64,000 nt of DNA from an uncultured delta proteobacterium (GCA_963708295.1 CAVPSJ010000008.1:288001-352000); one strand, 5' to 3'. Shown: positions 1-64,000, numbered from the stretch's first letter. Translations and numbers: made by a program. The notes: generated from the sequence alone by a model not told the origin.

Positions 1-2970
<2,970 letters not shown>

Positions 2971-3017
2971 AATTGAACTTATAAATTCCTATCCCTTCAT
3001 CCATATTCTTCATATAA

Positions 3018-3088
3018 TCGTAAGTCGCAAGGTCGTGTAGAGCGCAAGGGGTTTAACCTCTTACCACCTGACGACTTACGCCTTACGG
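3018..3088. repeat. Heptamer-periodic inverted repeat (hairpin) in the 23S-5S spacer
   Basis: TCGTAAG TCGCAAG..GCGCAAG on the left and CTTACCA..CTGACGA CTTACGC CTTACGG on the right. CGTAAGTCG and CGACTTACG are exact reverse complements. Confidence 0.7.
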
Positions 3089-3100
3089 AATTTAGAGATT

Positions 3101-3218
<118 letters not shown>

Positions 3219-3245
3219 TTAAAAATTGTCCTCGCGAAAGCGGGC

Positions 3246-3280
3246 AAAAAAAGCCCGCCCTCTGTGGCGGGCTTTTTTTT
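3246..3280 (+). terminator. Intrinsic (bidirectional-type) terminator of the rrn operon
   Basis: A7-GCCCGCC-ctctgt-GGCGGGC-T8. Confidence 0.92.
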
Positions 3281-3333
3281 ACCCCGATAGGATTAATTTT
3301 TCTATGCGCAGAAATGCGGGTTCTTCACGGACA

Positions 3334-3529
3334 AAGGAAGGCGGGGTACGGATTACGGAGGGGGAGGTCACTCGCCGCATGATCGGAGGCCTTTCTCTCG
3401 TGGATCAACGTTCGTATCAAGCGGGCCTGCTTGGTGCGGATAGGGAAGGTCTGCATAAGTCACCGGCCGAGCCTCGCACGAAAACCTGAATCATTCCGAC
3501 ACGCCCTCCGATAACCGTATGCCTTCCTT
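3334..3529. ncRNA. Orphan structured RNA / non-coding element (IS110-type non-coding end or 6S-like)
   Basis: Nested complementary blocks: AAGGAAGGC(3334)/GCCTTCCTT(3521), TACGG/CCGTA, CGGAGGG/CCCTCCG, TCGGA/TCCGA, plus an inner hairpin TGCGGA..TCTGCA. No credible ORF. Confidence 0.5.
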
Positions 3530-3754
3530 ATCTCTGCGGCGAACCCTATTTCTGAATCAATGAATGGGGACCTCTGCGATTAGCTTACGGTTTTTATGGG
3601 TGAACAGAGCGACCGAGCACACGCGCGTGATTATGATGATTGAAGTTTTTATAACGACGGGTGTAAAATCTAAGCAGACCTGGACAAAGCAGCAGCGTTT
3701 TAGCTCTGGGACAAGCCTCCCGGTCGCGCGATGGGAGGGCAGGGGAGTTGAACG

Positions 3755-4858
3755 GTGGGCCAATATTCCGACAGGCATGTGCACACGATTCAGGCGGCCG
3801 TACTGCGCAAGAAAGGCGGCCCGCTGGAAATCGAGACCTTAGAGATGGAGGGGCCTCGGGACGACGAAGTCTTGGTCCGCCTCGTCGCCTCGGGCATCTG
3901 CCATACGGATATAGACTTCTGCGACGACTGGGATGAGGCGGATGGTGCAGTGGTGCTGGGCCATGAAGGGGCGGGCGTCGTCGAACAGATAGGCAAGAGG
4001 GTGAAGGGTATCAAGCCCGAGGATCACGTCGTGCTCTCCTATCAGTCTTGCGGTCGTTGCCGCAAATGCCGGGATGGGCGCCCTGCTCATTGTACGCGAT
4101 TTGATGAACTGAATTTCGGCTTTCAGCGCCTGGACGGGAGCAATGGATTGCAGCGCAGCGGCATACGAGGGCACTTCTTCGGTCAGTCTTCGTTTGCTAC
4201 CCACTCTTTGGCTACAGAACGAAACCTCGTCAAGGTTCCCAAGGACCTCACCCTTGAGCTTTTAGCCCCGCTGGGCTGCGGGTTGCAGACGGGGGCCGGC
4301 ACAGTGATAAACTCGCTCAAAGTGTCACGCAACGGAAGTGTCGCGGTCTTCGGTACCGGAGCGGTCGGGTTGGCGGCGGTCATGGCATCTCGCCTTGCTG
4401 GCGCCGACCCGATCATCGGTATCGACATCAAACCCAAACGGCTTAAGCTTGCGCTGGAATTAGGCGCTACCCATATCATTGACAATCGGCATCAAGATGT
4501 CTCTGCCCGCATCATCGATATCACCGGCAGGGGTTTGGATTACGTGGTTGAGACGACGGGTAACCCGATCATGCACCGACTCGCCATTGGGGCGTTGAAC
4601 CCGCATGGTGTTGTGGCGCTCCTCACCGGAGAAACAGGCACGGATTCACTGCCGGAGGGACGGAGAACCCTCGGCATCATTCAGGGTGACGCTGTGCCGC
4701 AGCATTTCATACCCAGATTGATTAAGCTATTTCGAGCAGGACAGTTTGGTTTTGACCGGCTTGTCAAGCTGTATGAGTTCAAAGAAATCAACCGGGCGAT
4801 TGCCGATGCCAGGAGAGGCGATACCATCAAGCCCGTGCTGCGGATGAGCAAGGCATAG
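3755..4858 (+). CDS. Zn-dependent (aryl-)alcohol dehydrogenase, MDR family
   Basis: GICHTD, GHEGAG, structural Zn CGRCRKC..C, PLGCGLQTGAG, GTGAVG. Confidence 0.93.
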   Translation: MGQYSDRHVHTIQAAVLRKKGGPLEIETLEMEGPRDDEVLVRLVASGICHTDIDFCDDWDEADGAVVLGHEGAGVVEQIGKRVKGIKPEDHVVLSYQSCGRCRKCRDGRPAHCTRFDELNFGFQRLDGSNGLQRSGIRGHFFGQSSFATHSLATERNLVKVPKDLTLELLAPLGCGLQTGAGTVINSLKVSRNGSVAVFGTGAVGLAAVMASRLAGADPIIGIDIKPKRLKLALELGATHIIDNRHQDVSARIIDITGRGLDYVVETTGNPIMHRLAIGALNPHGVVALLTGETGTDSLPEGRRTLGIIQGDAVPQHFIPRLIKLFRAGQFGFDRLVKLYEFKEINRAIADARRGDTIKPVLRMSKA

Positions 4859-4910
4859 TGGCAAACTTTGCGCCAATCTCCATCGAGAAGAAGGCTGACC
4901 TGAACGGAAA

Positions 4911-5864
4911 GTGACTATGAGCTGGAAGGAAGATCCGCGCTGGGCCTATGTCTTTGTGAATTTGTCCTGCCTGATGTGGGCCAGTAATTTTGTACTGGGG
5001 AGGACCCTTCGGGAGGAGATCGGGCCTCTGATGCTGACGGCCTCCCGTTTCGTGGTAGCCTCCTTATTCTATGCCGCAATCCTTGCCCGTCCCGGTATGA
5101 GGGAGCGACCGTCGCTCCGGCACTGGGTGTTGCTGGCAGCTATGTCATTGACGGGGGTACTGGGATTTCCTCTCCTTCTGTATCGCGGTCTTCAACTCAC
5201 GATGGCAACCGATGCTGTACTGATCAATGCTACGGGTCCGCTCATGACGGTAGCCCTGGCTGCGATCCTGCTAAAGGAGCGATTGTTCCCCCGTCATCTT
5301 TTGGGTGGAGTGATATCTTTAGTGGGCGTGGCGCTGATCGTCAGCGGAGGCTCATTTGAAAGGCTCCATCAATGGCGCGTAAATGTCGGTGATTTACACG
5401 TCCTTATCGCAGTTGTGCTCTGGGGACTTTACTCGGTGATCAGCCGCTGGGCGACGCGGTTCCACTCTGTTTTTTCGGTAACGGCCATCTCGACCTGGAT
5501 GGCACTTCCGCTTTTCCTTGGGGCGGCAGCCGTGGGTTGGCAGCCAGCATCCACCCGCTGGAGCTGGCACCTCTTGCTGGCAGTCGTCTACATCGGTATT
5601 TTCCCTTCCGGAGCTGCTTTCCTGTCATGGAACGAAGGGGTGCGCCGGGTTGGGCCGAACCGAGCGATGGTTTTCTACAATATGCTGCCGGTTTATGGAT
5701 CGATATTGGGAGTGATTCTGCTCGGAGAATCCCTCGCGACGCAGCATTTTATCGGCGGCGGGCTAATCGTGGGGGGAAGCCTCATCGCCATCTGGCCGGA
5801 TTTGAGAGGGGCATCAGGAAAGAGCCAAAGCAACGAGGAACGAGGGACTAAGGCGGACCCGTGA
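4911..5864 (+). CDS. DMT/EamA family transporter
   Basis: About 10 hydrophobic segments in two EamA repeats (LMWASNF.., ILLKER.., ILLGE). Confidence 0.9.
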   Translation: MTMSWKEDPRWAYVFVNLSCLMWASNFVLGRTLREEIGPLMLTASRFVVASLFYAAILARPGMRERPSLRHWVLLAAMSLTGVLGFPLLLYRGLQLTMATDAVLINATGPLMTVALAAILLKERLFPRHLLGGVISLVGVALIVSGGSFERLHQWRVNVGDLHVLIAVVLWGLYSVISRWATRFHSVFSVTAISTWMALPLFLGAAAVGWQPASTRWSWHLLLAVVYIGIFPSGAAFLSWNEGVRRVGPNRAMVFYNMLPVYGSILGVILLGESLATQHFIGGGLIVGGSLIAIWPDLRGASGKSQSNEERGTKADP

Positions 5865-5900
5865 CTTGTTCGCATAAGCGCTAAAGATCCTTGGGGCAAT

Positions 5901-6047
5901 TCAAATATTAGTCCTCTTATGTTTTCTTATGATCGGTCCAGCGACCTTCCGATGGAGATTGATTTCTTTCTTAAATTCCGGCCGAATTGCAATTGCCCCT
6001 TCCAGGGATGGCAAGTAAGTTCTTTTCTTCTTTTTTGGCACCCTCAT
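5901..6047 (-). CDS. Small basic hypothetical protein (48 aa, MRVPKKKKRTYLPSLEGAIAIRPEF...)
   Basis: AGGAG just upstream of ATG at 6047 on the minus strand. It lies inside track ORF 5901..6140. Confidence 0.4.
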   Translation of the reverse strand: MRVPKKKKRTYLPSLEGAIAIRPEFKKEINLHRKVAGPIIRKHKRTNI

Positions 6048-6175
6048 GATCTCCTGATATAACGTGGAAAAAGTATCTTGAACTGGGAATGAATTCGGAT
6101 ATAGAATAAGATCATTGTATTGTGTCAGTTTGAGTGTCATGGGGTGCTCCGTAAACCCAAAGAAAGGAGGCAGTT

Positions 6176-6757
6176 ATGGCCGCGAAGAAGATTTTGATGA
6201 TTGTTGGGGATTTTGTGGAGGATTATGAGGTGATGGTGCCTTTTCAGGCATTGTTGATGGTTGGGCACACGGTTCATGCGGTCTGTCCTGGGAAAAAGGC
6301 GGGTGATCGGGTTCGGACGGCGGTCCATGATTTTGAAGGGGATCAAACCTACAGCGAGAAGCCGGGGCACAACTTTACATTGAACGCAACGCTTGATGAG
6401 GTCAAGCCAGAAGCTTATGATGCCCTGGTGATCCCCGGGGGACGAGCGCCGGAGTATATTCGTCTGAACGATAAGGTGCTTGATGCAGTTCGCCACTTTG
6501 CCAAAACGAATAAGCCCATCGCCTCCATTTGCCATGGCGCACAAGTGTTGGCGGCAGCGGGGGTGATCGCGGGAAAAGCATGTTCAGCTTATCCGGCGGT
6601 GGGACCCGATGTGAAAACTGCGGGTGGCAAGTACGTTGATATAGCGGTAGATAAGGCTCACGTGGATGGCAACCTGGTTACCGCACCTGCCTGGCCGGCT
6701 CACCCTGAATGGCTGGCGAAGTTTTTGAAAGTGTTAGGAACGAAGATTGAGCCATAG
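6176..6757 (+). CDS. pfpI: DJ-1/PfpI family protein (glyoxalase III / protease I type)
   Basis: [19 protein letters not shown], nucleophile elbow [15 protein letters not shown], strong RBS AGGAGG. Confidence 0.93.
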
Positions 6758-6813
6758 AAAGAGTAAAAGGGGTCAAATCCAAAATGATACACTCGATGGA
6801 GAGGAGGTAACGT

Positions 6814-7140
6814 ATGATTAAAAGCAAAAAACTTGTCAGCCTTATTCTACTGTTGGCTTTAGCCATGAGTGTCGCGGGATGCTTCACCATTCGGGTAGGG
6901 GGTAAGGCCGAGTTAGCTCCCAGTACAGAAGAGGGCACGAAGATTGCTCATAAGAGATGCTGGTACGCCCTTTGGGGGTTGGTTCCGATAAGTGATAACT
7001 CCACCGATTCCCTCATTCCTGAAACCGTGAAGAAAGTGAGGGTGGAAACGAAATATACGGTCCCGGATTTCCTGATCAATATTTTCACAATTCTTCTAAC
7101 GATTGAGACGTTTTCCGTGGAGGTTTACGAGGTTAAGTAG
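6814..7140 (+). CDS. Bor/Iss-like lipoprotein
   Basis: Lipobox VAGC after a signal peptide, WYALWGLVP motif, RBS GGAGG. Confidence 0.65.
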   Translation: MIKSKKLVSLILLLALAMSVAGCFTIRVGGKAELAPSTEEGTKIAHKRCWYALWGLVPISDNSTDSLIPETVKKVRVETKYTVPDFLINIFTILLTIETFSVEVYEVK

Positions 7141-7168
7141 AAAATTCTATTTGGATTTATTCCACCCA

Positions 7169-7633
7169 ATGGCTTTATTGTCGATTCGTGCGCCGGACGC
7201 GATGAAGGTCACCTTACGAGAAGACACTCACGCAGACCCTGATTTTTATTACCAACAGCAATTTGCAATCTATCACGAGCCCTATCTCATCTGGGACAGG
7301 GAGACCTGGGAAGCCGTCCTCACCGCATGCGACGTCTATCGCATCGAAATCGACGGAAGGTTCGGAGGAGATATTATCGTTGAAAACAGAGGAAAAGGCA
7401 TAAAGTATATCGTTGATTTTAGTGTCTTGCCTGCTTACCAGAGAAAAGGAACCGGGACGGCGGCCCTCGAACAAATCAAGGGGATGGCAGAAAAGTTGAC
7501 GGCGGTCACGCGGAAAGAGACCCTTCCATTCTTTCTGAAGTCCGGGTTTGTTTTGAGAAAGAGGGCAAGAAATTACTATGACCCTGGTGTGGATGGATTC
7601 TATATTGTTTTTGAAAGAAGACCCGAACAATAA
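7169..7633 (+). CDS. GNAT family N-acetyltransferase (start uncertain, 7169 or 7202)
   Basis: Acetyl-CoA motif VLPAYQRKGTGT, FFLKSGF, NYY. Confidence 0.8.
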   Translation: MALLSIRAPDAMKVTLREDTHADPDFYYQQQFAIYHEPYLIWDRETWEAVLTACDVYRIEIDGRFGGDIIVENRGKGIKYIVDFSVLPAYQRKGTGTAALEQIKGMAEKLTAVTRKETLPFFLKSGFVLRKRARNYYDPGVDGFYIVFERRPEQ

Positions 7634-7683
7634 AGGTTTGTAGTGAACCGGATAGTCCGCAAAGGTCATGGGAGTAACAGAGC

Positions 7684-7965
7684 ATGCTCACCCTGAGGAA
7701 GAAGATTAGCGGGGTCTTGGAAGCGGACTGCCTTGATTTGCGAGAGATCTCCAAATTGTTCGGGATTAAGGAAAAAGAGGTTCTCGATCATCTTCAGCAT
7801 ATCGCCAGGTCCGCCCATCCTAAGAAGCTTACCGCGGAACCGGCGTCTTGCAAGCAATGCGGGTTTTCTTTTAAGAAACGGACTCGACTGAATACTCCGG
7901 GGCGCTGTCCTGTTTGCAAAAGTGAATCTATCTCCCCGCCTCGGTTTAGGATCAGCCATTCCTAA
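7684..7965 (+). CDS. HTH + Zn-ribbon transcriptional regulator (COG3357-like)
   Basis: N-terminal HTH (LREISKLFGIKEKEVLDHLQHI), CKQCGF...PGRCPVCKSE. Confidence 0.85.
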   Translation: MLTLRKKISGVLEADCLDLREISKLFGIKEKEVLDHLQHIARSAHPKKLTAEPASCKQCGFSFKKRTRLNTPGRCPVCKSESISPPRFRISHS

Positions 7966-8000
7966 AGAGGGAGATAAGGAGCAACGCATCCGCCGGATCT

Positions 8001-8636
8001 TCAGGACAACAGGATTCTGATCACCGTCATGATCATCCATTGGAAGAATCCGATTAGGGGATCCAGTAGACCCAGATAGAGGAGACCGATGATGATAAAG
8101 AACCCGTAAGGCTCCAGGCGGGTCAGGAAATACGGGGTTCTTTCCCATAAAATTCCCATCAGGATCTTCGAGCCGTCCAGGGGAGGGATGGGAATCAAAT
8201 TGAGCGCGGCCAGCGTGACGTTAACGTAAGCTACGTACGTGCACACCTTGTAGACAGGGATCACGGCCATTCCCGAGGAGGATGTCGAAAGCAGTCGGGC
8301 AAATAGCAGGGCGACGAAAGCGAAGAGGATGTTGGCGAGAATCCCTGCCGAAGAGACGAAGATAACTCCCTTCCGCATGTCCTTGAGGTTGTTGAAATCG
8401 ACCGGAACAGGTTTCGCCCATCCGAAACCCGCAAGAAAAAGCATGAGGGTTCCGATCGGGTCGAGGTGCCTGAGCGGATTGAGACTCAGGCGGCCCGCCC
8501 ACTTGGCGGTCGAGTCACCCATTCTGTAAGCGACCCAGCCGTGGGCCACCTCATGAATGATGACGGAAAAAAGAAGGGGGATGGCAACCAGAGCAAAAGC
8601 TAGTGGATCCCTGGTCAGAAGGTTCAGAAGTCCCAT
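8001..8636 (-). CDS. Site-2 protease (M50 family membrane metalloprotease)
   Basis: HEVAHG, NPLRHLDP, NLIPIPPLDG. Confidence 0.93.
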   Translation of the reverse strand: MGLLNLLTRDPLAFALVAIPLLFSVIIHEVAHGWVAYRMGDSTAKWAGRLSLNPLRHLDPIGTLMLFLAGFGWAKPVPVDFNNLKDMRKGVIFVSSAGILANILFAFVALLFARLLSTSSSGMAVIPVYKVCTYVAYVNVTLAALNLIPIPPLDGSKILMGILWERTPYFLTRLEPYGFFIIIGLLYLGLLDPLIGFFQWMIMTVIRILLS

Positions 8637-8888
8637 TTATGTTATCCCACCCTTTAAGGTTTGAGTTCCCGACTCTTTATTGAACATTGCCCCCGCCCAT
8701 CCAACCTTGGGGTCAACCGTTCGGGACAGATCCATTTTACAATATCTCCGGACATAAATAAAGACAAAGAGGGCAACCGGGGGAGGTTCCCGCCGCTAGG
8801 CAAGAAAATTACGTTTAAATTCCTTTCGAAGGGTCATATAATACTAACAAGAGAAATTTCGGCGGGAAGTTGTTTCATCGGAGGTCTG

Positions 8889-9845
8889 ATGGAAACGAAT
8901 ATTCATAGGGTAGCCTGTGTGGGAGCAGGTCTCATCGGCCAGGAATGGGCGACTCTGTTCTCCTCCAAAGGTTTTGAAGTGGTTCTCCAGGATCTATCTG
9001 AAACGGTACTGGAGAAATCGGTAAGAGGCATAAGGTCAAATCTCTTATTCCTTGAAACAAGCAACCTTCTGAAAAAAGGTGAAGCGGAAGCGGCGTTGAA
9101 GAGGATAAAGACGAGTCAGTTCATTGGCGAGGCAGTCGGTCATGCCGATTATGTTCAGGAATCTGTTCCTGATGATTATGATCTGAAGAAGCAAGTCTTC
9201 AGTGAAATGGACGCAGCGGCTCCTGAATATGCTATCCTGGCCAGTAGCTCTTCGGGACTGTTGATGACAGAGATTCAAAAAGTGACGGCGAGACCTCGGC
9301 GCTGCGTGTTAGTCCACCCTGTTCTTCCCGTTTACCTTATCCCTCTTGTTGAGATCGTCGGAGGAGGACAAACATCTGGCGAAACATTGATGGCTGCCCA
9401 CGACTTCATGAAAACCCTTGGGAAAGTTCCCGTTTTACTGAAACGGGAAGTTTCCGGCTACATTGTGAACCGGCTGCAAGCCGCGCTATTGCGTGAAGCC
9501 ATTGACCTTGTTGACAAGGGTGTCGCGAGTGCTGAAGACGTGGATAAAGCCTTTTGTACGGGGATAGGCCTCCGGGATCCTCTGATCGGTCCATTTTTAC
9601 GGATACATCTGGCCGGAGGGGGTGTTGAACGATTCATCGAGAATTTTTCTCAATCCTACCGCCATCGGTGGGAAACGATGGAAACCTGGACCTCTATTCC
9701 TCCCTCCGCGGCGGAGAAAATTGTAAGGAGTGTCAGGGAGATGGGAGTTGTTCGCAAAAAAACCTTGGAGGAGATCAACAACTGGAGAGACGAAATGCTG
9801 GTCAAACTGCTGAACTTGATCCGTGAAGGCGAGCAGCCGAATTGA
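8889..9845 (+). CDS. 3-hydroxyacyl-CoA dehydrogenase family (carnitine/gulonate dehydrogenase-like)
   Basis: VACVGAGLIG Rossmann motif, QESVPD, ILASSSS, GYIVNRLQ. ATG at 8889 follows GGAGG. Confidence 0.88.
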   Translation: METNIHRVACVGAGLIGQEWATLFSSKGFEVVLQDLSETVLEKSVRGIRSNLLFLETSNLLKKGEAEAALKRIKTSQFIGEAVGHADYVQESVPDDYDLKKQVFSEMDAAAPEYAILASSSSGLLMTEIQKVTARPRRCVLVHPVLPVYLIPLVEIVGGGQTSGETLMAAHDFMKTLGKVPVLLKREVSGYIVNRLQAALLREAIDLVDKGVASAEDVDKAFCTGIGLRDPLIGPFLRIHLAGGGVERFIENFSQSYRHRWETMETWTSIPPSAAEKIVRSVREMGVVRKKTLEEINNWRDEMLVKLLNLIREGEQPN

Positions 9846-9953
9846 CCAATGCGTAAAGCATCATCATGGAAAGTGGGATGGGATTACCGGTAAGGAAGCG
9901 ATCAGGAGAGAAATGTTTCGAAAATTCATAGAGAGGGTTTCAAGGAGGGGTCT

Positions 9954-10577
9954 ATGACTGAGCCGCTGGTTCTTGAGGTGTTTTCCGATTATGTTTGACC
10001 CTGGTGCTATTTCAGTACCGTGCGTATTGATCAATTGAAGAAGAATTATGACATCCATATTCGTTGGGTGGCTTTTCCACTTCATCCCGAGATTCCAGAA
10101 GACGGAATGACTCTAGAAGAACTTTTCGTTGGTAAAGCCATAGAGATCAAGAAGGCCATGGCCCGGCTGAAGCGAGTGGCGGACGAGTTGGGTTTGCCTC
10201 TGGGTGAGCGGATAAAGACTTACAACAGTCGTTTGGCTCAGGAATTGGCAAAGTGGGCAGAATCGGAGGGGAAGGGTGATTCCTTTCATGAAGCTGTGTT
10301 TCGAGCCTACTTTGTCGAAGGGAAAAACATCGGCAGGGTGGATGAACTGGTGATTCTTGCGAAATCGGTTGGTCTTCCGGAAAGGAAAGCAAGGTCGGTC
10401 CTTGAATTGAGGACTTTCCGGGAAGCAGTGGATTCCGACTGGGAGCGGTCTCATGCCCTGGGAATCACAGGGGTACCGACTTTTATGGCCGATCACAAAG
10501 CTACTGTGGGATTCCAATCCTATGAGGAACTCGAACGATTCCTAAAAAGCTTTGGCATCAGGAAACGTAATCCATAA
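9954..10577 (+). CDS. DsbA/FrnE-family thiol oxidoreductase, probable selenoprotein (Sec at TGA 9996-9998)
   Basis: RBS AAGGAGG and ATG 9954 give MTEPLVLEVFSDYV-TGA-PWCYFS, in frame with track ORF 10020..10577 (FPLHPE, cis-Pro GITGVPTF). Confidence 0.88.
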
Positions 10578-10921
10578 GCTCATTGGGACGGCGACCTGTA
10601 TGGCGGAACAGGCTCATTAAACGGAGTTGATATTCCAGCCCCGCTAAACCTTTTCACCGCTCCTCATCAATAATTCTTATCTGGCTCTGCATTTGGACTC
10701 ATACCTGAGGATTCCGGTCAATACCCTCCCCTGAAACAATTCCTCTGGAGGCGGGTAGAAGGCGGGAAATTTTTTTCCATATTTTTCCATACCCCGTTCG
10801 GGATTTTGGTAAAAAGTATTTCCTATTTTGAAAGGGCTGTCGACTGCAACCGTAGGTTTGAAAGCCGGTAATTTACTATAAGTGTAGAGAGCTTAGGAAT
10901 TCCTCAGACGAAAAGGGGGAG

Positions 10922-10937
10922 TGGCATTAAATTTGCT
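10922..10937 (+). promoter_or_regulatory. sigma54 (-24/-12) promoter
   Basis: TGGCAT-TAAAT-TTGCT, with exact GG-N10-GC spacing. Confidence 0.8.
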
Positions 10938-11049
10938 CTGTATCTAATCCGTACCGGCGCCTTCCCTTACCATCAGCGATACCCGTCAGGCAGTGCCTGG
11001 CGGACTCGAAACTGGGGCGCTTTTTAAATTGCAAGGTGCGGATTACAGC

Positions 11050-11232
11050 ATGGTAGCCTATCAACTCTATTGGCGGGATGAAAAAGAAAAGGCCCATTTC
11101 ATTGGGATGCTCTCCGAGAAAAGGAAAACACCGGGCAGAATTACACCAGAGTCTGTCCTGAATTGGGGGCGGAAGGCTATCGGCGACCGTTCAAATCTCA
11201 TTGATATCTATTTCGTTCAGGTAAAACTTTAG
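11050..11232 (+). CDS. Small hypothetical protein (60 aa, MVAYQLYWRDEKEKAHFIG...)
   Basis: Protein-like composition. First ORF after the sigma54 promoter. Confidence 0.6.
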   Translation: MVAYQLYWRDEKEKAHFIGMLSEKRKTPGRITPESVLNWGRKAIGDRSNLIDIYFVQVKL

Positions 11233-11463
11233 CGATTAGAATGCAAATCCATGTCCCATATCGTCGGTGAGGGGGCAGGCCGGGTTTTTCTGATTTCATC
11301 GACGCCTTATCCGCCACCTCTCAGGGTGGAAATGTTATCTCTTGGGGGAATGAGAATGGGTTAAAGGAGGTGAAGCCCTTTTTTCTAACCTCATGATGCT
11401 TGGTCCGGGTTTGCCTATTTTTCAGTTGAACAAAATAGTTTTTTATTCTAATATCTATCCCAT

Positions 11464-12561
11464 ATGGGGAACCTTGCAGGGAAAGTCTTAGTCGTTGATG
11501 ATAACGCAGAATTTATTGATTTTATTAGAAGATTTCTGGAAAGCAAAGGCTTCCAGGTCTCAATCGCCTTAAGCGGGAAGATGGCGATTGAAAAGACATT
11601 ATCGGATATTCCCGAACTGGTTCTTCTTGATTTGAAATTGCCGGATATGCCTGGAGAAGAGGTATTAAGAAGCATTAGAGAAACTGACAAGAACATTGCC
11701 GTTGTCGTTATCACTGGCTTTGGGGGAGAACAGGTGGCGGTCGACATGATGAGAAAAGGTGCTACCGATTTCCTGTCAAAGCCGATCGACCATCAGGTCC
11801 TTCTGTCGTCCATAAAGAATGCCTTAGAAATTCGTAGCGCTCAGATCGAAGATGGACGGTTCGACCGATACCCCTCCCTTGAAAAATTTTTCCCGTTTCT
11901 AGCACACGAAATTCGAAACCCACTCCACGCCATTTCTGGAGCGCTTGCGATCATTCAAAGGCGATCCGATCTGAAAGATGAACTTCTCAATCAATCTGTA
12001 AAGATTATAAGCGAAGAAGTGAATCATTTAAATGAGTTCGTACAAGAGTGCCTGAATTTCGTACGGCCTCCGAATATGGTCCGTATTACAGAAGTTGAGA
12101 TCAACGAGGTAATTTCTGTTGTGATGAATATCATCTCCCATATGTTCGAGTCGGAATCGAGAAAAATCAAAATCATTACGGATTTGAATCCTAATCTTCC
12201 AAAGATTTATGTCAATTATGAGGAGATCAAGCAGGCTTTTTTGAACATTGTAAAAAACGCTTTTGAGGCCATGCCCGAGGGCGGACAATTTACCATCAGA
12301 ACCCGTCACAAATTGGAATCACCGAAATGGTTAGAAGTTGCTTTTATGGACAACGGGATGGGTATTAAAAAGGAAAATTTGAGCAAACTTTCTAACCCAT
12401 TTTTTACGACTAAACTCAGGGGAACTGGATTGGGCTTGGCCATCTGCCACAGAATTATCAATGAACGGCATGGCGGAAAAATCTATATTGAGAGTGAAGA
12501 AAATAGAGGAACGACGATTAAAGTGGAGTTACCCATCGGCCGCCCGGTTGGGGAAAATTGA
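11464..12561 (+). CDS. Hybrid REC-HisKA-HATPase histidine kinase
   Basis: Canonical receiver (VVDD, LLDLKLPD, KP), H-box AHEIRNPL, N-box NAFEA, DNGMG, GTGLGL. Confidence 0.95.
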   Translation: MGNLAGKVLVVDDNAEFIDFIRRFLESKGFQVSIALSGKMAIEKTLSDIPELVLLDLKLPDMPGEEVLRSIRETDKNIAVVVITGFGGEQVAVDMMRKGATDFLSKPIDHQVLLSSIKNALEIRSAQIEDGRFDRYPSLEKFFPFLAHEIRNPLHAISGALAIIQRRSDLKDELLNQSVKIISEEVNHLNEFVQECLNFVRPPNMVRITEVEINEVISVVMNIISHMFESESRKIKIITDLNPNLPKIYVNYEEIKQAFLNIVKNAFEAMPEGGQFTIRTRHKLESPKWLEVAFMDNGMGIKKENLSKLSNPFFTTKLRGTGLGLAICHRIINERHGGKIYIESEENRGTTIKVELPIGRPVGEN

Positions 12562-12572
12562 GGAGTGGAGGA

Positions 12573-13976
12573 ATGGTGTCTCATCCATCTATTCTAGTGG
12601 TCGATGACGAACCCAATTCCCTTTTCGGAATTTGTCAGGTTTTAACCGATGAAGGTTTCCAAACCGTTTCAGCCAGAACCGGGAGGGAAGCGTTAGAAAA
12701 ACTGAAGACCGATCCAGTCAATCTGATCATCACGGATGAAAAAATGCCTGATCTGAGTGGGACGGAGCTCCTTTTGGAAGTCAAGAAAAACCATCCTACC
12801 ATTCCGGTGATTCTGATCTCGGCTTATGGTTCCGTTTTGATGGCAGTGGAGGCCTTAAAGAAGGGTGCATTCTATTTCTTTGAAAAACCCATCTTTGACA
12901 AACTGGAGAGGTTTTTTATCATCATCCGGCAGGCGCTCAAAACGCAGGAGATGGAAAAAGAGATTGACTCGCTTCGGAAAGAGGTCACCGAAAAATATTC
13001 TTTTCCCAATATCGTAGGCCATCACCCGAGAATGCGGGAGATTTTTGAGATTATTAGCCGGGTGGCTGAAACGGACGCAACCATTCTGGTCCAGGGGGAG
13101 AGCGGGACGGGAAAAGACCTCATCGCCAAGACGATCCACTACAATAGTCTGAGGAAGGAAAAACCCTTGGTCACAGTCAATTGCGGAGCATTGACGGAAA
13201 GCCTTCTCACGAGTGAACTCTTTGGCCATCGGAGGGGAGCTTTTACAGGTGCCGTCAAAGATACCATAGGTCGTTTTCAGGCAGCGGATGGCGGGACACT
13301 GGTATTAGACGAAATTGGCGAGATACCGGTCAATCTTCAAAAAACGCTTTTGCGGGTGATTGAGGAGAAGGAGTTCGAAAAGGTTGGGGACAGTCAATCG
13401 ACAAAAGTCGATGTTCGAATTATTTCCACCACCAATCGGAATCTTCAGGAAGAGGTGTCCAAAGGGAATTTCCGAGAGGATCTTTTTTATAGATTGAATA
13501 TTGTTCCGATTACGATTCCCCCTCTCAGAGAGCGACCCTCGGATATTCCCTCGCTGGCCGACCATTTTCTCAAGAAATTCCAGAAGGGGAAAGTACCCAT
13601 CCGGATTGAACCGGAAGTGATGGAGCAGCTGAAAACATTTTCCTGGTCCGGAAACGTCAGAGAGCTAGCAAATATTATTCAGCAGATGATGGTGTTCTGT
13701 AGGAGAAATACGATCAATATCAATGATCTTCCCCCTCATCTTTTTCTGAAGGAGGGATTGGAAGAAAGGAAAAGCAGGGGAAAGATCCAGTTGGTGAAAA
13801 TGGTTTCCGAACTTGAAAGAAAGTGGATTGTCACCAAACTGAAGGAATGCGACTGGAACCAAGAGAAAACGGCGCGACTCTTAGGAATCACTCGAAAAAT
13901 GCTTGCGAATCGAATCAACAAGTACAATATCAAACCACAAAAAAGTAGATGGCCTAACCTTAAGACCTGGCAATAA
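12573..13976 (+). CDS. NtrC-family sigma54-dependent response regulator
   Basis: REC domain, GESGTGKD, GAFTGA, LVLDEIGE, WSGNVREL, C-terminal Fis-type HTH. Confidence 0.96.
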   Translation: MVSHPSILVVDDEPNSLFGICQVLTDEGFQTVSARTGREALEKLKTDPVNLIITDEKMPDLSGTELLLEVKKNHPTIPVILISAYGSVLMAVEALKKGAFYFFEKPIFDKLERFFIIIRQALKTQEMEKEIDSLRKEVTEKYSFPNIVGHHPRMREIFEIISRVAETDATILVQGESGTGKDLIAKTIHYNSLRKEKPLVTVNCGALTESLLTSELFGHRRGAFTGAVKDTIGRFQAADGGTLVLDEIGEIPVNLQKTLLRVIEEKEFEKVGDSQSTKVDVRIISTTNRNLQEEVSKGNFREDLFYRLNIVPITIPPLRERPSDIPSLADHFLKKFQKGKVPIRIEPEVMEQLKTFSWSGNVRELANIIQQMMVFCRRNTININDLPPHLFLKEGLEERKSRGKIQLVKMVSELERKWIVTKLKECDWNQEKTARLLGITRKMLANRINKYNIKPQKSRWPNLKTWQ

Positions 13977-13997
13977 ATTGGCTGCAGGGACAACACC

Positions 13998-14873
13998 ATG
14001 AACCGCAATTGGATTCTCCTGCTCGACCCGTTCAAGAACCTTCTGAATGCCTATCGCATGATTTTGGAAGAGGAAGAATATTTTGTCGAAACCGCAGTCA
14101 ATTTGAAGGAGGCATATCAGCTTTTCGGAAAAAGACAATATTCTGTGATAATTACAGAATATTGTCCTCCTTTCGAGGAGATGGATGAAATGATTCAATG
14201 GGCAAAAAGGAATGCCCCTGAAACCTATCTCATCATCGTAACCAATGCTTCCGTTGATGAAAAAATATATGATAGGCTTTTTGCTATTGGGGTTGATGAC
14301 TTTATTCCAAAACCCTATTCCCCGGAGAGGGTTCTCGTCCATATTAGAAAGGGCCTGAAGCAAAGAGATTTAATCCTTAGACTCCAAGAATTAGAGAGGA
14401 TTAGTCTTCTTAAGCCATTTGCTCGAGGTATTCACGAAGTGATTTTCGACACGGTCTTTTTCAAGAGATGTCTTCGTCAAGAATTCAAGAGGGCGAAGCG
14501 TCATCACCATCCGTTTTCTCTATTATTGATGCAAGTGCCGGGGGAAGAAAAAATAGGCAATCGCTTCGAAAGTTTTTACATGGATCTTGTGAGGATTGTG
14601 AGAAAGCATACGAGAGAAGAAGACATGATTGGCAAGAACAATGGTGAAATAGGTATCATCCTTCCCGAGACAGACAAGACCGGAACAGAGGCTCTCGTGC
14701 AAAGGCTTTTGAACTTGATTCATTCTGACCCTCAACTCAAATCTGAAAAAGACCTAGGATCTTTCGTTCAAGCCCTGTCTTTCCAATCCTTTACATTCCC
14801 GGGCCAGTTTTCCATTCCAGAACCCTTGAAGGCCGTTTTGGAAGATAAGAATAAGGAATTCTTGCCCCAATAG
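13998..14873 (+). CDS. Atypical receiver + degenerate GGDEF-like domain protein
   Basis: REC fold with Glu at the phospho-site (IITEY). The C-terminus EFKRAKRHHHPFSLLLM..REEDMIGKNNGEIGIILPET keeps RxxD but has lost GGDEF. Confidence 0.75.
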   Translation: MNRNWILLLDPFKNLLNAYRMILEEEEYFVETAVNLKEAYQLFGKRQYSVIITEYCPPFEEMDEMIQWAKRNAPETYLIIVTNASVDEKIYDRLFAIGVDDFIPKPYSPERVLVHIRKGLKQRDLILRLQELERISLLKPFARGIHEVIFDTVFFKRCLRQEFKRAKRHHHPFSLLLMQVPGEEKIGNRFESFYMDLVRIVRKHTREEDMIGKNNGEIGIILPETDKTGTEALVQRLLNLIHSDPQLKSEKDLGSFVQALSFQSFTFPGQFSIPEPLKAVLEDKNKEFLPQ

Positions 14874-15077
14874 TCCATTCCTTAATTCACCCCTTTTTAG
14901 TGCAACGATAAAACTATCCGAATTTATTAAATAAAGTTTATCATTGTGTGCCTTTTGGCTCAGTGATTGTGCCAAAGGGTCATTTTAGGGTGAAAGACTG
15001 ATCCGGCGCAAAACCATTTTTTTGGAAAAACCTTTTATAATCAACGTGTTATGTAAAATTCAGAACAGCATCCTGAT

Positions 15078-15093
15078 TGGTACGCAAATTGCT
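15078..15093 (+). promoter_or_regulatory. sigma54 (-24/-12) promoter
   Basis: TGGTAC-GCAAA-TTGCT, upstream of 15201. Confidence 0.75.
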
Positions 15094-15200
15094 CTATATA
15101 AAACCGTTTTACAAGGCAGGGAATCCGAGAAAAAAAGCATATCCCACGAAACAAATGATATGCCGAGTTTATTCTTAACGAACTTCTTAAGGTCCTGACT

Positions 15201-15695
15201 ATGCCGAAAGAAACGATTCTCATCCTAGACAAGGATTTTCATACCCAATGGACTCTAAGAACGATATTGGAAAGCGAGAGATATATTGTCCTCGCTGTAG
15301 ATACAATTGAAAGGGCATTAACCAATTTTCAGGAGTTTGAAGTTTCAGGTCTGATCACCGAAGATCAAATCAATCATAACAACGTTGCTGAAATCATTCG
15401 AGAATTGAAAAAGGATTTTCCAGAACTCTATGTGATGATGCTCACGGCTGAAAATTTGGAGGAGAGAGAATATAAGAAAATGATGAATGCCGGCATCGAT
15501 GATTTGTTTCTCAAACCCATCTCCACCGAAAAAATCCTCATCCATCTCAAGAAGGGGTTAAGGCACCGTAAGGTTCTTCTTCAAAAGAAACGCCTGGAAC
15601 AAAGACTGAGTGAAATGAGGGCCAATAGAAACATCCAGGAGATCGCTTTAAGTAGAGAGAGTTTGGGCCAAAAGAAATCATTTACCATAAGATAG
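15201..15695 (+). CDS. Stand-alone atypical receiver-domain protein with coiled-coil tail
   Basis: ILILDKD, LITED, MMLTA, LFLKP. Confidence 0.8.
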   Translation: MPKETILILDKDFHTQWTLRTILESERYIVLAVDTIERALTNFQEFEVSGLITEDQINHNNVAEIIRELKKDFPELYVMMLTAENLEEREYKKMMNAGIDDLFLKPISTEKILIHLKKGLRHRKVLLQKKRLEQRLSEMRANRNIQEIALSRESLGQKKSFTIR

Positions 15696-15719
15696 AAAAT
15701 AAACTATAGGGGATGAAAA

Positions 15720-17447
15720 ATGGAAGCGAATACGATACCCAAGAGATCTGGAATATCCACGAACGTTCTTTACCCGGTCGATAACAAGACGAAGATTTTC
15801 ACGCTTTTTCGGAAGGTTCAGGGGGCCATGCACAATGTTCCTAATTTCGGCGACACCTGCAAAGGTATTTTGGATGCAGTCATGGAAGAAATGGACGCCG
15901 AAAACTGCTCTCTGATGTTGAAAGATCCGAATTCCGGCGATTTAACGATCTGTGCAGCCCGCGGAAGAAACGAAGAGAAAAGTGTCTTTTACCTAGATCG
16001 CTCGGGGAATGGAAGAAGATTCAAATCAGGAGAAGGGGTTGCAGGCTGGGTTCTGAAAGAGGGGCAAGCGGTGATGTTGAATGATGTCGTCCGGGAACCC
16101 CGTTTCGTCAGTGTGGCGGGAATAAATATAAATAATAGTAATAATAGTAATGATGACTTGAATAACGGTAATAATAAGGTCAATTCTCTGATCTGCTTCC
16201 CCATACGAGAGAAAGATCAGGTCGTCGGGGTCTTCAACCTCAGTCATTCTAAGAAAGGTGCCTTCAATGAAGGGGATAAATTGGCGTTAGCCTACATCTC
16301 CAACCAGGTTGGGGCCGCTCTGACCTCTGCCCGTTTCTTTTTGGAAATCAATGAAGTAAACCGGCTGATGAAGGATTCCAGAGAAGCTTTCTCTAAAGAA
16401 AAAGTTGTCCCTATGTTTCCCTCTTCCTTTTCTACTTTTGTCGAAGTCGGTGAAGTCACTCGGGAGGAAGGGATTTTCATTTACACCAGTGACAAGATGC
16501 AGCGGATCAAGGAAATCATTGACCAGATAGCCAATACGGATGTCACGGTGCTGATTCAAGGAGAAAGCGGCGTGGGTAAGGAAGTGGTGGCCCGCTCCAT
16601 TCATCTCAATTCTTTTCGCAGAGAGAGGCCCTTTGTCAAGGTTAACTGCGCAGCCCTTCCCCAAGAGCTTCTGGAGAGCGAGCTTTTCGGTTATGAGAAA
16701 GGTGCGTTTACGGGAGCCTACCGTCAGAAGCAAGGCAGATTTGAGCTTGCCAATGGGGGAACTATTTTCTTGGATGAGATTTCAGAAATGAGCCTGTCCC
16801 TCCAGGGAAAACTTCTCCAGGTCCTTCAGGACAGAGAGTTTTCGAGATTAGGAGGGAAGAAGGACATCCGGGTGGATGTGCGCGTGTTAGTTGCGACAAA
16901 TAAGAATATAGAAGAAGGCATCAAGAATGGTCAATTCCGAGAAGATCTTTATTATCGGCTGAATGTGGTCAATATCCTGATCCCTCCCTTGAGGGAAAGA
17001 AGGGGGGAGATCCCGATCTTTGTTGAGTACTTTTTGGACAAATTTGGCAAGAAATATGGGAGAAAGGTACCCCCCTTGTGCGAAAAGACAATGAAGGCTT
17101 TTTCCGAGCACCAGTGGGTGGGAAATGTACGGGAGTTGGAAAATGTCATCCAAAGGCTTGTCGTGCTAGGGAACGAGGAAATGATCACTGAGGAATTGAC
17201 TCCTGTGACCAAGGAAGAGCCTCTCCCCGAAAAAAAGAAGAATACAGCTCCGGCCAAAAAAATTTGGCCTTCTTTGAAAGAAGTTCACCAGGAGGCCATC
17301 AGGAAAGCCGAGTCTGAGATGATCCTGGAAGCGTTAGAGACGACGAATTGGAACCGCAAGAAGGCCGCCAGTAAATTAAATATCAGTTATAAGGCTCTTC
17401 TTTATAAGATTAAAGAAACGAGTCTCGATAAGCGATTTAATCCCTAA
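15720..17447 (+). CDS. GAF-domain sigma54 enhancer-binding protein (NifA-like architecture)
   Basis: GAF (GEGVAGWV..SLICFPI..VGVFNL), GESGVGKE, GAFTGA, IFLDEISE, HTH. Confidence 0.94.
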   Translation: MEANTIPKRSGISTNVLYPVDNKTKIFTLFRKVQGAMHNVPNFGDTCKGILDAVMEEMDAENCSLMLKDPNSGDLTICAARGRNEEKSVFYLDRSGNGRRFKSGEGVAGWVLKEGQAVMLNDVVREPRFVSVAGININNSNNSNDDLNNGNNKVNSLICFPIREKDQVVGVFNLSHSKKGAFNEGDKLALAYISNQVGAALTSARFFLEINEVNRLMKDSREAFSKEKVVPMFPSSFSTFVEVGEVTREEGIFIYTSDKMQRIKEIIDQIANTDVTVLIQGESGVGKEVVARSIHLNSFRRERPFVKVNCAALPQELLESELFGYEKGAFTGAYRQKQGRFELANGGTIFLDEISEMSLSLQGKLLQVLQDREFSRLGGKKDIRVDVRVLVATNKNIEEGIKNGQFREDLYYRLNVVNILIPPLRERRGEIPIFVEYFLDKFGKKYGRKVPPLCEKTMKAFSEHQWVGNVRELENVIQRLVVLGNEEMITEELTPVTKEEPLPEKKKNTAPAKKIWPSLKEVHQEAIRKAESEMILEALETTNWNRKKAASKLNISYKALLYKIKETSLDKRFNP

Positions 17448-17752
17448 GCTTCATAAGTAGATCTATCCTTACTTTTGAACTATGTGGAAAAAGAACGATC
17501 GACAAACCGGCGTGGTTAACAATCAAATATGAACGATTTCATTCTTGCTGGCATGACGTTGGAAAAAGAGAATCAATTTTCTACTCCCGACAGAAAAATG
17601 GATGAGGATGGAATTGATTTTCCACTTTTTCTATTTATTTTTCCATATTTTTCCCAATCTCTTGAAAGGAGAAAGCACTATTTGCCATCAGAGATAAAAG
17701 GAATCTGTTTACTTTCAAGAGATTAGTGGACAGGTAGGAAATAATCTCTTAT

Positions 17753-17768
17753 TGGCATATAGATTGCT
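17753..17768 (+). promoter_or_regulatory. sigma54 (-24/-12) promoter
   Basis: TGGCAT-ATAGA-TTGCT. Predicted +1 is about 17779. Confidence 0.8.
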
Positions 17769-17781
17769 CTTTTTGATACTT

Positions 17782-18810
17782 ATGAAGGACATTTTCCAAA
17801 TCTTTTTCGCTCATAATTCTAAGATGGGTAAAATCAAGGCGACGATAGACAAGGTGGCCAAAACGGATATCACGGTTTTAATTAAGGGTGAGAGTGGAAC
17901 GGGAAAAGAACTGTTGGCTCAGGCCATTCATTTAAATTCTCACCGGAAAGACAAACCTTTCATTAAAGTGAATTGCGCGACGATTCCCAAAGGTCTACTC
18001 GAGAGTGAACTCTTTGGCTTTGAAAAAGGGGCCTTCACAGGAGCCCATTTGGAAAAGCCGGGGAAATTCGAGCTGGCTAACGGGGGCACGATCTTGCTGA
18101 ACGATATCGGTGAGATAGACATTTCCATCCAGGCAAAACTCTTGCAAGTCCTCCAGGATGGTATGTTTTCGCGATTGGGAGGCAATGGAGATGTTGGGGT
18201 AGATACCCGTGTGATTGCTACGACCAGAGACCATTTAGAACAAACGGTGATGGAAGGGCGCTTCCGTGAAGACCTATTTTTCAGGGTCAACGTGATTAAT
18301 ATCACCGTTCCGCCTTTACGAGATCGGAAAGAGCAAATTTCCCCCTTCTCACAGTATTATTTGAATTTTTACAAGAAGAAATACGGGAGAGAAATACCCG
18401 CCTTTTCGCCGCCCATGATCGATGCCTTTAAGGAATATGCATGGCCTGGAAACATCCGGGAATTAGAAAACATGGTTAAACGGATTGTCCTGTTCGGTGA
18501 GGAGGGTACGGTCCTGCCTACCCTTTCCGGCCAGGGATTGGGGAATGGAAAGAATCCTAATTCTCCCGGTGAATTATTACCCCGCTCCTTATCCGAAAAT
18601 AAGTCCCTCGACTTGAAAGAGGTCGGAAAAAAGGCGGCTGAAGTTGCGGAGAAAGAGATTATCCAAAGTACCTTACAAGAGACCCATTGGAACCGGAAAC
18701 AGGCGGCCAAATTGCTTCGTGTGAGCTATAAGGCACTTTTGTATAAGATTCAGAAATACCATTTGGATGACATCAAAGGATATCGAAAGGCCGAGGAGGA
18801 GACGGCGTGA
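17782..18810 (+). CDS. sigma54 enhancer-binding protein lacking a sensory domain, with degenerate Walker B
   Basis: GESGTGKE, GAFTGA, ILLNDIGE (ND in place of DE), WPGNIREL, HTH. Confidence 0.9.
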   Translation: MKDIFQIFFAHNSKMGKIKATIDKVAKTDITVLIKGESGTGKELLAQAIHLNSHRKDKPFIKVNCATIPKGLLESELFGFEKGAFTGAHLEKPGKFELANGGTILLNDIGEIDISIQAKLLQVLQDGMFSRLGGNGDVGVDTRVIATTRDHLEQTVMEGRFREDLFFRVNVINITVPPLRDRKEQISPFSQYYLNFYKKKYGREIPAFSPPMIDAFKEYAWPGNIRELENMVKRIVLFGEEGTVLPTLSGQGLGNGKNPNSPGELLPRSLSENKSLDLKEVGKKAAEVAEKEIIQSTLQETHWNRKQAAKLLRVSYKALLYKIQKYHLDDIKGYRKAEEETA

Positions 18811-18867
18811 AGGCCTTTACTTGTTTTCGTCCCAACAACAAACGGATCAGGGCATGGAGGAGCGAGG

Positions 18868-19323
18868 ATGGGATATGGGGAGGGAAAATTCCCGGACGGG
18901 CCGGAGGAACCCTTCGGCAGAATCCTGAATCGAAATCTGTTTCATTTTGTCTTGGACACCGAAGTGAAGCGTTCACGGCGTTATCAGAATTTTCTCTGCC
19001 TGATGCTCTTCAAAATTAAGCAATCTCCCCAGGAGGGTAATCGGGGAGGTTTGCAGGCTTGCTATCGGAGATTGGGTGATCTACTGATGGAGGAGACACG
19101 GGAAAGTGATATCATCGGTTCTTTAGAAGGAGACAGGCTCGTCGTCCTCCTGCCTTATGCGGATATGAAAGCAGGAGCTCATGTGAAATCTCGCTTTGAA
19201 GACGTTCTGAAATATTACGACTTTAAAAGCAAGGGCATTGAGATCATGATTGACCAAGTCTGTTTTCCTGCCAATGGATCGGACACGGTGGATCTTATCG
19301 AACGGGCGTTACGGATCGGATAG
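18868..19323 (+). CDS. Stand-alone degenerate GGDEF-like domain protein
   Basis: EVKRSRRYQNFLCLMLF..RESDIIGSLEGDRLVVLLP..FPANG. Confidence 0.75.
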   Translation: MGYGEGKFPDGPEEPFGRILNRNLFHFVLDTEVKRSRRYQNFLCLMLFKIKQSPQEGNRGGLQACYRRLGDLLMEETRESDIIGSLEGDRLVVLLPYADMKAGAHVKSRFEDVLKYYDFKSKGIEIMIDQVCFPANGSDTVDLIERALRIG

Positions 19324-19414
19324 TCTTTATCCGGACGAGAGGTAGAGAAGAAGGCGGATCCGCCACGGAAGATGCAACTCCTGTATAAATAATCATGAAT
19401 GAAGGAGAGGGGAC

Positions 19415-20029
19415 ATGAAAAGATTACTAAGTATCGGATGTGTAGGGACATTGATATTATTGGTGGCGGCCAACATGGCCTACCCTCAGGCGGACAAAGA
19501 GATTCTTTCAAGAAAAGAAGCCCAAGTAGAAGCCGCTGTGGATGGCGACCAGTACGTGATCGGTCCCGAGGATGTTCTTTATATCCATGTTTGGAAAGAA
19601 GAGTCCTTGACGAGAACCGTTCCGGTCAGGATGGACGGAAAGATCTCTCTTCCACTTATCCAAGAGATCAAGGCCGCCGGACTCACGCCTCTCCAGTTAA
19701 AGGAAGTTCTGATGAGAAAGTTTAAGGAATTCATTGAGAACCCGATCGTTTCTGTGACCGTTGTGGAGGTAAACAGCTACAAGGTGTATATCATCGGTCA
19801 AGTCAGGAGCCCAGGTGTCCAGCGTCTTCGAAGCGAAACCACTGTGACCCAGGTTATTATCTTAGCGGGCGGGTTCACAGAGTGGGCAAACCAAAAAAAG
19901 ATCTTGGTTGTCCGGAAAGAAGACGGAAGGGAGAAGCGAATTAAGGTTAACTATAAAAGAATTATGGACGGTAAAGACCTCGATACAAACATTATTCTGA
20001 AAGCAGGCGATACCGTTGTTGTTCCGTAA
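19415..20029 (+). CDS. wza: Polysaccharide export protein (short Wza/OPX, Poly_export + SLBB)
   Basis: YVIGPEDVL, VRMDGKISLPLI, AAGLTP, AGGFTEWA, LKAGDTVVVP. Confidence 0.93.
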   Translation: MKRLLSIGCVGTLILLVAANMAYPQADKEILSRKEAQVEAAVDGDQYVIGPEDVLYIHVWKEESLTRTVPVRMDGKISLPLIQEIKAAGLTPLQLKEVLMRKFKEFIENPIVSVTVVEVNSYKVYIIGQVRSPGVQRLRSETTVTQVIILAGGFTEWANQKKILVVRKEDGREKRIKVNYKRIMDGKDLDTNIILKAGDTVVVP

Positions 20030-20091
20030 ACAATGGAACACGATTCTGGGCGAGGCACCAGAGGGGACACCGTGGGATGAAAGGGGATGCT

Positions 20092-21492
20092 ATGAAACGT
20101 GAGAGAATCATCAAAGCAATAAGAACAGCCTGGGTGACCTGGGTGATACTTACGCTATGTTTTATCGGGATTCCTTCCTTGGTCGATGCGGATATCAGTG
20201 ATATTCTATTAAAATTTTACCCCTATATCACGGCCCAAGAAGAATACAGCAACAATATTTTGCTAAGCTCCAATGCAACCAAATTAGCCGATTATATCAC
20301 CACTGTCAACCCGGGATTGAGATTCTTCGATTTAAAGCCGGGCAGGTATGGGATTGATCTGGATGTTTCCGGGGGATATATCTATTACGCAAAACATCAC
20401 GATCTCAGTTATTGGAATGCCGCAGGGAGGCTTAACTCGTGGTTTGCAGTGACCCCAGACCTGAGTTTTACGCTGAGGGATTATTTCATTCGATCGGATC
20501 AAGCCAGAGAGAATGTGTACCAGAGTGATACTCAGTACAATGCCCAAGGACAGTTCATTGGCGATACACAACCTAATCAGTTTCTTGTTTCCACGGTGAG
20601 GGGAGTCCAGGCGATCTATTTCCGAAACGTTGTGGAGCCATCCATCGCATATCGCTTTGGAGGAGAAAACCGCCTTTCCCTCCTTTATCGAAACAACATC
20701 TATAGGAATGAAAATCCTCTATTCGAGGACAGTATGGAGAATACTCTTAACCCCAACCTTGACTACTGGTTCGATGTTAAAAACGGCGTATCTTTAGATT
20801 ATCGTCTCTCTTTAAACACGTATCAGGTTTCTTCGGATCAGTTAGTGAACACGGTGACTCCCCGTTATACGCACCGTTTCAATCCCAGGACCTCGATCTT
20901 TGGAGAATACCGCTTTGAATATCTGGATTCTGAATCCCCTGGTGTCGACTACTATGTTCACAATCCGAGCCTCGGTCTCCAATATAATTTTAGTCCGACG
21001 CTGATTGGTACAGCCCAAGGGGGCTATTTCTGGCAAATTCCTAAGGAAGGGTCGAAGACACAAGGTCCCTTCGTCAATTTAAGTCTTACCCAGAGAACAC
21101 CGAAGACCCAATATACACTCTCCCTTCAAGGAGGTTATACGGAGGACTATATTACGGCCCAGAATTTGGGGTTTACAAAAACCTACTCGGGGTACGGGAC
21201 GATCCAACATTGGTTAACTCAGAGATTAAGCGTTGGGCTTACGGGGTCGATGTACAGATATTTATACTCTAATAACAACCAGAAAGACTGGGTCTGGGAT
21301 GTCCGGGGCGGTCCTTCCTATTTGCTCTTTCGATGGCTGGAGACTTCATTGGTGGCTTCTTACAGAGGGGATAATTCGAACATTTCAGGCACTGATTACA
21401 CCGAATTTCGCGGGATGTTTACAATAACAATTTCCCGGCCGGGTTATCGGCCGGGTATGATGGGCGGGCCGGGTTATAACCTGTCGTTATGA
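20092..21492 (+). CDS. Outer-membrane beta-barrel associated with EPS export (EpsX/BBP2-like)
   Basis: Signal peptide, EEYSNNI, alternating aromatic beta-strands. Lies next to the short OPX. Confidence 0.75.
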   Translation: MKRERIIKAIRTAWVTWVILTLCFIGIPSLVDADISDILLKFYPYITAQEEYSNNILLSSNATKLADYITTVNPGLRFFDLKPGRYGIDLDVSGGYIYYAKHHDLSYWNAAGRLNSWFAVTPDLSFTLRDYFIRSDQARENVYQSDTQYNAQGQFIGDTQPNQFLVSTVRGVQAIYFRNVVEPSIAYRFGGENRLSLLYRNNIYRNENPLFEDSMENTLNPNLDYWFDVKNGVSLDYRLSLNTYQVSSDQLVNTVTPRYTHRFNPRTSIFGEYRFEYLDSESPGVDYYVHNPSLGLQYNFSPTLIGTAQGGYFWQIPKEGSKTQGPFVNLSLTQRTPKTQYTLSLQGGYTEDYITAQNLGFTKTYSGYGTIQHWLTQRLSVGLTGSMYRYLYSNNNQKDWVWDVRGGPSYLLFRWLETSLVASYRGDNSNISGTDYTEFRGMFTITISRPGYRPGMMGGPGYNLSL

Positions 21493-21587
21493 CCTGTAAT
21501 GAATTGAGGAAAAGAAATGCGATGCGGCGTGACTTCCTTGCAATGGCTCTTTAATTCTTAAATATTTTGAGAGGAGTAGAGGCCAAG

Positions 21588-23129
21588 ATGATCAACACCG
21601 AAAAAATTTTTAATCTTAAGAATTATTTCAAAATAGGCCTAAGGAGAAAATGGTATATCATCATTCCATTTGCTCTATCGGTGATCTTTTCTTTTGGTAT
21701 TTATAAAAATATGCCCAAGGAATATAGAGCAAGCACCCTCATCCTCGTCCAAGCTCAAAAGGTCCCAGAAAATTATGTTCGTCCTACCTTAACTGAATCT
21801 GTGGCTGAGCGGTTAAACAATATTAGCCAAGAAATTCTTAGCCGTGGCAGGTTGGAAAGGGTGATTAAAGAATTTAATCTCTATCCGGACAGGTTAAACA
21901 AATTACACATGGAAGAAATTGTAGACATGATGAAGGCAAAGATCGAGGTTAGGGTCCAGCGCCAAAATGCATTTTCAATCTCCTTTGAGGGAACAGAACC
22001 CGGAACTGTGATGCAGGTGACAAATAAATTGGCTTCGATGTTTATCGAAGAAAATCTAAGATCTAGGGAGGCACGCGTAGGAGGAACAGCCGAGTTTATT
22101 GGCAAAGAACTACAGACAATGGAGTCAAATCTGAAAAAGAGAGAGAACGCGGTCCGACAGTATAAAGAAAGAAATATGGGACAATTGCCAGGTCAACTTG
22201 AAGCAAATCTAAGAATCATTGACCGATTACAGCAACAATTCAAGACAACAAGCGAAAATCTCAACGCTGCAGAACAGAGAATTGTACTCCTCCAGGGTCA
22301 GATTGAAAAGTTAATGGACCGGCAGTCCGAAAGAGGGTCTTCCACGACGAGAAGCCTTACGCAAGATGAAAATATTCATTTAGAGCGGGGACCTGAAGAA
22401 TCATTAGCGGCACAATTAAGCGCTCTCAAGCGGGATCTCGCGAATGTTGAATCCAAATATACAGGGACTCACCCCGATGTGGTTGACCTGAAAAGAAAAA
22501 GAGCAGCTCTGGAACTCAGAGTGAAGAAACAGGCAGAAGAGCGAGAAAGACGTCTAAGAGAACTTAAAAAGCGCCACGACGAAATGATTGCTGAGGGTAA
22601 CTCACAGGCGCCTTCCCCTTTGTTAGATCCTGGTGTGGAAAGGCTGATCACCCAGTATGAAGCACAGTTTATAGACACCCAATCAGAAGCAAAGCGACTG
22701 AAAGAGGAAAGCGAAAGCTTAAAGGAACAAATTGTACTCTATCAAAGAAGAATTGAAGAAACGCCTAAGAGAGAACAAGAAATGGTTCAGCTCAATCGAG
22801 ATTACGACATTCTAAAACTTTATTATCAATCCCTTGTGGATAAGAAATTTCAGTCTCAAATGGCTGAAAATCTTGAGCGGAAGCAGCAGGGGGAGCAATT
22901 CCGGATTTTGGATCCAGCTCGTCTTCCTGAAAAACCGTTTAAGCCGAACCGCAACAACCTTTTGATCATGGGAGGTGTGCTTGGACTTGCGATCGGGTTG
23001 GGTCTAACCTGGTTGCGGGAATCCATGGACCGATCCTTTTACGAAGCGTCAGACGTGGAGACTTATTTAAAACTGCCGGTCGTGGCCACGATACTCAATC
23101 TAAACGAAGACGAGGAGAAAGCAGCCTAG
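21588..23129 (+). CDS. Polysaccharide chain-length determinant / co-polymerase (Wzc N-part, GumC type)
   Basis: LRRKW..TM, YRASTLILV, YTGTHPDV, coiled coils, FRILDPARLPEKP..TM. Confidence 0.92.
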   Translation: MINTEKIFNLKNYFKIGLRRKWYIIIPFALSVIFSFGIYKNMPKEYRASTLILVQAQKVPENYVRPTLTESVAERLNNISQEILSRGRLERVIKEFNLYPDRLNKLHMEEIVDMMKAKIEVRVQRQNAFSISFEGTEPGTVMQVTNKLASMFIEENLRSREARVGGTAEFIGKELQTMESNLKKRENAVRQYKERNMGQLPGQLEANLRIIDRLQQQFKTTSENLNAAEQRIVLLQGQIEKLMDRQSERGSSTTRSLTQDENIHLERGPEESLAAQLSALKRDLANVESKYTGTHPDVVDLKRKRAALELRVKKQAEERERRLRELKKRHDEMIAEGNSQAPSPLLDPGVERLITQYEAQFIDTQSEAKRLKEESESLKEQIVLYQRRIEETPKREQEMVQLNRDYDILKLYYQSLVDKKFQSQMAENLERKQQGEQFRILDPARLPEKPFKPNRNNLLIMGGVLGLAIGLGLTWLRESMDRSFYEASDVETYLKLPVVATILNLNEDEEKAA

Positions 23130-23139
23130 AAAAGGGAAA

Positions 23140-23263
23140 GGGGTCTAGGCGTCAAGGATTCTAGAAGTCAAGTGAAAGATTTAAAAATTTATATCATCGA
23201 AAGTTTAGTAGGCTATGCACAAAGATGCAACGACCTTTAGAAACCCTTGAACTCTTGAACCCT
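23140..23263. repeat. 8-bp-periodic imperfect inverted repeat, intergenic
   Basis: GGGTCTAG GCGTCAAG GATTCTAG AAGTCAAG ... CCCTTGAA CTCTTGAA CCC. Confidence 0.55.
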
Positions 23264-23280
23264 ATATTTTGGAATTCACT

Positions 23281-24234
23281 ATGTACGAATCTTTTTACGG
23301 CTTAAAAGAAAATCCCTTTAATGTGACTCCTAACCCCGAATATATCTATCTGGGGGAAAATCATCGGGAAGCCCTGGCGCAATTACTTTACGGGGTGAAG
23401 GAGAGAAAAGGATTTATCGTAATTACCGGGGAAGTGGGCACGGGGAAGACAACCCTGATCCACTATCTTCTCGATAAAATGAATGGGGATCACACCAAGA
23501 CAGCCCTGCTGTTTAACCCAAAGCTGACTGTTGACGATTTTATTCAATACATATTGAAAGATCTTGGGGTAAGGGTTCAGGGGAAAACGAAGGGCGAATA
23601 TCTTCATAGTCTGCATCGATATTTACTCCACGCATACCAGAGGGATGAAAGAGTGATTTTGATAGTCGATGAAGCCCAGGGTTTGAAACCGGAGCTGCTC
23701 GAAGAGATTAGGCTTCTCTCAAACCTCGAGACATCAAGATCGAAGTTGCTCCAAATCGTCTTGCTCGGGCAACCGGAATTAGATAAAACCCTTTCCCAAC
23801 CGGGGTTTCGTCAGTTAAGGCAGCGCATTAATTTACGATACCATTTGCCACCTCTTTCCGAAAAAGAGACCAAGGAGTATATCGGGAAGAGGTTGAGAAT
23901 TGCAGGCGCCAAGGAGCCCATTTTTACGGAGAAGGCGATTAAGCAAATTTACTCAAAATCGGGAGGGATCCCCCGATTAATAAACATTCTGTGTGACAAT
24001 GCATTATTAAATGGATATGCCCTAGACCAAAAAATGGTTGGTGAAAGGTCAGTCAAGGAGGTGGCTAAAGATTTGTATCTGAAGAAGAAGTCTCTCCGAA
24101 TTTGGATTTTGGTCCTGATCTCTATTTCTATTGCGCTAGGTATTCTATTTTTCATTTATTTTCAGAAAAGTGGTCATCTGTTGCCCCTGATGAGGATATT
24201 CTCAGAGGCTTTCAATACATTAAAGAAAGGTTAA
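23281..24234 (+). CDS. ExeA/GspA-like AAA ATPase (XrtA/PEP-CTERM-system-associated type)
   Basis: MYESFYGLKENPF, GEVGTGKTT, LIVDEAQ, LLGQPEL, GGIPRLIN. Confidence 0.93.
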   Translation: MYESFYGLKENPFNVTPNPEYIYLGENHREALAQLLYGVKERKGFIVITGEVGTGKTTLIHYLLDKMNGDHTKTALLFNPKLTVDDFIQYILKDLGVRVQGKTKGEYLHSLHRYLLHAYQRDERVILIVDEAQGLKPELLEEIRLLSNLETSRSKLLQIVLLGQPELDKTLSQPGFRQLRQRINLRYHLPPLSEKETKEYIGKRLRIAGAKEPIFTEKAIKQIYSKSGGIPRLINILCDNALLNGYALDQKMVGERSVKEVAKDLYLKKKSLRIWILVLISISIALGILFFIYFQKSGHLLPLMRIFSEAFNTLKKG

Positions 24235-24403
24235 ATAAAGAAGGATCAGCATTTTCTCAATTTCTTTGGGTTAGAACTTTATGTGTTACACATGGTTAAG
24301 GATGACAGGCGTGAGGATGCTGAACTGGAACACGGCGAAAGAGGCGAACTTTTCTACACCTTGCGTCTAACGCGTTCAGGAATATAAATGAAAGGATGAA
24401 CAT

Positions 24404-25246
24404 ATGAGTCGAGTCTATCGTGCCCTTGAAAAAATAGAGGAAGAAAGAAAACAGAAGCTAGAAGAACCCTCTCTTAAAGTAGTTGAGGAGAAGACTGTTC
24501 CGAGGAAGGAAGGACCCGCTTTAGAATTTCGTGAAGAGAAGATAGAGAAGTTGGGGCTCCCTCCAAAAGAAGTCGCTCCTGTTTTAATTGTTCCGCCCCA
24601 TTCTTTTGGTTCAGAAGCATTCCGGAAACTGAAGACTCAGATTTTCCTTCATCCGGGGAATTCTCCTCGTACGATTCTCGTTACGAGCGCAGCACCGCAA
24701 GAGGGGAAAACTCTGGTGGCTGTTAATTTAGCGGTGGCCATTTCAAAAGAAATTCATAGCAACGCCATCCTCGTTGATGGAGACCTCCGAAGGCCGGGGA
24801 TTCATCTTGAGAAAACTCATAGCACCAGGGGCCTCTCAAATTATCTTTCGGATGGGGTTCCCTTATCAGAGATTTTGTTAAATTCTGAGATAGAAAAACT
24901 TCGAATCATTCTGGCAGGTGCTTCGACCCGTAAGTCCTCCGAGCTCATCAGATCAAGAAAAATGGGAGAGCTTCTACAAACCCTAAGAGAATATGGAGAT
25001 AACACCTATATTGTGATCGATTCCCCGCCTATTATGGCAACACCCGATCCAACCTTACTCTCTAAAATGGTAGATGGAATCGTCCTGGTGATAAGGGCCG
25101 GGTATACGTCCAGGGAATCCGTACAAAGCGCAATCAAGTCCATCGATCGCGAGAAGATTATCGGAGTGGTTTTTAACCAAATAAATATTAAGCCATCCAC
25201 TTATTCTTCTGAGTATTATCGATATTATCAATACTATAGGAAATAA
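24404..25246 (+). CDS. CpsD/CapB-family BY-kinase (Wzc C-part)
   Basis: EAFRKLKT, PQEGKT, LVDGDLRRP, IDSPP, Tyr-rich tail YYRYYQYY. Confidence 0.95.
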   Translation: MSRVYRALEKIEEERKQKLEEPSLKVVEEKTVPRKEGPALEFREEKIEKLGLPPKEVAPVLIVPPHSFGSEAFRKLKTQIFLHPGNSPRTILVTSAAPQEGKTLVAVNLAVAISKEIHSNAILVDGDLRRPGIHLEKTHSTRGLSNYLSDGVPLSEILLNSEIEKLRIILAGASTRKSSELIRSRKMGELLQTLREYGDNTYIVIDSPPIMATPDPTLLSKMVDGIVLVIRAGYTSRESVQSAIKSIDREKIIGVVFNQINIKPSTYSSEYYRYYQYYRK

Positions 25247-25412
25247 AGTTTAATAGTATTGGAAAAGCATTATTTAGGAAAGCAGGAGTAAGAGCAATGG
25301 ATCCATTAACGTAAAATTGGAGGTTTTGTCCGAAACTCGGGAATAATAAAATCAGCGCTGCAGCACAACATTAACTTGTCAACTCAATAGCATTATAAGG
25401 GGTGGTTTTAAT

Positions 25413-25912
25413 ATGAATCTCTGGTATGTCATCCAAACAAAACCTAAGAAAGAAGAAGAGGCGAAGTCTTATCTCTCGACAAAGGGAGTAGAGAGTCTTT
25501 AACCCCCTGATGGAAACCTTTCTGTTGAAGAAACGGAAAGATGAACAGAGAATTGAAGCCCTTTTTCCCAGGTTACATTTTCGGAAAGTTCGATCTGGAG
25601 CAAAATTATCCTCTGGTCAGGTGGGCAAAAGGAGTTAAAAAAGTTTTGGGTTTTGGGGAGTATCCCACACCCATCTCTGATGAAGTGGTGGAGATCATTA
25701 GAGAGAGAACCGATACTCACGGGATTGTGAGATTAAAGCATCATTTTCAAGCCAATGACGTGATCAGGATTAAGACAGGCCCATTAAAGGACCTTTTAGG
25801 TATCTTTGAAAGATGGATTTCCGATAGCGAGCGGGTAAGAATCCTTTTAAACCTGATGGGCTATCAGCCGGTTGTAGAGATTCATTATTCGATGATAGAA
25901 AAAGTGGCTTGA
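25413..25912 (+). CDS. rfaH: RfaH/NusG-paralog antiterminator (two apparent +1 frameshifts, ~25493 and ~25528)
   Basis: ATG 25413 gives MNLWYVIQTKPKKEEEA. It continues as PFFPGYIF..KOW (IRIKTGPLKD..ERVRILL) in track ORF 25541..25912. Confidence 0.85.
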
Positions 25913-26078
25913 CGAAGTGCTGCCGTGCCTGGCGGCCAGAGCAGCGCTGCCGTCACTGGCTATCCAGCGGCAGCGGTGCACCACAGCAGAACTTGTTTCT
26001 TTAACCCACATTGAGATTGATGTGGCACACACTTATTTCAATAAAGCGATTTCAGCAGAATCTACCCAAATTCGAACC

Positions 26079-26090
26079 GGCGGTAGCCTA
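26079..26090 (+). promoter_or_regulatory. ops-like element
   Basis: GGCGGTAGCCTA matches the ops core GGCGGTAG and lies downstream of the rfaH-like gene. Confidence 0.6.
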
Positions 26091-26182
26091 TCTTTCTCTC
26101 ATCCCATACGCATAAAGTTGTACCGTGAATCGCCAGAATTGATTTCAAACCCTAGGAATGGCGGGGCTCCGACCGCCCATCA

Positions 26183-26194
26183 GGCGGTAGCAGG
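26183..26194 (+). promoter_or_regulatory. Second ops-like element
   Basis: GGCGGTAGCAGG, directly after the hairpin ATGGCGG..CCGCCCAT. Confidence 0.55.
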
Positions 26195-26520
26195 TTCGTT
26201 TCGTCTGGAACAAGGCCATTCGGTCTGCGACTTGGACTTCGATGTTATCTAGGAGGTGGGTCATCCCATGATTATCAAATCTTGTTTGCCCTGAGAGTTT
26301 CATGAGATAAAAAAGGATGGAAAAGAAGAGACGAGTCACTGCCGGAGGGAAAATTGTTGGGCTCGATATTCCAAGTGTGTCCTTGTAAAGGCTCTCGAAA
26401 AGTTCTTGAAAGAAGAATCCTCCCGACAGGATCGCCCCTTCTCCGCCTCGCATCTCTGATCGCCTAAACCCATCCATCCTTGATCCCACAGGTCTATTTT
26501 ATTAAACGAAGGAGTGAACT

Positions 26521-28158
26521 ATGCCCCAGTATTCTATCAGTCCAACCGGAGAAAAATTTGAATTACCAGGTCAAGAAGAAAATTCAAAGGAGCTCGAACG
26601 TTTGAGGGAGGTTGTAAACAACCAACGTGCCTTCGGGCGGGAGATTGTTTTGGTGATGGGATTGGGGTTTGTCGGGGTGGTCATGGCGGCAGTGATTGCG
26701 GACGCCACAGATGAAACAGGTCATCCTACAAAATTCGTTATTGGGATGCAGAGACCGAGCACTCGAAGTTTCTGGAAAATTCCGCTCCTCAATCGTGGGA
26801 TTTCACCCGTAAGCTCAGAAGATCCTGAAGTTCCATTGTTGATCAACCGCTGTGTCAACGAGAAAAAGACGCTCATCGCTACCTTTACCTATGATGCGCT
26901 TAAGCTTGCAGATGTTGTCGTGGTGGATGTCCAGTGCGACTACTTTAAAGAATCACTTGGAAATGTGAGAGACGGCCGGGCTGACATGGATGCTTTAGAA
27001 GAATCTCTGGAGATCATAGGCCAACATATCGGTCCAGAGACATTGGTTTTAATCGAGACAACGGTGGCCCCGGGGACAACGGAACAGATAGCCTACCCGA
27101 TCATAAAAAAAATGTTTCGGAAACGGGGTATTCAAACGGACCCACTTCTGGCTCACAGTTTTGAAAGGGTCATGCCCGGCAGAAATTATGTGTCGAGTAT
27201 CCGTGATTTCTGGAGGGTATGTAGCGGCGTTAATGAAGAAGCTACCTCAAAAGTTGTTAAGTTCTTGAAAGAAGTAATCAATACTGAAAAGTATCCGCTG
27301 ACTGTACTTGATCGGCCTATTGAATCCGAGACAACGAAAATCGTTGAAAACAGTTTCAGAGCTGCCATTCTCGCCTTTCTTGACGAATGGAGCATTTTTG
27401 CAGAGCAAAATGGGGTTGACCTCATCAAGGTCATCAATGCAATTAAGGTCCGGCCCACGCATAGCAATATCATATTTCCGGGGCCAGGTATTGGTGGCTA
27501 CTGTCTTCCAAAAGATGGCGGTCTGGGTCTGTGGGCATATCGCCATATCCATGGTTTTGAGGATGATATTTTCAAAATTACACCGCTTGCAATAAATATT
27601 AATGATACCCGGTCGCTTCATGTGGCTCAACTGACTCGGGATGCTTTACGGAATATGGGGCGACCGATTGCCTCTGCAGAGATTCTGGTTCTTGGAGCTT
27701 CGTACAGGGAGGATGTTGGAGATTCCCGATATAGTGGCTCTGAATTGATCGTGCGACGGCTAACAGAAATGGGAGCAGAATTAAGGGTCCACGATCCTTA
27801 CGTGCTTCACTGGTGGGAGTTTGAGAAACAGGATGAGTATCCGGCGTCTTCACATAGTTTGAAAAGATTTTTCCGCGGTCAGGAAAGACTGAAGGATCTC
27901 CGGGTTGAGCAAAGTCTTGAGAAAGCACTACATGGGACAGATGCGGTCATTCTTGCGGTAAGGCATAAACATTACTTGAACCTTGATCCGGACGAAGTCG
28001 TGAAAAGTGCCGGCGGGCCGATAGCCGTGATTGACTGTTTCGGTATCCTCGACGACGCAAGGATAAAACGCTACTTCGAACTCGGGTGTGAGGTGAAGGG
28101 ATTAGGGCGAGGCCACGTGAAAAGAATCAAGGATCAGGTGCGAGAAGCAAAAGCGTAA
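26521..28158 (+). CDS. UDP-glucose/GDP-mannose dehydrogenase family nucleotide-sugar dehydrogenase
   Basis: GLGFVG, ETTVAPGTTE, ERVMPG, KIVENSFR, GPGIGGYCLPKD. Confidence 0.93.
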   Translation: MPQYSISPTGEKFELPGQEENSKELERLREVVNNQRAFGREIVLVMGLGFVGVVMAAVIADATDETGHPTKFVIGMQRPSTRSFWKIPLLNRGISPVSSEDPEVPLLINRCVNEKKTLIATFTYDALKLADVVVVDVQCDYFKESLGNVRDGRADMDALEESLEIIGQHIGPETLVLIETTVAPGTTEQIAYPIIKKMFRKRGIQTDPLLAHSFERVMPGRNYVSSIRDFWRVCSGVNEEATSKVVKFLKEVINTEKYPLTVLDRPIESETTKIVENSFRAAILAFLDEWSIFAEQNGVDLIKVINAIKVRPTHSNIIFPGPGIGGYCLPKDGGLGLWAYRHIHGFEDDIFKITPLAININDTRSLHVAQLTRDALRNMGRPIASAEILVLGASYREDVGDSRYSGSELIVRRLTEMGAELRVHDPYVLHWWEFEKQDEYPASSHSLKRFFRGQERLKDLRVEQSLEKALHGTDAVILAVRHKHYLNLDPDEVVKSAGGPIAVIDCFGILDDARIKRYFELGCEVKGLGRGHVKRIKDQVREAKA

Positions 28159-28417
28159 CTTCTTCTCAACATACCCTTGCAATTTGCAGAAGATAAAATG
28201 TGAAGTTTTTTACTGTCAGGAGGGCTTTTGGTTCTTGGTCTGGAGGAGGCATGGCAGTAAGGATAAGCGATATGGATGATACCTTGAAAAATGAGTGTGC
28301 ACGATCGGATGGTCTCCCGCTCATAAGAAAAGCATACGATGAAGCCCTTGATGGGATTGTCGCTTCCTGTAATTAACAGTGCGATTAACAGCAATCCAAA
28401 AAGATAGAGAAATATTG

Positions 28418-30495
28418 ATGAAAAGGCTCTTACGGATATTTTTATGTGTCATCCTCCCTTGCAGCCTTTCCTATGCGAAGAATACAGTAAATATACAATC
28501 TTATATCCTTCGGAATAGGGTAGTCGTATTGGATCAGGTCTTAATGAAAAAAGCTCTCTATGTCTCTTTCTCATTCAGTGGGAGTATAAAACAACATGAA
28601 GATCTGAGTGTTCATGGACTTCTTCTAAACGGTGATAAGATCGTCTCTGAAACCTCTCTGAAGGCTTTTAGTGAAAATAACGGTAACCTCGTTTTTGACC
28701 TTCCTTATCAGATATCCGATGGTGAGTACACGATAAAAATTGACGTTCTTACTAACAAGGGAAGTTTAGCGGGGACAGGATCTGTCGCTGTTAAAAGGTC
28801 TGCCTTAAAGAGTTACTTTTATCCGGAAAGTGAGGTTTCTGCTCGCGCTCTTGAAGAAATCCCCGTTAATGAAGGACTTGAAGAAGTCAGGCCGACGATC
28901 CATGATAAATCCGTAGGCTATATGATCTTTTCTCGATCTCCCCTCGAGTATGTTTTTCCTGGGAGGAAACCTAAAAAGTCCGAGATTATTGAGCATGTTA
29001 TGATCAGAGTCGTTCGTAATGAATTTGAACCGTTTACCTTTTCGCTTTATCCTCTTCAAGACCTGGGGACGGTCAAAATATCGGTAACCGATTTAAAGAG
29101 TGCTAAAGAGATCATCTCTAAAAACAAAATAAGGGTTGCTTCCGTTGAAAGGGTACAGGAGACCATTGGATTGCCAGAAGGAAGATTCCTAGATTTGCCA
29201 ACTCTAATCCGGCCGGGAAATCAGGTAAAAGTTGAGAGCGGTAAGTGCCAAAGATTTTGGCTGACCATCAGAATCGACGATAACGTTTTGCCCGGAGCTA
29301 TATAAGGGTAGAATAACGATATTCCCTCAGCATGGATTAGAAACATCGCTTCCTCTCGAAGTAACAGTGTTCGCCCATCTCTCTTGAGGACATTCCAGGG
29401 ATCGATTATTTTATGTTAATGACGTACGAGTTTACAGAATTGACGATGCCTTGGAGTAGTGAAGAGAAAGAGAAAATCTATAGATCAGCTTGTCACATTC
29501 TCGAGGATTACAAAGAGCACGGGATGACCACCCTTTGTTTGCATTCACCTTTTGTACTCATCACAAAGGAAGATGGCACGCCTAACCTTGAGGATATCTT
29601 TGCTGCTTTAAGAGCGGCAAAAGAAATTGGGTTTAAGGCACGGATTATATGGTATATGGGGCATCTTATTCAAACATCTAAGCCTAAACATCCGGGGAAC
29701 ATCATAAGTTTTGATAAGGGGGTTCATTTGTCGCGGCTAAAATATATCGTGGAAACCGTATCTCGGTATGCGAAGGAGCATGGTTGTCCTGAAGTTATTT
29801 TTTTGCCGATTGATGAACCGGGTGATTCGTATCAGGACTTTCAGGATAAGCGCCGGGCCATCACAGCGGTTTTGCTCAAAGCAATAAAAGACTTAGGTGC
29901 CAAAACTATGCTTACGAGCGGTGACCATAAACAATTTAGACCTGTTGATTATTTATGCTCTGGCAAAATGAATAAACAAGATTTAGATGAGGCACATAAA
30001 AGCGGTTCTGTTTACTGGTTATATAATAACGACGTGACTACAAAATGCCTCAGTCCAGCTTATGCCAGATACATTTATGGCTATTACACCTGGATGAATC
30101 ATGTGGATGGGATATCGTCCTGGACGTTCCAGAATACCCAGAATGCAAGGGGCCTGCCGGGACAGGCTGATGTTCATGGCAGCGATATCTATCTTGCGTA
30201 CCCAGATCCGAACGGTCCCATCGCTACTCTTAGATGGGAAGCGATGAGGGAGGGGATAGATGATCATAAGCTTTTATATCAATTGGTGAAACGGATAAAA
30301 AAGCTGGAAGAAAAAGGAATCGATACATCCAAATATAAGGAATTTCTTTTGGGAATCGAGAACAAAGAGGGGACACCTGGCTGCCAAGAAAGAGACGATG
30401 ACAAGTGGACTCCAACATTTTTCGAAGAAAGCAGGGATCATTTAATCTCAATGATTTTAGATGCAATGGCAAAATTAGACCGTTCCCAATCTTGA
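28418..30495 (+). CDS. Secreted glycoside-hydrolase-like protein (GH123/DUF4091-like), two apparent frameshifts at ~29300 and ~29372
   Basis: Signal peptide, RNEFEPFTF, QRFWLTI, DEP, and C-terminal ATLRWEAMREGIDD. Track ORFs 28379..29305 and 29413..30495 join through a short third-frame segment. Confidence 0.65.
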
Positions 30496-30542
30496 CCTGA
30501 CAATCGTCATATTTTTGCGTATATGTCTTGAAGGAGATTTCT

Positions 30543-30815
30543 ATGGAACTTAATGAAATTAAAGAAATTACAAGAAAAATAGTTGTCGAAATCATTGCAT
30601 CAAATAGCGAAACCGATGAGATACCAGCAAAATTTGGTGATGATGATTCCTTAATTGATGGGGGTCTTATAGATTCTATTAGTTCAGTTCAATTGATCGA
30701 GGAATGCGTACTGAACTTCGGCGTCCTCATCCACCCCGCTGAACTTTCATTAGAAAATTTTGATACCATCAATAGAATTTGTGAGTTTATTCAATCAAAA
30801 TTGGAAGAAAACTAA
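30543..30815 (+). CDS. Stand-alone acyl/peptidyl carrier protein (DltC/VinL-like)
   Basis: Acidic 90 aa, phosphopantetheine site GLIDSISS, ENFDTI. Confidence 0.9.
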   Translation: MELNEIKEITRKIVVEIIASNSETDEIPAKFGDDDSLIDGGLIDSISSVQLIEECVLNFGVLIHPAELSLENFDTINRICEFIQSKLEEN

Positions 30816-30817
30816 CC

Positions 30818-32449
30818 ATGGAGCTAATTCGAGAGATCAGTCAAGTTTTTTCTCAACATAAGGGAAGAGCGGCAATTTCCCGTTACACTCCTCCGAATTC
30901 GTCGATGACTTTAACCTACGGTCAACTAGGGGAAAGAGTTGGAGAATTAGCCCAGTTCTTGCTGGAGCAGGGGATGCAGCCGGGTGACTTGGTTATGAGC
31001 TATATGACGAAGTCACTTGAACTGGTAGTATCAATATTGGCTATCATGTTAAACGGGGGTGTGTGTAGTTCCTTTTACTCCAAACAAAATCCTCAGTATC
31101 CACTGAAGCTGCTTTCAATTGCGTATCCGAGATTTCTTCTGTTGGATGAGAGCACATTAAGAAATATGAAGAAATCAATGAAAATAACTGGGTCAGAGAA
31201 CCGGTATCCTGTATATATGAAATATTCTGAATTCGAGGGGACAGCATTCGCGCAAGATCATCCTGGGAAGGCAATTTATATTTTGAGTGATCCAGCAAGC
31301 AAGAATGACGGCGGGAATGAAGTGCCAGCGATTGATCATCGTTTGAACGAGGCCGCTTGGTGTCTGTTCACATCAGGTTCGACAGGTGTCCCGAAGGGTG
31401 TTCTTATATCGAGAGAAGATCTGTTGCGAAGGGCTATGACAGAGCGTGAGGATTATGAATTAACGGATCAAGACAATCTGTTAAGCTTGCTTCCCTTTTC
31501 ATTCGATGTGGGCTTAAATCAACTCCTGTCGTGCATTTTATCCGGAGGCCATCTTGTGATTTTGAATTCATGGTTTCCAAAAGATATTTTAACAACGATT
31601 AGATCTCAAAGCATTACTGGAATTTCAGGCGTTCCATCCATATGGGCTGATGCAATCACCTATCCGAAAGAACCCGATTTTGAGCAAAACATTCGAACTT
31701 TAAAGTACATAACTGTTTCGGGAGGAGATCTTGCGAAAAATCAATTAGTGCGGCTAAGACAATACTTTGAAAATGTGAGGATATTTAAGACTTACGGACA
31801 GACCGAGACTTTTAGAAGCAGCATACTCAGGCCTTCCGATTTTGAAGGGAAGATGACCTCCGTTGGCCGTGCTGTCAAAGGAACGGAGGTGTTTATCCAA
31901 AACGACAAGGGCGAAGTCAATCCTCCAAACATTGAGGGAGAGATTGTTCATCATGGCGTTGGGACAATGCTCGGGTATATTAATGATTTGGAAGGAACTA
32001 ACGGAAAGCTGCGAGAGATTGTGAAACCAGTGAGGGGAACTGTGAAGGAGGGGAAATCGGTATTTACGGGTGACCGGGGGAGAATGGATGAAGAAGGGTA
32101 TCTCTACGTGTTGGGCCGTGAAGATGGAATGATAAAAACCTTAGGACACCGGGTTTATCCAAAGGAAATAGAAGGCTGTATACTGGAGCACAAGCATGTG
32201 AAGAATGCTGCCGTTGTCGGAATCATAGACGAACGGAAGGGACAAGCTATTATCGCAGAGGTTGTTGCCAATGAAGTCTTGGATAAGCCCAGCTTAATTG
32301 GGTTCTTAAGGGAACGATTACCATACTACATGATTCCCAGCGAAATCAACTTCGTGGAACGCTTACCGATGACAGAAAATGGAAAGATAAAGTACACAAC
32401 CATTAAGGAAAAATATGAGGAAAGAAGATTTCTACAAAGTCATTCCTAA
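30818..32449 (+). CDS. Adenylation enzyme 1 (AMP-binding; exosortase-A-associated acyl-CoA ligase / VinN-like)
   Basis: FTSGSTGVPKG, LPFSFDVGLNQ, YGQTE, TGD, PMTENGK. Confidence 0.88.
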   Translation: MELIREISQVFSQHKGRAAISRYTPPNSSMTLTYGQLGERVGELAQFLLEQGMQPGDLVMSYMTKSLELVVSILAIMLNGGVCSSFYSKQNPQYPLKLLSIAYPRFLLLDESTLRNMKKSMKITGSENRYPVYMKYSEFEGTAFAQDHPGKAIYILSDPASKNDGGNEVPAIDHRLNEAAWCLFTSGSTGVPKGVLISREDLLRRAMTEREDYELTDQDNLLSLLPFSFDVGLNQLLSCILSGGHLVILNSWFPKDILTTIRSQSITGISGVPSIWADAITYPKEPDFEQNIRTLKYITVSGGDLAKNQLVRLRQYFENVRIFKTYGQTETFRSSILRPSDFEGKMTSVGRAVKGTEVFIQNDKGEVNPPNIEGEIVHHGVGTMLGYINDLEGTNGKLREIVKPVRGTVKEGKSVFTGDRGRMDEEGYLYVLGREDGMIKTLGHRVYPKEIEGCILEHKHVKNAAVVGIIDERKGQAIIAEVVANEVLDKPSLIGFLRERLPYYMIPSEINFVERLPMTENGKIKYTTIKEKYEERRFLQSHS

Positions 32450-33627
32450 AGAAGAACTCAAGAATCTAGTCAATAAGATAGAGCTTCCTGCCTTTATATA
32501 TTCTAAGGAGATTATCAGAAGAAAATATGAAGAATTATTGGATTGCCTTCCCAAGGGTTTTGAAATCCACTATGCCTTTAAGGCGAATCCGAACCAGGAT
32601 GTTCTCGGATTCATTCGATCGCTTGGCGCGGGTGCTGATGTTGCATCCTTAGGGGAACTGCAGTTAGCAGTGGAGAAAGGGTATTCCATAGGGAAAATCG
32701 AATTCACTGGTCCTGGTAAAACCCTCGAGGAATTATCATCGGCGATTGATCTTGGGATATCTTCCATAAACGCTGAGAGTGTTTCAGAAATCAAGAAAAT
32801 TGTAGATATATCCAAGAGAAAAGGCAAGAACGCCAATGTGGGAATACGAATTAATCCAATAATGAACGTCAAAAGGTTCGGCTATGAAAATGGCAGGGGA
32901 TACTCAGTTTGGTATTATAGAAAATGAACTCGGGAATGCCTTTACTATCATTGAAAAAGAATCTAAGTATCTGAGATTCACAGGACTGCATATGCATTTG
33001 GGTTCTCAGTTCCTCGAGGCAGAGAAACTGATTTCGAATTTCAGATTCATTCTTGAAAAAATATATGAGATCACAAACCAGTACAAAATAGAGCTGAAAA
33101 AGATTAATTTCGGTGGAGGATGGGGGATTGACATATTTGGCAATAAACCGCCTCTCGATCTGCGGCTTGTCCATAGGAGCTTATCAGAACTATTTACAGA
33201 TTCAAAATATAGGACGGTTTTTGAAAACACTCACTTTATCGTGGAGCCCGGCCGTTTCTTGGTAGCGGAATGTGGCATTTATGCCGTGAAAGTACTTTAC
33301 AGAAAGAAAGGGTACAAAAAGGAATTTCTGGTTGTTAATGGAGGGATGCACCAAAACTATTTAGCAGCGGGTGGCATTGGTCAGGTGATTCGTAGAAACC
33401 TTGAAGCCGATGTCATGACAGATAATAATTATTGTGAAGGGGTCGCCAAATACACCGTTGTGGGGTCTCTATGCATTCCGGATGATGTGCTCGGTTCTGA
33501 GCTTGAGTTACATTCAGAGATAAAGGAAGGAGATACTCTTCTTTTTCATAATTGCGGGGCATACGGTTATTCTGCAAGCCCTTTAAAGTTTTTGAGTCAT
33601 GCTTTTCCAAGGGAAATCGCGATTTGA
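32415..33627 (+). CDS. Fold-type III PLP-dependent decarboxylase (LysA/BtrK/VinO-like), +1 frameshift at ~32873
   Basis: YAFKAN (PLP Lys), GPGK, HMHLGSQ, NFGGG, EPGR, GSLC, GAY, split over track ORFs 32415 and 32884. Confidence 0.88.
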
Positions 33628-33665
33628 TGGCTGTATGAAGCTCGAGTTGGTTAGGAGGGGTTCGT

Positions 33666-35204
33666 ATGGAAACAATCATTGATCTTCTTGAAAGGAGTTT
33701 TTCTCTCCATAAGGCGAGGGTGGGGATAAGAATTTACGATGACATGTGGACTTACGATGATCTGCAGAATCTGTCGAGTAAGGTATCAGGTTTTCTATTA
33801 AAAGCAGGGATCAAAAAGGGGGAAAGAGTCGTTGTCCTGATGAACAAGTCTATCTATTTGTACGCCGCGATTGTTGGAATTATGCGGGGCGGGGGAGTCT
33901 ATGTGCCATTGGATGGAAGGACTCCATCTGCGAGAATAGCCAGGATATTAGAAGACGTTGAGCCGTTCTATGTTTTTATTGATCATCATTCTTTTAAAAA
34001 CTATCAGGGAGCCCAACGCCTTGTGAAGAATCAGTTTAAAGTGCTTTATTTAGATGATTGTGAAAACGAGCTTTATGAAAGAACAAGTTTTAGAGAGAAG
34101 TTGATAAAAGATAAGGAGAAATGTCCATCGGTCTCCTCAGAAGATTTAGCGTTAATATTACATACCTCCGGGTCGACGGGGGTGCCCAAGGGCGTCATGA
34201 TATCACAGGGGAACTTATATAATATAGTAAATTACACTATAAAAGCCTTTGAATATGGACCCGAAGAAGTAGGAAGCGCATTGAACGCAAGTTCTTTTGA
34301 TATGTCAATGACGGACATGTTTTCAGTCTTATGCTCAGGTGGAACGTTAGGTGTATATCCTGAAGAGTTGATATTTCCGAAGGATATATTGGACCTTACT
34401 TATAAGTACGGAATTACCAAAATGTGTTTGGTACCCTCCTCCCTGAGCTCGTTAGTTAATAGTAACCTAATTCAACCGGATTTACTGAATAGGCTTAAGG
34501 ATGTCTTTTTAATTGGTGAGTTGATACCCGCCAATACGTTATTTACAATCATGGACATGTTACCTGGAACAAGGTTCCATAATTGGTATGGGCCGGCAGA
34601 AACAACCAATTATAATTCAAACCATACTTTTAGCAAGCGGTTAAACCGGCGGGCGAAAAATTTCCCCATTGGGTTTCCAATCGCAAGCAGTAAGTTCATT
34701 TTGGACAGAAAGGGTTTTGAAAATGAAAGGGGAAAAGGAGAGCTTCTCATTCTAGGGCCGCAGGTGGGATTGGGTTATTGGAATGATCCGGAAAAGACGA
34801 AAATTGTCTTCGGAGTCAATGAAAATGGAGAACGATATTACAGAACAGGAGATATTGCTTCCTTTGACCCGAGAGTTGGGTACTTTATCCATGGTCGAAG
34901 GGATCATCAAATAAAGTTCAAGGGATATAGAATTGAATTGAGTGAAATTGAACACATTGTGTCTCTGTTGCCTGTTGTTAAAGAGAACGTTGTTGCTCCC
35001 ATTTATGAAAATGGCAGGGTCGAGGAACTGAGGCTCATTTACTCCGGTGAAGGGGATTGCGGAAAGGAGATTAAGAAGCACCTCATTAAACATCTGCCGA
35101 ATTACATGATTCCAAAAACGATGATATCCGTTGAGGGCCTCCCCAAAAATCAGAATAATAAAATAGATAGGGTGTTAATCAAAAAACTGTATGGGGGGAA
35201 ATAG
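33666..35204 (+). CDS. Adenylation enzyme 2 (amino-acid adenylation, DltA/VinM-like)
   Basis: YVPLD, HTSGSTGVPKG, SFDMS, NWYGPAE, YRTGD, GYRIELSEIE. Confidence 0.9.
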   Translation: METIIDLLERSFSLHKARVGIRIYDDMWTYDDLQNLSSKVSGFLLKAGIKKGERVVVLMNKSIYLYAAIVGIMRGGGVYVPLDGRTPSARIARILEDVEPFYVFIDHHSFKNYQGAQRLVKNQFKVLYLDDCENELYERTSFREKLIKDKEKCPSVSSEDLALILHTSGSTGVPKGVMISQGNLYNIVNYTIKAFEYGPEEVGSALNASSFDMSMTDMFSVLCSGGTLGVYPEELIFPKDILDLTYKYGITKMCLVPSSLSSLVNSNLIQPDLLNRLKDVFLIGELIPANTLFTIMDMLPGTRFHNWYGPAETTNYNSNHTFSKRLNRRAKNFPIGFPIASSKFILDRKGFENERGKGELLILGPQVGLGYWNDPEKTKIVFGVNENGERYYRTGDIASFDPRVGYFIHGRRDHQIKFKGYRIELSEIEHIVSLLPVVKENVVAPIYENGRVEELRLIYSGEGDCGKEIKKHLIKHLPNYMIPKTMISVEGLPKNQNNKIDRVLIKKLYGGK

Positions 35205-35401
35205 TCTCTTTGTGCAGAAATGCATTTCTGTGAGGAAACAGCAACAGAGATTCTTCCAAGTTAACTGAAATCCCATTGTGATAGGGTGGTTCGTTTGATG
35301 CCGACCTCAAGAAAAATGGCAATGTCACCCATTTCAAAAAATCGTCAAGTAGATTACTTTGAAAGAATTCAATCTGGTATCACATAGGCTGAGGTATCTA
35401 T

Positions 35402-36034
35402 ATGCGGATCATTATTAGGTTACTGAGATATGTCTCAATAAAGCTGAAAGAAATAAATGAAGAGTATAAATACAACCCTTCTACAATTGCCGAAAAGTTT
35501 CGAAAACAAGGAGCTAAAATTGGAGAGAATTGTTCAATTCAGATTAACCGCTTAGGATCTGAGCCCTATCTTGTAGAAATTGGAAATAGCGTAGCGATAG
35601 CTATCGGCGTTAGATTTCTTACACATGATGGTGCAAGCTTCATCTTTAGGGATGAATTTCCTGCCCTTCGATATTTTGGGAAGATAGTCATTGAGGACAA
35701 TTGTTTCATCGGGGCGCGTTCGATTATCTTACCGGGCGTAAGGATTGGTAAGGGTTCTATAGTTGGGATGTCGTCAGTCGTTATCCGAGATGTTAAGCCG
35801 GGAAGTATCGTTTTTGGCAATCCTGCTATCCAGGTTTCCACAGTAGAGAAATACAGAGAACGATGTTTACAAGAATGGAAAAACCAAGGTTTAGATAAAT
35901 TTAACCACCTTTTCGAAGGGAAAAATAAGTCCGAAGTGCAGGAGGTTATGGAATCGAAAGAATTCAGAGAGAAGTTAAAGGAACATTTGTTGTCAGTTGA
36001 ACTTAAGAATGACGAGAGAAAGAAATATGCATGA
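35402..36034 (+). CDS. Hexapeptide-repeat (LbH) acyltransferase
   Basis: GSEPYLVEIG, THDG, IEDNCFIG..ILPGVRIG..GNPA. Confidence 0.9.
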   Translation: MRIIIRLLRYVSIKLKEINEEYKYNPSTIAEKFRKQGAKIGENCSIQINRLGSEPYLVEIGNSVAIAIGVRFLTHDGASFIFRDEFPALRYFGKIVIEDNCFIGARSIILPGVRIGKGSIVGMSSVVIRDVKPGSIVFGNPAIQVSTVEKYRERCLQEWKNQGLDKFNHLFEGKNKSEVQEVMESKEFREKLKEHLLSVELKNDERKKYA

Positions 36035-36085
36035 TCCCTGTGAGATAAATTTACGAACCTTTGATTCCGTTGAAAACTATTGAAT

Positions 36086-37267
36086 ATGCAGTTCCGCGAA
36101 AAGATAAACATATTAATAATCACTGATGTCTTCAAGAAAATAGCCGGATCAGAACGGAATATTATGCAGCTTTTACACGGAATGGATCAAACAAGATTTC
36201 ATGTTTATGTTGCATGCTTTTATTCTGGCGAAGTTGCTCAAGCTATGAGGGCGGAAGGATTCCAAGTCTATGGTCTAAGACGGGGCGGGATATATTCTAT
36301 TAAAGGAATGAAAAATATCATCTTCCTGTATAAATTGATTCGGGGGGAAAAAATAGATCTTATTTTAACCTATCACGAAGGATCCGATTTCCTAGGTTTG
36401 GTCCTCTCAACTCTGTGTGCCGTTCCCATCATCTCCAACAGGAGAGATATGGGATTTAAGACGAGACTTCCTCATCGAGTGGCCTATAGATTCCTCGGTA
36501 GATATTTTGATGGCGTCATCACCGTGTCAAATGCGGTTAAGAACGAGCTCATCAATAAAGGCTGGTTCAAGGCAGGAAAGGTGTGGTCAATTCATAATGG
36601 AATCAATGTTGAAGGATATGCCGATGATGTGGACAGGGAATCGATAAAACAGTCCATTGGCATCGCACCTGGCAAGAATGTCGTCGGCGTAATCGGTAAT
36701 ATAAAGAGGATTAAGGGAATAAGATATTTTCTTCATGCGGCGTCATTAATCTGCGCAAAAAAACCTGATGTAGAATTTGTCCTGATTGGGTATGACTTAA
36801 AGGAAGCAGGAAATTCGCTGGCGGATATGAAGTTGCTTGCGAAACAGATGAAAATTTCCGATAAAATTCATTTTCTTGGAGAAAGGAACGACATCGCAGA
36901 TCTCATATCCGTTTTTGATGTTGGTGTTATTTCGTCATTAAGCGAAGGATTCTCAAATGTGCTCTTGGAATACATGGCTTCTGCAAAGCCGGTGGTGGCA
37001 ACGGATGTTGGTGGAAATAGAGAAGCGGTCGTCCATGGAGAAACGGGTCTGTTAGTGCCCTCTGAAAACGCTCAAAAATTGGCAGATGGGATAGAAGTGC
37101 TCTTAGAAAATAGAGAGATTGCCTTGAGGTATGGATTGGCTGGGCGGGGGCGAGTGGAGAAAGATTTCAGCCTCAAGGGGATGATCGGAAAATATGAAAG
37201 GATTTGTGAGCACATGACAATTAAGAACGGACCCCACTCCCGGTCTCGCGTCGGTTTAGAAGATTGA
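36086..37267 (+). CDS. Glycosyltransferase family 4
   Basis: AGSER, KRIKG, SEGFSNVLLEYMA, TDVGG. Confidence 0.93.
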   Translation: MQFREKINILIITDVFKKIAGSERNIMQLLHGMDQTRFHVYVACFYSGEVAQAMRAEGFQVYGLRRGGIYSIKGMKNIIFLYKLIRGEKIDLILTYHEGSDFLGLVLSTLCAVPIISNRRDMGFKTRLPHRVAYRFLGRYFDGVITVSNAVKNELINKGWFKAGKVWSIHNGINVEGYADDVDRESIKQSIGIAPGKNVVGVIGNIKRIKGIRYFLHAASLICAKKPDVEFVLIGYDLKEAGNSLADMKLLAKQMKISDKIHFLGERNDIADLISVFDVGVISSLSEGFSNVLLEYMASAKPVVATDVGGNREAVVHGETGLLVPSENAQKLADGIEVLLENREIALRYGLAGRGRVEKDFSLKGMIGKYERICEHMTIKNGPHSRSRVGLED

Positions 37268-38331
37268 TCGAACCTTTGGAGATGGCTTGGCCTGCTATGG
37301 CAAAAAGAATTAAATATCTTATTCGAATGCTTTTTGGGGGATTATTTTTTTATTCCGGAACATTTCACATGATTCGCCTTTTCTACAGCCTTTGGGGCAG
37401 GCGCATTACGATCGTCACATACCATCGCATCACGGATCGAAAGATGAATGAGATAGAGGCTTCCTTGCCGTTTCTATTTACCTCCCAACAGGTGTTTGAA
37501 AAACAGCTACTATTTTTTAAAGAATGTTACAAGGTTATTCCTCTCAAAGAGCTAGTGGAACGTGGAAGAAATGGCAAAGCTCCTTGGAATTCATTGATCA
37601 TTACATTTGACGATGGATATGAGGATAACTTCCGGAATGCTTATAAGAGCTTAAGTAAAATGCACTTACCGGCAACCTTCTTCATAACGGCAGATAGAAT
37701 TGGCAAGGACAATGTCAAACCCTATTGGTGGGACAGATTGTACTACTACTTAAGAGAGATTCAAAAGCGGGAGGATAGGGAATTCGGTGACGGAGTGAAA
37801 GGAGAATTATCTCCTATTTATGAAGAGTTTAAGAATAATGCATCCCATTTGTTTGCGAGGATGAATAGGCAGGGAACGGATGAAATTGAGAGGCTACTGG
37901 ATAGAATTCAGGAGAACTATCAAATAGACAACGAAAAAGTATACCGGGAAAATAGAATGTTGAATTGGCAGCAGATTTCTGAAATGAGTCAAAATCATGA
38001 TTTTGGCTCGCATACCTGCAGCCATCGAAACCTGCTTCGATTGAGCGATGATCAGAAGTACCACGAGATAGTTGAATCTAAAATGATCATTGAAAAGTTC
38101 CTGGGGAGGGAAGTGAGTGCTTTTTCTTGCCCGGCAGGTCACATGGATGAGGGAATTGAAAGGTTTGTAAAAAAAGGTGGATATGAATTTGCCATGACGA
38201 CAAAACCGGGGATCAATAGGATGAATCATAGATATCGTTTGAAAAGAATCAACATTTGGGAAGGCACCAGTTTATCCTTAAATGGGACCTTTTCGAAGGG
38301 TTATTTGTCTTTGATAATGCTAGGTTTTTAG
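37264..38331 (+). CDS. Polysaccharide deacetylase (CE4/NodB)
   Basis: TYHRI, ITFDDGY, GSHTCSH. Start uncertain. Confidence 0.9.
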   Translation: MIEPLEMAWPAMAKRIKYLIRMLFGGLFFYSGTFHMIRLFYSLWGRRITIVTYHRITDRKMNEIEASLPFLFTSQQVFEKQLLFFKECYKVIPLKELVERGRNGKAPWNSLIITFDDGYEDNFRNAYKSLSKMHLPATFFITADRIGKDNVKPYWWDRLYYYLREIQKREDREFGDGVKGELSPIYEEFKNNASHLFARMNRQGTDEIERLLDRIQENYQIDNEKVYRENRMLNWQQISEMSQNHDFGSHTCSHRNLLRLSDDQKYHEIVESKMIIEKFLGREVSAFSCPAGHMDEGIERFVKKGGYEFAMTTKPGINRMNHRYRLKRINIWEGTSLSLNGTFSKGYLSLIMLGF

Positions 38332-38733
38332 ACCTTGGAGATGAATCACGGAATAAGGGATGATGAGTTTAGAGAACATGACGGAGGGTGCCTTCATTCA
38401 AATTCGAGCCCGTTCCTACGTAAGGTAATAGCGCGCGACGGGCAAACGCAGAAAGAAATGATCATAGTAATCCTGTGGGTCGCGCTTCTATTGGGCATTG
38501 AGCAAGTGGCAGGAAAGATAAACGCTCCGTGCAAATAGCCAAAGAACAAGAGATAATCCGAACCCTTCCAGAATACCAGGCCCGGTTTGCCTGTGTCTCG
38601 AACGACCACCCTTTCCACCCAGCCTAGCTGCAACAGGTCATCGTGGCGTTTTCCATCCTATTCGGATGGATATGAAACCAAGAGATGTCAGTTGCGACGC
38701 CCGGAAAATGATGAAGGGAATAGGAGGAGAAAG

Positions 38734-39795
38734 ATGAGTGAGCTGACAACGAATGCCCCCCAATCAAAGAAGAGCCAGAAGATTACCCCTGATCCGAGAA
38801 GAAGCTCGAATCAAAAGATGGCAATCATGGATGTAACGTTCAGAGAGAGTGTCCTTTGCCGGAAGCAAATTGACTTGGAGGCTGTGCTTAGCACGATAAG
38901 GAAGCTCTCGGAGACGGGCATCACGTACATTGAAATTGGATACCTTAAGTTCGGCTCAGGATCCAATTCTCTTTTGAACTATTCGCCGGATTACATCAAG
39001 AAGTGCTACGAAATCTGTAAGGGGAAGGTAAAGATAGGAGCGATGATTCACCCGGACGATTTCTCTCCTGAAAGATACACTGAGGATGTAGTTAGGCAGC
39101 TATCATTAATTAGGGTCACAAGCACCCCCGGGAACATGCACAAGATCAAGGATATTTGCAGTTATTTTAAACCCCTCGGGGTAAGAGTCAGTATGAACTT
39201 GCTCCGGGCATCAAAGTTTTCCGACGAGCAATCGCTCGATTATTGTGCAAGGGCGCAGGAATTTGGCGCTGATTTCTTTTACATCGCTGACTCGAATGGT
39301 CATTTTTTGCCCCATCAAGTGAGGAGTCGCATCGTCGCGCTAAAAGAGCATTTTCCGGAAATGACAATAGGATTTCACCCGCATGATAACTTAGGATTGG
39401 CGGCAGTGAATGCGATAGAAGCAGTGCAAGGTGGAGCGGATATTGTTGACAGTTCCCTCCTGGGGTATGGGAAAGGGGCTGGAAATCTTCGAACAGAGCT
39501 ATTCCCCTTGGTCTTAGGGAGACTGACGGGAGAGTACAAGATAGAAGAAATTTATACGCTATTCAAAGTCGCACGACACTTTTACCATAATGTCGTATCG
39601 CCTAATACCTTTGAGGAGGAGTACAAATTTTCATTGTATGGCCTTTTCGATATCGATCTCGATGTAGACAAGAAGATATGTGAAGTGAGCGATGTGAAAG
39701 GGCTCGAAGACCATGAACTTGCCTTTGACTTGATCAGGCAATCGAATGGAAACATCGGCAACCTGGACAGCCTGCTTAAGAAATTAACATCGTAG
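38734..39795 (+). CDS. HMGL-like DRE-TIM metallolyase (4-hydroxy-2-oxovalerate aldolase-like)
   Basis: DVTFRES, IEIGY, YIADSNG, GFHPHDNLGLA, GKGAGN. RBS GGAGG precedes 38734. Confidence 0.8.
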   Translation: MSELTTNAPQSKKSQKITPDPRRSSNQKMAIMDVTFRESVLCRKQIDLEAVLSTIRKLSETGITYIEIGYLKFGSGSNSLLNYSPDYIKKCYEICKGKVKIGAMIHPDDFSPERYTEDVVRQLSLIRVTSTPGNMHKIKDICSYFKPLGVRVSMNLLRASKFSDEQSLDYCARAQEFGADFFYIADSNGHFLPHQVRSRIVALKEHFPEMTIGFHPHDNLGLAAVNAIEAVQGGADIVDSSLLGYGKGAGNLRTELFPLVLGRLTGEYKIEEIYTLFKVARHFYHNVVSPNTFEEEYKFSLYGLFDIDLDVDKKICEVSDVKGLEDHELAFDLIRQSNGNIGNLDSLLKKLTS

Positions 39796-39871
39796 ACCGC
39801 CAGGATCATTACCCAGCAATCGAGCGACGTCATGTCGTAATCTTGGGGGGCCTAAGAACTTAAAGGGAGGT

Positions 39872-40591
39872 ATGAAGATGGAGAAACGACCAAGTTTTGC
39901 AAAGATGCATCCTGGCCCTGGGTTTAGGATCAAGGAGAGCTTTGAGAGGATAGACCCCGAACGGATAGCGAAACTTCTTGACTATTCAACACCCGATATT
40001 TCCGATCAATTAAATCGACTCTATGCTGTTAATCCAGAAATTAGATGTTTAAGCGGGAAACACCATAAGCTGTGCGGTCAGAGTTGTACGGTTAAAGTGT
40101 TCCCGGCGGATAACCTGATGGTTCATAAGGCTTTAGACATCGCTAAACCGGGAGATGTAATCGTGGTTGATGCTGGAGCGTCACCCATGAACGCTGTGAT
40201 CGGGGATGTCATCTGTATGAAAGCTAAGCACAGAGGGATTGCTGGATTTGTTATAGACGGGTTTATCAGGGACTTACCCGCAGTCTCGGACCTTGATTTT
40301 CCTGTTTTCGCAAGGGGCACCACTGCGATTGGGCCGCTCCATAATGGACCCGGCGAAGTGAACTATCCCGTATGCTGCGGGGGTGTCGTTGTCAACCCCG
40401 GGGATATTGTTGTTGCCGATGGAGGTGGCGTTATCATTATCCCGAGTGACATTCTCCTGGCATTGTCGGAGAGGTTAGAGACGGATAAGAAAAGAAAACG
40501 GGATTACTTGGATTCGGTGCAAAGAGGAGAGTTTTCGAATGAATGGGTAGAAGATATTTTACGAAACGGAAAGTGTGAAATTGTGAAATAA
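39872..40591 (+). CDS. RraA-like / 4-hydroxy-4-methyl-2-oxoglutarate aldolase family
   Basis: DNLMVHKAL, PGDVIVVD, DGFIRD, VNPGDIVVAD. Confidence 0.88.
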   Translation: MKMEKRPSFAKMHPGPGFRIKESFERIDPERIAKLLDYSTPDISDQLNRLYAVNPEIRCLSGKHHKLCGQSCTVKVFPADNLMVHKALDIAKPGDVIVVDAGASPMNAVIGDVICMKAKHRGIAGFVIDGFIRDLPAVSDLDFPVFARGTTAIGPLHNGPGEVNYPVCCGGVVVNPGDIVVADGGGVIIIPSDILLALSERLETDKKRKRDYLDSVQRGEFSNEWVEDILRNGKCEIVK

Positions 40592-41858
40592 ATGGCTGCG
40601 GGCGATTTCAAAAACAAAAATATTAATTTACCTCCTGTCATCATATTGGGGGGTAGTACAAATGCGATATCTATAGCGAGGAGTCTAGGAAGACAGGGGA
40701 TAAAGGTCTATGCATTGAATTCTCACGAATCATACATACGATTATCAAGATTCAGCGAGTGGATAAAGACGGATTCGGATAATGGAACTGACGAAGCGTG
40801 GGCACGGTTTCTTCTGAGTTCAGAATCCGATCATCTTAAAGACGCAGTCTTACTCACGGGTTCTGATTTGGGAATTGAGTTTATAGCAAAAAACAGGGAG
40901 AAATTATTGAAGAAGTTTATTCTTGATATATCGAAAAAAGAGGTTCAACTATGTTTACTCAATAAACTGTGTACGTATGAAAAAGCTTTGGAGGCCGGGG
41001 TACCCATCCCGAAATTCTGGAGAGTGGAAAAGCTGGAACAGATCTTAATGCATGAAAAGGAATATATGTATCCATTGATCTTAAAGCCCATTTACTCACA
41101 TAAATTTGTAGAGGTGTTTAACAGCAAGTTCTTTGTGGTTAATAGTTTTGACGAGCTTTTGAATGCCTATTCGAAAATCGATCGATTCGGTATTGAAGTC
41201 ATGCTTGTGGAAAAAATCCTCGGGCCTGATGATAGATATTGCAGTTATTATACGTATTTAGACGAAAACGGCGAAGCGCTTTTCGATTTTACGAAGAGGA
41301 TTATCCGGAGATACCCCTGTAATCAAGGCGGTGCCTGTTATCACATCACCGACTGGAATCCCGAGGTACGAGATTTGGGTTTAAAATATTTCACTCACGT
41401 GGGGCTGATCGGGCTTGCAAATATTGAGTTCAAAAGAGATGATAGGGATGGAAAATTGAAACTCATTGAATGCAATGCAAGATTCACGGCAGCAAACTGC
41501 CTTGTCGCAGAAAGCGGATTTGACCTTGCCCTGTTTGTCTATAATCGCCTCGTCGGACGGATTCAGCCAACGTTAAAAGGGAAGACGTTATAAGGAAGGG
41601 TTAAGACTTTGGTATCCTGTAGAGGATTTCTTGTCATTCAAAGAACTCAGAGGAAGAGGCGAGCTTAGTTTCATGGGATGGATAAAGAGCATCATGCATC
41701 CTCAGGTATTGCCGTATTTCCGGTGGTATGACCCCATACCCACGATTGTTTTTGGATCGAAAAGAATATTCCGGTTCATTAAGAAAGGAATACCTCGTTT
41801 CCAATTTATTCAGAAAAATCATCGGAGAAATAGATTTGAAGGTGAGGCAAGGAAGTAA
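40592..41858 (+). CDS. ATP-grasp carboxylate-amine ligase (D-aspartate-ligase-like), +1 frameshift at ~41587
   Basis: IARSLGRQG, YPLILKP, EFKRDDRDGKLKLIECNAR. The C-terminus continues in ORF 41631..41858 (WYDPIP). Confidence 0.82.
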
Positions 41859-42064
41859 AAGGGTCAAGTCTTGTTTTATCTTCATGAACTGTTCCGGTGG
41901 CGATCTCATGGCAAAGCGGAAGATCAAGCGTGTGCTTTTCCGAGGGGCTGCGGGAGCGCCCCGGGATCGAAGCTAAATGCCCGGCAGCCGTAGCCCGGGC
42001 CGAGTTTTCAGAGGCCTAGATGGAAACACTGATGACCGAGGGCGACCATGGGAGGAGGGCTTAG

Positions 42065-43182
42065 ATGAGATTTTTGTTTCGCTCACGACCGGTGCTGACT
42101 GGGCTTCGCGTCCTGTCGTACGGCCAGAGGCTGAGGCGGGTACTGTTGCGACGAGGCGACGGATTCGACGCCGAGAGCAGCCGCGGCTTCCACCGTGAAG
42201 TTTGGCGGACTGCTGCGGCCCGGCTTGGTGGCGGAGATTCGTGAGCTGCCCGGGGACTTCTTGGAGGTGCGTTACGGGCAGCGGTTCACCCGTATTAAGA
42301 AGTGGTGGGTCATGCTCGACGACCCGGTGACACTGAGCTTGGCTGGGAACAAGGCTGCCGTTCATGCGCTGTTGATGGAGGAAGGACTACCAGTGCCAGC
42401 CCACCTAACCTATACGCTCGACCAGATCGGGAGGGCGTGGGACTTTCTGCGCGGCCAGGGCACGCCTTGCGTGGTAAAGCCTGCGTCCGACACGGGCGGG
42501 GGACACGGCGTCACGACCGGAGTTGAGACACGCTGGCAGTTAGCCCAGGCCTCAGCCGTCGCTGCGACCTTGGGGCATGAGCTGTTGATAGAGCGCCAGA
42601 TCGAGGGGGACAACTACCGTCTGTTGTATCTGGACGGCGTGCTGATCGACGCCTTACGCCGGGGCGGACCCACTGTGATCGGCGATGGCCGTTCCAGCAT
42701 CGGCGAACTGATCCGCCGCGAGAACCTGGAGCGGGCCCGGGGCAGGCGCGCTGTGCTCGGTCCGATCACGATTGACCTTGACTGCCGGTCCACTCTGCGA
42801 CGGGCTGGCCTCTCGTTGCGGTCCGTTCCTGCTGCTGACCAGACGGTGAGAGTGAAGATGGCGATCAATGAGGGCTCCGAGCGCGATAATCAAACAGTCC
42901 TCGGGCAGATCGGCGCATCACTGGCCCAGCAGGGAGCACGAGCTGCTGCAATCGTTGGAGCGCAGGCTGGCTGGCGTGGACGTGATAACGAAAGACCCAA
43001 CTTTGCCTCTCGAGGCCTCGGGGGCGATCATCGAGGTCAATACAACGCCCGGGATAAGATTCCACTACATGGTCTGGAATCAAGAACAGCGGGTGGAGGT
43101 GGCGGTCCCGATCATGCGCTACCTGCTGGGCTTGGGCACGTTCGAAGAGCCTCAGGGGGACTTGAATATGGAGGTACGGTGA
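42065..43182 (+). CDS. Cyanophycin-synthetase-like ATP-grasp protein (ATP-grasp part only), two +1 frameshifts at ~42230 and ~42963
   Basis: RBS GGAGGAGG and ATG 42065. Motifs VVKP..GGHGVT, IERQIEGDNYRLL, GDGRSSIGELI, LAGVDVIT, IEVNTTPG. Confidence 0.78.
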
Positions 43183-44256
43183 GCACGGAGCTAGACGAGA
43201 CGACGCCCCTTCGTTACTCCGGATGCGCATACCCGCTTCGTCTTAGACGTGATGCGAGCAACGGGTGCGAGCAGTGAAGACAGCGAGGTGGTGGCGGAAG
43301 GCCTTTTGTGGGCGGATCTGCGGGGGCGCCACACCCAGGGCTTGACTCGGCTGCCAAACTTTGTCGAGCGTCTCTCGAAGGGATTGATTCGCTCACCCGC
43401 AGCCATGGTCTGGCAGGAGGTCGGGCCAGCCGCCGCTCTGCTCGACGCCGGACACGGACTCGGCCACGTGGCCAGTCGGCTGGCCATTCTGAGGGCTGTC
43501 GAGCTGGCGCGTGCCCAGGGTGTGGGGCTGGTCGCGGTTCGCCACAGCAACCACTTCGGGGCGGCGGGCTACTACTGCGCGATGGCAGCTGCGGCGGGCT
43601 GCCTGAGCTTCAACTACACGAATGCATTCCCAAAGGTAGCACCCCACGGCGGCAGAAAGCCAGTGCTGGGCACTAATCCAATCGCCTTCGGCTGCCCGAC
43701 ACGCGGCGCCGGCCCGCTACTTGTAGACCTGTCCACCGGCGCACTCTCCGGAGGGGAAGCGCGCTCGACGGGCGACAAAGGAGGACGACTGCCTCCAGGC
43801 GTAGCTCTCGATGCGGAGGGACGTCCTACCCAGGATCCGGCTGCGCTCAAGATGGGTTGCCTGCTACCGGTTGGCGGTGCGCGCGGTTTCGCGCTTGGTC
43901 TGATGGTCGAAGTCTTGAGCGGTATACTGACCGGATCAGCAGTTGGCAAGGAGGTCGGATCGCTGTTCTCCACGTGGGATCGACCTGTTGACGTTGGCCA
44001 CCTCTTCATCGCGGTTGACATCGAGCGCTTCCTCCCGCTATCGGAATTCCTGGATCGACTCGACAGACTCCTGGCCTGGATCGCCGCCACACCGCCGATG
44101 GAAGGGTTTGAGGCGGTTCGCATCCCCGGCGAGATCAGAGCGCAGCTTGCCGAGAAGTATGCCCGGGAAGGCATCCCTGTTGCACAGGAATCAGTGGCGC
44201 CGCTCATGCAGCTTGCGCAGCGTTTTAATCTCCCTTTGCCCTGGAACCATGAATGA
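43179..44256 (+). CDS. Ldh_2 family oxidoreductase (ComC/AllD/DpkA-like), +1 frameshift at ~43210
   Basis: ADLRGRHTQG, SNHFGAAG, GTNPIAF, RIPGE. The GTG start overlaps the previous TGA. Confidence 0.88.
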
Positions 44257-44475
44257 GGGACATAGGGATCAGGACAGAAGCGTTAAATCTCGAGGGCCTG
44301 GTGGCCGTTCTGTTTCCGTGTGTTTTTGCATGCTGCTCTATCGGAGAAGGTAGCGGATGAACTTCCCTCGCTCGTCCACGAGTATGGCCGGTGGCGAAAT
44401 GATAGATCCTCCCAGGAGCATCGGCCGGTTTTGGGACCTCAAAAATGGGTTAGGATCAGTACGGAGAGAGGCCTG

Positions 44476-45375
44476 ATGGATAAAACGGGAGTCTTTTATC
44501 CAGGAGAAATGGGAACTGCACTGTCCCGGAAACTTGTGCGTGCTGGGTTTGAAGTTTTGTCGTGCGTTTCCGGCAGAAGCGAGAGGACGCGGATAAACGC
44601 TGAAAACAGCGGGATTACTCTTAAAAAAAATATCGAGGAAGTCATTGCGGAGAGCGGAATAATATTTTGCCTTGTACCGCCAATTCATGCCGTAGATGTT
44701 GCTGAGCAGGTGTCGGACACGATGCGCAAAACGAGGAAGTACCCTTTGTATGTTGACTGCAATTCGGTGGGACCGAGTACCATGCGGAAGATAGAATTGG
44801 TGATAAGAGGATGTGGTGGTCAGATAATAGACGGTGTGTTTATTGGGAGTGCTTCATTGCTTGAATCCAAGACGACCCTTTACTTAAGCGGGGAAAGGGC
44901 AGGGGAGCTTGCGCGATTATTGGAGCCTGCGCTTAAAGTGATTTCCTTGGGAGGAAAGGTGGGTGACGCCGCTGCATTCAAGATGTGTTTTTCAAGTTTC
45001 AACAAAGGTCTGGTCGCTCTGTTTCTTGAAATTATAAGTGCGGCTGAAAGGGTTGGGAGGAGAGAAATGCTGCTCCATAGCTTGGAGGATTTCTATCCAG
45101 GCACTGTCGAAACCATATGCCGTCTTCTTCCCAGCTATCCGATGCATTGTGAAAGAAGAATCCAAGAAATGGAAGAATTAGTATCATTCTTGCGCGGGTT
45201 GGGGCAGGTACCAGCCATGTCAGTTGGCATTTGTTCCGTTCTTGAATCCCTCAGAGAAATATTTGTGGATCCCATTGAGAAAAAGGGCAAAGGTAGACGC
45301 TGGACATTTAATGAAATGCTCGAAATATGTTCAGCGAGAGGCTTGCTAAGAGACGGTGGGCCAAAGCGATTGTAA
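44476..45375 (+). CDS. NAD(P)-dependent oxidoreductase with DUF1932 (6PGDH/HIBADH-like)
   Basis: PGEMG, YVDCNSVGP, GDAAAFKMC..NKG, HCERRIQEMEE. Confidence 0.82.
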   Translation: MDKTGVFYPGEMGTALSRKLVRAGFEVLSCVSGRSERTRINAENSGITLKKNIEEVIAESGIIFCLVPPIHAVDVAEQVSDTMRKTRKYPLYVDCNSVGPSTMRKIELVIRGCGGQIIDGVFIGSASLLESKTTLYLSGERAGELARLLEPALKVISLGGKVGDAAAFKMCFSSFNKGLVALFLEIISAAERVGRREMLLHSLEDFYPGTVETICRLLPSYPMHCERRIQEMEELVSFLRGLGQVPAMSVGICSVLESLREIFVDPIEKKGKGRRWTFNEMLEICSARGLLRDGGPKRL

Positions 45376-45484
45376 GTTTTAAAAAGTTTGTAATGACCTT
45401 AAGGGAAAAACAACTAGCATCGCTATCGCATGTAGAATAATTAAATGTCCGCGATTTCACGGAGGCAGAGTCTAAATAGCTAAA

Positions 45485-46951
45485 ATGTCACCTTTCAGGA
45501 AATTTATAAAACAGTTTAGTCATTTTTTTACTGGAAGCATTTTATCACAATTGTTTTCTTTTGTCACCTTTCCAATTCTCACCCGGGTCTTAACAAAGGA
45601 ACAGTACGGAATCATGGGATTGGTGACAACCACCATGCTTTTTGCGGTTGCTATCGCAAAAGTAGGATTGTCGGATGGGATTATCAGATTCTATAAAGAG
45701 TATAGTGGCGCCAATGAGAAGCTCGAAGTATTTTCTTCAACAGTTCTGACAAGAACCATTGCTTTATCCGGCCTCACAACTCTGCTCTACGTCATCCTTT
45801 TATTGATGGGTCGAGGATACTTAAAGCTGAACGGGATATATACTGCGTGCTTTTTGATCATGGCTTTTGACCTATTTATCACACCTCTCAATATTACCGT
45901 TATATACTTTTTAAGAGTCACTGACAAAACGATATTTATCAACGTTATTAACCTTATAGGAAGAGTCATTACCGCCGGTCTCTCTCTATTCTTCTTATTG
46001 TATGTTTTTAAGGCCTTTTATGGATATTTTGTCGGTATTGTTATAGCCGACGTCATCCTTTCCGCAGTTCTTTTCCTTTGGTTCTTCAAACATTACCGGT
46101 GCAATCCAACGAAGGTATCAAAGGAACTGAACATCAATTTCATGAAATTCGGGGTTCCGTTACTTCTATCGGAATTATGTTTCTTATTGATGTCGTATGC
46201 GGATAGATATCTTATCGTTGGCTATCTGGGAAAAGAGGCCTTGGGATTGTACTCGGTCGGATACAATGTAGCGATGTACATTGGTAATATTATTATGTTC
46301 TCAATATCGTATGCGATCGTCCCAATTTATGTTGAGATTTATGGGAGAGAGGGAAGGGAAAAAACAGAAGCATTTCTAAAGAAGAGTCTACAGTATATAT
46401 TCGTAGCTATCATTCCAATATGGTTTGGGTATGCGGCCATCTCAAAGGAACTTTTTATCGTTTTCGCCTCGGAAAAATACGCCATGGCGGCGAAGTTTTC
46501 TCCACTTATTCTTTTTGCCTACCTTTGTTTGTGTGTGAATACGATTTTCAACGCGGGTTTATATTTGAAAAAGAGGACGATGGTATCTTTCGGGATAACT
46601 TTCTCTGCGATCATTTTAAATATAGGGCTGAATTTAATGCTGTTGCGTCGATTCGGAATCACCGCAGCCGCGGTAGTTGCTGTCGCTTCATGCATGATGT
46701 CCTTGATTCTAACGATATGGATATCGAATAAATTCGTCACCGTGAGGGTCGAACTGAAGAGCTTCATTTACTACTTAGGTGTCTCTGGGTTGATGTATCT
46801 GGTTATAAGCGAGATTGGAACCCCCCGAGTTTGGATGAATTTAGTGCTGAAAATTATTATCGGGGCATTTATTGTTATACTGGCAGTCATTTACAAAGAG
46901 TACGAAAATCTAAAAAGCATCATGCATGGGTACAAATTAAAAGCAGCGTAA
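45485..46951 (+). CDS. wzx: Wzx flippase
   Basis: PILTRVLTKEQYG, DRYLI..GLYSVGY, about 13-14 TMs. Confidence 0.92.
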   Translation: MSPFRKFIKQFSHFFTGSILSQLFSFVTFPILTRVLTKEQYGIMGLVTTTMLFAVAIAKVGLSDGIIRFYKEYSGANEKLEVFSSTVLTRTIALSGLTTLLYVILLLMGRGYLKLNGIYTACFLIMAFDLFITPLNITVIYFLRVTDKTIFINVINLIGRVITAGLSLFFLLYVFKAFYGYFVGIVIADVILSAVLFLWFFKHYRCNPTKVSKELNINFMKFGVPLLLSELCFLLMSYADRYLIVGYLGKEALGLYSVGYNVAMYIGNIIMFSISYAIVPIYVEIYGREGREKTEAFLKKSLQYIFVAIIPIWFGYAAISKELFIVFASEKYAMAAKFSPLILFAYLCLCVNTIFNAGLYLKKRTMVSFGITFSAIILNIGLNLMLLRRFGITAAAVVAVASCMMSLILTIWISNKFVTVRVELKSFIYYLGVSGLMYLVISEIGTPRVWMNLVLKIIIGAFIVILAVIYKEYENLKSIMHGYKLKAA

Positions 46952-47067
46952 GATGGGGTTTGTATTTCGGTTGGAAGGATGAAGGGAAGGCGGAAGAGGG
47001 AATAGATTATGGGTAAAAGCGAGATTACTCTCGGATTGATTATTTAGGTCAACGGAGATTAACAAAA

Positions 47068-48390
47068 ATGGGTCTCGGTATATTACAGTTTATTCGACTC
47101 ATATCCATACCAATACTATATTTTGGCGGGATGATAACGGCGATTGTTAGCATTTTTAGGAGGGCTGAATGGGGTCTTCTCCTGATGGTTGCTTTGATTC
47201 CACAGCCTAATATCTTTTATAAGCTTTATCCTTTTCCCTTGGGAAAGGATTTCTTAGATATTTTGTTTATTGCTGTCGGGATCGGTATATTTGTTAACAA
47301 AGGGGGTTTTGAAAGAAAGGGAAATTCAGTACTGATCGTCATCATCATTTTGATGAGCTATTTTGCACTCTGGAATAGCAGTAGGAATTTTTCTCTCCCC
47401 CTACCCATTTCTTATAGCAATCCGATGATCAGGGCATGGAAGGGTTACGCTTTTATGGCGGGCATGTATCTGTTGACTTTCAACGCAGTGAAGGAGGGCG
47501 AGAATCATCGCAAAATCCTGGCTGTTCTCATGGCCCTGGTGATTTTATTTATTTCAGTCAGAAGCTTCCGGAGTTATACAGCGGGTGCGTCCTTTATCGA
47601 AGATAGTCGCGATGTAGGTCCTTTCTGGATCGTTGGTTTAGGATCGAATCACTTTGGTGCTTTCATTGCCCATTGTTCGGCGTTTCTTTTGGGCATGTTC
47701 CTGTTGGATGACAATCGATGGCGTAAGATCTTATTTGTGCTGGCGGTCTTATTCAGTCTCCATTCACTTTTCTTTTCCTATTCAAGGGGCGCATACGCAG
47801 CTGCGCTCGGTGTTTTAGTCTTCTTTGGGTTGGTGAAAAAGAGGAGCCTATTGATTTTGGTTTTTGCCCTGGCCATCACATGGCAGACCCTCTTGCCGTC
47901 ATCGGTTGTCGAGCGGATTAGTATGACGAAAGGTGAGGGGGGACAGATAGAGGAATCGGCTGCTATCAGATTGGACTTGTGGGATCATGCGTTAAAGCTG
48001 TTTAAGGAACACCCGGTTATAGGGATTGGGTTTGGTGGGTTTGAATATACCATGCCGGAGGGAGTGCGTTGGAAAGATACGCACAACTATTATTTGAAGA
48101 TGTTGTCTGAGCAGGGGATTGTCGGATTTGGGTTGCTCCTCATTACTTTGTTTATGGCTTTCCGGAGCGGTTGGAAACTGTCGAAGGGGGGTAAAAACGG
48201 GTTTGAGAAAGGGCTGGGCCTTGGGTTTATGGGGTGTGTCGTCGCATGCGTAATCACGAACTTGTTTGGGGATCGCTGGTCGTATTACGAGATGGGAAGC
48301 TATTTCTGGGTTTTTTGGGGTTTAGTAGATAGGTCGATTTTGACCTGTGATCTTCCGGCGAATGCTCGCGAGAAGGACACTGAACACTAA
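47068..48390 (+). CDS. wzy: Wzy polymerase / O-antigen-ligase family
   Basis: SYSRGA, PVIGIGFGGF, HNYYLKMLSEQGIVG, multi-TM. Confidence 0.85.
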   Translation: MGLGILQFIRLISIPILYFGGMITAIVSIFRRAEWGLLLMVALIPQPNIFYKLYPFPLGKDFLDILFIAVGIGIFVNKGGFERKGNSVLIVIIILMSYFALWNSSRNFSLPLPISYSNPMIRAWKGYAFMAGMYLLTFNAVKEGENHRKILAVLMALVILFISVRSFRSYTAGASFIEDSRDVGPFWIVGLGSNHFGAFIAHCSAFLLGMFLLDDNRWRKILFVLAVLFSLHSLFFSYSRGAYAAALGVLVFFGLVKKRSLLILVFALAITWQTLLPSSVVERISMTKGEGGQIEESAAIRLDLWDHALKLFKEHPVIGIGFGGFEYTMPEGVRWKDTHNYYLKMLSEQGIVGFGLLLITLFMAFRSGWKLSKGGKNGFEKGLGLGFMGCVVACVITNLFGDRWSYYEMGSYFWVFWGLVDRSILTCDLPANAREKDTEH

Positions 48391-48726
48391 GGGACTCGGC
48401 TTGTCGAAATGAGGGGATCTCATTCAAGTTACAGGATCAACTGTCCGATGGACCCAAGAGTGATCGTGTTGTATTGGACCTCTGTCGATGGGTCGGAGGT
48501 AGTCTCTCGGGTGATATTATACGCCTGGCTTCCGCAGATGCCGGCAGTGCAGGCCTCCGGGGAGGGAAAGCCTTCCTTTGCTTACGGTCAATTGCTCGAC
48601 ATTTCGGATGGAGTTTACGGCACTGTAAGAGAAAAGCAGTAAATAGACAATGGGGAGTGCCTTTTTAATTTAAGCCCACCCCGCTCTTTTTGATGTCCGG
48701 CACGCCATTGGATTTATCAGAAAAAA

Positions 48727-49530
48727 GTGAAAACACAATTTCCTAATATCGCCATCCTCTTATACCACGAAGTTACTGATCTTCCTGAAAGGGCAAAGAA
48801 AATAAGAATAATGGGTCCTGCCGACTCCCTCATCGCTGAGCAATTTGAAGAGCAAATGGCATTGCTATCTGAAAGAGCAAATACGAGAGTAGTGACAGCC
48901 GACGATATTTTAAATAGGGCAGAGAACAACGTGAGGAAAATAGTCCTTACTTTTGACGATGGATTCATCGGTAACTATTTGTTTGCTTTCGACATCCTGG
49001 AAAGATATGGATTCAAAGCAACGTTTTTCATTATGGTCGATAATATTTCGAAAGAGAGATTCATGAGTTGGGAGCAGCTATCCATCCTGAATAAGAATGG
49101 CCATTCGATCCAGTCGCATACGATGACCCATCCGATGCTTGGGGAATGCGAGGAAAAGCGGATTACCTACGAACTTGAGACGTCAAAAAAGATCATTGAA
49201 GACAAAATAGGATCCCCGGTAAAATATTTAAGTCTCCCTTATGGCAGTTTGAATGAAAGGGTGATCAAAATTGCGAAAGAGGTGGGTTACAAAGCCATGT
49301 TTACTTCTTCCAGCATTATTAGAGATTGGAACGGGGAATTCTACCAATTGGGCAGAGCACAGGTTAAGGACACGTATACGCTGAAGAAATTTGTGCGATT
49401 AATCGATCCAAATCCAGTAGACGTTTTACTTAGCCGGACGAAGGAGGCCTTAAAGAGACGGATCAAGGAAATCATCGGCCTAGATAACTATCGAAAACTA
49501 TACCGATTGGTGTATCGGATTGAACTCTGA
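48727..49530 (+). CDS. Polysaccharide deacetylase (CE4)
   Basis: LLYHEV, LTFDDG, QSHTMTHP, SLPYG. Confidence 0.9.
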   Translation: MKTQFPNIAILLYHEVTDLPERAKKIRIMGPADSLIAEQFEEQMALLSERANTRVVTADDILNRAENNVRKIVLTFDDGFIGNYLFAFDILERYGFKATFFIMVDNISKERFMSWEQLSILNKNGHSIQSHTMTHPMLGECEEKRITYELETSKKIIEDKIGSPVKYLSLPYGSLNERVIKIAKEVGYKAMFTSSSIIRDWNGEFYQLGRAQVKDTYTLKKFVRLIDPNPVDVLLSRTKEALKRRIKEIIGLDNYRKLYRLVYRIEL

Positions 49531-49540
49531 TTGATGAATC

Positions 49541-50741
49541 ATGAACATATTATTTTTATCGACTGAAAACCCATATCCTCCGGATGGGGGCCATCATTTA
49601 CGGACCTATAACATCCTGAAGATTCTTGCAAACCGACACAAAATCTATTTTGTGGGCTTCGCGCAGGATGAAAGCGAATTTAAATATATCCCGGAGATCA
49701 AAAAGTTCTGCGAGACGGTCGATATTTATAAAGTGAGTAAGACAGGGTACAGCAAGAGCTTTTTCCGCCTTGCCTGTAAAAATCTATTTTTAAGATACCC
49801 ATTAGTGGCGCAAAGATATTTTATTGAGGAGGCTCGGGAGAGAATTGATCAGATATTAGTCCGTCATTCGATCGACTTGGTCCATATGGATATGTTGGCG
49901 TTGGGGTTGTATAGGGGACTTTTGAAAGATACCCCTGTGGTCCTAACAAATCACAATGTTGAATCTCTGAGGCTTTATCGATGGATAGAGATAGAGAAAA
50001 ACCTCCTGCTCAAAAGTTTCTTATTCACCCAATACTTAAAACTCAAAGCGTTTGAGAAAAGAATGTGTCGAGTATTTAATCTGTGTATCGTCGTTTCCGA
50101 TTATGATAAAAGTTATTTGAATCATCTTTGCGGCATGGACAATTTTACAGTGGTTCCTAATGGAGTGGATATACATTATTTTAAGCCTGAATCTGGTGAG
50201 GTGAGGAGAAATCATCTGGTATGGGTCGGTGGAATGACGGGTCCATACAACTCCGATGCTGTTGACTTTTTTATAGAAAAAATATGGCCTGTGATTAAAT
50301 ACGAGGTTCCAGAGGCGACGATCGATTTTGCGGGCGGCGGGCCAACCCAGAAGCTCAGAAGCAAGGCTTCGGAGGATAAAAGCGTACAAGTGTTAGGTTT
50401 TGTGCCTGACATCAGGCCGATTGTGCAGCGGGGTTCGGTTTTCGTTGCTCCTATCAGAACCGGCAGCGGAACGAAAATAAAAGTATTAAATGCTATGGCT
50501 CAAGCGAAACCCGTCGTTGCAACCACGGTTGCAGCGGAAGGGATTGATGTGGCTCCGGGAGAGAATATTCTAATTGCAGATGCTCCGGAGGAGTTTGCAA
50601 AGAAAGTAGTTGTACCTTTTAAGGAATGAGGAGATTGCAAAGAAAATGGGGGAGAAGGCAAGAGAGCTGATCGAAAGAAAATACAGCTGGGACTTAATCG
50701 CCGAGAATATCCATCGAGTATACGAGGATTGTAAGAAATAA
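49541..50741 (+). CDS. GT4 glycosyltransferase (PEP-CTERM/EpsH1-associated type), +1 frameshift at ~50608
   Basis: PYPPDGG, HNVES, PNGVD, GSGTKIKVLNAMA. The shifted frame gives ..KYSWDLIA..* ending at 50741. Confidence 0.88.
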
Positions 50742-50757
50742 ACGTGGAGGGTAAATA

Positions 50758-52026
50758 ATGGTATTCCGGCAAATGTTTCTTTTCGTGACTATGCTCATTT
50801 GTTTTGTAAATTTAGCCGCGGCAAGACAGATCTACGTTACACCGAGCGGGGGCCGGTCGAACGGGAGCGGAACCATCGACGATCCTCTCGATACCTTGGG
50901 ACATGCGCTGGAGCAAGGGCGACCCGGAGACACGATTGTCCTGCGGGGAGGAGTCCATCAAGCAGGGGACATCTGGTATACCGGGCAGGGGGGACAGGCG
51001 GGCGCATTTCTCGCCATCGATCGATACCAAGATGAACAGGCTATTGTCAGGGGCAGAAGACTCGTTGTCGAATCGCAATATCTGCGGATCCAGAACATAG
51101 AATTCCACGATTTTGTAATCACCGTTCGCCATCAAGAAAAAAATAATTGGAGGTATAGCCATCATATAGAAATACTGAACAATAAATTCTCGACTTCACG
51201 TGTGGCTATTTACTTTTGTTGTAATGACGGGATCATCCAGGGAAATACCTTCGACCCAGCCTCCTATGCCATTTATCTTATGCATGGCAACGGCAATGTC
51301 ATTCGTGGAAATGATATCAGGAATACCTCCAAGTATTCGGTTCATATCTATGACGAAGACAAATATAGCTCAACAGGAGAACCCCATCCCAAAATAACAA
51401 ATTTGTTGGTTGAGAACAATGTCATCGATGCCTCACAAAGTCGATCTGGAATTGTCATCTCTGGAGGGGACTATTCTAAACCACCGATAGAGATAAACGG
51501 TGTGTTGATTAGAAACAATGTAATTTCGGGAAATGCAACGGGTGGAATTACTCTCCAGGGCGATGGCTGGATCAAGAATATCGAGATTTATAATAATACG
51601 CTTTACGGAAACCCGGGAGGGGGGATTTGGATTAGCCCGGATAAACAAGCCCAAAACGTTGCGATTATTAATAATATATTATCGGATAATGGATCGTCTC
51701 ACCTATCTGCCAATGGTAAAGTGACTCATCTTGTTGTCAGAAGAAATTTGTACTGGGGTCCAGCATCTGTCGGATCGGGTGTCAATGATTCGTCTCCTGT
51801 GGTGGGTAACCCACTTTTTGAAAATGCGGTTGCTGGCGACTTTCGCTTGACAGACGGCAGTGTCGCAATTGACAAGGGTGAGTCTCTGGCGAAAGTGACT
51901 AACGACAGAGACGGAAAAAAAAGACCCATTGGATCAGCGTACGATATTGGAGCTTATGAGTATGGGCTGGGGAATACGACTGCTCTGACACTGCCAAAGA
52001 GCTTCGTATTCTGGAATAAAATGTGA
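50758..52026 (+). CDS. Secreted right-handed beta-helix protein with choice-of-anchor-Q-like C-terminus
   Basis: Signal peptide, GSGTIDDP, PGDTIVLRGG, Asn-ladder repeats, DFRL..SVAIDKG..YDIGAYEY. Confidence 0.8.
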   Translation: MVFRQMFLFVTMLICFVNLAAARQIYVTPSGGRSNGSGTIDDPLDTLGHALEQGRPGDTIVLRGGVHQAGDIWYTGQGGQAGAFLAIDRYQDEQAIVRGRRLVVESQYLRIQNIEFHDFVITVRHQEKNNWRYSHHIEILNNKFSTSRVAIYFCCNDGIIQGNTFDPASYAIYLMHGNGNVIRGNDIRNTSKYSVHIYDEDKYSSTGEPHPKITNLLVENNVIDASQSRSGIVISGGDYSKPPIEINGVLIRNNVISGNATGGITLQGDGWIKNIEIYNNTLYGNPGGGIWISPDKQAQNVAIINNILSDNGSSHLSANGKVTHLVVRRNLYWGPASVGSGVNDSSPVVGNPLFENAVAGDFRLTDGSVAIDKGESLAKVTNDRDGKKRPIGSAYDIGAYEYGLGNTTALTLPKSFVFWNKM

Positions 52027-52065
52027 AGAAATATCAGGACTTAGAATAGAAAGAATTTAGGGGCT

Positions 52066-54232
52066 ATGAACAGGGGGGGGTCTTTTCTCATATCAATAAT
52101 GGTGCTGAGTCTATTTTCAGCCTCATTTGAACCTAAAGTCACTGCAGCCCGGGAATTTTCGTCCACAGGAGATTACTCATCCGAAATAGAAAAGCAGATT
52201 CGCTCCGGAAAGACGACGACGGCAAATCTAATTGTCAACGGGCATCCTCGAATCTGGTTACGCGGCTGCTCGGGATTTGGATAAAAACAATGTAGGCTCT
52301 TTTGCGTGGAGAATTGTCCATGGCCACGGTTGTGCCAAAAGGGATGCATCCTGTGATGAAATGAAACACCCATTCTATGGTATATCAAATGCTGCTGACA
52401 CTTATATGTACGGCGAAGTACAAAATGCTACGTACGGTAGAAGGTATTTATGGTCCATTTTGGCGGCAGAAGGGATTGCCCGCAGGAGTGTATGGAACCT
52501 GCCGTTCCACCTCCCCGATACAACCGGGACTTATGACCCAAGGCACACCCAAGACCAGCTGCTGGCTGATGCAAGGGCTAAACTATTGAGATGGGTTGAT
52601 GAGTGGGACGGGTATGTTGGGGCACATACTGCCTTACATGGGGCGGCGGGATATGACTGGCTTGTAGACAGGAAGTATTCAGACGGTATGACCCCGGTTC
52701 TGTCGGACAGTGACAGAGTGAATATACAGAACAGGCTAATCACCTTGGCGGAAAAGATGAAAGCGGATTGCAAAGGTCAAGGACAATTACTCGGCAGAGC
52801 GGACCAAATTTATAAGTACTTTTATCCGGTGATAGGAATGGCACTTTATGAGCCCGATGGAAAAGGGATAAGTCCTGAAAATAATTCTAAGGCTAAGGAA
52901 TATCTGAATGATTTTGATTTTTACTGGGTTGGCAAGATACTTCCTGCAATAAACGAACAGGGGGGGACAGGAGGCTGGCACGGCGGGCTTTGTTCTATTT
53001 ACGGAGAGTATCCAGCATGGGGGTATTATGGTGAAGCAACGCAGAAAGATACACTTCCTTACAGGGTGGCGCCATTTCTCTATGCTCACTATACCGCTAC
53101 CGGACAAAGCTTTGCAGATTCAGTCTATGATACGGGTTTCCTAAAATATGCAGGGGAATTCTGGAATTATATGATATATCCCGACGGTCACTATGTTCCT
53201 ATTGGACCTCAAAGGAGCGAGGAGAGCAGATATACCTGGATCGGTCCTCTTTTTTTCCATGCCCGCAGAAGATTTTCGTCGGAAAATTACGATAAATGGG
53301 TAGGGGAGCTGATTGGTTGGGTAAGGAATGAGAAGGCTCCGAGTGCTTTTGTAAACGGGGGCTCTTATGACCTGTTTGATCAGCTCATGTTTGCAGAAAG
53401 ATATCCAAGTCCAAAAACACCGGAACAATTGGGATGCGGTACACGTCATTTTGCAAAGCTTGGGTGGGTAGCAATGCGTTCAGGTTTCACCTCTGGAAAT
53501 GATTTGGCAGCACTTTTCATTTGTCAACGGTATCACTGGAGCGACCTGAATCCTTATGCCCAGAACTCCTTCCATATTATGCGTAGGGGATGGTTAATCA
53601 AAGGAAACAATAATACGATTTACATAGACGGGCAATACCAGCGATCCATGAGTGGTTACCCAACAGTGGCACAGGGTGCAGATGCCTACTCCCCTGAATC
53701 AAAGTACGACGTTGGTCCAGGCATTCAGGCCTTTGAAAGTAATAGGACTTATGACTATATAAAAGGGGATGCCACCAAAGCGTATGATTATGCTAAACTG
53801 AAAAAATATACCAGACAATTAGTTTATCTTAAACCAAACATCTTTATTATCTTTGATAATGTCATCACCACCAACCCTGATATTGAAAAAAAGTGGGTTA
53901 TTGTTCCTGCTGCTGCACCTACTGACTTGGGCAACAACGTCCTTAAAATTACAAATGGCGATGGAGCCCTGTGGATCAAAAGATTTCTTCCACTCAGCGT
54001 CTCTGTCGATTTATCTGCCAGCCAGATTGCAGTCATCCCCACCCAAAAGGCCGCGCAGACTTTTTTTCTCCACGTCATGCAAGCGGTTGATTCAAATAAG
54101 GGCGGCAAACAGGTGATAGCAAATGATGCGACAGTGGTTGCGGAAGGCGATGGGTTTCTCGTCAATGTAGGCAGTTACAAAATGCGTTTCGGTAAGGATG
54201 GAGGATTTGAATGGATGGGTGGCCATCCTTAA
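52066..54232 (+). CDS. Secreted heparinase II/III-like polysaccharide lyase, +1 frameshift at ~52270
   Basis: Signal peptide, HPRIWL, GWVAMRSG, QNSFHI, GDATKAY, YTRQLVYL..IIFDNV. Confidence 0.65.
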
Positions 54233-54451
54233 TCGCCCCCTGATCCATCCATTGGCTGGACAACCATCCCTCCGATATTGTCCTTCAAAAGCTACCCATT
54301 CTTGAAAAAAGCCAGGTTGGAGATAATCCGATAAGATTTGGGGAGGACGGTTCAACCCGCAGAATGTGATAGGTGACGGGAGCGATCCGGAAGATTCACA
54401 ATGTCTTCGGCTGAACGTTTATTCTCTTAATGAAAATTGATTCTTTAATAT

Positions 54452-55777
54452 ATGAATGAGTGGTTCGCAAAAAATATTATCTATCGTTCGATACAATCCA
54501 TCCGACGTGAAAACGTCCTAAAATACCTGTCGAATATCCGTGACATTCCACGAAATTCGCAGGCTGAGATTTGCAATACTCAAATGGGGAAATTAGTCAA
54601 AACATTAGGAAATGCTTATGCAAACATACCGTACTATCGAGAGTTATTCGACCACTGCGGTATCGTTGTAGATGAACTAAAGCTGCCTAAGGATTTCTCG
54701 AAGATACCCGTACTAACCAAGGAAGTGTTTAGGCAAGATCCCGCTCTCTTCATCAATAAAAATTATAATGGACCCGTAAGCAATGAGGTCACCAGCGGAA
54801 CGGTAGGGAAACCGCTGGTCATCCCGATTGACAGATCTAAAAGCGCTTTCATAAGGGCGGTGATGTACAGGAACTACGGATGGTACGATATCGACGTTGG
54901 AGATAAACAAGCAAGATTTTGGGGAATTCCTTCAGCACCCAAATTACATTTAAGAGAGTCACTGAAGGATCTTTGTGCAAATCGGATCAGATTGTCGGCA
55001 TTTAACATTAGTGATAATGCCTTTAGCCAGTTTGTCAATAAATTACGAAAATTCAAGCCGAAATACTTCTATGGTTATCCTTCTTTGTTGTACAAATTTT
55101 CTCAATGGCTTTCGGATAACCAAATGACGATGAAGGGCTTGAACTTATCTACTATCATTTGCACCGGAGAAGTACTCTATGATTTTCAAAGGAAAGGAAT
55201 GGAAAGTACTTTTCAGTGCAACGTCGTGAATGAATATGGTACAACCGAAACTGGGATCATTGCTTTTGAGTGCCAGGATGGAAATCTTCACATTAACAGC
55301 GATCATGTTTATTTGGAAAGCATCAAGTCAGAAGAGTTTGCCGACGCGGGTTCATTAGTCGTTACAGAGTTGAATAATTTTTATAATCCCCTGATTCGCT
55401 ATCAGCTGGGTGATCTCGGAAGCATTTCAGAGGATTCATGCAAGTGCGGGATCGGATTCCCTATTTTGAAGAATCTGACTGGGAGGGAAGGCAACTTTAT
55501 TGTTACGCCGACGAATCAATATATTTTTTCTGCTATTCTCTCTTACACTTTTAAGGATGGAATAAAACAGTTTCAAGGAATTCAAAATAAAAAGGACGAG
55601 CTCATCATCAAAATCGTCAGGGATAAAAAGGTGACTGAAGAGATGCTCATGAATTACAAAAAGACATTATCTAACGCTCTTGGAGAGCAGATGAGGATTA
55701 TTTTTGATTATGTGCCCCACATCGAAGCTGAAAGGTCGGGTAAATTAAGATATTTTATTTCGAATTTAAAGGCATAA
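54452..55777 (+). CDS. CapK / phenylacetate-CoA-ligase-like adenylate-forming enzyme
   Basis: PYYRELF, TSGTVG, YGYPS, EYGTTE, PLIRYQLGD, SGKLRY. Confidence 0.88.
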   Translation: MNEWFAKNIIYRSIQSIRRENVLKYLSNIRDIPRNSQAEICNTQMGKLVKTLGNAYANIPYYRELFDHCGIVVDELKLPKDFSKIPVLTKEVFRQDPALFINKNYNGPVSNEVTSGTVGKPLVIPIDRSKSAFIRAVMYRNYGWYDIDVGDKQARFWGIPSAPKLHLRESLKDLCANRIRLSAFNISDNAFSQFVNKLRKFKPKYFYGYPSLLYKFSQWLSDNQMTMKGLNLSTIICTGEVLYDFQRKGMESTFQCNVVNEYGTTETGIIAFECQDGNLHINSDHVYLESIKSEEFADAGSLVVTELNNFYNPLIRYQLGDLGSISEDSCKCGIGFPILKNLTGREGNFIVTPTNQYIFSAILSYTFKDGIKQFQGIQNKKDELIIKIVRDKKVTEEMLMNYKKTLSNALGEQMRIIFDYVPHIEAERSGKLRYFISNLKA

Positions 55778-55940
55778 GCGACAGATGGGGATGATTAAGA
55801 GAAGTATAAAAGGGAAGAATTGGAGCGAACCATTCTAGAAGAATGTATCGCCTTGTAGAAAACGTGGCGGCGTGAGGGCTTAAAAGCTAAATATTTTTCC
55901 TGACTCCCCGGCTCTGTCATTTAGGGGAAGAGGTGAACTG

Positions 55941-57795
55941 ATGAAGCTTGCTGTATATTTTAACCGGAATGGAATAGGGTGTCGCGAGGTCGTTGAAAAA
56001 ATGTGCCGCGCGCAAAGCTTGCACTCAAGTCATTCCTACGAAGTGCTGGACGTTAATAATGGCGCAATAGGGTATGTCCGTACATCCGACCAGTTTTCCT
56101 CGATTCCACATTTTCATCAGAGTCCTGAAGGCAACATTCTTGCGATCAGTGGAGTCCCGTTGGATATGCACGGCTCGTTAAGGCGAAGCTTGCCTTCCAT
56201 TGCTTCCCAGGATTATCAGAAGGCGGCAAAATCACTGTCGGATTTGGATGGGGCGTTTGCGGCGGTTTTCTGGGATAATGTGCAGCGCAAACTTGTTATC
56301 GTGACGGATTTCTTGGGGAGCCAACCGTTGTACAAATTTGCTGATCATCAATCAGTCCTTTGGGCAACGGATCTTAAGGGGATAACCTCAAGCGGCCTCC
56401 TCGGTCCTGAAATTGATCCCATCGGCTGGGGGACTTTCCTTTCTTTGGGGTATTATGTTGGCAATCGTACGGCTCTAAGAGAGGGTTGAGATTATGGAGC
56501 CAGGGAGCATCACCATTTACGATCCGACAAAGAAAACAACGTCGATCCAAAACTATTGGATGTGGGACGAGCCAAAACGTGATATTAAGCTCGGAGATGT
56601 GGATACTGGGCGACTCATCGACCAGCTTGATCAGCATGTAAAAGCTAGTCTTGAGCACAATAAACAGAGCACACTTTTATTGAGCGGAGGTTTTGATTCA
56701 CGCCTTATCCTTTGCGTTCTTCGTCGTGCGGGAATAGAGCCCAAAATTGCGATTTGTGAACACCCGGATGAAGATCAAAATGCAGATGGGCGATATGCTC
56801 TACAAACAGCTCAACAATTCAAATTAAAGGCAGAAGTAGTGAAACCTGAAGAGTCCTTTTATTCATCGGATGATTATGTAAATTATCTAATCATGAACGA
56901 AGTCACAACGCCTAGCCTCAACCTTTTCATAGCCCGATTGGCGGCACAGTTTAAGCCGGAGATGCAGGCGATATGGGAAGGCGTAGGCCCAGGTAATAGT
57001 ATGTACGCAGATAATCAGATGCCTGGCGGATTTAGGAAGCATTTTCAATTCATATTCCCTAAACCTGACAGCATCATCTGGCGTGCAGCCGCTAGCGTTT
57101 TTGCGCCTTCACTCGTGGAGCAAATGTATAAGGGAGTTAAGGAATGCCTGGATCAAGAAGGCTTGAAGTACCCGGACGACGAATATGGATTACGGTATTT
57201 TTTAATGTTGAGCCGCGTTCGGAACCGTCTAGCTGCGAATCCATTCAAGGTCTATGCGAATATTGTTTTGCCTTTCACTCCTGGCCTGAGCAAGGATTTC
57301 CAAAATTATGCCATTCATATTCCCAGGCATGTGAAATACAACTATGCCCTTTATTTTAAGATTTTCAGAGATCATTTTCCGGAAGCTCTGAAAGTCCCCT
57401 GGTGCTCTATGGGCGTGTTGTTTGATCCAAATGGCAAAATAAATCCGATTCACAAAGTGTACATGTATATCGAAAAACTTGGGTTATTAGAATCCATAAA
57501 AAGATATCCCCTTGCTGAGTCGATCGCGCGAAAACTGGGTAAACAACCGCGGATCAGCAAAGAAAACTCCCTTGTTAGGCAGACCATAGGGCTCGTCAAT
57601 CCGGACCATTCAGACCTTAATGCCGATGGTATTCGGATGCTTCAAAGTGATTTCTCTGCTTCCGATCCGGTTAATCGTAGTGCTCGGGCATTGCTTTTTT
57701 ACTGGCAAATTTGGAGGTGGATTATGAACGGTCAGTTAACGATGCCACGACAGTATAAAACTACAGCATGGCCTTCGATTTTTGGTGCAGGATGA
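55941..57795 (+). CDS. Asparagine-synthase-like amidoligase lacking the N-terminal Cys, +1 frameshift at ~56481
   Basis: LDGAFAAV..TDFLGSQPLY (Ntn-like fold), LLLSGGFDSR (PP-loop). Confidence 0.78.
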
Positions 57796-58060
57796 AACGA
57801 TCATCAGCGGATTCTATTAGAGGAGGGTAGCACTTCTAAAATGTCGCGCTTCCGAGGGACGGTGGGGGACGAATTGTATGGGGTGCCATGCGTAGGAGAG
57901 TGGCAGCTTATTCAAGAGGCATCAGATTCATTTACTATGTGGGTTGTTTCTGCCAAAGGATTATGGCCCGGCAGAGAGCGAACAAATGATCAGAGACCTA
58001 AGGCATGACCTGCCGGGAGTGGGAATTAATACAAACGCATTTATTTCTTTGACATAAGTT

Positions 58061-58111
58061 CCCCCTCACCCTTCCCCTCTCCCCACTGGGGAGAGGGTGG
58101 GGTGAGGGGGG
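58061..58111. repeat. REP-like palindrome
   Basis: CCCCCTCACCC-TT-CCCCTCTCCCCA-C-TGGGGAGAGGG-T-GGGGTGAGGGGG. Confidence 0.8.
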
Positions 58112-58275
58112 ATTGACCCAAATGTAAGAATTATTTCTGCGTTTGTATTAGTATTAAAATCGTGCCCGCTATTGAGTAAGGGCCTATAGGAAAACGGGCA
58201 TTATATGTATCAAGGAGTCCATGATGAAGGAAGTATTCACCCTGGTCGTCATTGACAAAGGATGATTGGGTAGAA

Positions 58276-59343
58276 ATGAAGAATCGGGTTATTGAGTTTG
58301 ATATCGTTAGAGCTTTAGCCATTTTTCTCATACTCTTTCATCACCTCTCCCAACATAGTTTCAATTTTTACGTTTTTCATTTTAGAGGACAGCTTTTAGA
58401 TCTAACCTTCATATATTGGTGGGAGTCCTACTTCGGTCTCGGAGTCTTTGTATTTATATCTGGATACTTATTAAGTAAGGAGAATCCTTCTTTTGAAAGG
58501 GGAAGAGACATAAAACAATTTATCCTGAAAAGGTATATACGTATATTCCCTCTATATACCCTCGCTCTGATCTTGTTTATTGCTCTAGATGACCACATTC
58601 GGGGCTCGTTAAATGTCTGTACATTTATTTTAAACCTTCTTGGCCTTCAAATCATCTTTGGTTCAAATGATTGTCCTCCCTTACTGACATTGTGGTTTGT
58701 CGGGTTAATCCTATCCTACTATTATGTGTTCATCATGCTTGCAAAATTTGGTCGGAGTCTCATCAGATTCATCACTTTAGTCTTCACTATCTTATTATTT
58801 GGCGTGCTTTTGAGGAAAATAATGGGCTTGATGGATGAAAGATTTCTGTTTTTTTTCGGAATATTTGTTGCTGGCATGCTGGGGGCAAAGTATAAATTGA
58901 TTGAAAAAATGAAATTCAGGCACGTCACTTTTTTTTCACCACTGTTTGTAATTCTTGTTTACTTCTATGTTGCTTTTATTCACCCTAGAGAAATTCGGAG
59001 TTTTTTTTCTTTTATGGGTATGAGTGAGTTTATTGTCAAGAATTTGATCATCCTATGGCTGGTTTTCATTGTTTTTGCCCTTGCAAGGGTGATTATTCGG
59101 GCTGACCGTTACGTTTTTCTTCAAAAAATAGCATATGCTTCCTATGGCATGTATCTATTCCACAGGCCGGTTTGGTGGATCATGGAGGACATATACAACC
59201 CAGCAAACGTGAAAATCAAAGCCCTCTATTTGGCACTTCTGGGAATTCCCCTGACCATATTTGTTTCCTATTATCTGCAGAAATTCTATTACAGGTACCT
59301 TGAATGGAGATTCATCAAAGGATTGACTTCAAAAACTATTTGA
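58276..59343 (+). CDS. Acyltransferase-3 (OafA-like) membrane O-acyltransferase
   Basis: DIVRALAI..HH, FVFISGY, KRYIRIFP, LWFV, SYGMYLFH. Confidence 0.9.
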   Translation: MKNRVIEFDIVRALAIFLILFHHLSQHSFNFYVFHFRGQLLDLTFIYWWESYFGLGVFVFISGYLLSKENPSFERGRDIKQFILKRYIRIFPLYTLALILFIALDDHIRGSLNVCTFILNLLGLQIIFGSNDCPPLLTLWFVGLILSYYYVFIMLAKFGRSLIRFITLVFTILLFGVLLRKIMGLMDERFLFFFGIFVAGMLGAKYKLIEKMKFRHVTFFSPLFVILVYFYVAFIHPREIRSFFSFMGMSEFIVKNLIILWLVFIVFALARVIIRADRYVFLQKIAYASYGMYLFHRPVWWIMEDIYNPANVKIKALYLALLGIPLTIFVSYYLQKFYYRYLEWRFIKGLTSKTI

Positions 59344-59588
59344 GACTTCTACCCTTGAGATATTGACTGAAAGATCACCTTAAGCCTGTTTGCTAATTTG
59401 GCGCTCGACATCGTCTCCCGATATTTGGGAATTATACAATATGACACTTCGGATGATAGACGGCGTGGTTTGCTGTTTTTATTCTACCCCCGCCGAACCT
59501 GTACCATGTCTTATCCTCATAAGGGAGCCCGTTTTCATCCGTTTGGATGAGCTATACAGTGTTCAACAGGTGTTTCGCTAAATATTTT

Positions 59589-60612
59589 ATGGAAAAAGAA
59601 ACAAAAGTGTCCGTATTGATCCCTTGTCGAAACGAAGTTCGGTATGTGGAGGGCTGTATAAATAATGTATATGGTTTTTATCAACCTGATGGAGGTTTTG
59701 AAGTCATTGTGATTGACGGGATGAGCACTGATGGAACGCGTGAGATTCTGTCCCATCTCGAGCGTCAATTCTCTGATCTTGTTGTGATTGATAATCCGGG
59801 CAAAATCGTCCCTCGTGCGATGAACTTGGGGATTCAATGTGCAAAAGGAGAATATATTGTCAGAGCAGACGTGAGATGCATTCACCCGAAGACCTACTTG
59901 CGCGATTTAATTGAGCTGAGTGAAAGGACGGGAGCAGACAATGTGGGGGGTGTCCTGATTCCTCAATTTGGTAACGGGTATGCACAAAATGCGATTGCCT
60001 TGGCTTACCAAAGTCGCATCGCCATGGGCGGAGCATTGCGTGATCGCGGCGATTTCGTCGGGGAAACAGATACCGTGTACGGAGGGTGTTTTAAGCGAAA
60101 GCGTCTCTTAGAAGCGGGGATGTATGATGAGTCCATGGTAAGAAATCAGGATGATGAGCTATCCTTCCGGTTGCGTGAAACGGGAGGGAAAAGTTGTCCA
60201 AGACGGCAGGATTAAAGTTCAGTACTATCCGAGAAACTCCTTCTGGCATCTTTTCAAACAATTCATGCAGTATGGCTACTGGAAGGTCAGTGTGATCAGG
60301 AAGCATCCCCGGCAGGCCTCCCTGAGGCACTTTCTCCCGGCCGTCCTTGTGTTGGGTTTCGTAGCTTTAGGTACGCTCGCGCCTCTCATTGCTCGTGGCT
60401 ACCTGGGATTGGGGGCCTATGCGGGCATGTATTTTCTGGCGACTGGATCGGTCTCTTTCAAATCTGCCTGTAAGCTAAATTTGAAACTCTTGCCCGGAGT
60501 GGTTTTCGCGATTTTTCTTATCCATGTCAGCTTTGGAATAGGTTTTATCATTGGGTCAATATGTAGGCCCTTTCGACTCAAATTGAGATGGTTCGAAACA
60601 TTGAGCAGGTGA
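59589..60612 (+). CDS. GT2 glycosyltransferase (ExoA-like), +1 frameshift at ~60192
   Basis: LIPCRNE, DGMSTDGT, RNQDDEL. Shifted frame has YYPRNS..QYGYWK. Confidence 0.88.
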
Positions 60613-60616
60613 AAAT

Positions 60617-61825
60617 ATGGAAAAAAAAGCTTCCTCAGATGGTTTTCTTCCCTTTGCACTTCCTGTCATCGAAGAGGAAGAAATAAGTGAAGTGTTGGAT
60701 GTCCTCAAGTCGGCATGGATCACGACAGGACCTAAGGCGAAATTATTTGAGAAAGAATTCGCTCGATATATCGGATGTAAACATGCCATTGCCGTCAATT
60801 CTTGCACCGCCGCGTTGCACCTGGCTCTCGAAGCCATTGGGATCCGAGAGGGAGATGAAATTGTCACTTCCCCGATGACCTTTGCAGCGACCGCCGAAGT
60901 GATTCGGTACTTCAAGGCAAAGCCTCTCTTTGCCGATATCGATTCCAAAACAATGAATCTGGACGCGGGATTGCTTGAAAACATTGTGAAAAGGAGGTGC
61001 GAATCCGGAAATGGAAGAAAACTGAAAGCGATCATCCCTGTCCATTACGGCGGCTATCCGTGTGACATGGATTCCCTGATCGCGCTGGCGTCGAAATACG
61101 ACCTCAAAATCATCGAGGATGCCGCCCATGCCTTTCCGACCTCCTACAAACGAAAGATGATTGGGACCCTTGGAGATATCACCTGCTTTAGTTTTTATGC
61201 CACGAAGAACATCACCACAGGGGAAGGAGGAATGATTACTACCGAAAACGAAGAATATGCAGACCGGATGAGAATCATGAGTCTGCATGGAATCAGCAAA
61301 GACGCTTGGAAGAGATACACGGCGGAGGGAAGCTGGTACTATGAGATTATCGCTCCAGGATACAAGTACAACCTTACCGATATCGCTGCGGCCTTGGGGA
61401 TTGCCCAGCTTAAAAAGGCGGACGCCTTCTTAGAAAGAAGGAAGCGCATTGCCGAAAGGTATCATGAAGCGTTTCAAGAGTTGAACGAACTCGATTTGCC
61501 TGGGGCGAACGAAGGGGAAGAAGGGACGACGCATAGCTGGCACCTCTACGTCATTCGGTTAAACCTTCAGCGGCTCCAAATCGACAGGAACAAGTTTATT
61601 GAGGAACTCAGGCGGAAAGGGATCGGCACTTCGGTTCATTTTATCCCCCTCCATATTCATCCTTACTATCGGGAGACCTATGGATACCAGCCCGATGACT
61701 TTCCCGTGGCTTATGAAGCTTATAAGAAAATCATCTCTCTTCCGATCTACGCAAAAATGACGGATCAGGATGTTGATCGTGTCATCGAAGCGGTTACAGA
61801 GATCGTAAAATCTAACAGAAGATGA
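60617..61825 (+). CDS. DegT/DnrJ/EryC1/StrS (ArnB-like) NDP-sugar aminotransferase
   Basis: NSCTAALHL, IEDAAHA, FSFYATKNITTGEGG, GYKYN. Confidence 0.95.
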   Translation: MEKKASSDGFLPFALPVIEEEEISEVLDVLKSAWITTGPKAKLFEKEFARYIGCKHAIAVNSCTAALHLALEAIGIREGDEIVTSPMTFAATAEVIRYFKAKPLFADIDSKTMNLDAGLLENIVKRRCESGNGRKLKAIIPVHYGGYPCDMDSLIALASKYDLKIIEDAAHAFPTSYKRKMIGTLGDITCFSFYATKNITTGEGGMITTENEEYADRMRIMSLHGISKDAWKRYTAEGSWYYEIIAPGYKYNLTDIAAALGIAQLKKADAFLERRKRIAERYHEAFQELNELDLPGANEGEEGTTHSWHLYVIRLNLQRLQIDRNKFIEELRRKGIGTSVHFIPLHIHPYYRETYGYQPDDFPVAYEAYKKIISLPIYAKMTDQDVDRVIEAVTEIVKSNRR

Positions 61826-61828
61826 AGC

Positions 61829-62479
61829 ATGAAACGCCTGTTTGATATCTTTTTTTCATTCATCGGTCTTTTATTGTTGCAACCCCTTTTCGTCTGCATC
61901 GCCATCATGATCAAAGTCGATAGTGAGGGGCCGGTCCTGTTTAGGCAAAGGAGGGTGGGAAAGAACTTCAGACGATTTGTTATTTATAAGTTCAGGACAA
62001 TGGTCGTTGATGCAGAAAGAAAAGGGTTGCGGATTACCTCAGGCGGAGATCATCGCGTGACAAGATCGGGAAGAATCTTGAGAAAATTTAAGATGGACGA
62101 ACTACCACAACTTATCAATGTCTTGAGAGGGGATATGAGTTTCGTCGGCCCGAGGCCCGAGGTAGAGGAGTATGTCAAGTTATACGAAGAGGATTATAGG
62201 GAGATCCTGAAGAGGAGACCGGGGATCACCGATGTCTCTTCCATCATCTATCGGGAGGAAGAGGCAGTTCTTAAGAATCAAGTCGATCCCGAAGGGTTTT
62301 ACAAAAAGGTACTCCTCCCCGAGAAAATCAGACTGGCAAAGGAATACCTGGAAAATGCGTCTTTCTTGTACGACTTAAAACTGATTCTAAATACTATTTA
62401 TAAAATTGTTTACCCGTCTGCGGTTGCCCGAGAAAATGTTGGCCAAAAGATCATCCGAGAATCCTCTAAGGAAAGCTGA
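61829..62479 (+). CDS. Priming phosphoglycosyl transferase (Bac_transf)
   Basis: KRLFDI, YKFRTM, DELPQLINVLRGDMSFVGPRP. Confidence 0.95.
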   Translation: MKRLFDIFFSFIGLLLLQPLFVCIAIMIKVDSEGPVLFRQRRVGKNFRRFVIYKFRTMVVDAERKGLRITSGGDHRVTRSGRILRKFKMDELPQLINVLRGDMSFVGPRPEVEEYVKLYEEDYREILKRRPGITDVSSIIYREEEAVLKNQVDPEGFYKKVLLPEKIRLAKEYLENASFLYDLKLILNTIYKIVYPSAVARENVGQKIIRESSKES

Positions 62480-62643
62480 CTGGCAAGTGCCTAGCAAGAC
62501 CCGCCTTAAAGGCGGAGTCAGGGGGCACAATGAAAGCAATATTTCCTTTTCCCGTCCTGACGGCGTGACCATGAAGGTTCACAAGTTTGAAAACTTTTAA
62601 AAGTGCTTCAAGGCCTTGATATAGGGTCCTCCCGTAATTATCC

Positions 62644-63759
62644 ATGCGCATTCTACATTTAATCAGCAGTGTTGGTTTATTTGGAGCCGAAAGAGTAGCT
62701 ATCGAGCTGTCTAAGAGTCTGAAAAAAACATATCATTGTGAGCCTATTCTCGGTGTCATAAGAAACGATTACAACCCCCATGAGGAAATTTCGGAGGAAG
62801 CCAAGAGTAACGATATGCTCTATACTGTTTTCTCATGTCGGAGTCAATTCGATTTGAAACTTGTTTTTTCCATTAAGGAGTTCATAAAGAAAAATAGAAT
62901 AAATATCATACACTGTCATGGTTATAAATCAAATTTTTATGGGTTACTGGCGTCCAAAGGTCAAATACCCTCGGTGACGACAAATCACAACTGGTTGACA
63001 TCACACTGGAAGCTCAAAATTTATTGCCTTCTTGACAGCATGTGGATTCGATTCTTCGATCGGATTGTAGCTGTCTCAAATGAAGTAAAAAAGGATATGT
63101 TGAGGTATAAAATTCCTGAAAAAAAGATAAGAGTGATTGATAATGGAATTGCCTTAGAGAGATTCGAGAAACTGGCTGAAACAAAGAATATGAAGAACCA
63201 ACTTGGCTTCGAGGAGAAGATTAGGATTATTGGCACAATAGGCAACCTGGGAACTGAAAAAGGACATATCTATTTATTGGAGGCTGCAAAACAAATCCTG
63301 GATGTTGTCAAAGACTTAAAGTTTCTTATTATAGGGGATGGACGATTGAGGAAGCAACTCGAGGAGAAATCGGAGAGATTAGGTATCGAGAAGCATGTCA
63401 TCTTTATGGGACAAAGGAGAGACATCCCGGAATTACTTACGGCAATGGATATCTTCGTCTTGCCTTCTATAAAGGAAGGGCTCCCAATAGCTCTGCTTGA
63501 AGCCATGGCAGCGAAAAGACCGGTGATCGCTACAAGGGTTGGAGCTATCCCAATGGTTATAGAGAATAACGAAACAGGGGTATTAGTTGAGCCGAAAGAT
63601 GTGACAGGGTTACGAGACGCAATCGTGAGTCTTGTAAATGACCCAGGGAGAATGGACCTTTTAGCCAGAAAGGGTTTCGATAGAGTGTGTGGGAATTTCT
63701 CCTCTGATGAAATGGGTAAAAAATATCTAGAATTATACATGGAAATAACCAACCAATAA
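62644..63759 (+). CDS. Glycosyltransferase family 4
   Basis: FGAER, HCHGYK, EKG, EGLPIALLEAMA. Confidence 0.93.
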   Translation: MRILHLISSVGLFGAERVAIELSKSLKKTYHCEPILGVIRNDYNPHEEISEEAKSNDMLYTVFSCRSQFDLKLVFSIKEFIKKNRINIIHCHGYKSNFYGLLASKGQIPSVTTNHNWLTSHWKLKIYCLLDSMWIRFFDRIVAVSNEVKKDMLRYKIPEKKIRVIDNGIALERFEKLAETKNMKNQLGFEEKIRIIGTIGNLGTEKGHIYLLEAAKQILDVVKDLKFLIIGDGRLRKQLEEKSERLGIEKHVIFMGQRRDIPELLTAMDIFVLPSIKEGLPIALLEAMAAKRPVIATRVGAIPMVIENNETGVLVEPKDVTGLRDAIVSLVNDPGRMDLLARKGFDRVCGNFSSDEMGKKYLELYMEITNQ

Positions 63760-64000
63760 GATTAGGAATTCTTTTTCCACTTTAAGGAAGCAATTTTCCA
63801 AAGAATGGTAATTTGTTTTCTCTTCTACGTGGTCCTTTCACTCTTGATTTCTAACCCACATTGGAACTATTTGAAATGATTGGAACAATTTTGTCTTCTC
63901 CTGGATGGGTCTTATTGGCATAATTTGTGAACTATTTATAAGGAATTTGCTTGAAAAAGGGAAGGCTTCAATTGGTAATTGTTCTGTTTTTCATATCACT

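Follow-up and report, generated by a model that had tools for sequence, protein, structure and literature searches.

The cassette and its setting

In the 64-kb window (the whole stretch of DNA analyzed), we found a cassette of four adjacent genes, all on the + strand and in the order ACP, A1, decarboxylase, A2, with a GH123-like gene on the 5′ side and transferase sequences downstream:

28544..30486, + strand: GH123-like gene 5′ of the cassette, split over three reading frames
30528/30543..30815, + strand: stand-alone carrier protein (ACP) with the motif DGGLIDS (PF00550, 23.6 bits)
30818..32449, + strand: A1, adenylate-forming enzyme and proposed ACP loader (543 aa; FSFDVGLNQ, TYGQTE)
32415..33627, + strand: BtrK-like PLP (fold III) decarboxylase (HYAFKANPN), broken by one extra base
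33666..35204, + strand: A2, second stand-alone amino-acid adenylation enzyme (512 aa; SSFDMS, WYGPAE)
35274..35381, + strand: X365 remnant, the last ~36 codons of an NMT-fold double-GNAT acyltransferase (tblastn)
35402..36034, + strand: hexapeptide-repeat (LbH) acyltransferase (PF00132; NeuD/PglB/VioB-type C-terminus, 59 bits)

The ACP likely starts at the ATG at 30543. The first-pass annotation had reported four adjacent genes with these motifs and an overlap between A1 and the decarboxylase. The overlap is real (35 nt, with the decarboxylase starting at 32415), and the positions, strand, and motifs hold, but no single open frame spans the decarboxylase.

By its gene families, the locus appears to be an XrtA/PEP-CTERM-type exopolysaccharide (EPS) locus. 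Around the cassette lie XrtA-type genes for export, chain length, an ATPase, and a tyrosine kinase, together with glycosyltransferases, deacetylases, a flippase, and a Wzy-like gene; the best matches are to XrtA-type families for export, chain length, ATPase, tyrosine kinase, and glycosyltransferase, every one scoring below its own cut-off. The glycan-related setting proposed earlier is upheld, polysaccharide-type families surrounding the cassette. PEP-CTERM proteins are encoded in the genome, and the sole exosortase found (268.8 bits) is on a separate contig (C15), with no linkage to the cassette locus.

The decarboxylase reads as two segments, 32415-32927 (170 aa) and 32884-33627 (247 aa), the second shifted by one frame. 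Aligned with P0001, an intact 403-aa public relative that is 98% identical, it shows one base too many at 32869/32870 ('aacg[t]caaaagg'); apart from this base both halves are open, and they are 92% and 97% identical to P0001. Neither P0001 nor contigs of two runs (X1 and X2) belonging to two studies have the base, and it was found in none of the contigs compared. Frame breaks are many in this assembly. The GH123-like gene, searched by tblastn with an intact 663-aa homolog from locus L009, falls into frame 2 (residues 1-255), frame 3 (250-275), and frame 1 (275-647). In the same genome four of six RND pump genes are in pieces but rpoC is unbroken, a pattern indicative of assembly indels. Since P0001 and the contigs of both runs lack the base and the assembly has so many frame breaks, the split is probably an assembly artifact; as assembled, the gene has no intact frame.

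The ACP, A1, and decarboxylase core

The resemblance of the A1/decarboxylase pair to the exosortase A system-associated families, suggested in the first-pass annotation, is confirmed: TIGR03098 is the top family for A1 and TIGR03099 for both decarboxylase halves. A TIGR03098 ligase characteristically adjoins a TIGR03099-type decarboxylase, and the same adjacency recurs here. We collected 80 related metagenome loci, and among the 55 whose upstream DNA extends for 1.6 kb or more, A1 lies immediately 5′ of the decarboxylase in 54. This arrangement is far from chance.

Both families are hypothetical equivalogs according to NCBI, and the window proteins score below their thresholds. A1 reaches 362.1 bits against a TIGR03098 cut-off of 592.35, compared with 638.3 and 651.6 bits for canonical A1s from loci L024 and L078. 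For TIGR03099 (cut-off 478.45), the two decarboxylase halves score 126.1 and 204.3 bits and P0001 scores 343.9, compared with 465 (L024) and 442.8 (L078) for canonical decarboxylases, both themselves just under the cut-off. In the decarboxylase tree the window clade forms its own branch (support 100/99), as does the canonical group (96/95). Judged on these comparisons, the ACP, A1, and decarboxylase are a deep sister clade of TIGR03098/TIGR03099, under the family cut-offs. The two clades share the ACP-ligase-decarboxylase order, the A1 pocket positions, and, as it appears, the XrtA-type EPS context; in contrast, A2 and the X365 double GNAT occur downstream only in the window's clade.

The ACP also weakly matches the family profiles of DltC, OlsHI-ACP, and AmcB. 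The Gly and Ser of its GxxDS motif are invariant in 10 of 10 aligned ACPs from related loci, and one ACP per locus is recognized in L007 and L008. A1 also matches a long-chain fatty-acid-CoA ligase subfamily, at 254 bits. Its pocket, DVNSTSTRSK, whose positions were mapped by motif offsets and a MAFFT alignment and not from a structure, is nearly invariant across 57 aligned decarboxylase-linked A1s: the amino-binding Asp, N239, T299, R330, S331, and K517 are kept in every one. The pattern D-x-N-x-T-x-x-R-S-K is common to canonical TIGR03098 members, and the pocket Arg appears to suit an acidic substrate. The scores show no specific kinship of A1 with VinN: VinN (3wvn) matches it at 107.5 bits, and DltA and PheA do at least as well.

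The decarboxylase, as far as sequence can tell, is much nearer BtrK, whose substrate is ACP-bound glutamate, than any diaminopimelate decarboxylase. P0001 matches BtrK (7ru7, 2j66) at 227 bits and the best LysA structure at 142, and the canonical decarboxylase from L024 gives 296 and 175 bits, respectively, so that the comparison with BtrK and LysA proposed earlier comes down on the side of BtrK. An insert of ~10 residues after GGMH is common to BtrK and the cassette decarboxylase and missing from the genome's own LysA, and C-I/T-P-x-D stands in the cassette enzyme where LysA has CESSD. The genome encodes a separate true LysA (527 bits, over the cut-off of 298). Of the families that match the decarboxylase, LysA ranks second (246.9 bits for P0001). 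Many of the relatives are labeled 'diaminopimelate decarboxylase' by JGI. The cassette decarboxylase has both marks of a BtrK-type enzyme: it is nearer BtrK, and an ACP and a putative loading enzyme adjoin it.

A2 and the downstream transferases

A2 scores 299.7 bits on the AA-adenyl-dom family and 265 bits on DltA (both NCBIfam). Among structures it matches DltA (3e7w) at 179 bits and 8k4r, which we take to be VinM, at 110, and shows no specific kinship with VinM. The A2 clade comprises 49 members at 47% identity or more, after which identity falls to ~35%. With the A2-clade and decarboxylase-relative sets linked through twelve matching contigs, A2 was seen only beside the close decarboxylase clade (3 of the 60 loci with downstream DNA). 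It is present in zero to two copies or as remnants (in L004 and L011), independent of the core. Its pocket, DMTCFIWNYK, is one among 21 codes in the 49 sequences, and tandem copies differ in pocket code. A stand-alone paralog on contig C17 lacks a neighboring decarboxylase and lies near an Acyl_transf_3 gene. A2 is an optional add-on restricted to one clade.

The X365 remnant was detected by tblastn with the L011 and L007 proteins (E = 1.7e-5 and 3.2e-4, 47-55% identity) and sits between A2 and the hexapeptide transferase, exactly where relatives have the full gene. The predicted model of X365 (pLDDT 90.5) finds N-myristoyltransferases as its top Foldseek matches (E = 3e-16). A full-length relative was not found in the genome (91% complete), and the double-GNAT gene is truly deleted in the window. 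A remnant of X365 also occurs in L004. All four combinations of presence and absence of A2 and X365 are seen among the window, L004, L007/L008, and L009; the two vary independently among close relatives, and neither is therefore essential to the core. The hexapeptide transferase adjoins the cassette in every close relative seen (L004, L007, L008, L009, and L011). Its best PDB match is QdtC (50.7 bits). It resembles acetyl-CoA enzymes.

Proposed chemistry and its alternatives

Among solved structures, the closest relative of the cassette decarboxylase is BtrK of butirosin biosynthesis. The loader of that pathway, BtrJ, is presumably an ATP-grasp enzyme, whereas the cassette loader is an ANL adenylate-forming enzyme. 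No BtrH- or BtrG-type genes were seen with the cassette, which stands in a polysaccharide locus, whereas BtrI/BtrJ/BtrK belong to an aminoglycoside pathway. The proposed logic is nevertheless the same, a side-chain-carboxyl tether followed by alpha-decarboxylation on the carrier: in PMC11350588, BtrJ, CtaD, and FlvN load Glu or Asp on an ACP via the side-chain carboxyl, a step termed 'adenylation' for BtrJ, and BtrK, CtaF, and FlvO then decarboxylate. VinN, VinL, VinO, and VinM are described with the same load-then-decarboxylate logic in PMC11284099, which gives the VinL/N/O/M, FlvL/N/O/M, and CtaD/E/F systems a stand-alone ACP, an ANL enzyme that activates an acidic amino acid, and a PLP decarboxylase working on aminoacyl-ACP, as proposed for the cassette, and Vin and Flv a second adenylation enzyme as well. 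Here A1 and A2 lack specific kinship to VinN and VinM, and A2 is optional, with its variable copy number and pocket codes. A Pfam scan of 49 window ORFs turned up no VinK-type acyltransferase/dipeptidyl transferase, VinJ-type peptidase, or PKS; relatives of the cassette have the NMT-fold GNAT instead of a VinK-type transferase. What stands of the Vin/Btr-like logic put forward in the first-pass annotation is a BtrK-like decarboxylase tightly tied to an adenylating enzyme and an ACP. Such logic is plausible for the ACP-A1-decarboxylase core; a VinM-like role of A2 is conjectural.

On balance, and narrowly, we consider it probable that these genes are a thiotemplated aminoacyl-decoration cassette of an XrtA/PEP-CTERM-type EPS locus, from a sister clade of the exosortase A-associated pair. 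A1 would adenylate a dicarboxylic amino acid (Asp or Glu) and thioesterify its side-chain carboxyl to the dedicated ACP, and the BtrK-like PLP decarboxylase would remove the free alpha-carboxyl on the carrier, giving beta-alanyl- or gamma-aminobutyryl-ACP. In the window's clade, one or two A2 enzymes would activate a second amino acid, differing between strains, that either extends the free amine, as with VinM, or is loaded in parallel. An acyltransferase would then attach the group to the polymer or its sugar precursor, at an amine or a hydroxyl, the candidates being the relatives' NMT-fold double GNAT, the always-present hexapeptide transferase, or both. The identity of the amino acid, the carboxyl activated, and the acceptor are all three points that we infer. 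Against this reading weigh the fatty-acid-CoA ligase score of A1, the lack of specific VinN or VinM kinship, the independent variation of A2 and X365, the failure to find a full-length X365 relative in the genome, the likeness of the hexapeptide transferase to acetyl-CoA enzymes, and the unlinked exosortase. A stronger version, in which the close clade carries out modular NRPS-like polysaccharide decoration, with a constant beta-alanyl/GABA-ACP primer, one or two interchangeable A2s that differ in specificity pocket, and strain-specific di-/tripeptidyl groups fixed by the NMT-like double GNAT, is tentative and on the whole unlikely.

The proposed cassette would share with teichoic acid D-alanylation by DltA/DltC a carrier-protein route to cell-surface polymer decoration, and A2 could, though we think it unlikely, be DltA-like in function, forming a thioester of a separate amino acid on this ACP or another carrier for separate transfer, so that the polymer receives two or three independent substituents and no dipeptide. 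Its scores, nearer DltA than the presumed VinM, the copy number that varies independently of the core, and the C17 paralog all speak for this. However, L007 and L008 each have only a single recognized ACP, the BtrK-like decarboxylase clade is the sole neighborhood in which A2-clade genes were found, and the Pfam scan of the window ORFs showed neither a DltB-type MBOAT nor DltD. The cassette differs from DltA/DltC in having a decarboxylase and a second adenylation enzyme, and the scores lie under the DltA cut-offs (476 and 560). That the pair acts on free metabolites instead, with A1 as an acyl-CoA ligase and the decarboxylase as a second diaminopimelate or ornithine decarboxylase, is very improbable. 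The NCBIfam name 'acyl-CoA ligase', the second rank of LysA, and the JGI labels fit such roles, but every LysA scores clearly lower than BtrK, the CESxD motif of LysA is altered and the BtrK-type insert present, and a true LysA is encoded elsewhere. In addition, the FDxx Asp of A1 is typical of enzymes that activate amino acids, and the upstream position is kept by a dedicated ACP.

We regard as improbable, too, that the carrier-bound product builds a lipid head group or a linker/anchor for exosortase attachment of PEP-CTERM proteins rather than a glycan decoration; the linker idea is that of the NCBIfam/TIGRFAM family description. In its favor are the tie of the canonical families to XrtA systems, the exosortase and PEP-CTERM proteins of this genome, and the weak resemblance of the ACP to an ornithine-lipid ACP; however, the neighbors of the cassette are glycosyltransferases, deacetylases, a flippase, and a Wzy-like gene, and it is far from the exosortase on its other contig. 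A different doubt concerns this genome itself, where the module might be a decaying, nonfunctional remnant with the frameshifts and the GNAT deletion all real lesions, a reading that has some force though we think it unlikely. The frameshift stands in the assembly, the GH123-like gene has two further frame breaks, X365 is down to ~36 codons, and the A2 remnants in L004 and L011 and the X365 remnant in L004 suggest similar decay in close relatives. Set against this are the otherwise open decarboxylase halves with their high identity to intact P0001, the absence of the extra base from the contigs of both runs, the pattern of fragmented RND pump genes beside a whole rpoC, and the intact ACP, A1, and A2. 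With the decarboxylase insertion and the double GNAT deleted, the window copy would be at best a variant without one transferase.

Significance for the exosortase A-associated families

Since its decarboxylase is frameshifted and a transferase deleted, the window is a poor exemplar of the decoration cassette that we favor; better ones are L007 and L008, relatives in which it is intact, or else the contig of P0001. In the paper collection searched, we found no study of the exosortase A-associated ligase/decarboxylase pair. For the family, we propose a route from Asp or Glu by way of beta-alanyl- or GABA-ACP to the polymer, and in the A2-bearing clade this may extend to variable aminoacyl or peptidyl exopolysaccharide decorations. 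If the modular reading is true, the exosortase-A-associated ligases and decarboxylases would gain their first chemistry, and serotype-like EPS diversity would have a thiotemplated origin in bacteria of anaerobic sediments. The BtrK-like decarboxylase, the invariant Asp/Arg pocket of A1, and the conserved ACP together suggest a concrete, testable chemistry for the whole family.

Gene content and setting of the cassette

The four adjacent genes described in the first-pass annotation are all present on the forward strand with the motifs it gave, but the decarboxylase runs in two reading frames, which that annotation overlooked; its observation is real yet incomplete.

Genes of the cassette
Within 30528-35204, + strand: ACP, 95 aa (motif DGGLIDS; PF00550, 23.6 bits)
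Within 30528-35204, + strand: A1, adenylate-forming enzyme, 543 aa (FSFDVGLNQ, TYGQTE; best family TIGR03098)
32415-32927 and 32884-33627 (two frames), + strand: PLP fold-III decarboxylase (HYAFKANPN; best family TIGR03099)
Within 30528-35204, + strand: A2, second adenylation enzyme, 512 aa (SSFDMS, WYGPAE)

The overlap proposed between A1 and the decarboxylase is borne out: their reading frames have 35 nt in common. For A2, the top families in the NCBIfam/Pfam profile search are AA-adenyl-dom (299.7 bits) and DltA (265 bits).

The window resembles an EPS locus of the XrtA/PEP-CTERM type and is organized as follows.

Main features of the EPS locus
12558-18810: sigma-54 regulators
19415-25246: export protein, beta-barrel, chain-length determinant, TIGR03015-type ATPase, and tyrosine kinase
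Then, in order: nucleotide-sugar dehydrogenase, the cassette, hexapeptide transferase, GT4 glycosyltransferase, and deacetylase
Farther on: flippase, Wzy-like gene, more glycosyltransferases, DegT aminotransferase, and priming transferase

Every XrtA-family match in the window falls below its cut-off, and the sole exosortase found (268.8 bits) is not on the window's contig but on another contig of the source genome (C15). Regulators are densely packed ahead of the EPS genes, at 11464-18810: one hybrid histidine kinase, two lone receiver proteins, a short GGDEF ORF, and three sigma-54 activators, one of which has the PEP-CTERM-box regulator family as its best match without reaching that family's cut-off. 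Inside the locus, the block at 38587-41593 encodes one HMGL-like and one RraA-like aldolase plus an ATP-grasp ligase; these enzymes may synthesize an unusual substituent of organic-acid or amino-acid type and add it to its acceptor. A GC-rich island at 42001-44000 (63.4%, against about 42% in its surroundings) spans two genes, one for a cyanophycin-synthetase-like ATP-grasp protein (42195-43277) and one for a dehydrogenase of the Ldh_2 family (43249-44256); it may have been acquired horizontally or be a chimera of the assembly.

The likeness of the A1/decarboxylase pair to the exosortase-associated families TIGR03098 and TIGR03099 holds insofar as these are the best-matching families, but membership does not follow by NCBI thresholds. 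The window's A1 scores 362.1 bits against a TIGR03098 cut-off of 592.35, whereas A1 proteins of canonical loci exceed it (638 and 652 bits); P0001, an intact 403-aa relative of the window's decarboxylase, scores 344 bits on TIGR03099, again below the cut-off. We built a maximum-likelihood tree from 36 decarboxylases, with the genome's LysA as root, and in it the canonical clade (support 96/95) stands apart from the clade holding the window's relatives (100/99). Because we drew up the groups from similarity tiers, the tree informs on depth, and the monophyly of each group adds no independent support. Taken together, the scores and the split indicate that the cassette forms, by sequence, a lineage sister to the named families. 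We found no study of the exosortase-associated ligase/decarboxylase pair in the literature searched, in which subscription journals and supplements were outside coverage.

The frame break in the decarboxylase gene

Where P0001 reads INPIMNAKGSAMKMAGD, the window reads INPIMNVK and then GSAMKMAGD one frame on, which places one extra base at 32869/32870. Identity to P0001 is ~97-98% in the C-terminal half of the decarboxylase and 92% in the other half, and both are otherwise open. We aligned Logan contigs of four sequencing runs on 30500-35300; these contigs come from relatives and not from the source sample, the best run sharing 23% of sampled words. No RNA data set is among the runs listed as sharing such words, a result without bearing on expression. 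A contig from one run (355 nt, 4 mismatches) omits one base at 32869/32870, as does a contig from a second run belonging to a different study, and none of the aligned contigs from the four runs carries the extra base. A programmed frameshift is ruled out because every 403-aa relative reads in a single frame. The window's copy of the cassette is damaged or mis-assembled, and we consider an assembly artefact the probable origin of the break, with appreciable room for doubt.

Frame breaks are frequent elsewhere in this assembly. In the GH123-like gene that directly precedes the ACP (28544-30486), the coding sequence is broken over three frames in a stretch of about 80 nt; its homolog in the related locus L009 is a single 663-aa ORF. 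Of six RND efflux pump genes, four are in pieces that lie in different frames (contigs C4, C13, and C18 of the source genome, G000), and rpoC is whole. Indels seem to be common in the accessory genes of this assembly. At 55941-57795, glutamine-amidotransferase and Asn-synthase parts are split over two adjacent ORFs in different frames, and canonical loci have one 650-aa TIGR03108-like gene as the XrtA-type amidotransferase equivalent of the pair; this is probably another frame break, and a tblastn check of the Asn-synthase gene for the split gave a weak match only.

The core trio and its predicted chemistry

Our set of relatives comprises 80 metagenome loci that encode decarboxylase relatives, with genes labelled using the window's proteins. 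Upstream DNA extends for 1.6 kb or more in 55 of them, and in 54 of these A1 immediately precedes the decarboxylase; in the exception (L077) the two are 1.7 kb apart. An ACP is found upstream of the decarboxylase in many loci, and the invariant Gly and Ser are present in all 10 aligned.

When checked against BtrK and LysA, the decarboxylase is closer to BtrK. By PDB scores, P0001 has 227 bits on BtrK versus 142.5 on the best diaminopimelate decarboxylase, and the decarboxylase of canonical locus L024 has 296 versus 175. An insert of ~10 residues after GGMH is common to the family and BtrK but absent from the genome's own LysA, and C-(I/T)-P-x-D replaces the CESSD of LysA. The genome has a separate true LysA (527 bits; cut-off 298). 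From these sequence features, we classify the decarboxylase as BtrK-like. Its C-terminal half has no match in 60 relatives (14 of the same genus) at E ≤ 1e-20, a threshold that would hide LysA-level matches too. In an intermediate decarboxylase clade, a ~180-aa Acetyltransf_3-type GNAT directly follows the decarboxylase (L012:10236-10799, L013:7399-7938, and L014:3047-3562) and stands in place of A2 and the double GNAT considered below.

We read the A1 specificity pocket at ten positions, by alignment with generic A domains and by Stachelhaus-scheme motif offsets. Members of the window's clade have the code DVNSTSTRSK, and canonical loci have D(A/Y)NA(T/S)(T/S)MRSK; all 57 aligned A1 proteins keep N, T, R, S, and K as well as the Asp that binds the amino group. 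The conserved Asp and Arg fit an amino acid with an extra carboxylate.

Two reviews supply the precedent. BtrJ, CtaD, and FlvN attach the side-chain carboxyl of Glu or Asp to an ACP, after which decarboxylation at the alpha position by BtrK, CtaF, and FlvO yields GABA or beta-alanine (PMC11350588); VinN, VinL, VinO, and VinM work in the same manner (PMC11284099). By analogy, A1 would tether Asp or Glu by its side-chain carboxyl to the ACP, and the BtrK-like decarboxylase would strip the alpha-carboxyl on the carrier, yielding beta-alanyl- or GABA-ACP. We infer that the window's core has BtrJ/BtrK- and Vin-type chemistry, with Asp and Glu alike possible; homology and gene linkage support this part of the initial proposal well.

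Variable partners of the core

In the window's clade, the ACP, A1, decarboxylase, and hexapeptide transferase are constant; the last is present in all five relatives with downstream DNA, and its closest solved relative is QdtC (50.7 bits). A2 and a second protein, X365, vary independently, all four presence/absence combinations being seen (window, L004, L007/L008, and L009).

In L007, L008, L009, and L011, X365 (355-370 aa) follows A2 or the decarboxylase and precedes the hexapeptide transferase. It has weak NMT and GNAT matches in Pfam, no NCBIfam match, and 57 representatives at E ≤ 1e-3 among 1.84 billion proteins; its Atlas neighbours are GNAT clusters. The structural model (pLDDT 90.5, pTM 0.88) best matches N-myristoyltransferases in the PDB (E 3e-16, TM 0.63-0.69), and the predicted fold is that of a tandem-GNAT N-acyltransferase. 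X365 and the hexapeptide transferase are candidates for the enzyme that releases the group from the carrier. The full gene is absent from the window, and no full-length relative was found in the source genome (91% complete). Remnants occur at two sites.

Remnants of X365 in the source genome
35274-35381 of the window: last ~36 codons of X365, between A2 and the hexapeptide transferase (E 1.7e-5, 55% identity)
9789-11521 of L088 (G000:C17:22000-41000): stand-alone A2 paralog with X365 remnant

An HMM of the four X365 proteins matched, outside those four, only a remnant in L004. With a broader profile, some canonical loci show weak matches (E 1.6e-6 to 4e-3) to proteins of 340-390 aa encoded immediately before the ACP; we take these as no more than a lead to possible X365 relatives.

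The A2 paralog on contig C17 is 67% identical to A2, with pocket code DMAFHGSFYK, and the X365 remnant behind it has an in-frame TAG. Its neighbours are an integrase fragment, an IS66 fragment, an Acyl_transf_3 gene, and a PEP-CTERM protein; the region resembles a fragment of a related cassette that has been moved by transposition.

Of the 60 loci whose downstream DNA extends for 1.6 kb or more, only three have A2 behind the decarboxylase. These belong to the closest tier and comprise L007, with two copies in tandem, L008, with one, and L011, with fragments. L009 is without A2, and L004 (a Syntrophales MAG) keeps a 113-aa remnant. The protein search yielded an A2 clade of 49 sequences at ≥47% identity, followed by generic stand-alone A domains at ~35%. 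Twelve contigs of matching size occur in both the A2 and decarboxylase match lists, which we read as co-occurrence, equal size being no proof. There are 21 pocket codes among the 49 sequences; the window's code, DMTCFIWNYK, is common to 11 at ≥81% identity (its own A2 included), and tandem copies differ in code.

By PDB scores, A1 has 107.5 bits on VinN, no nearer than on DltA or PheA, and A2 has 179 bits on DltA versus 110 on 8k4r, presumably VinM. The Vin analogy of the first-pass annotation is therefore one of logic, not of descent. On that analogy, we hypothesize that A2 is a putative VinM-like amide-forming enzyme and that the product of such a step might be delivered to the glycan.
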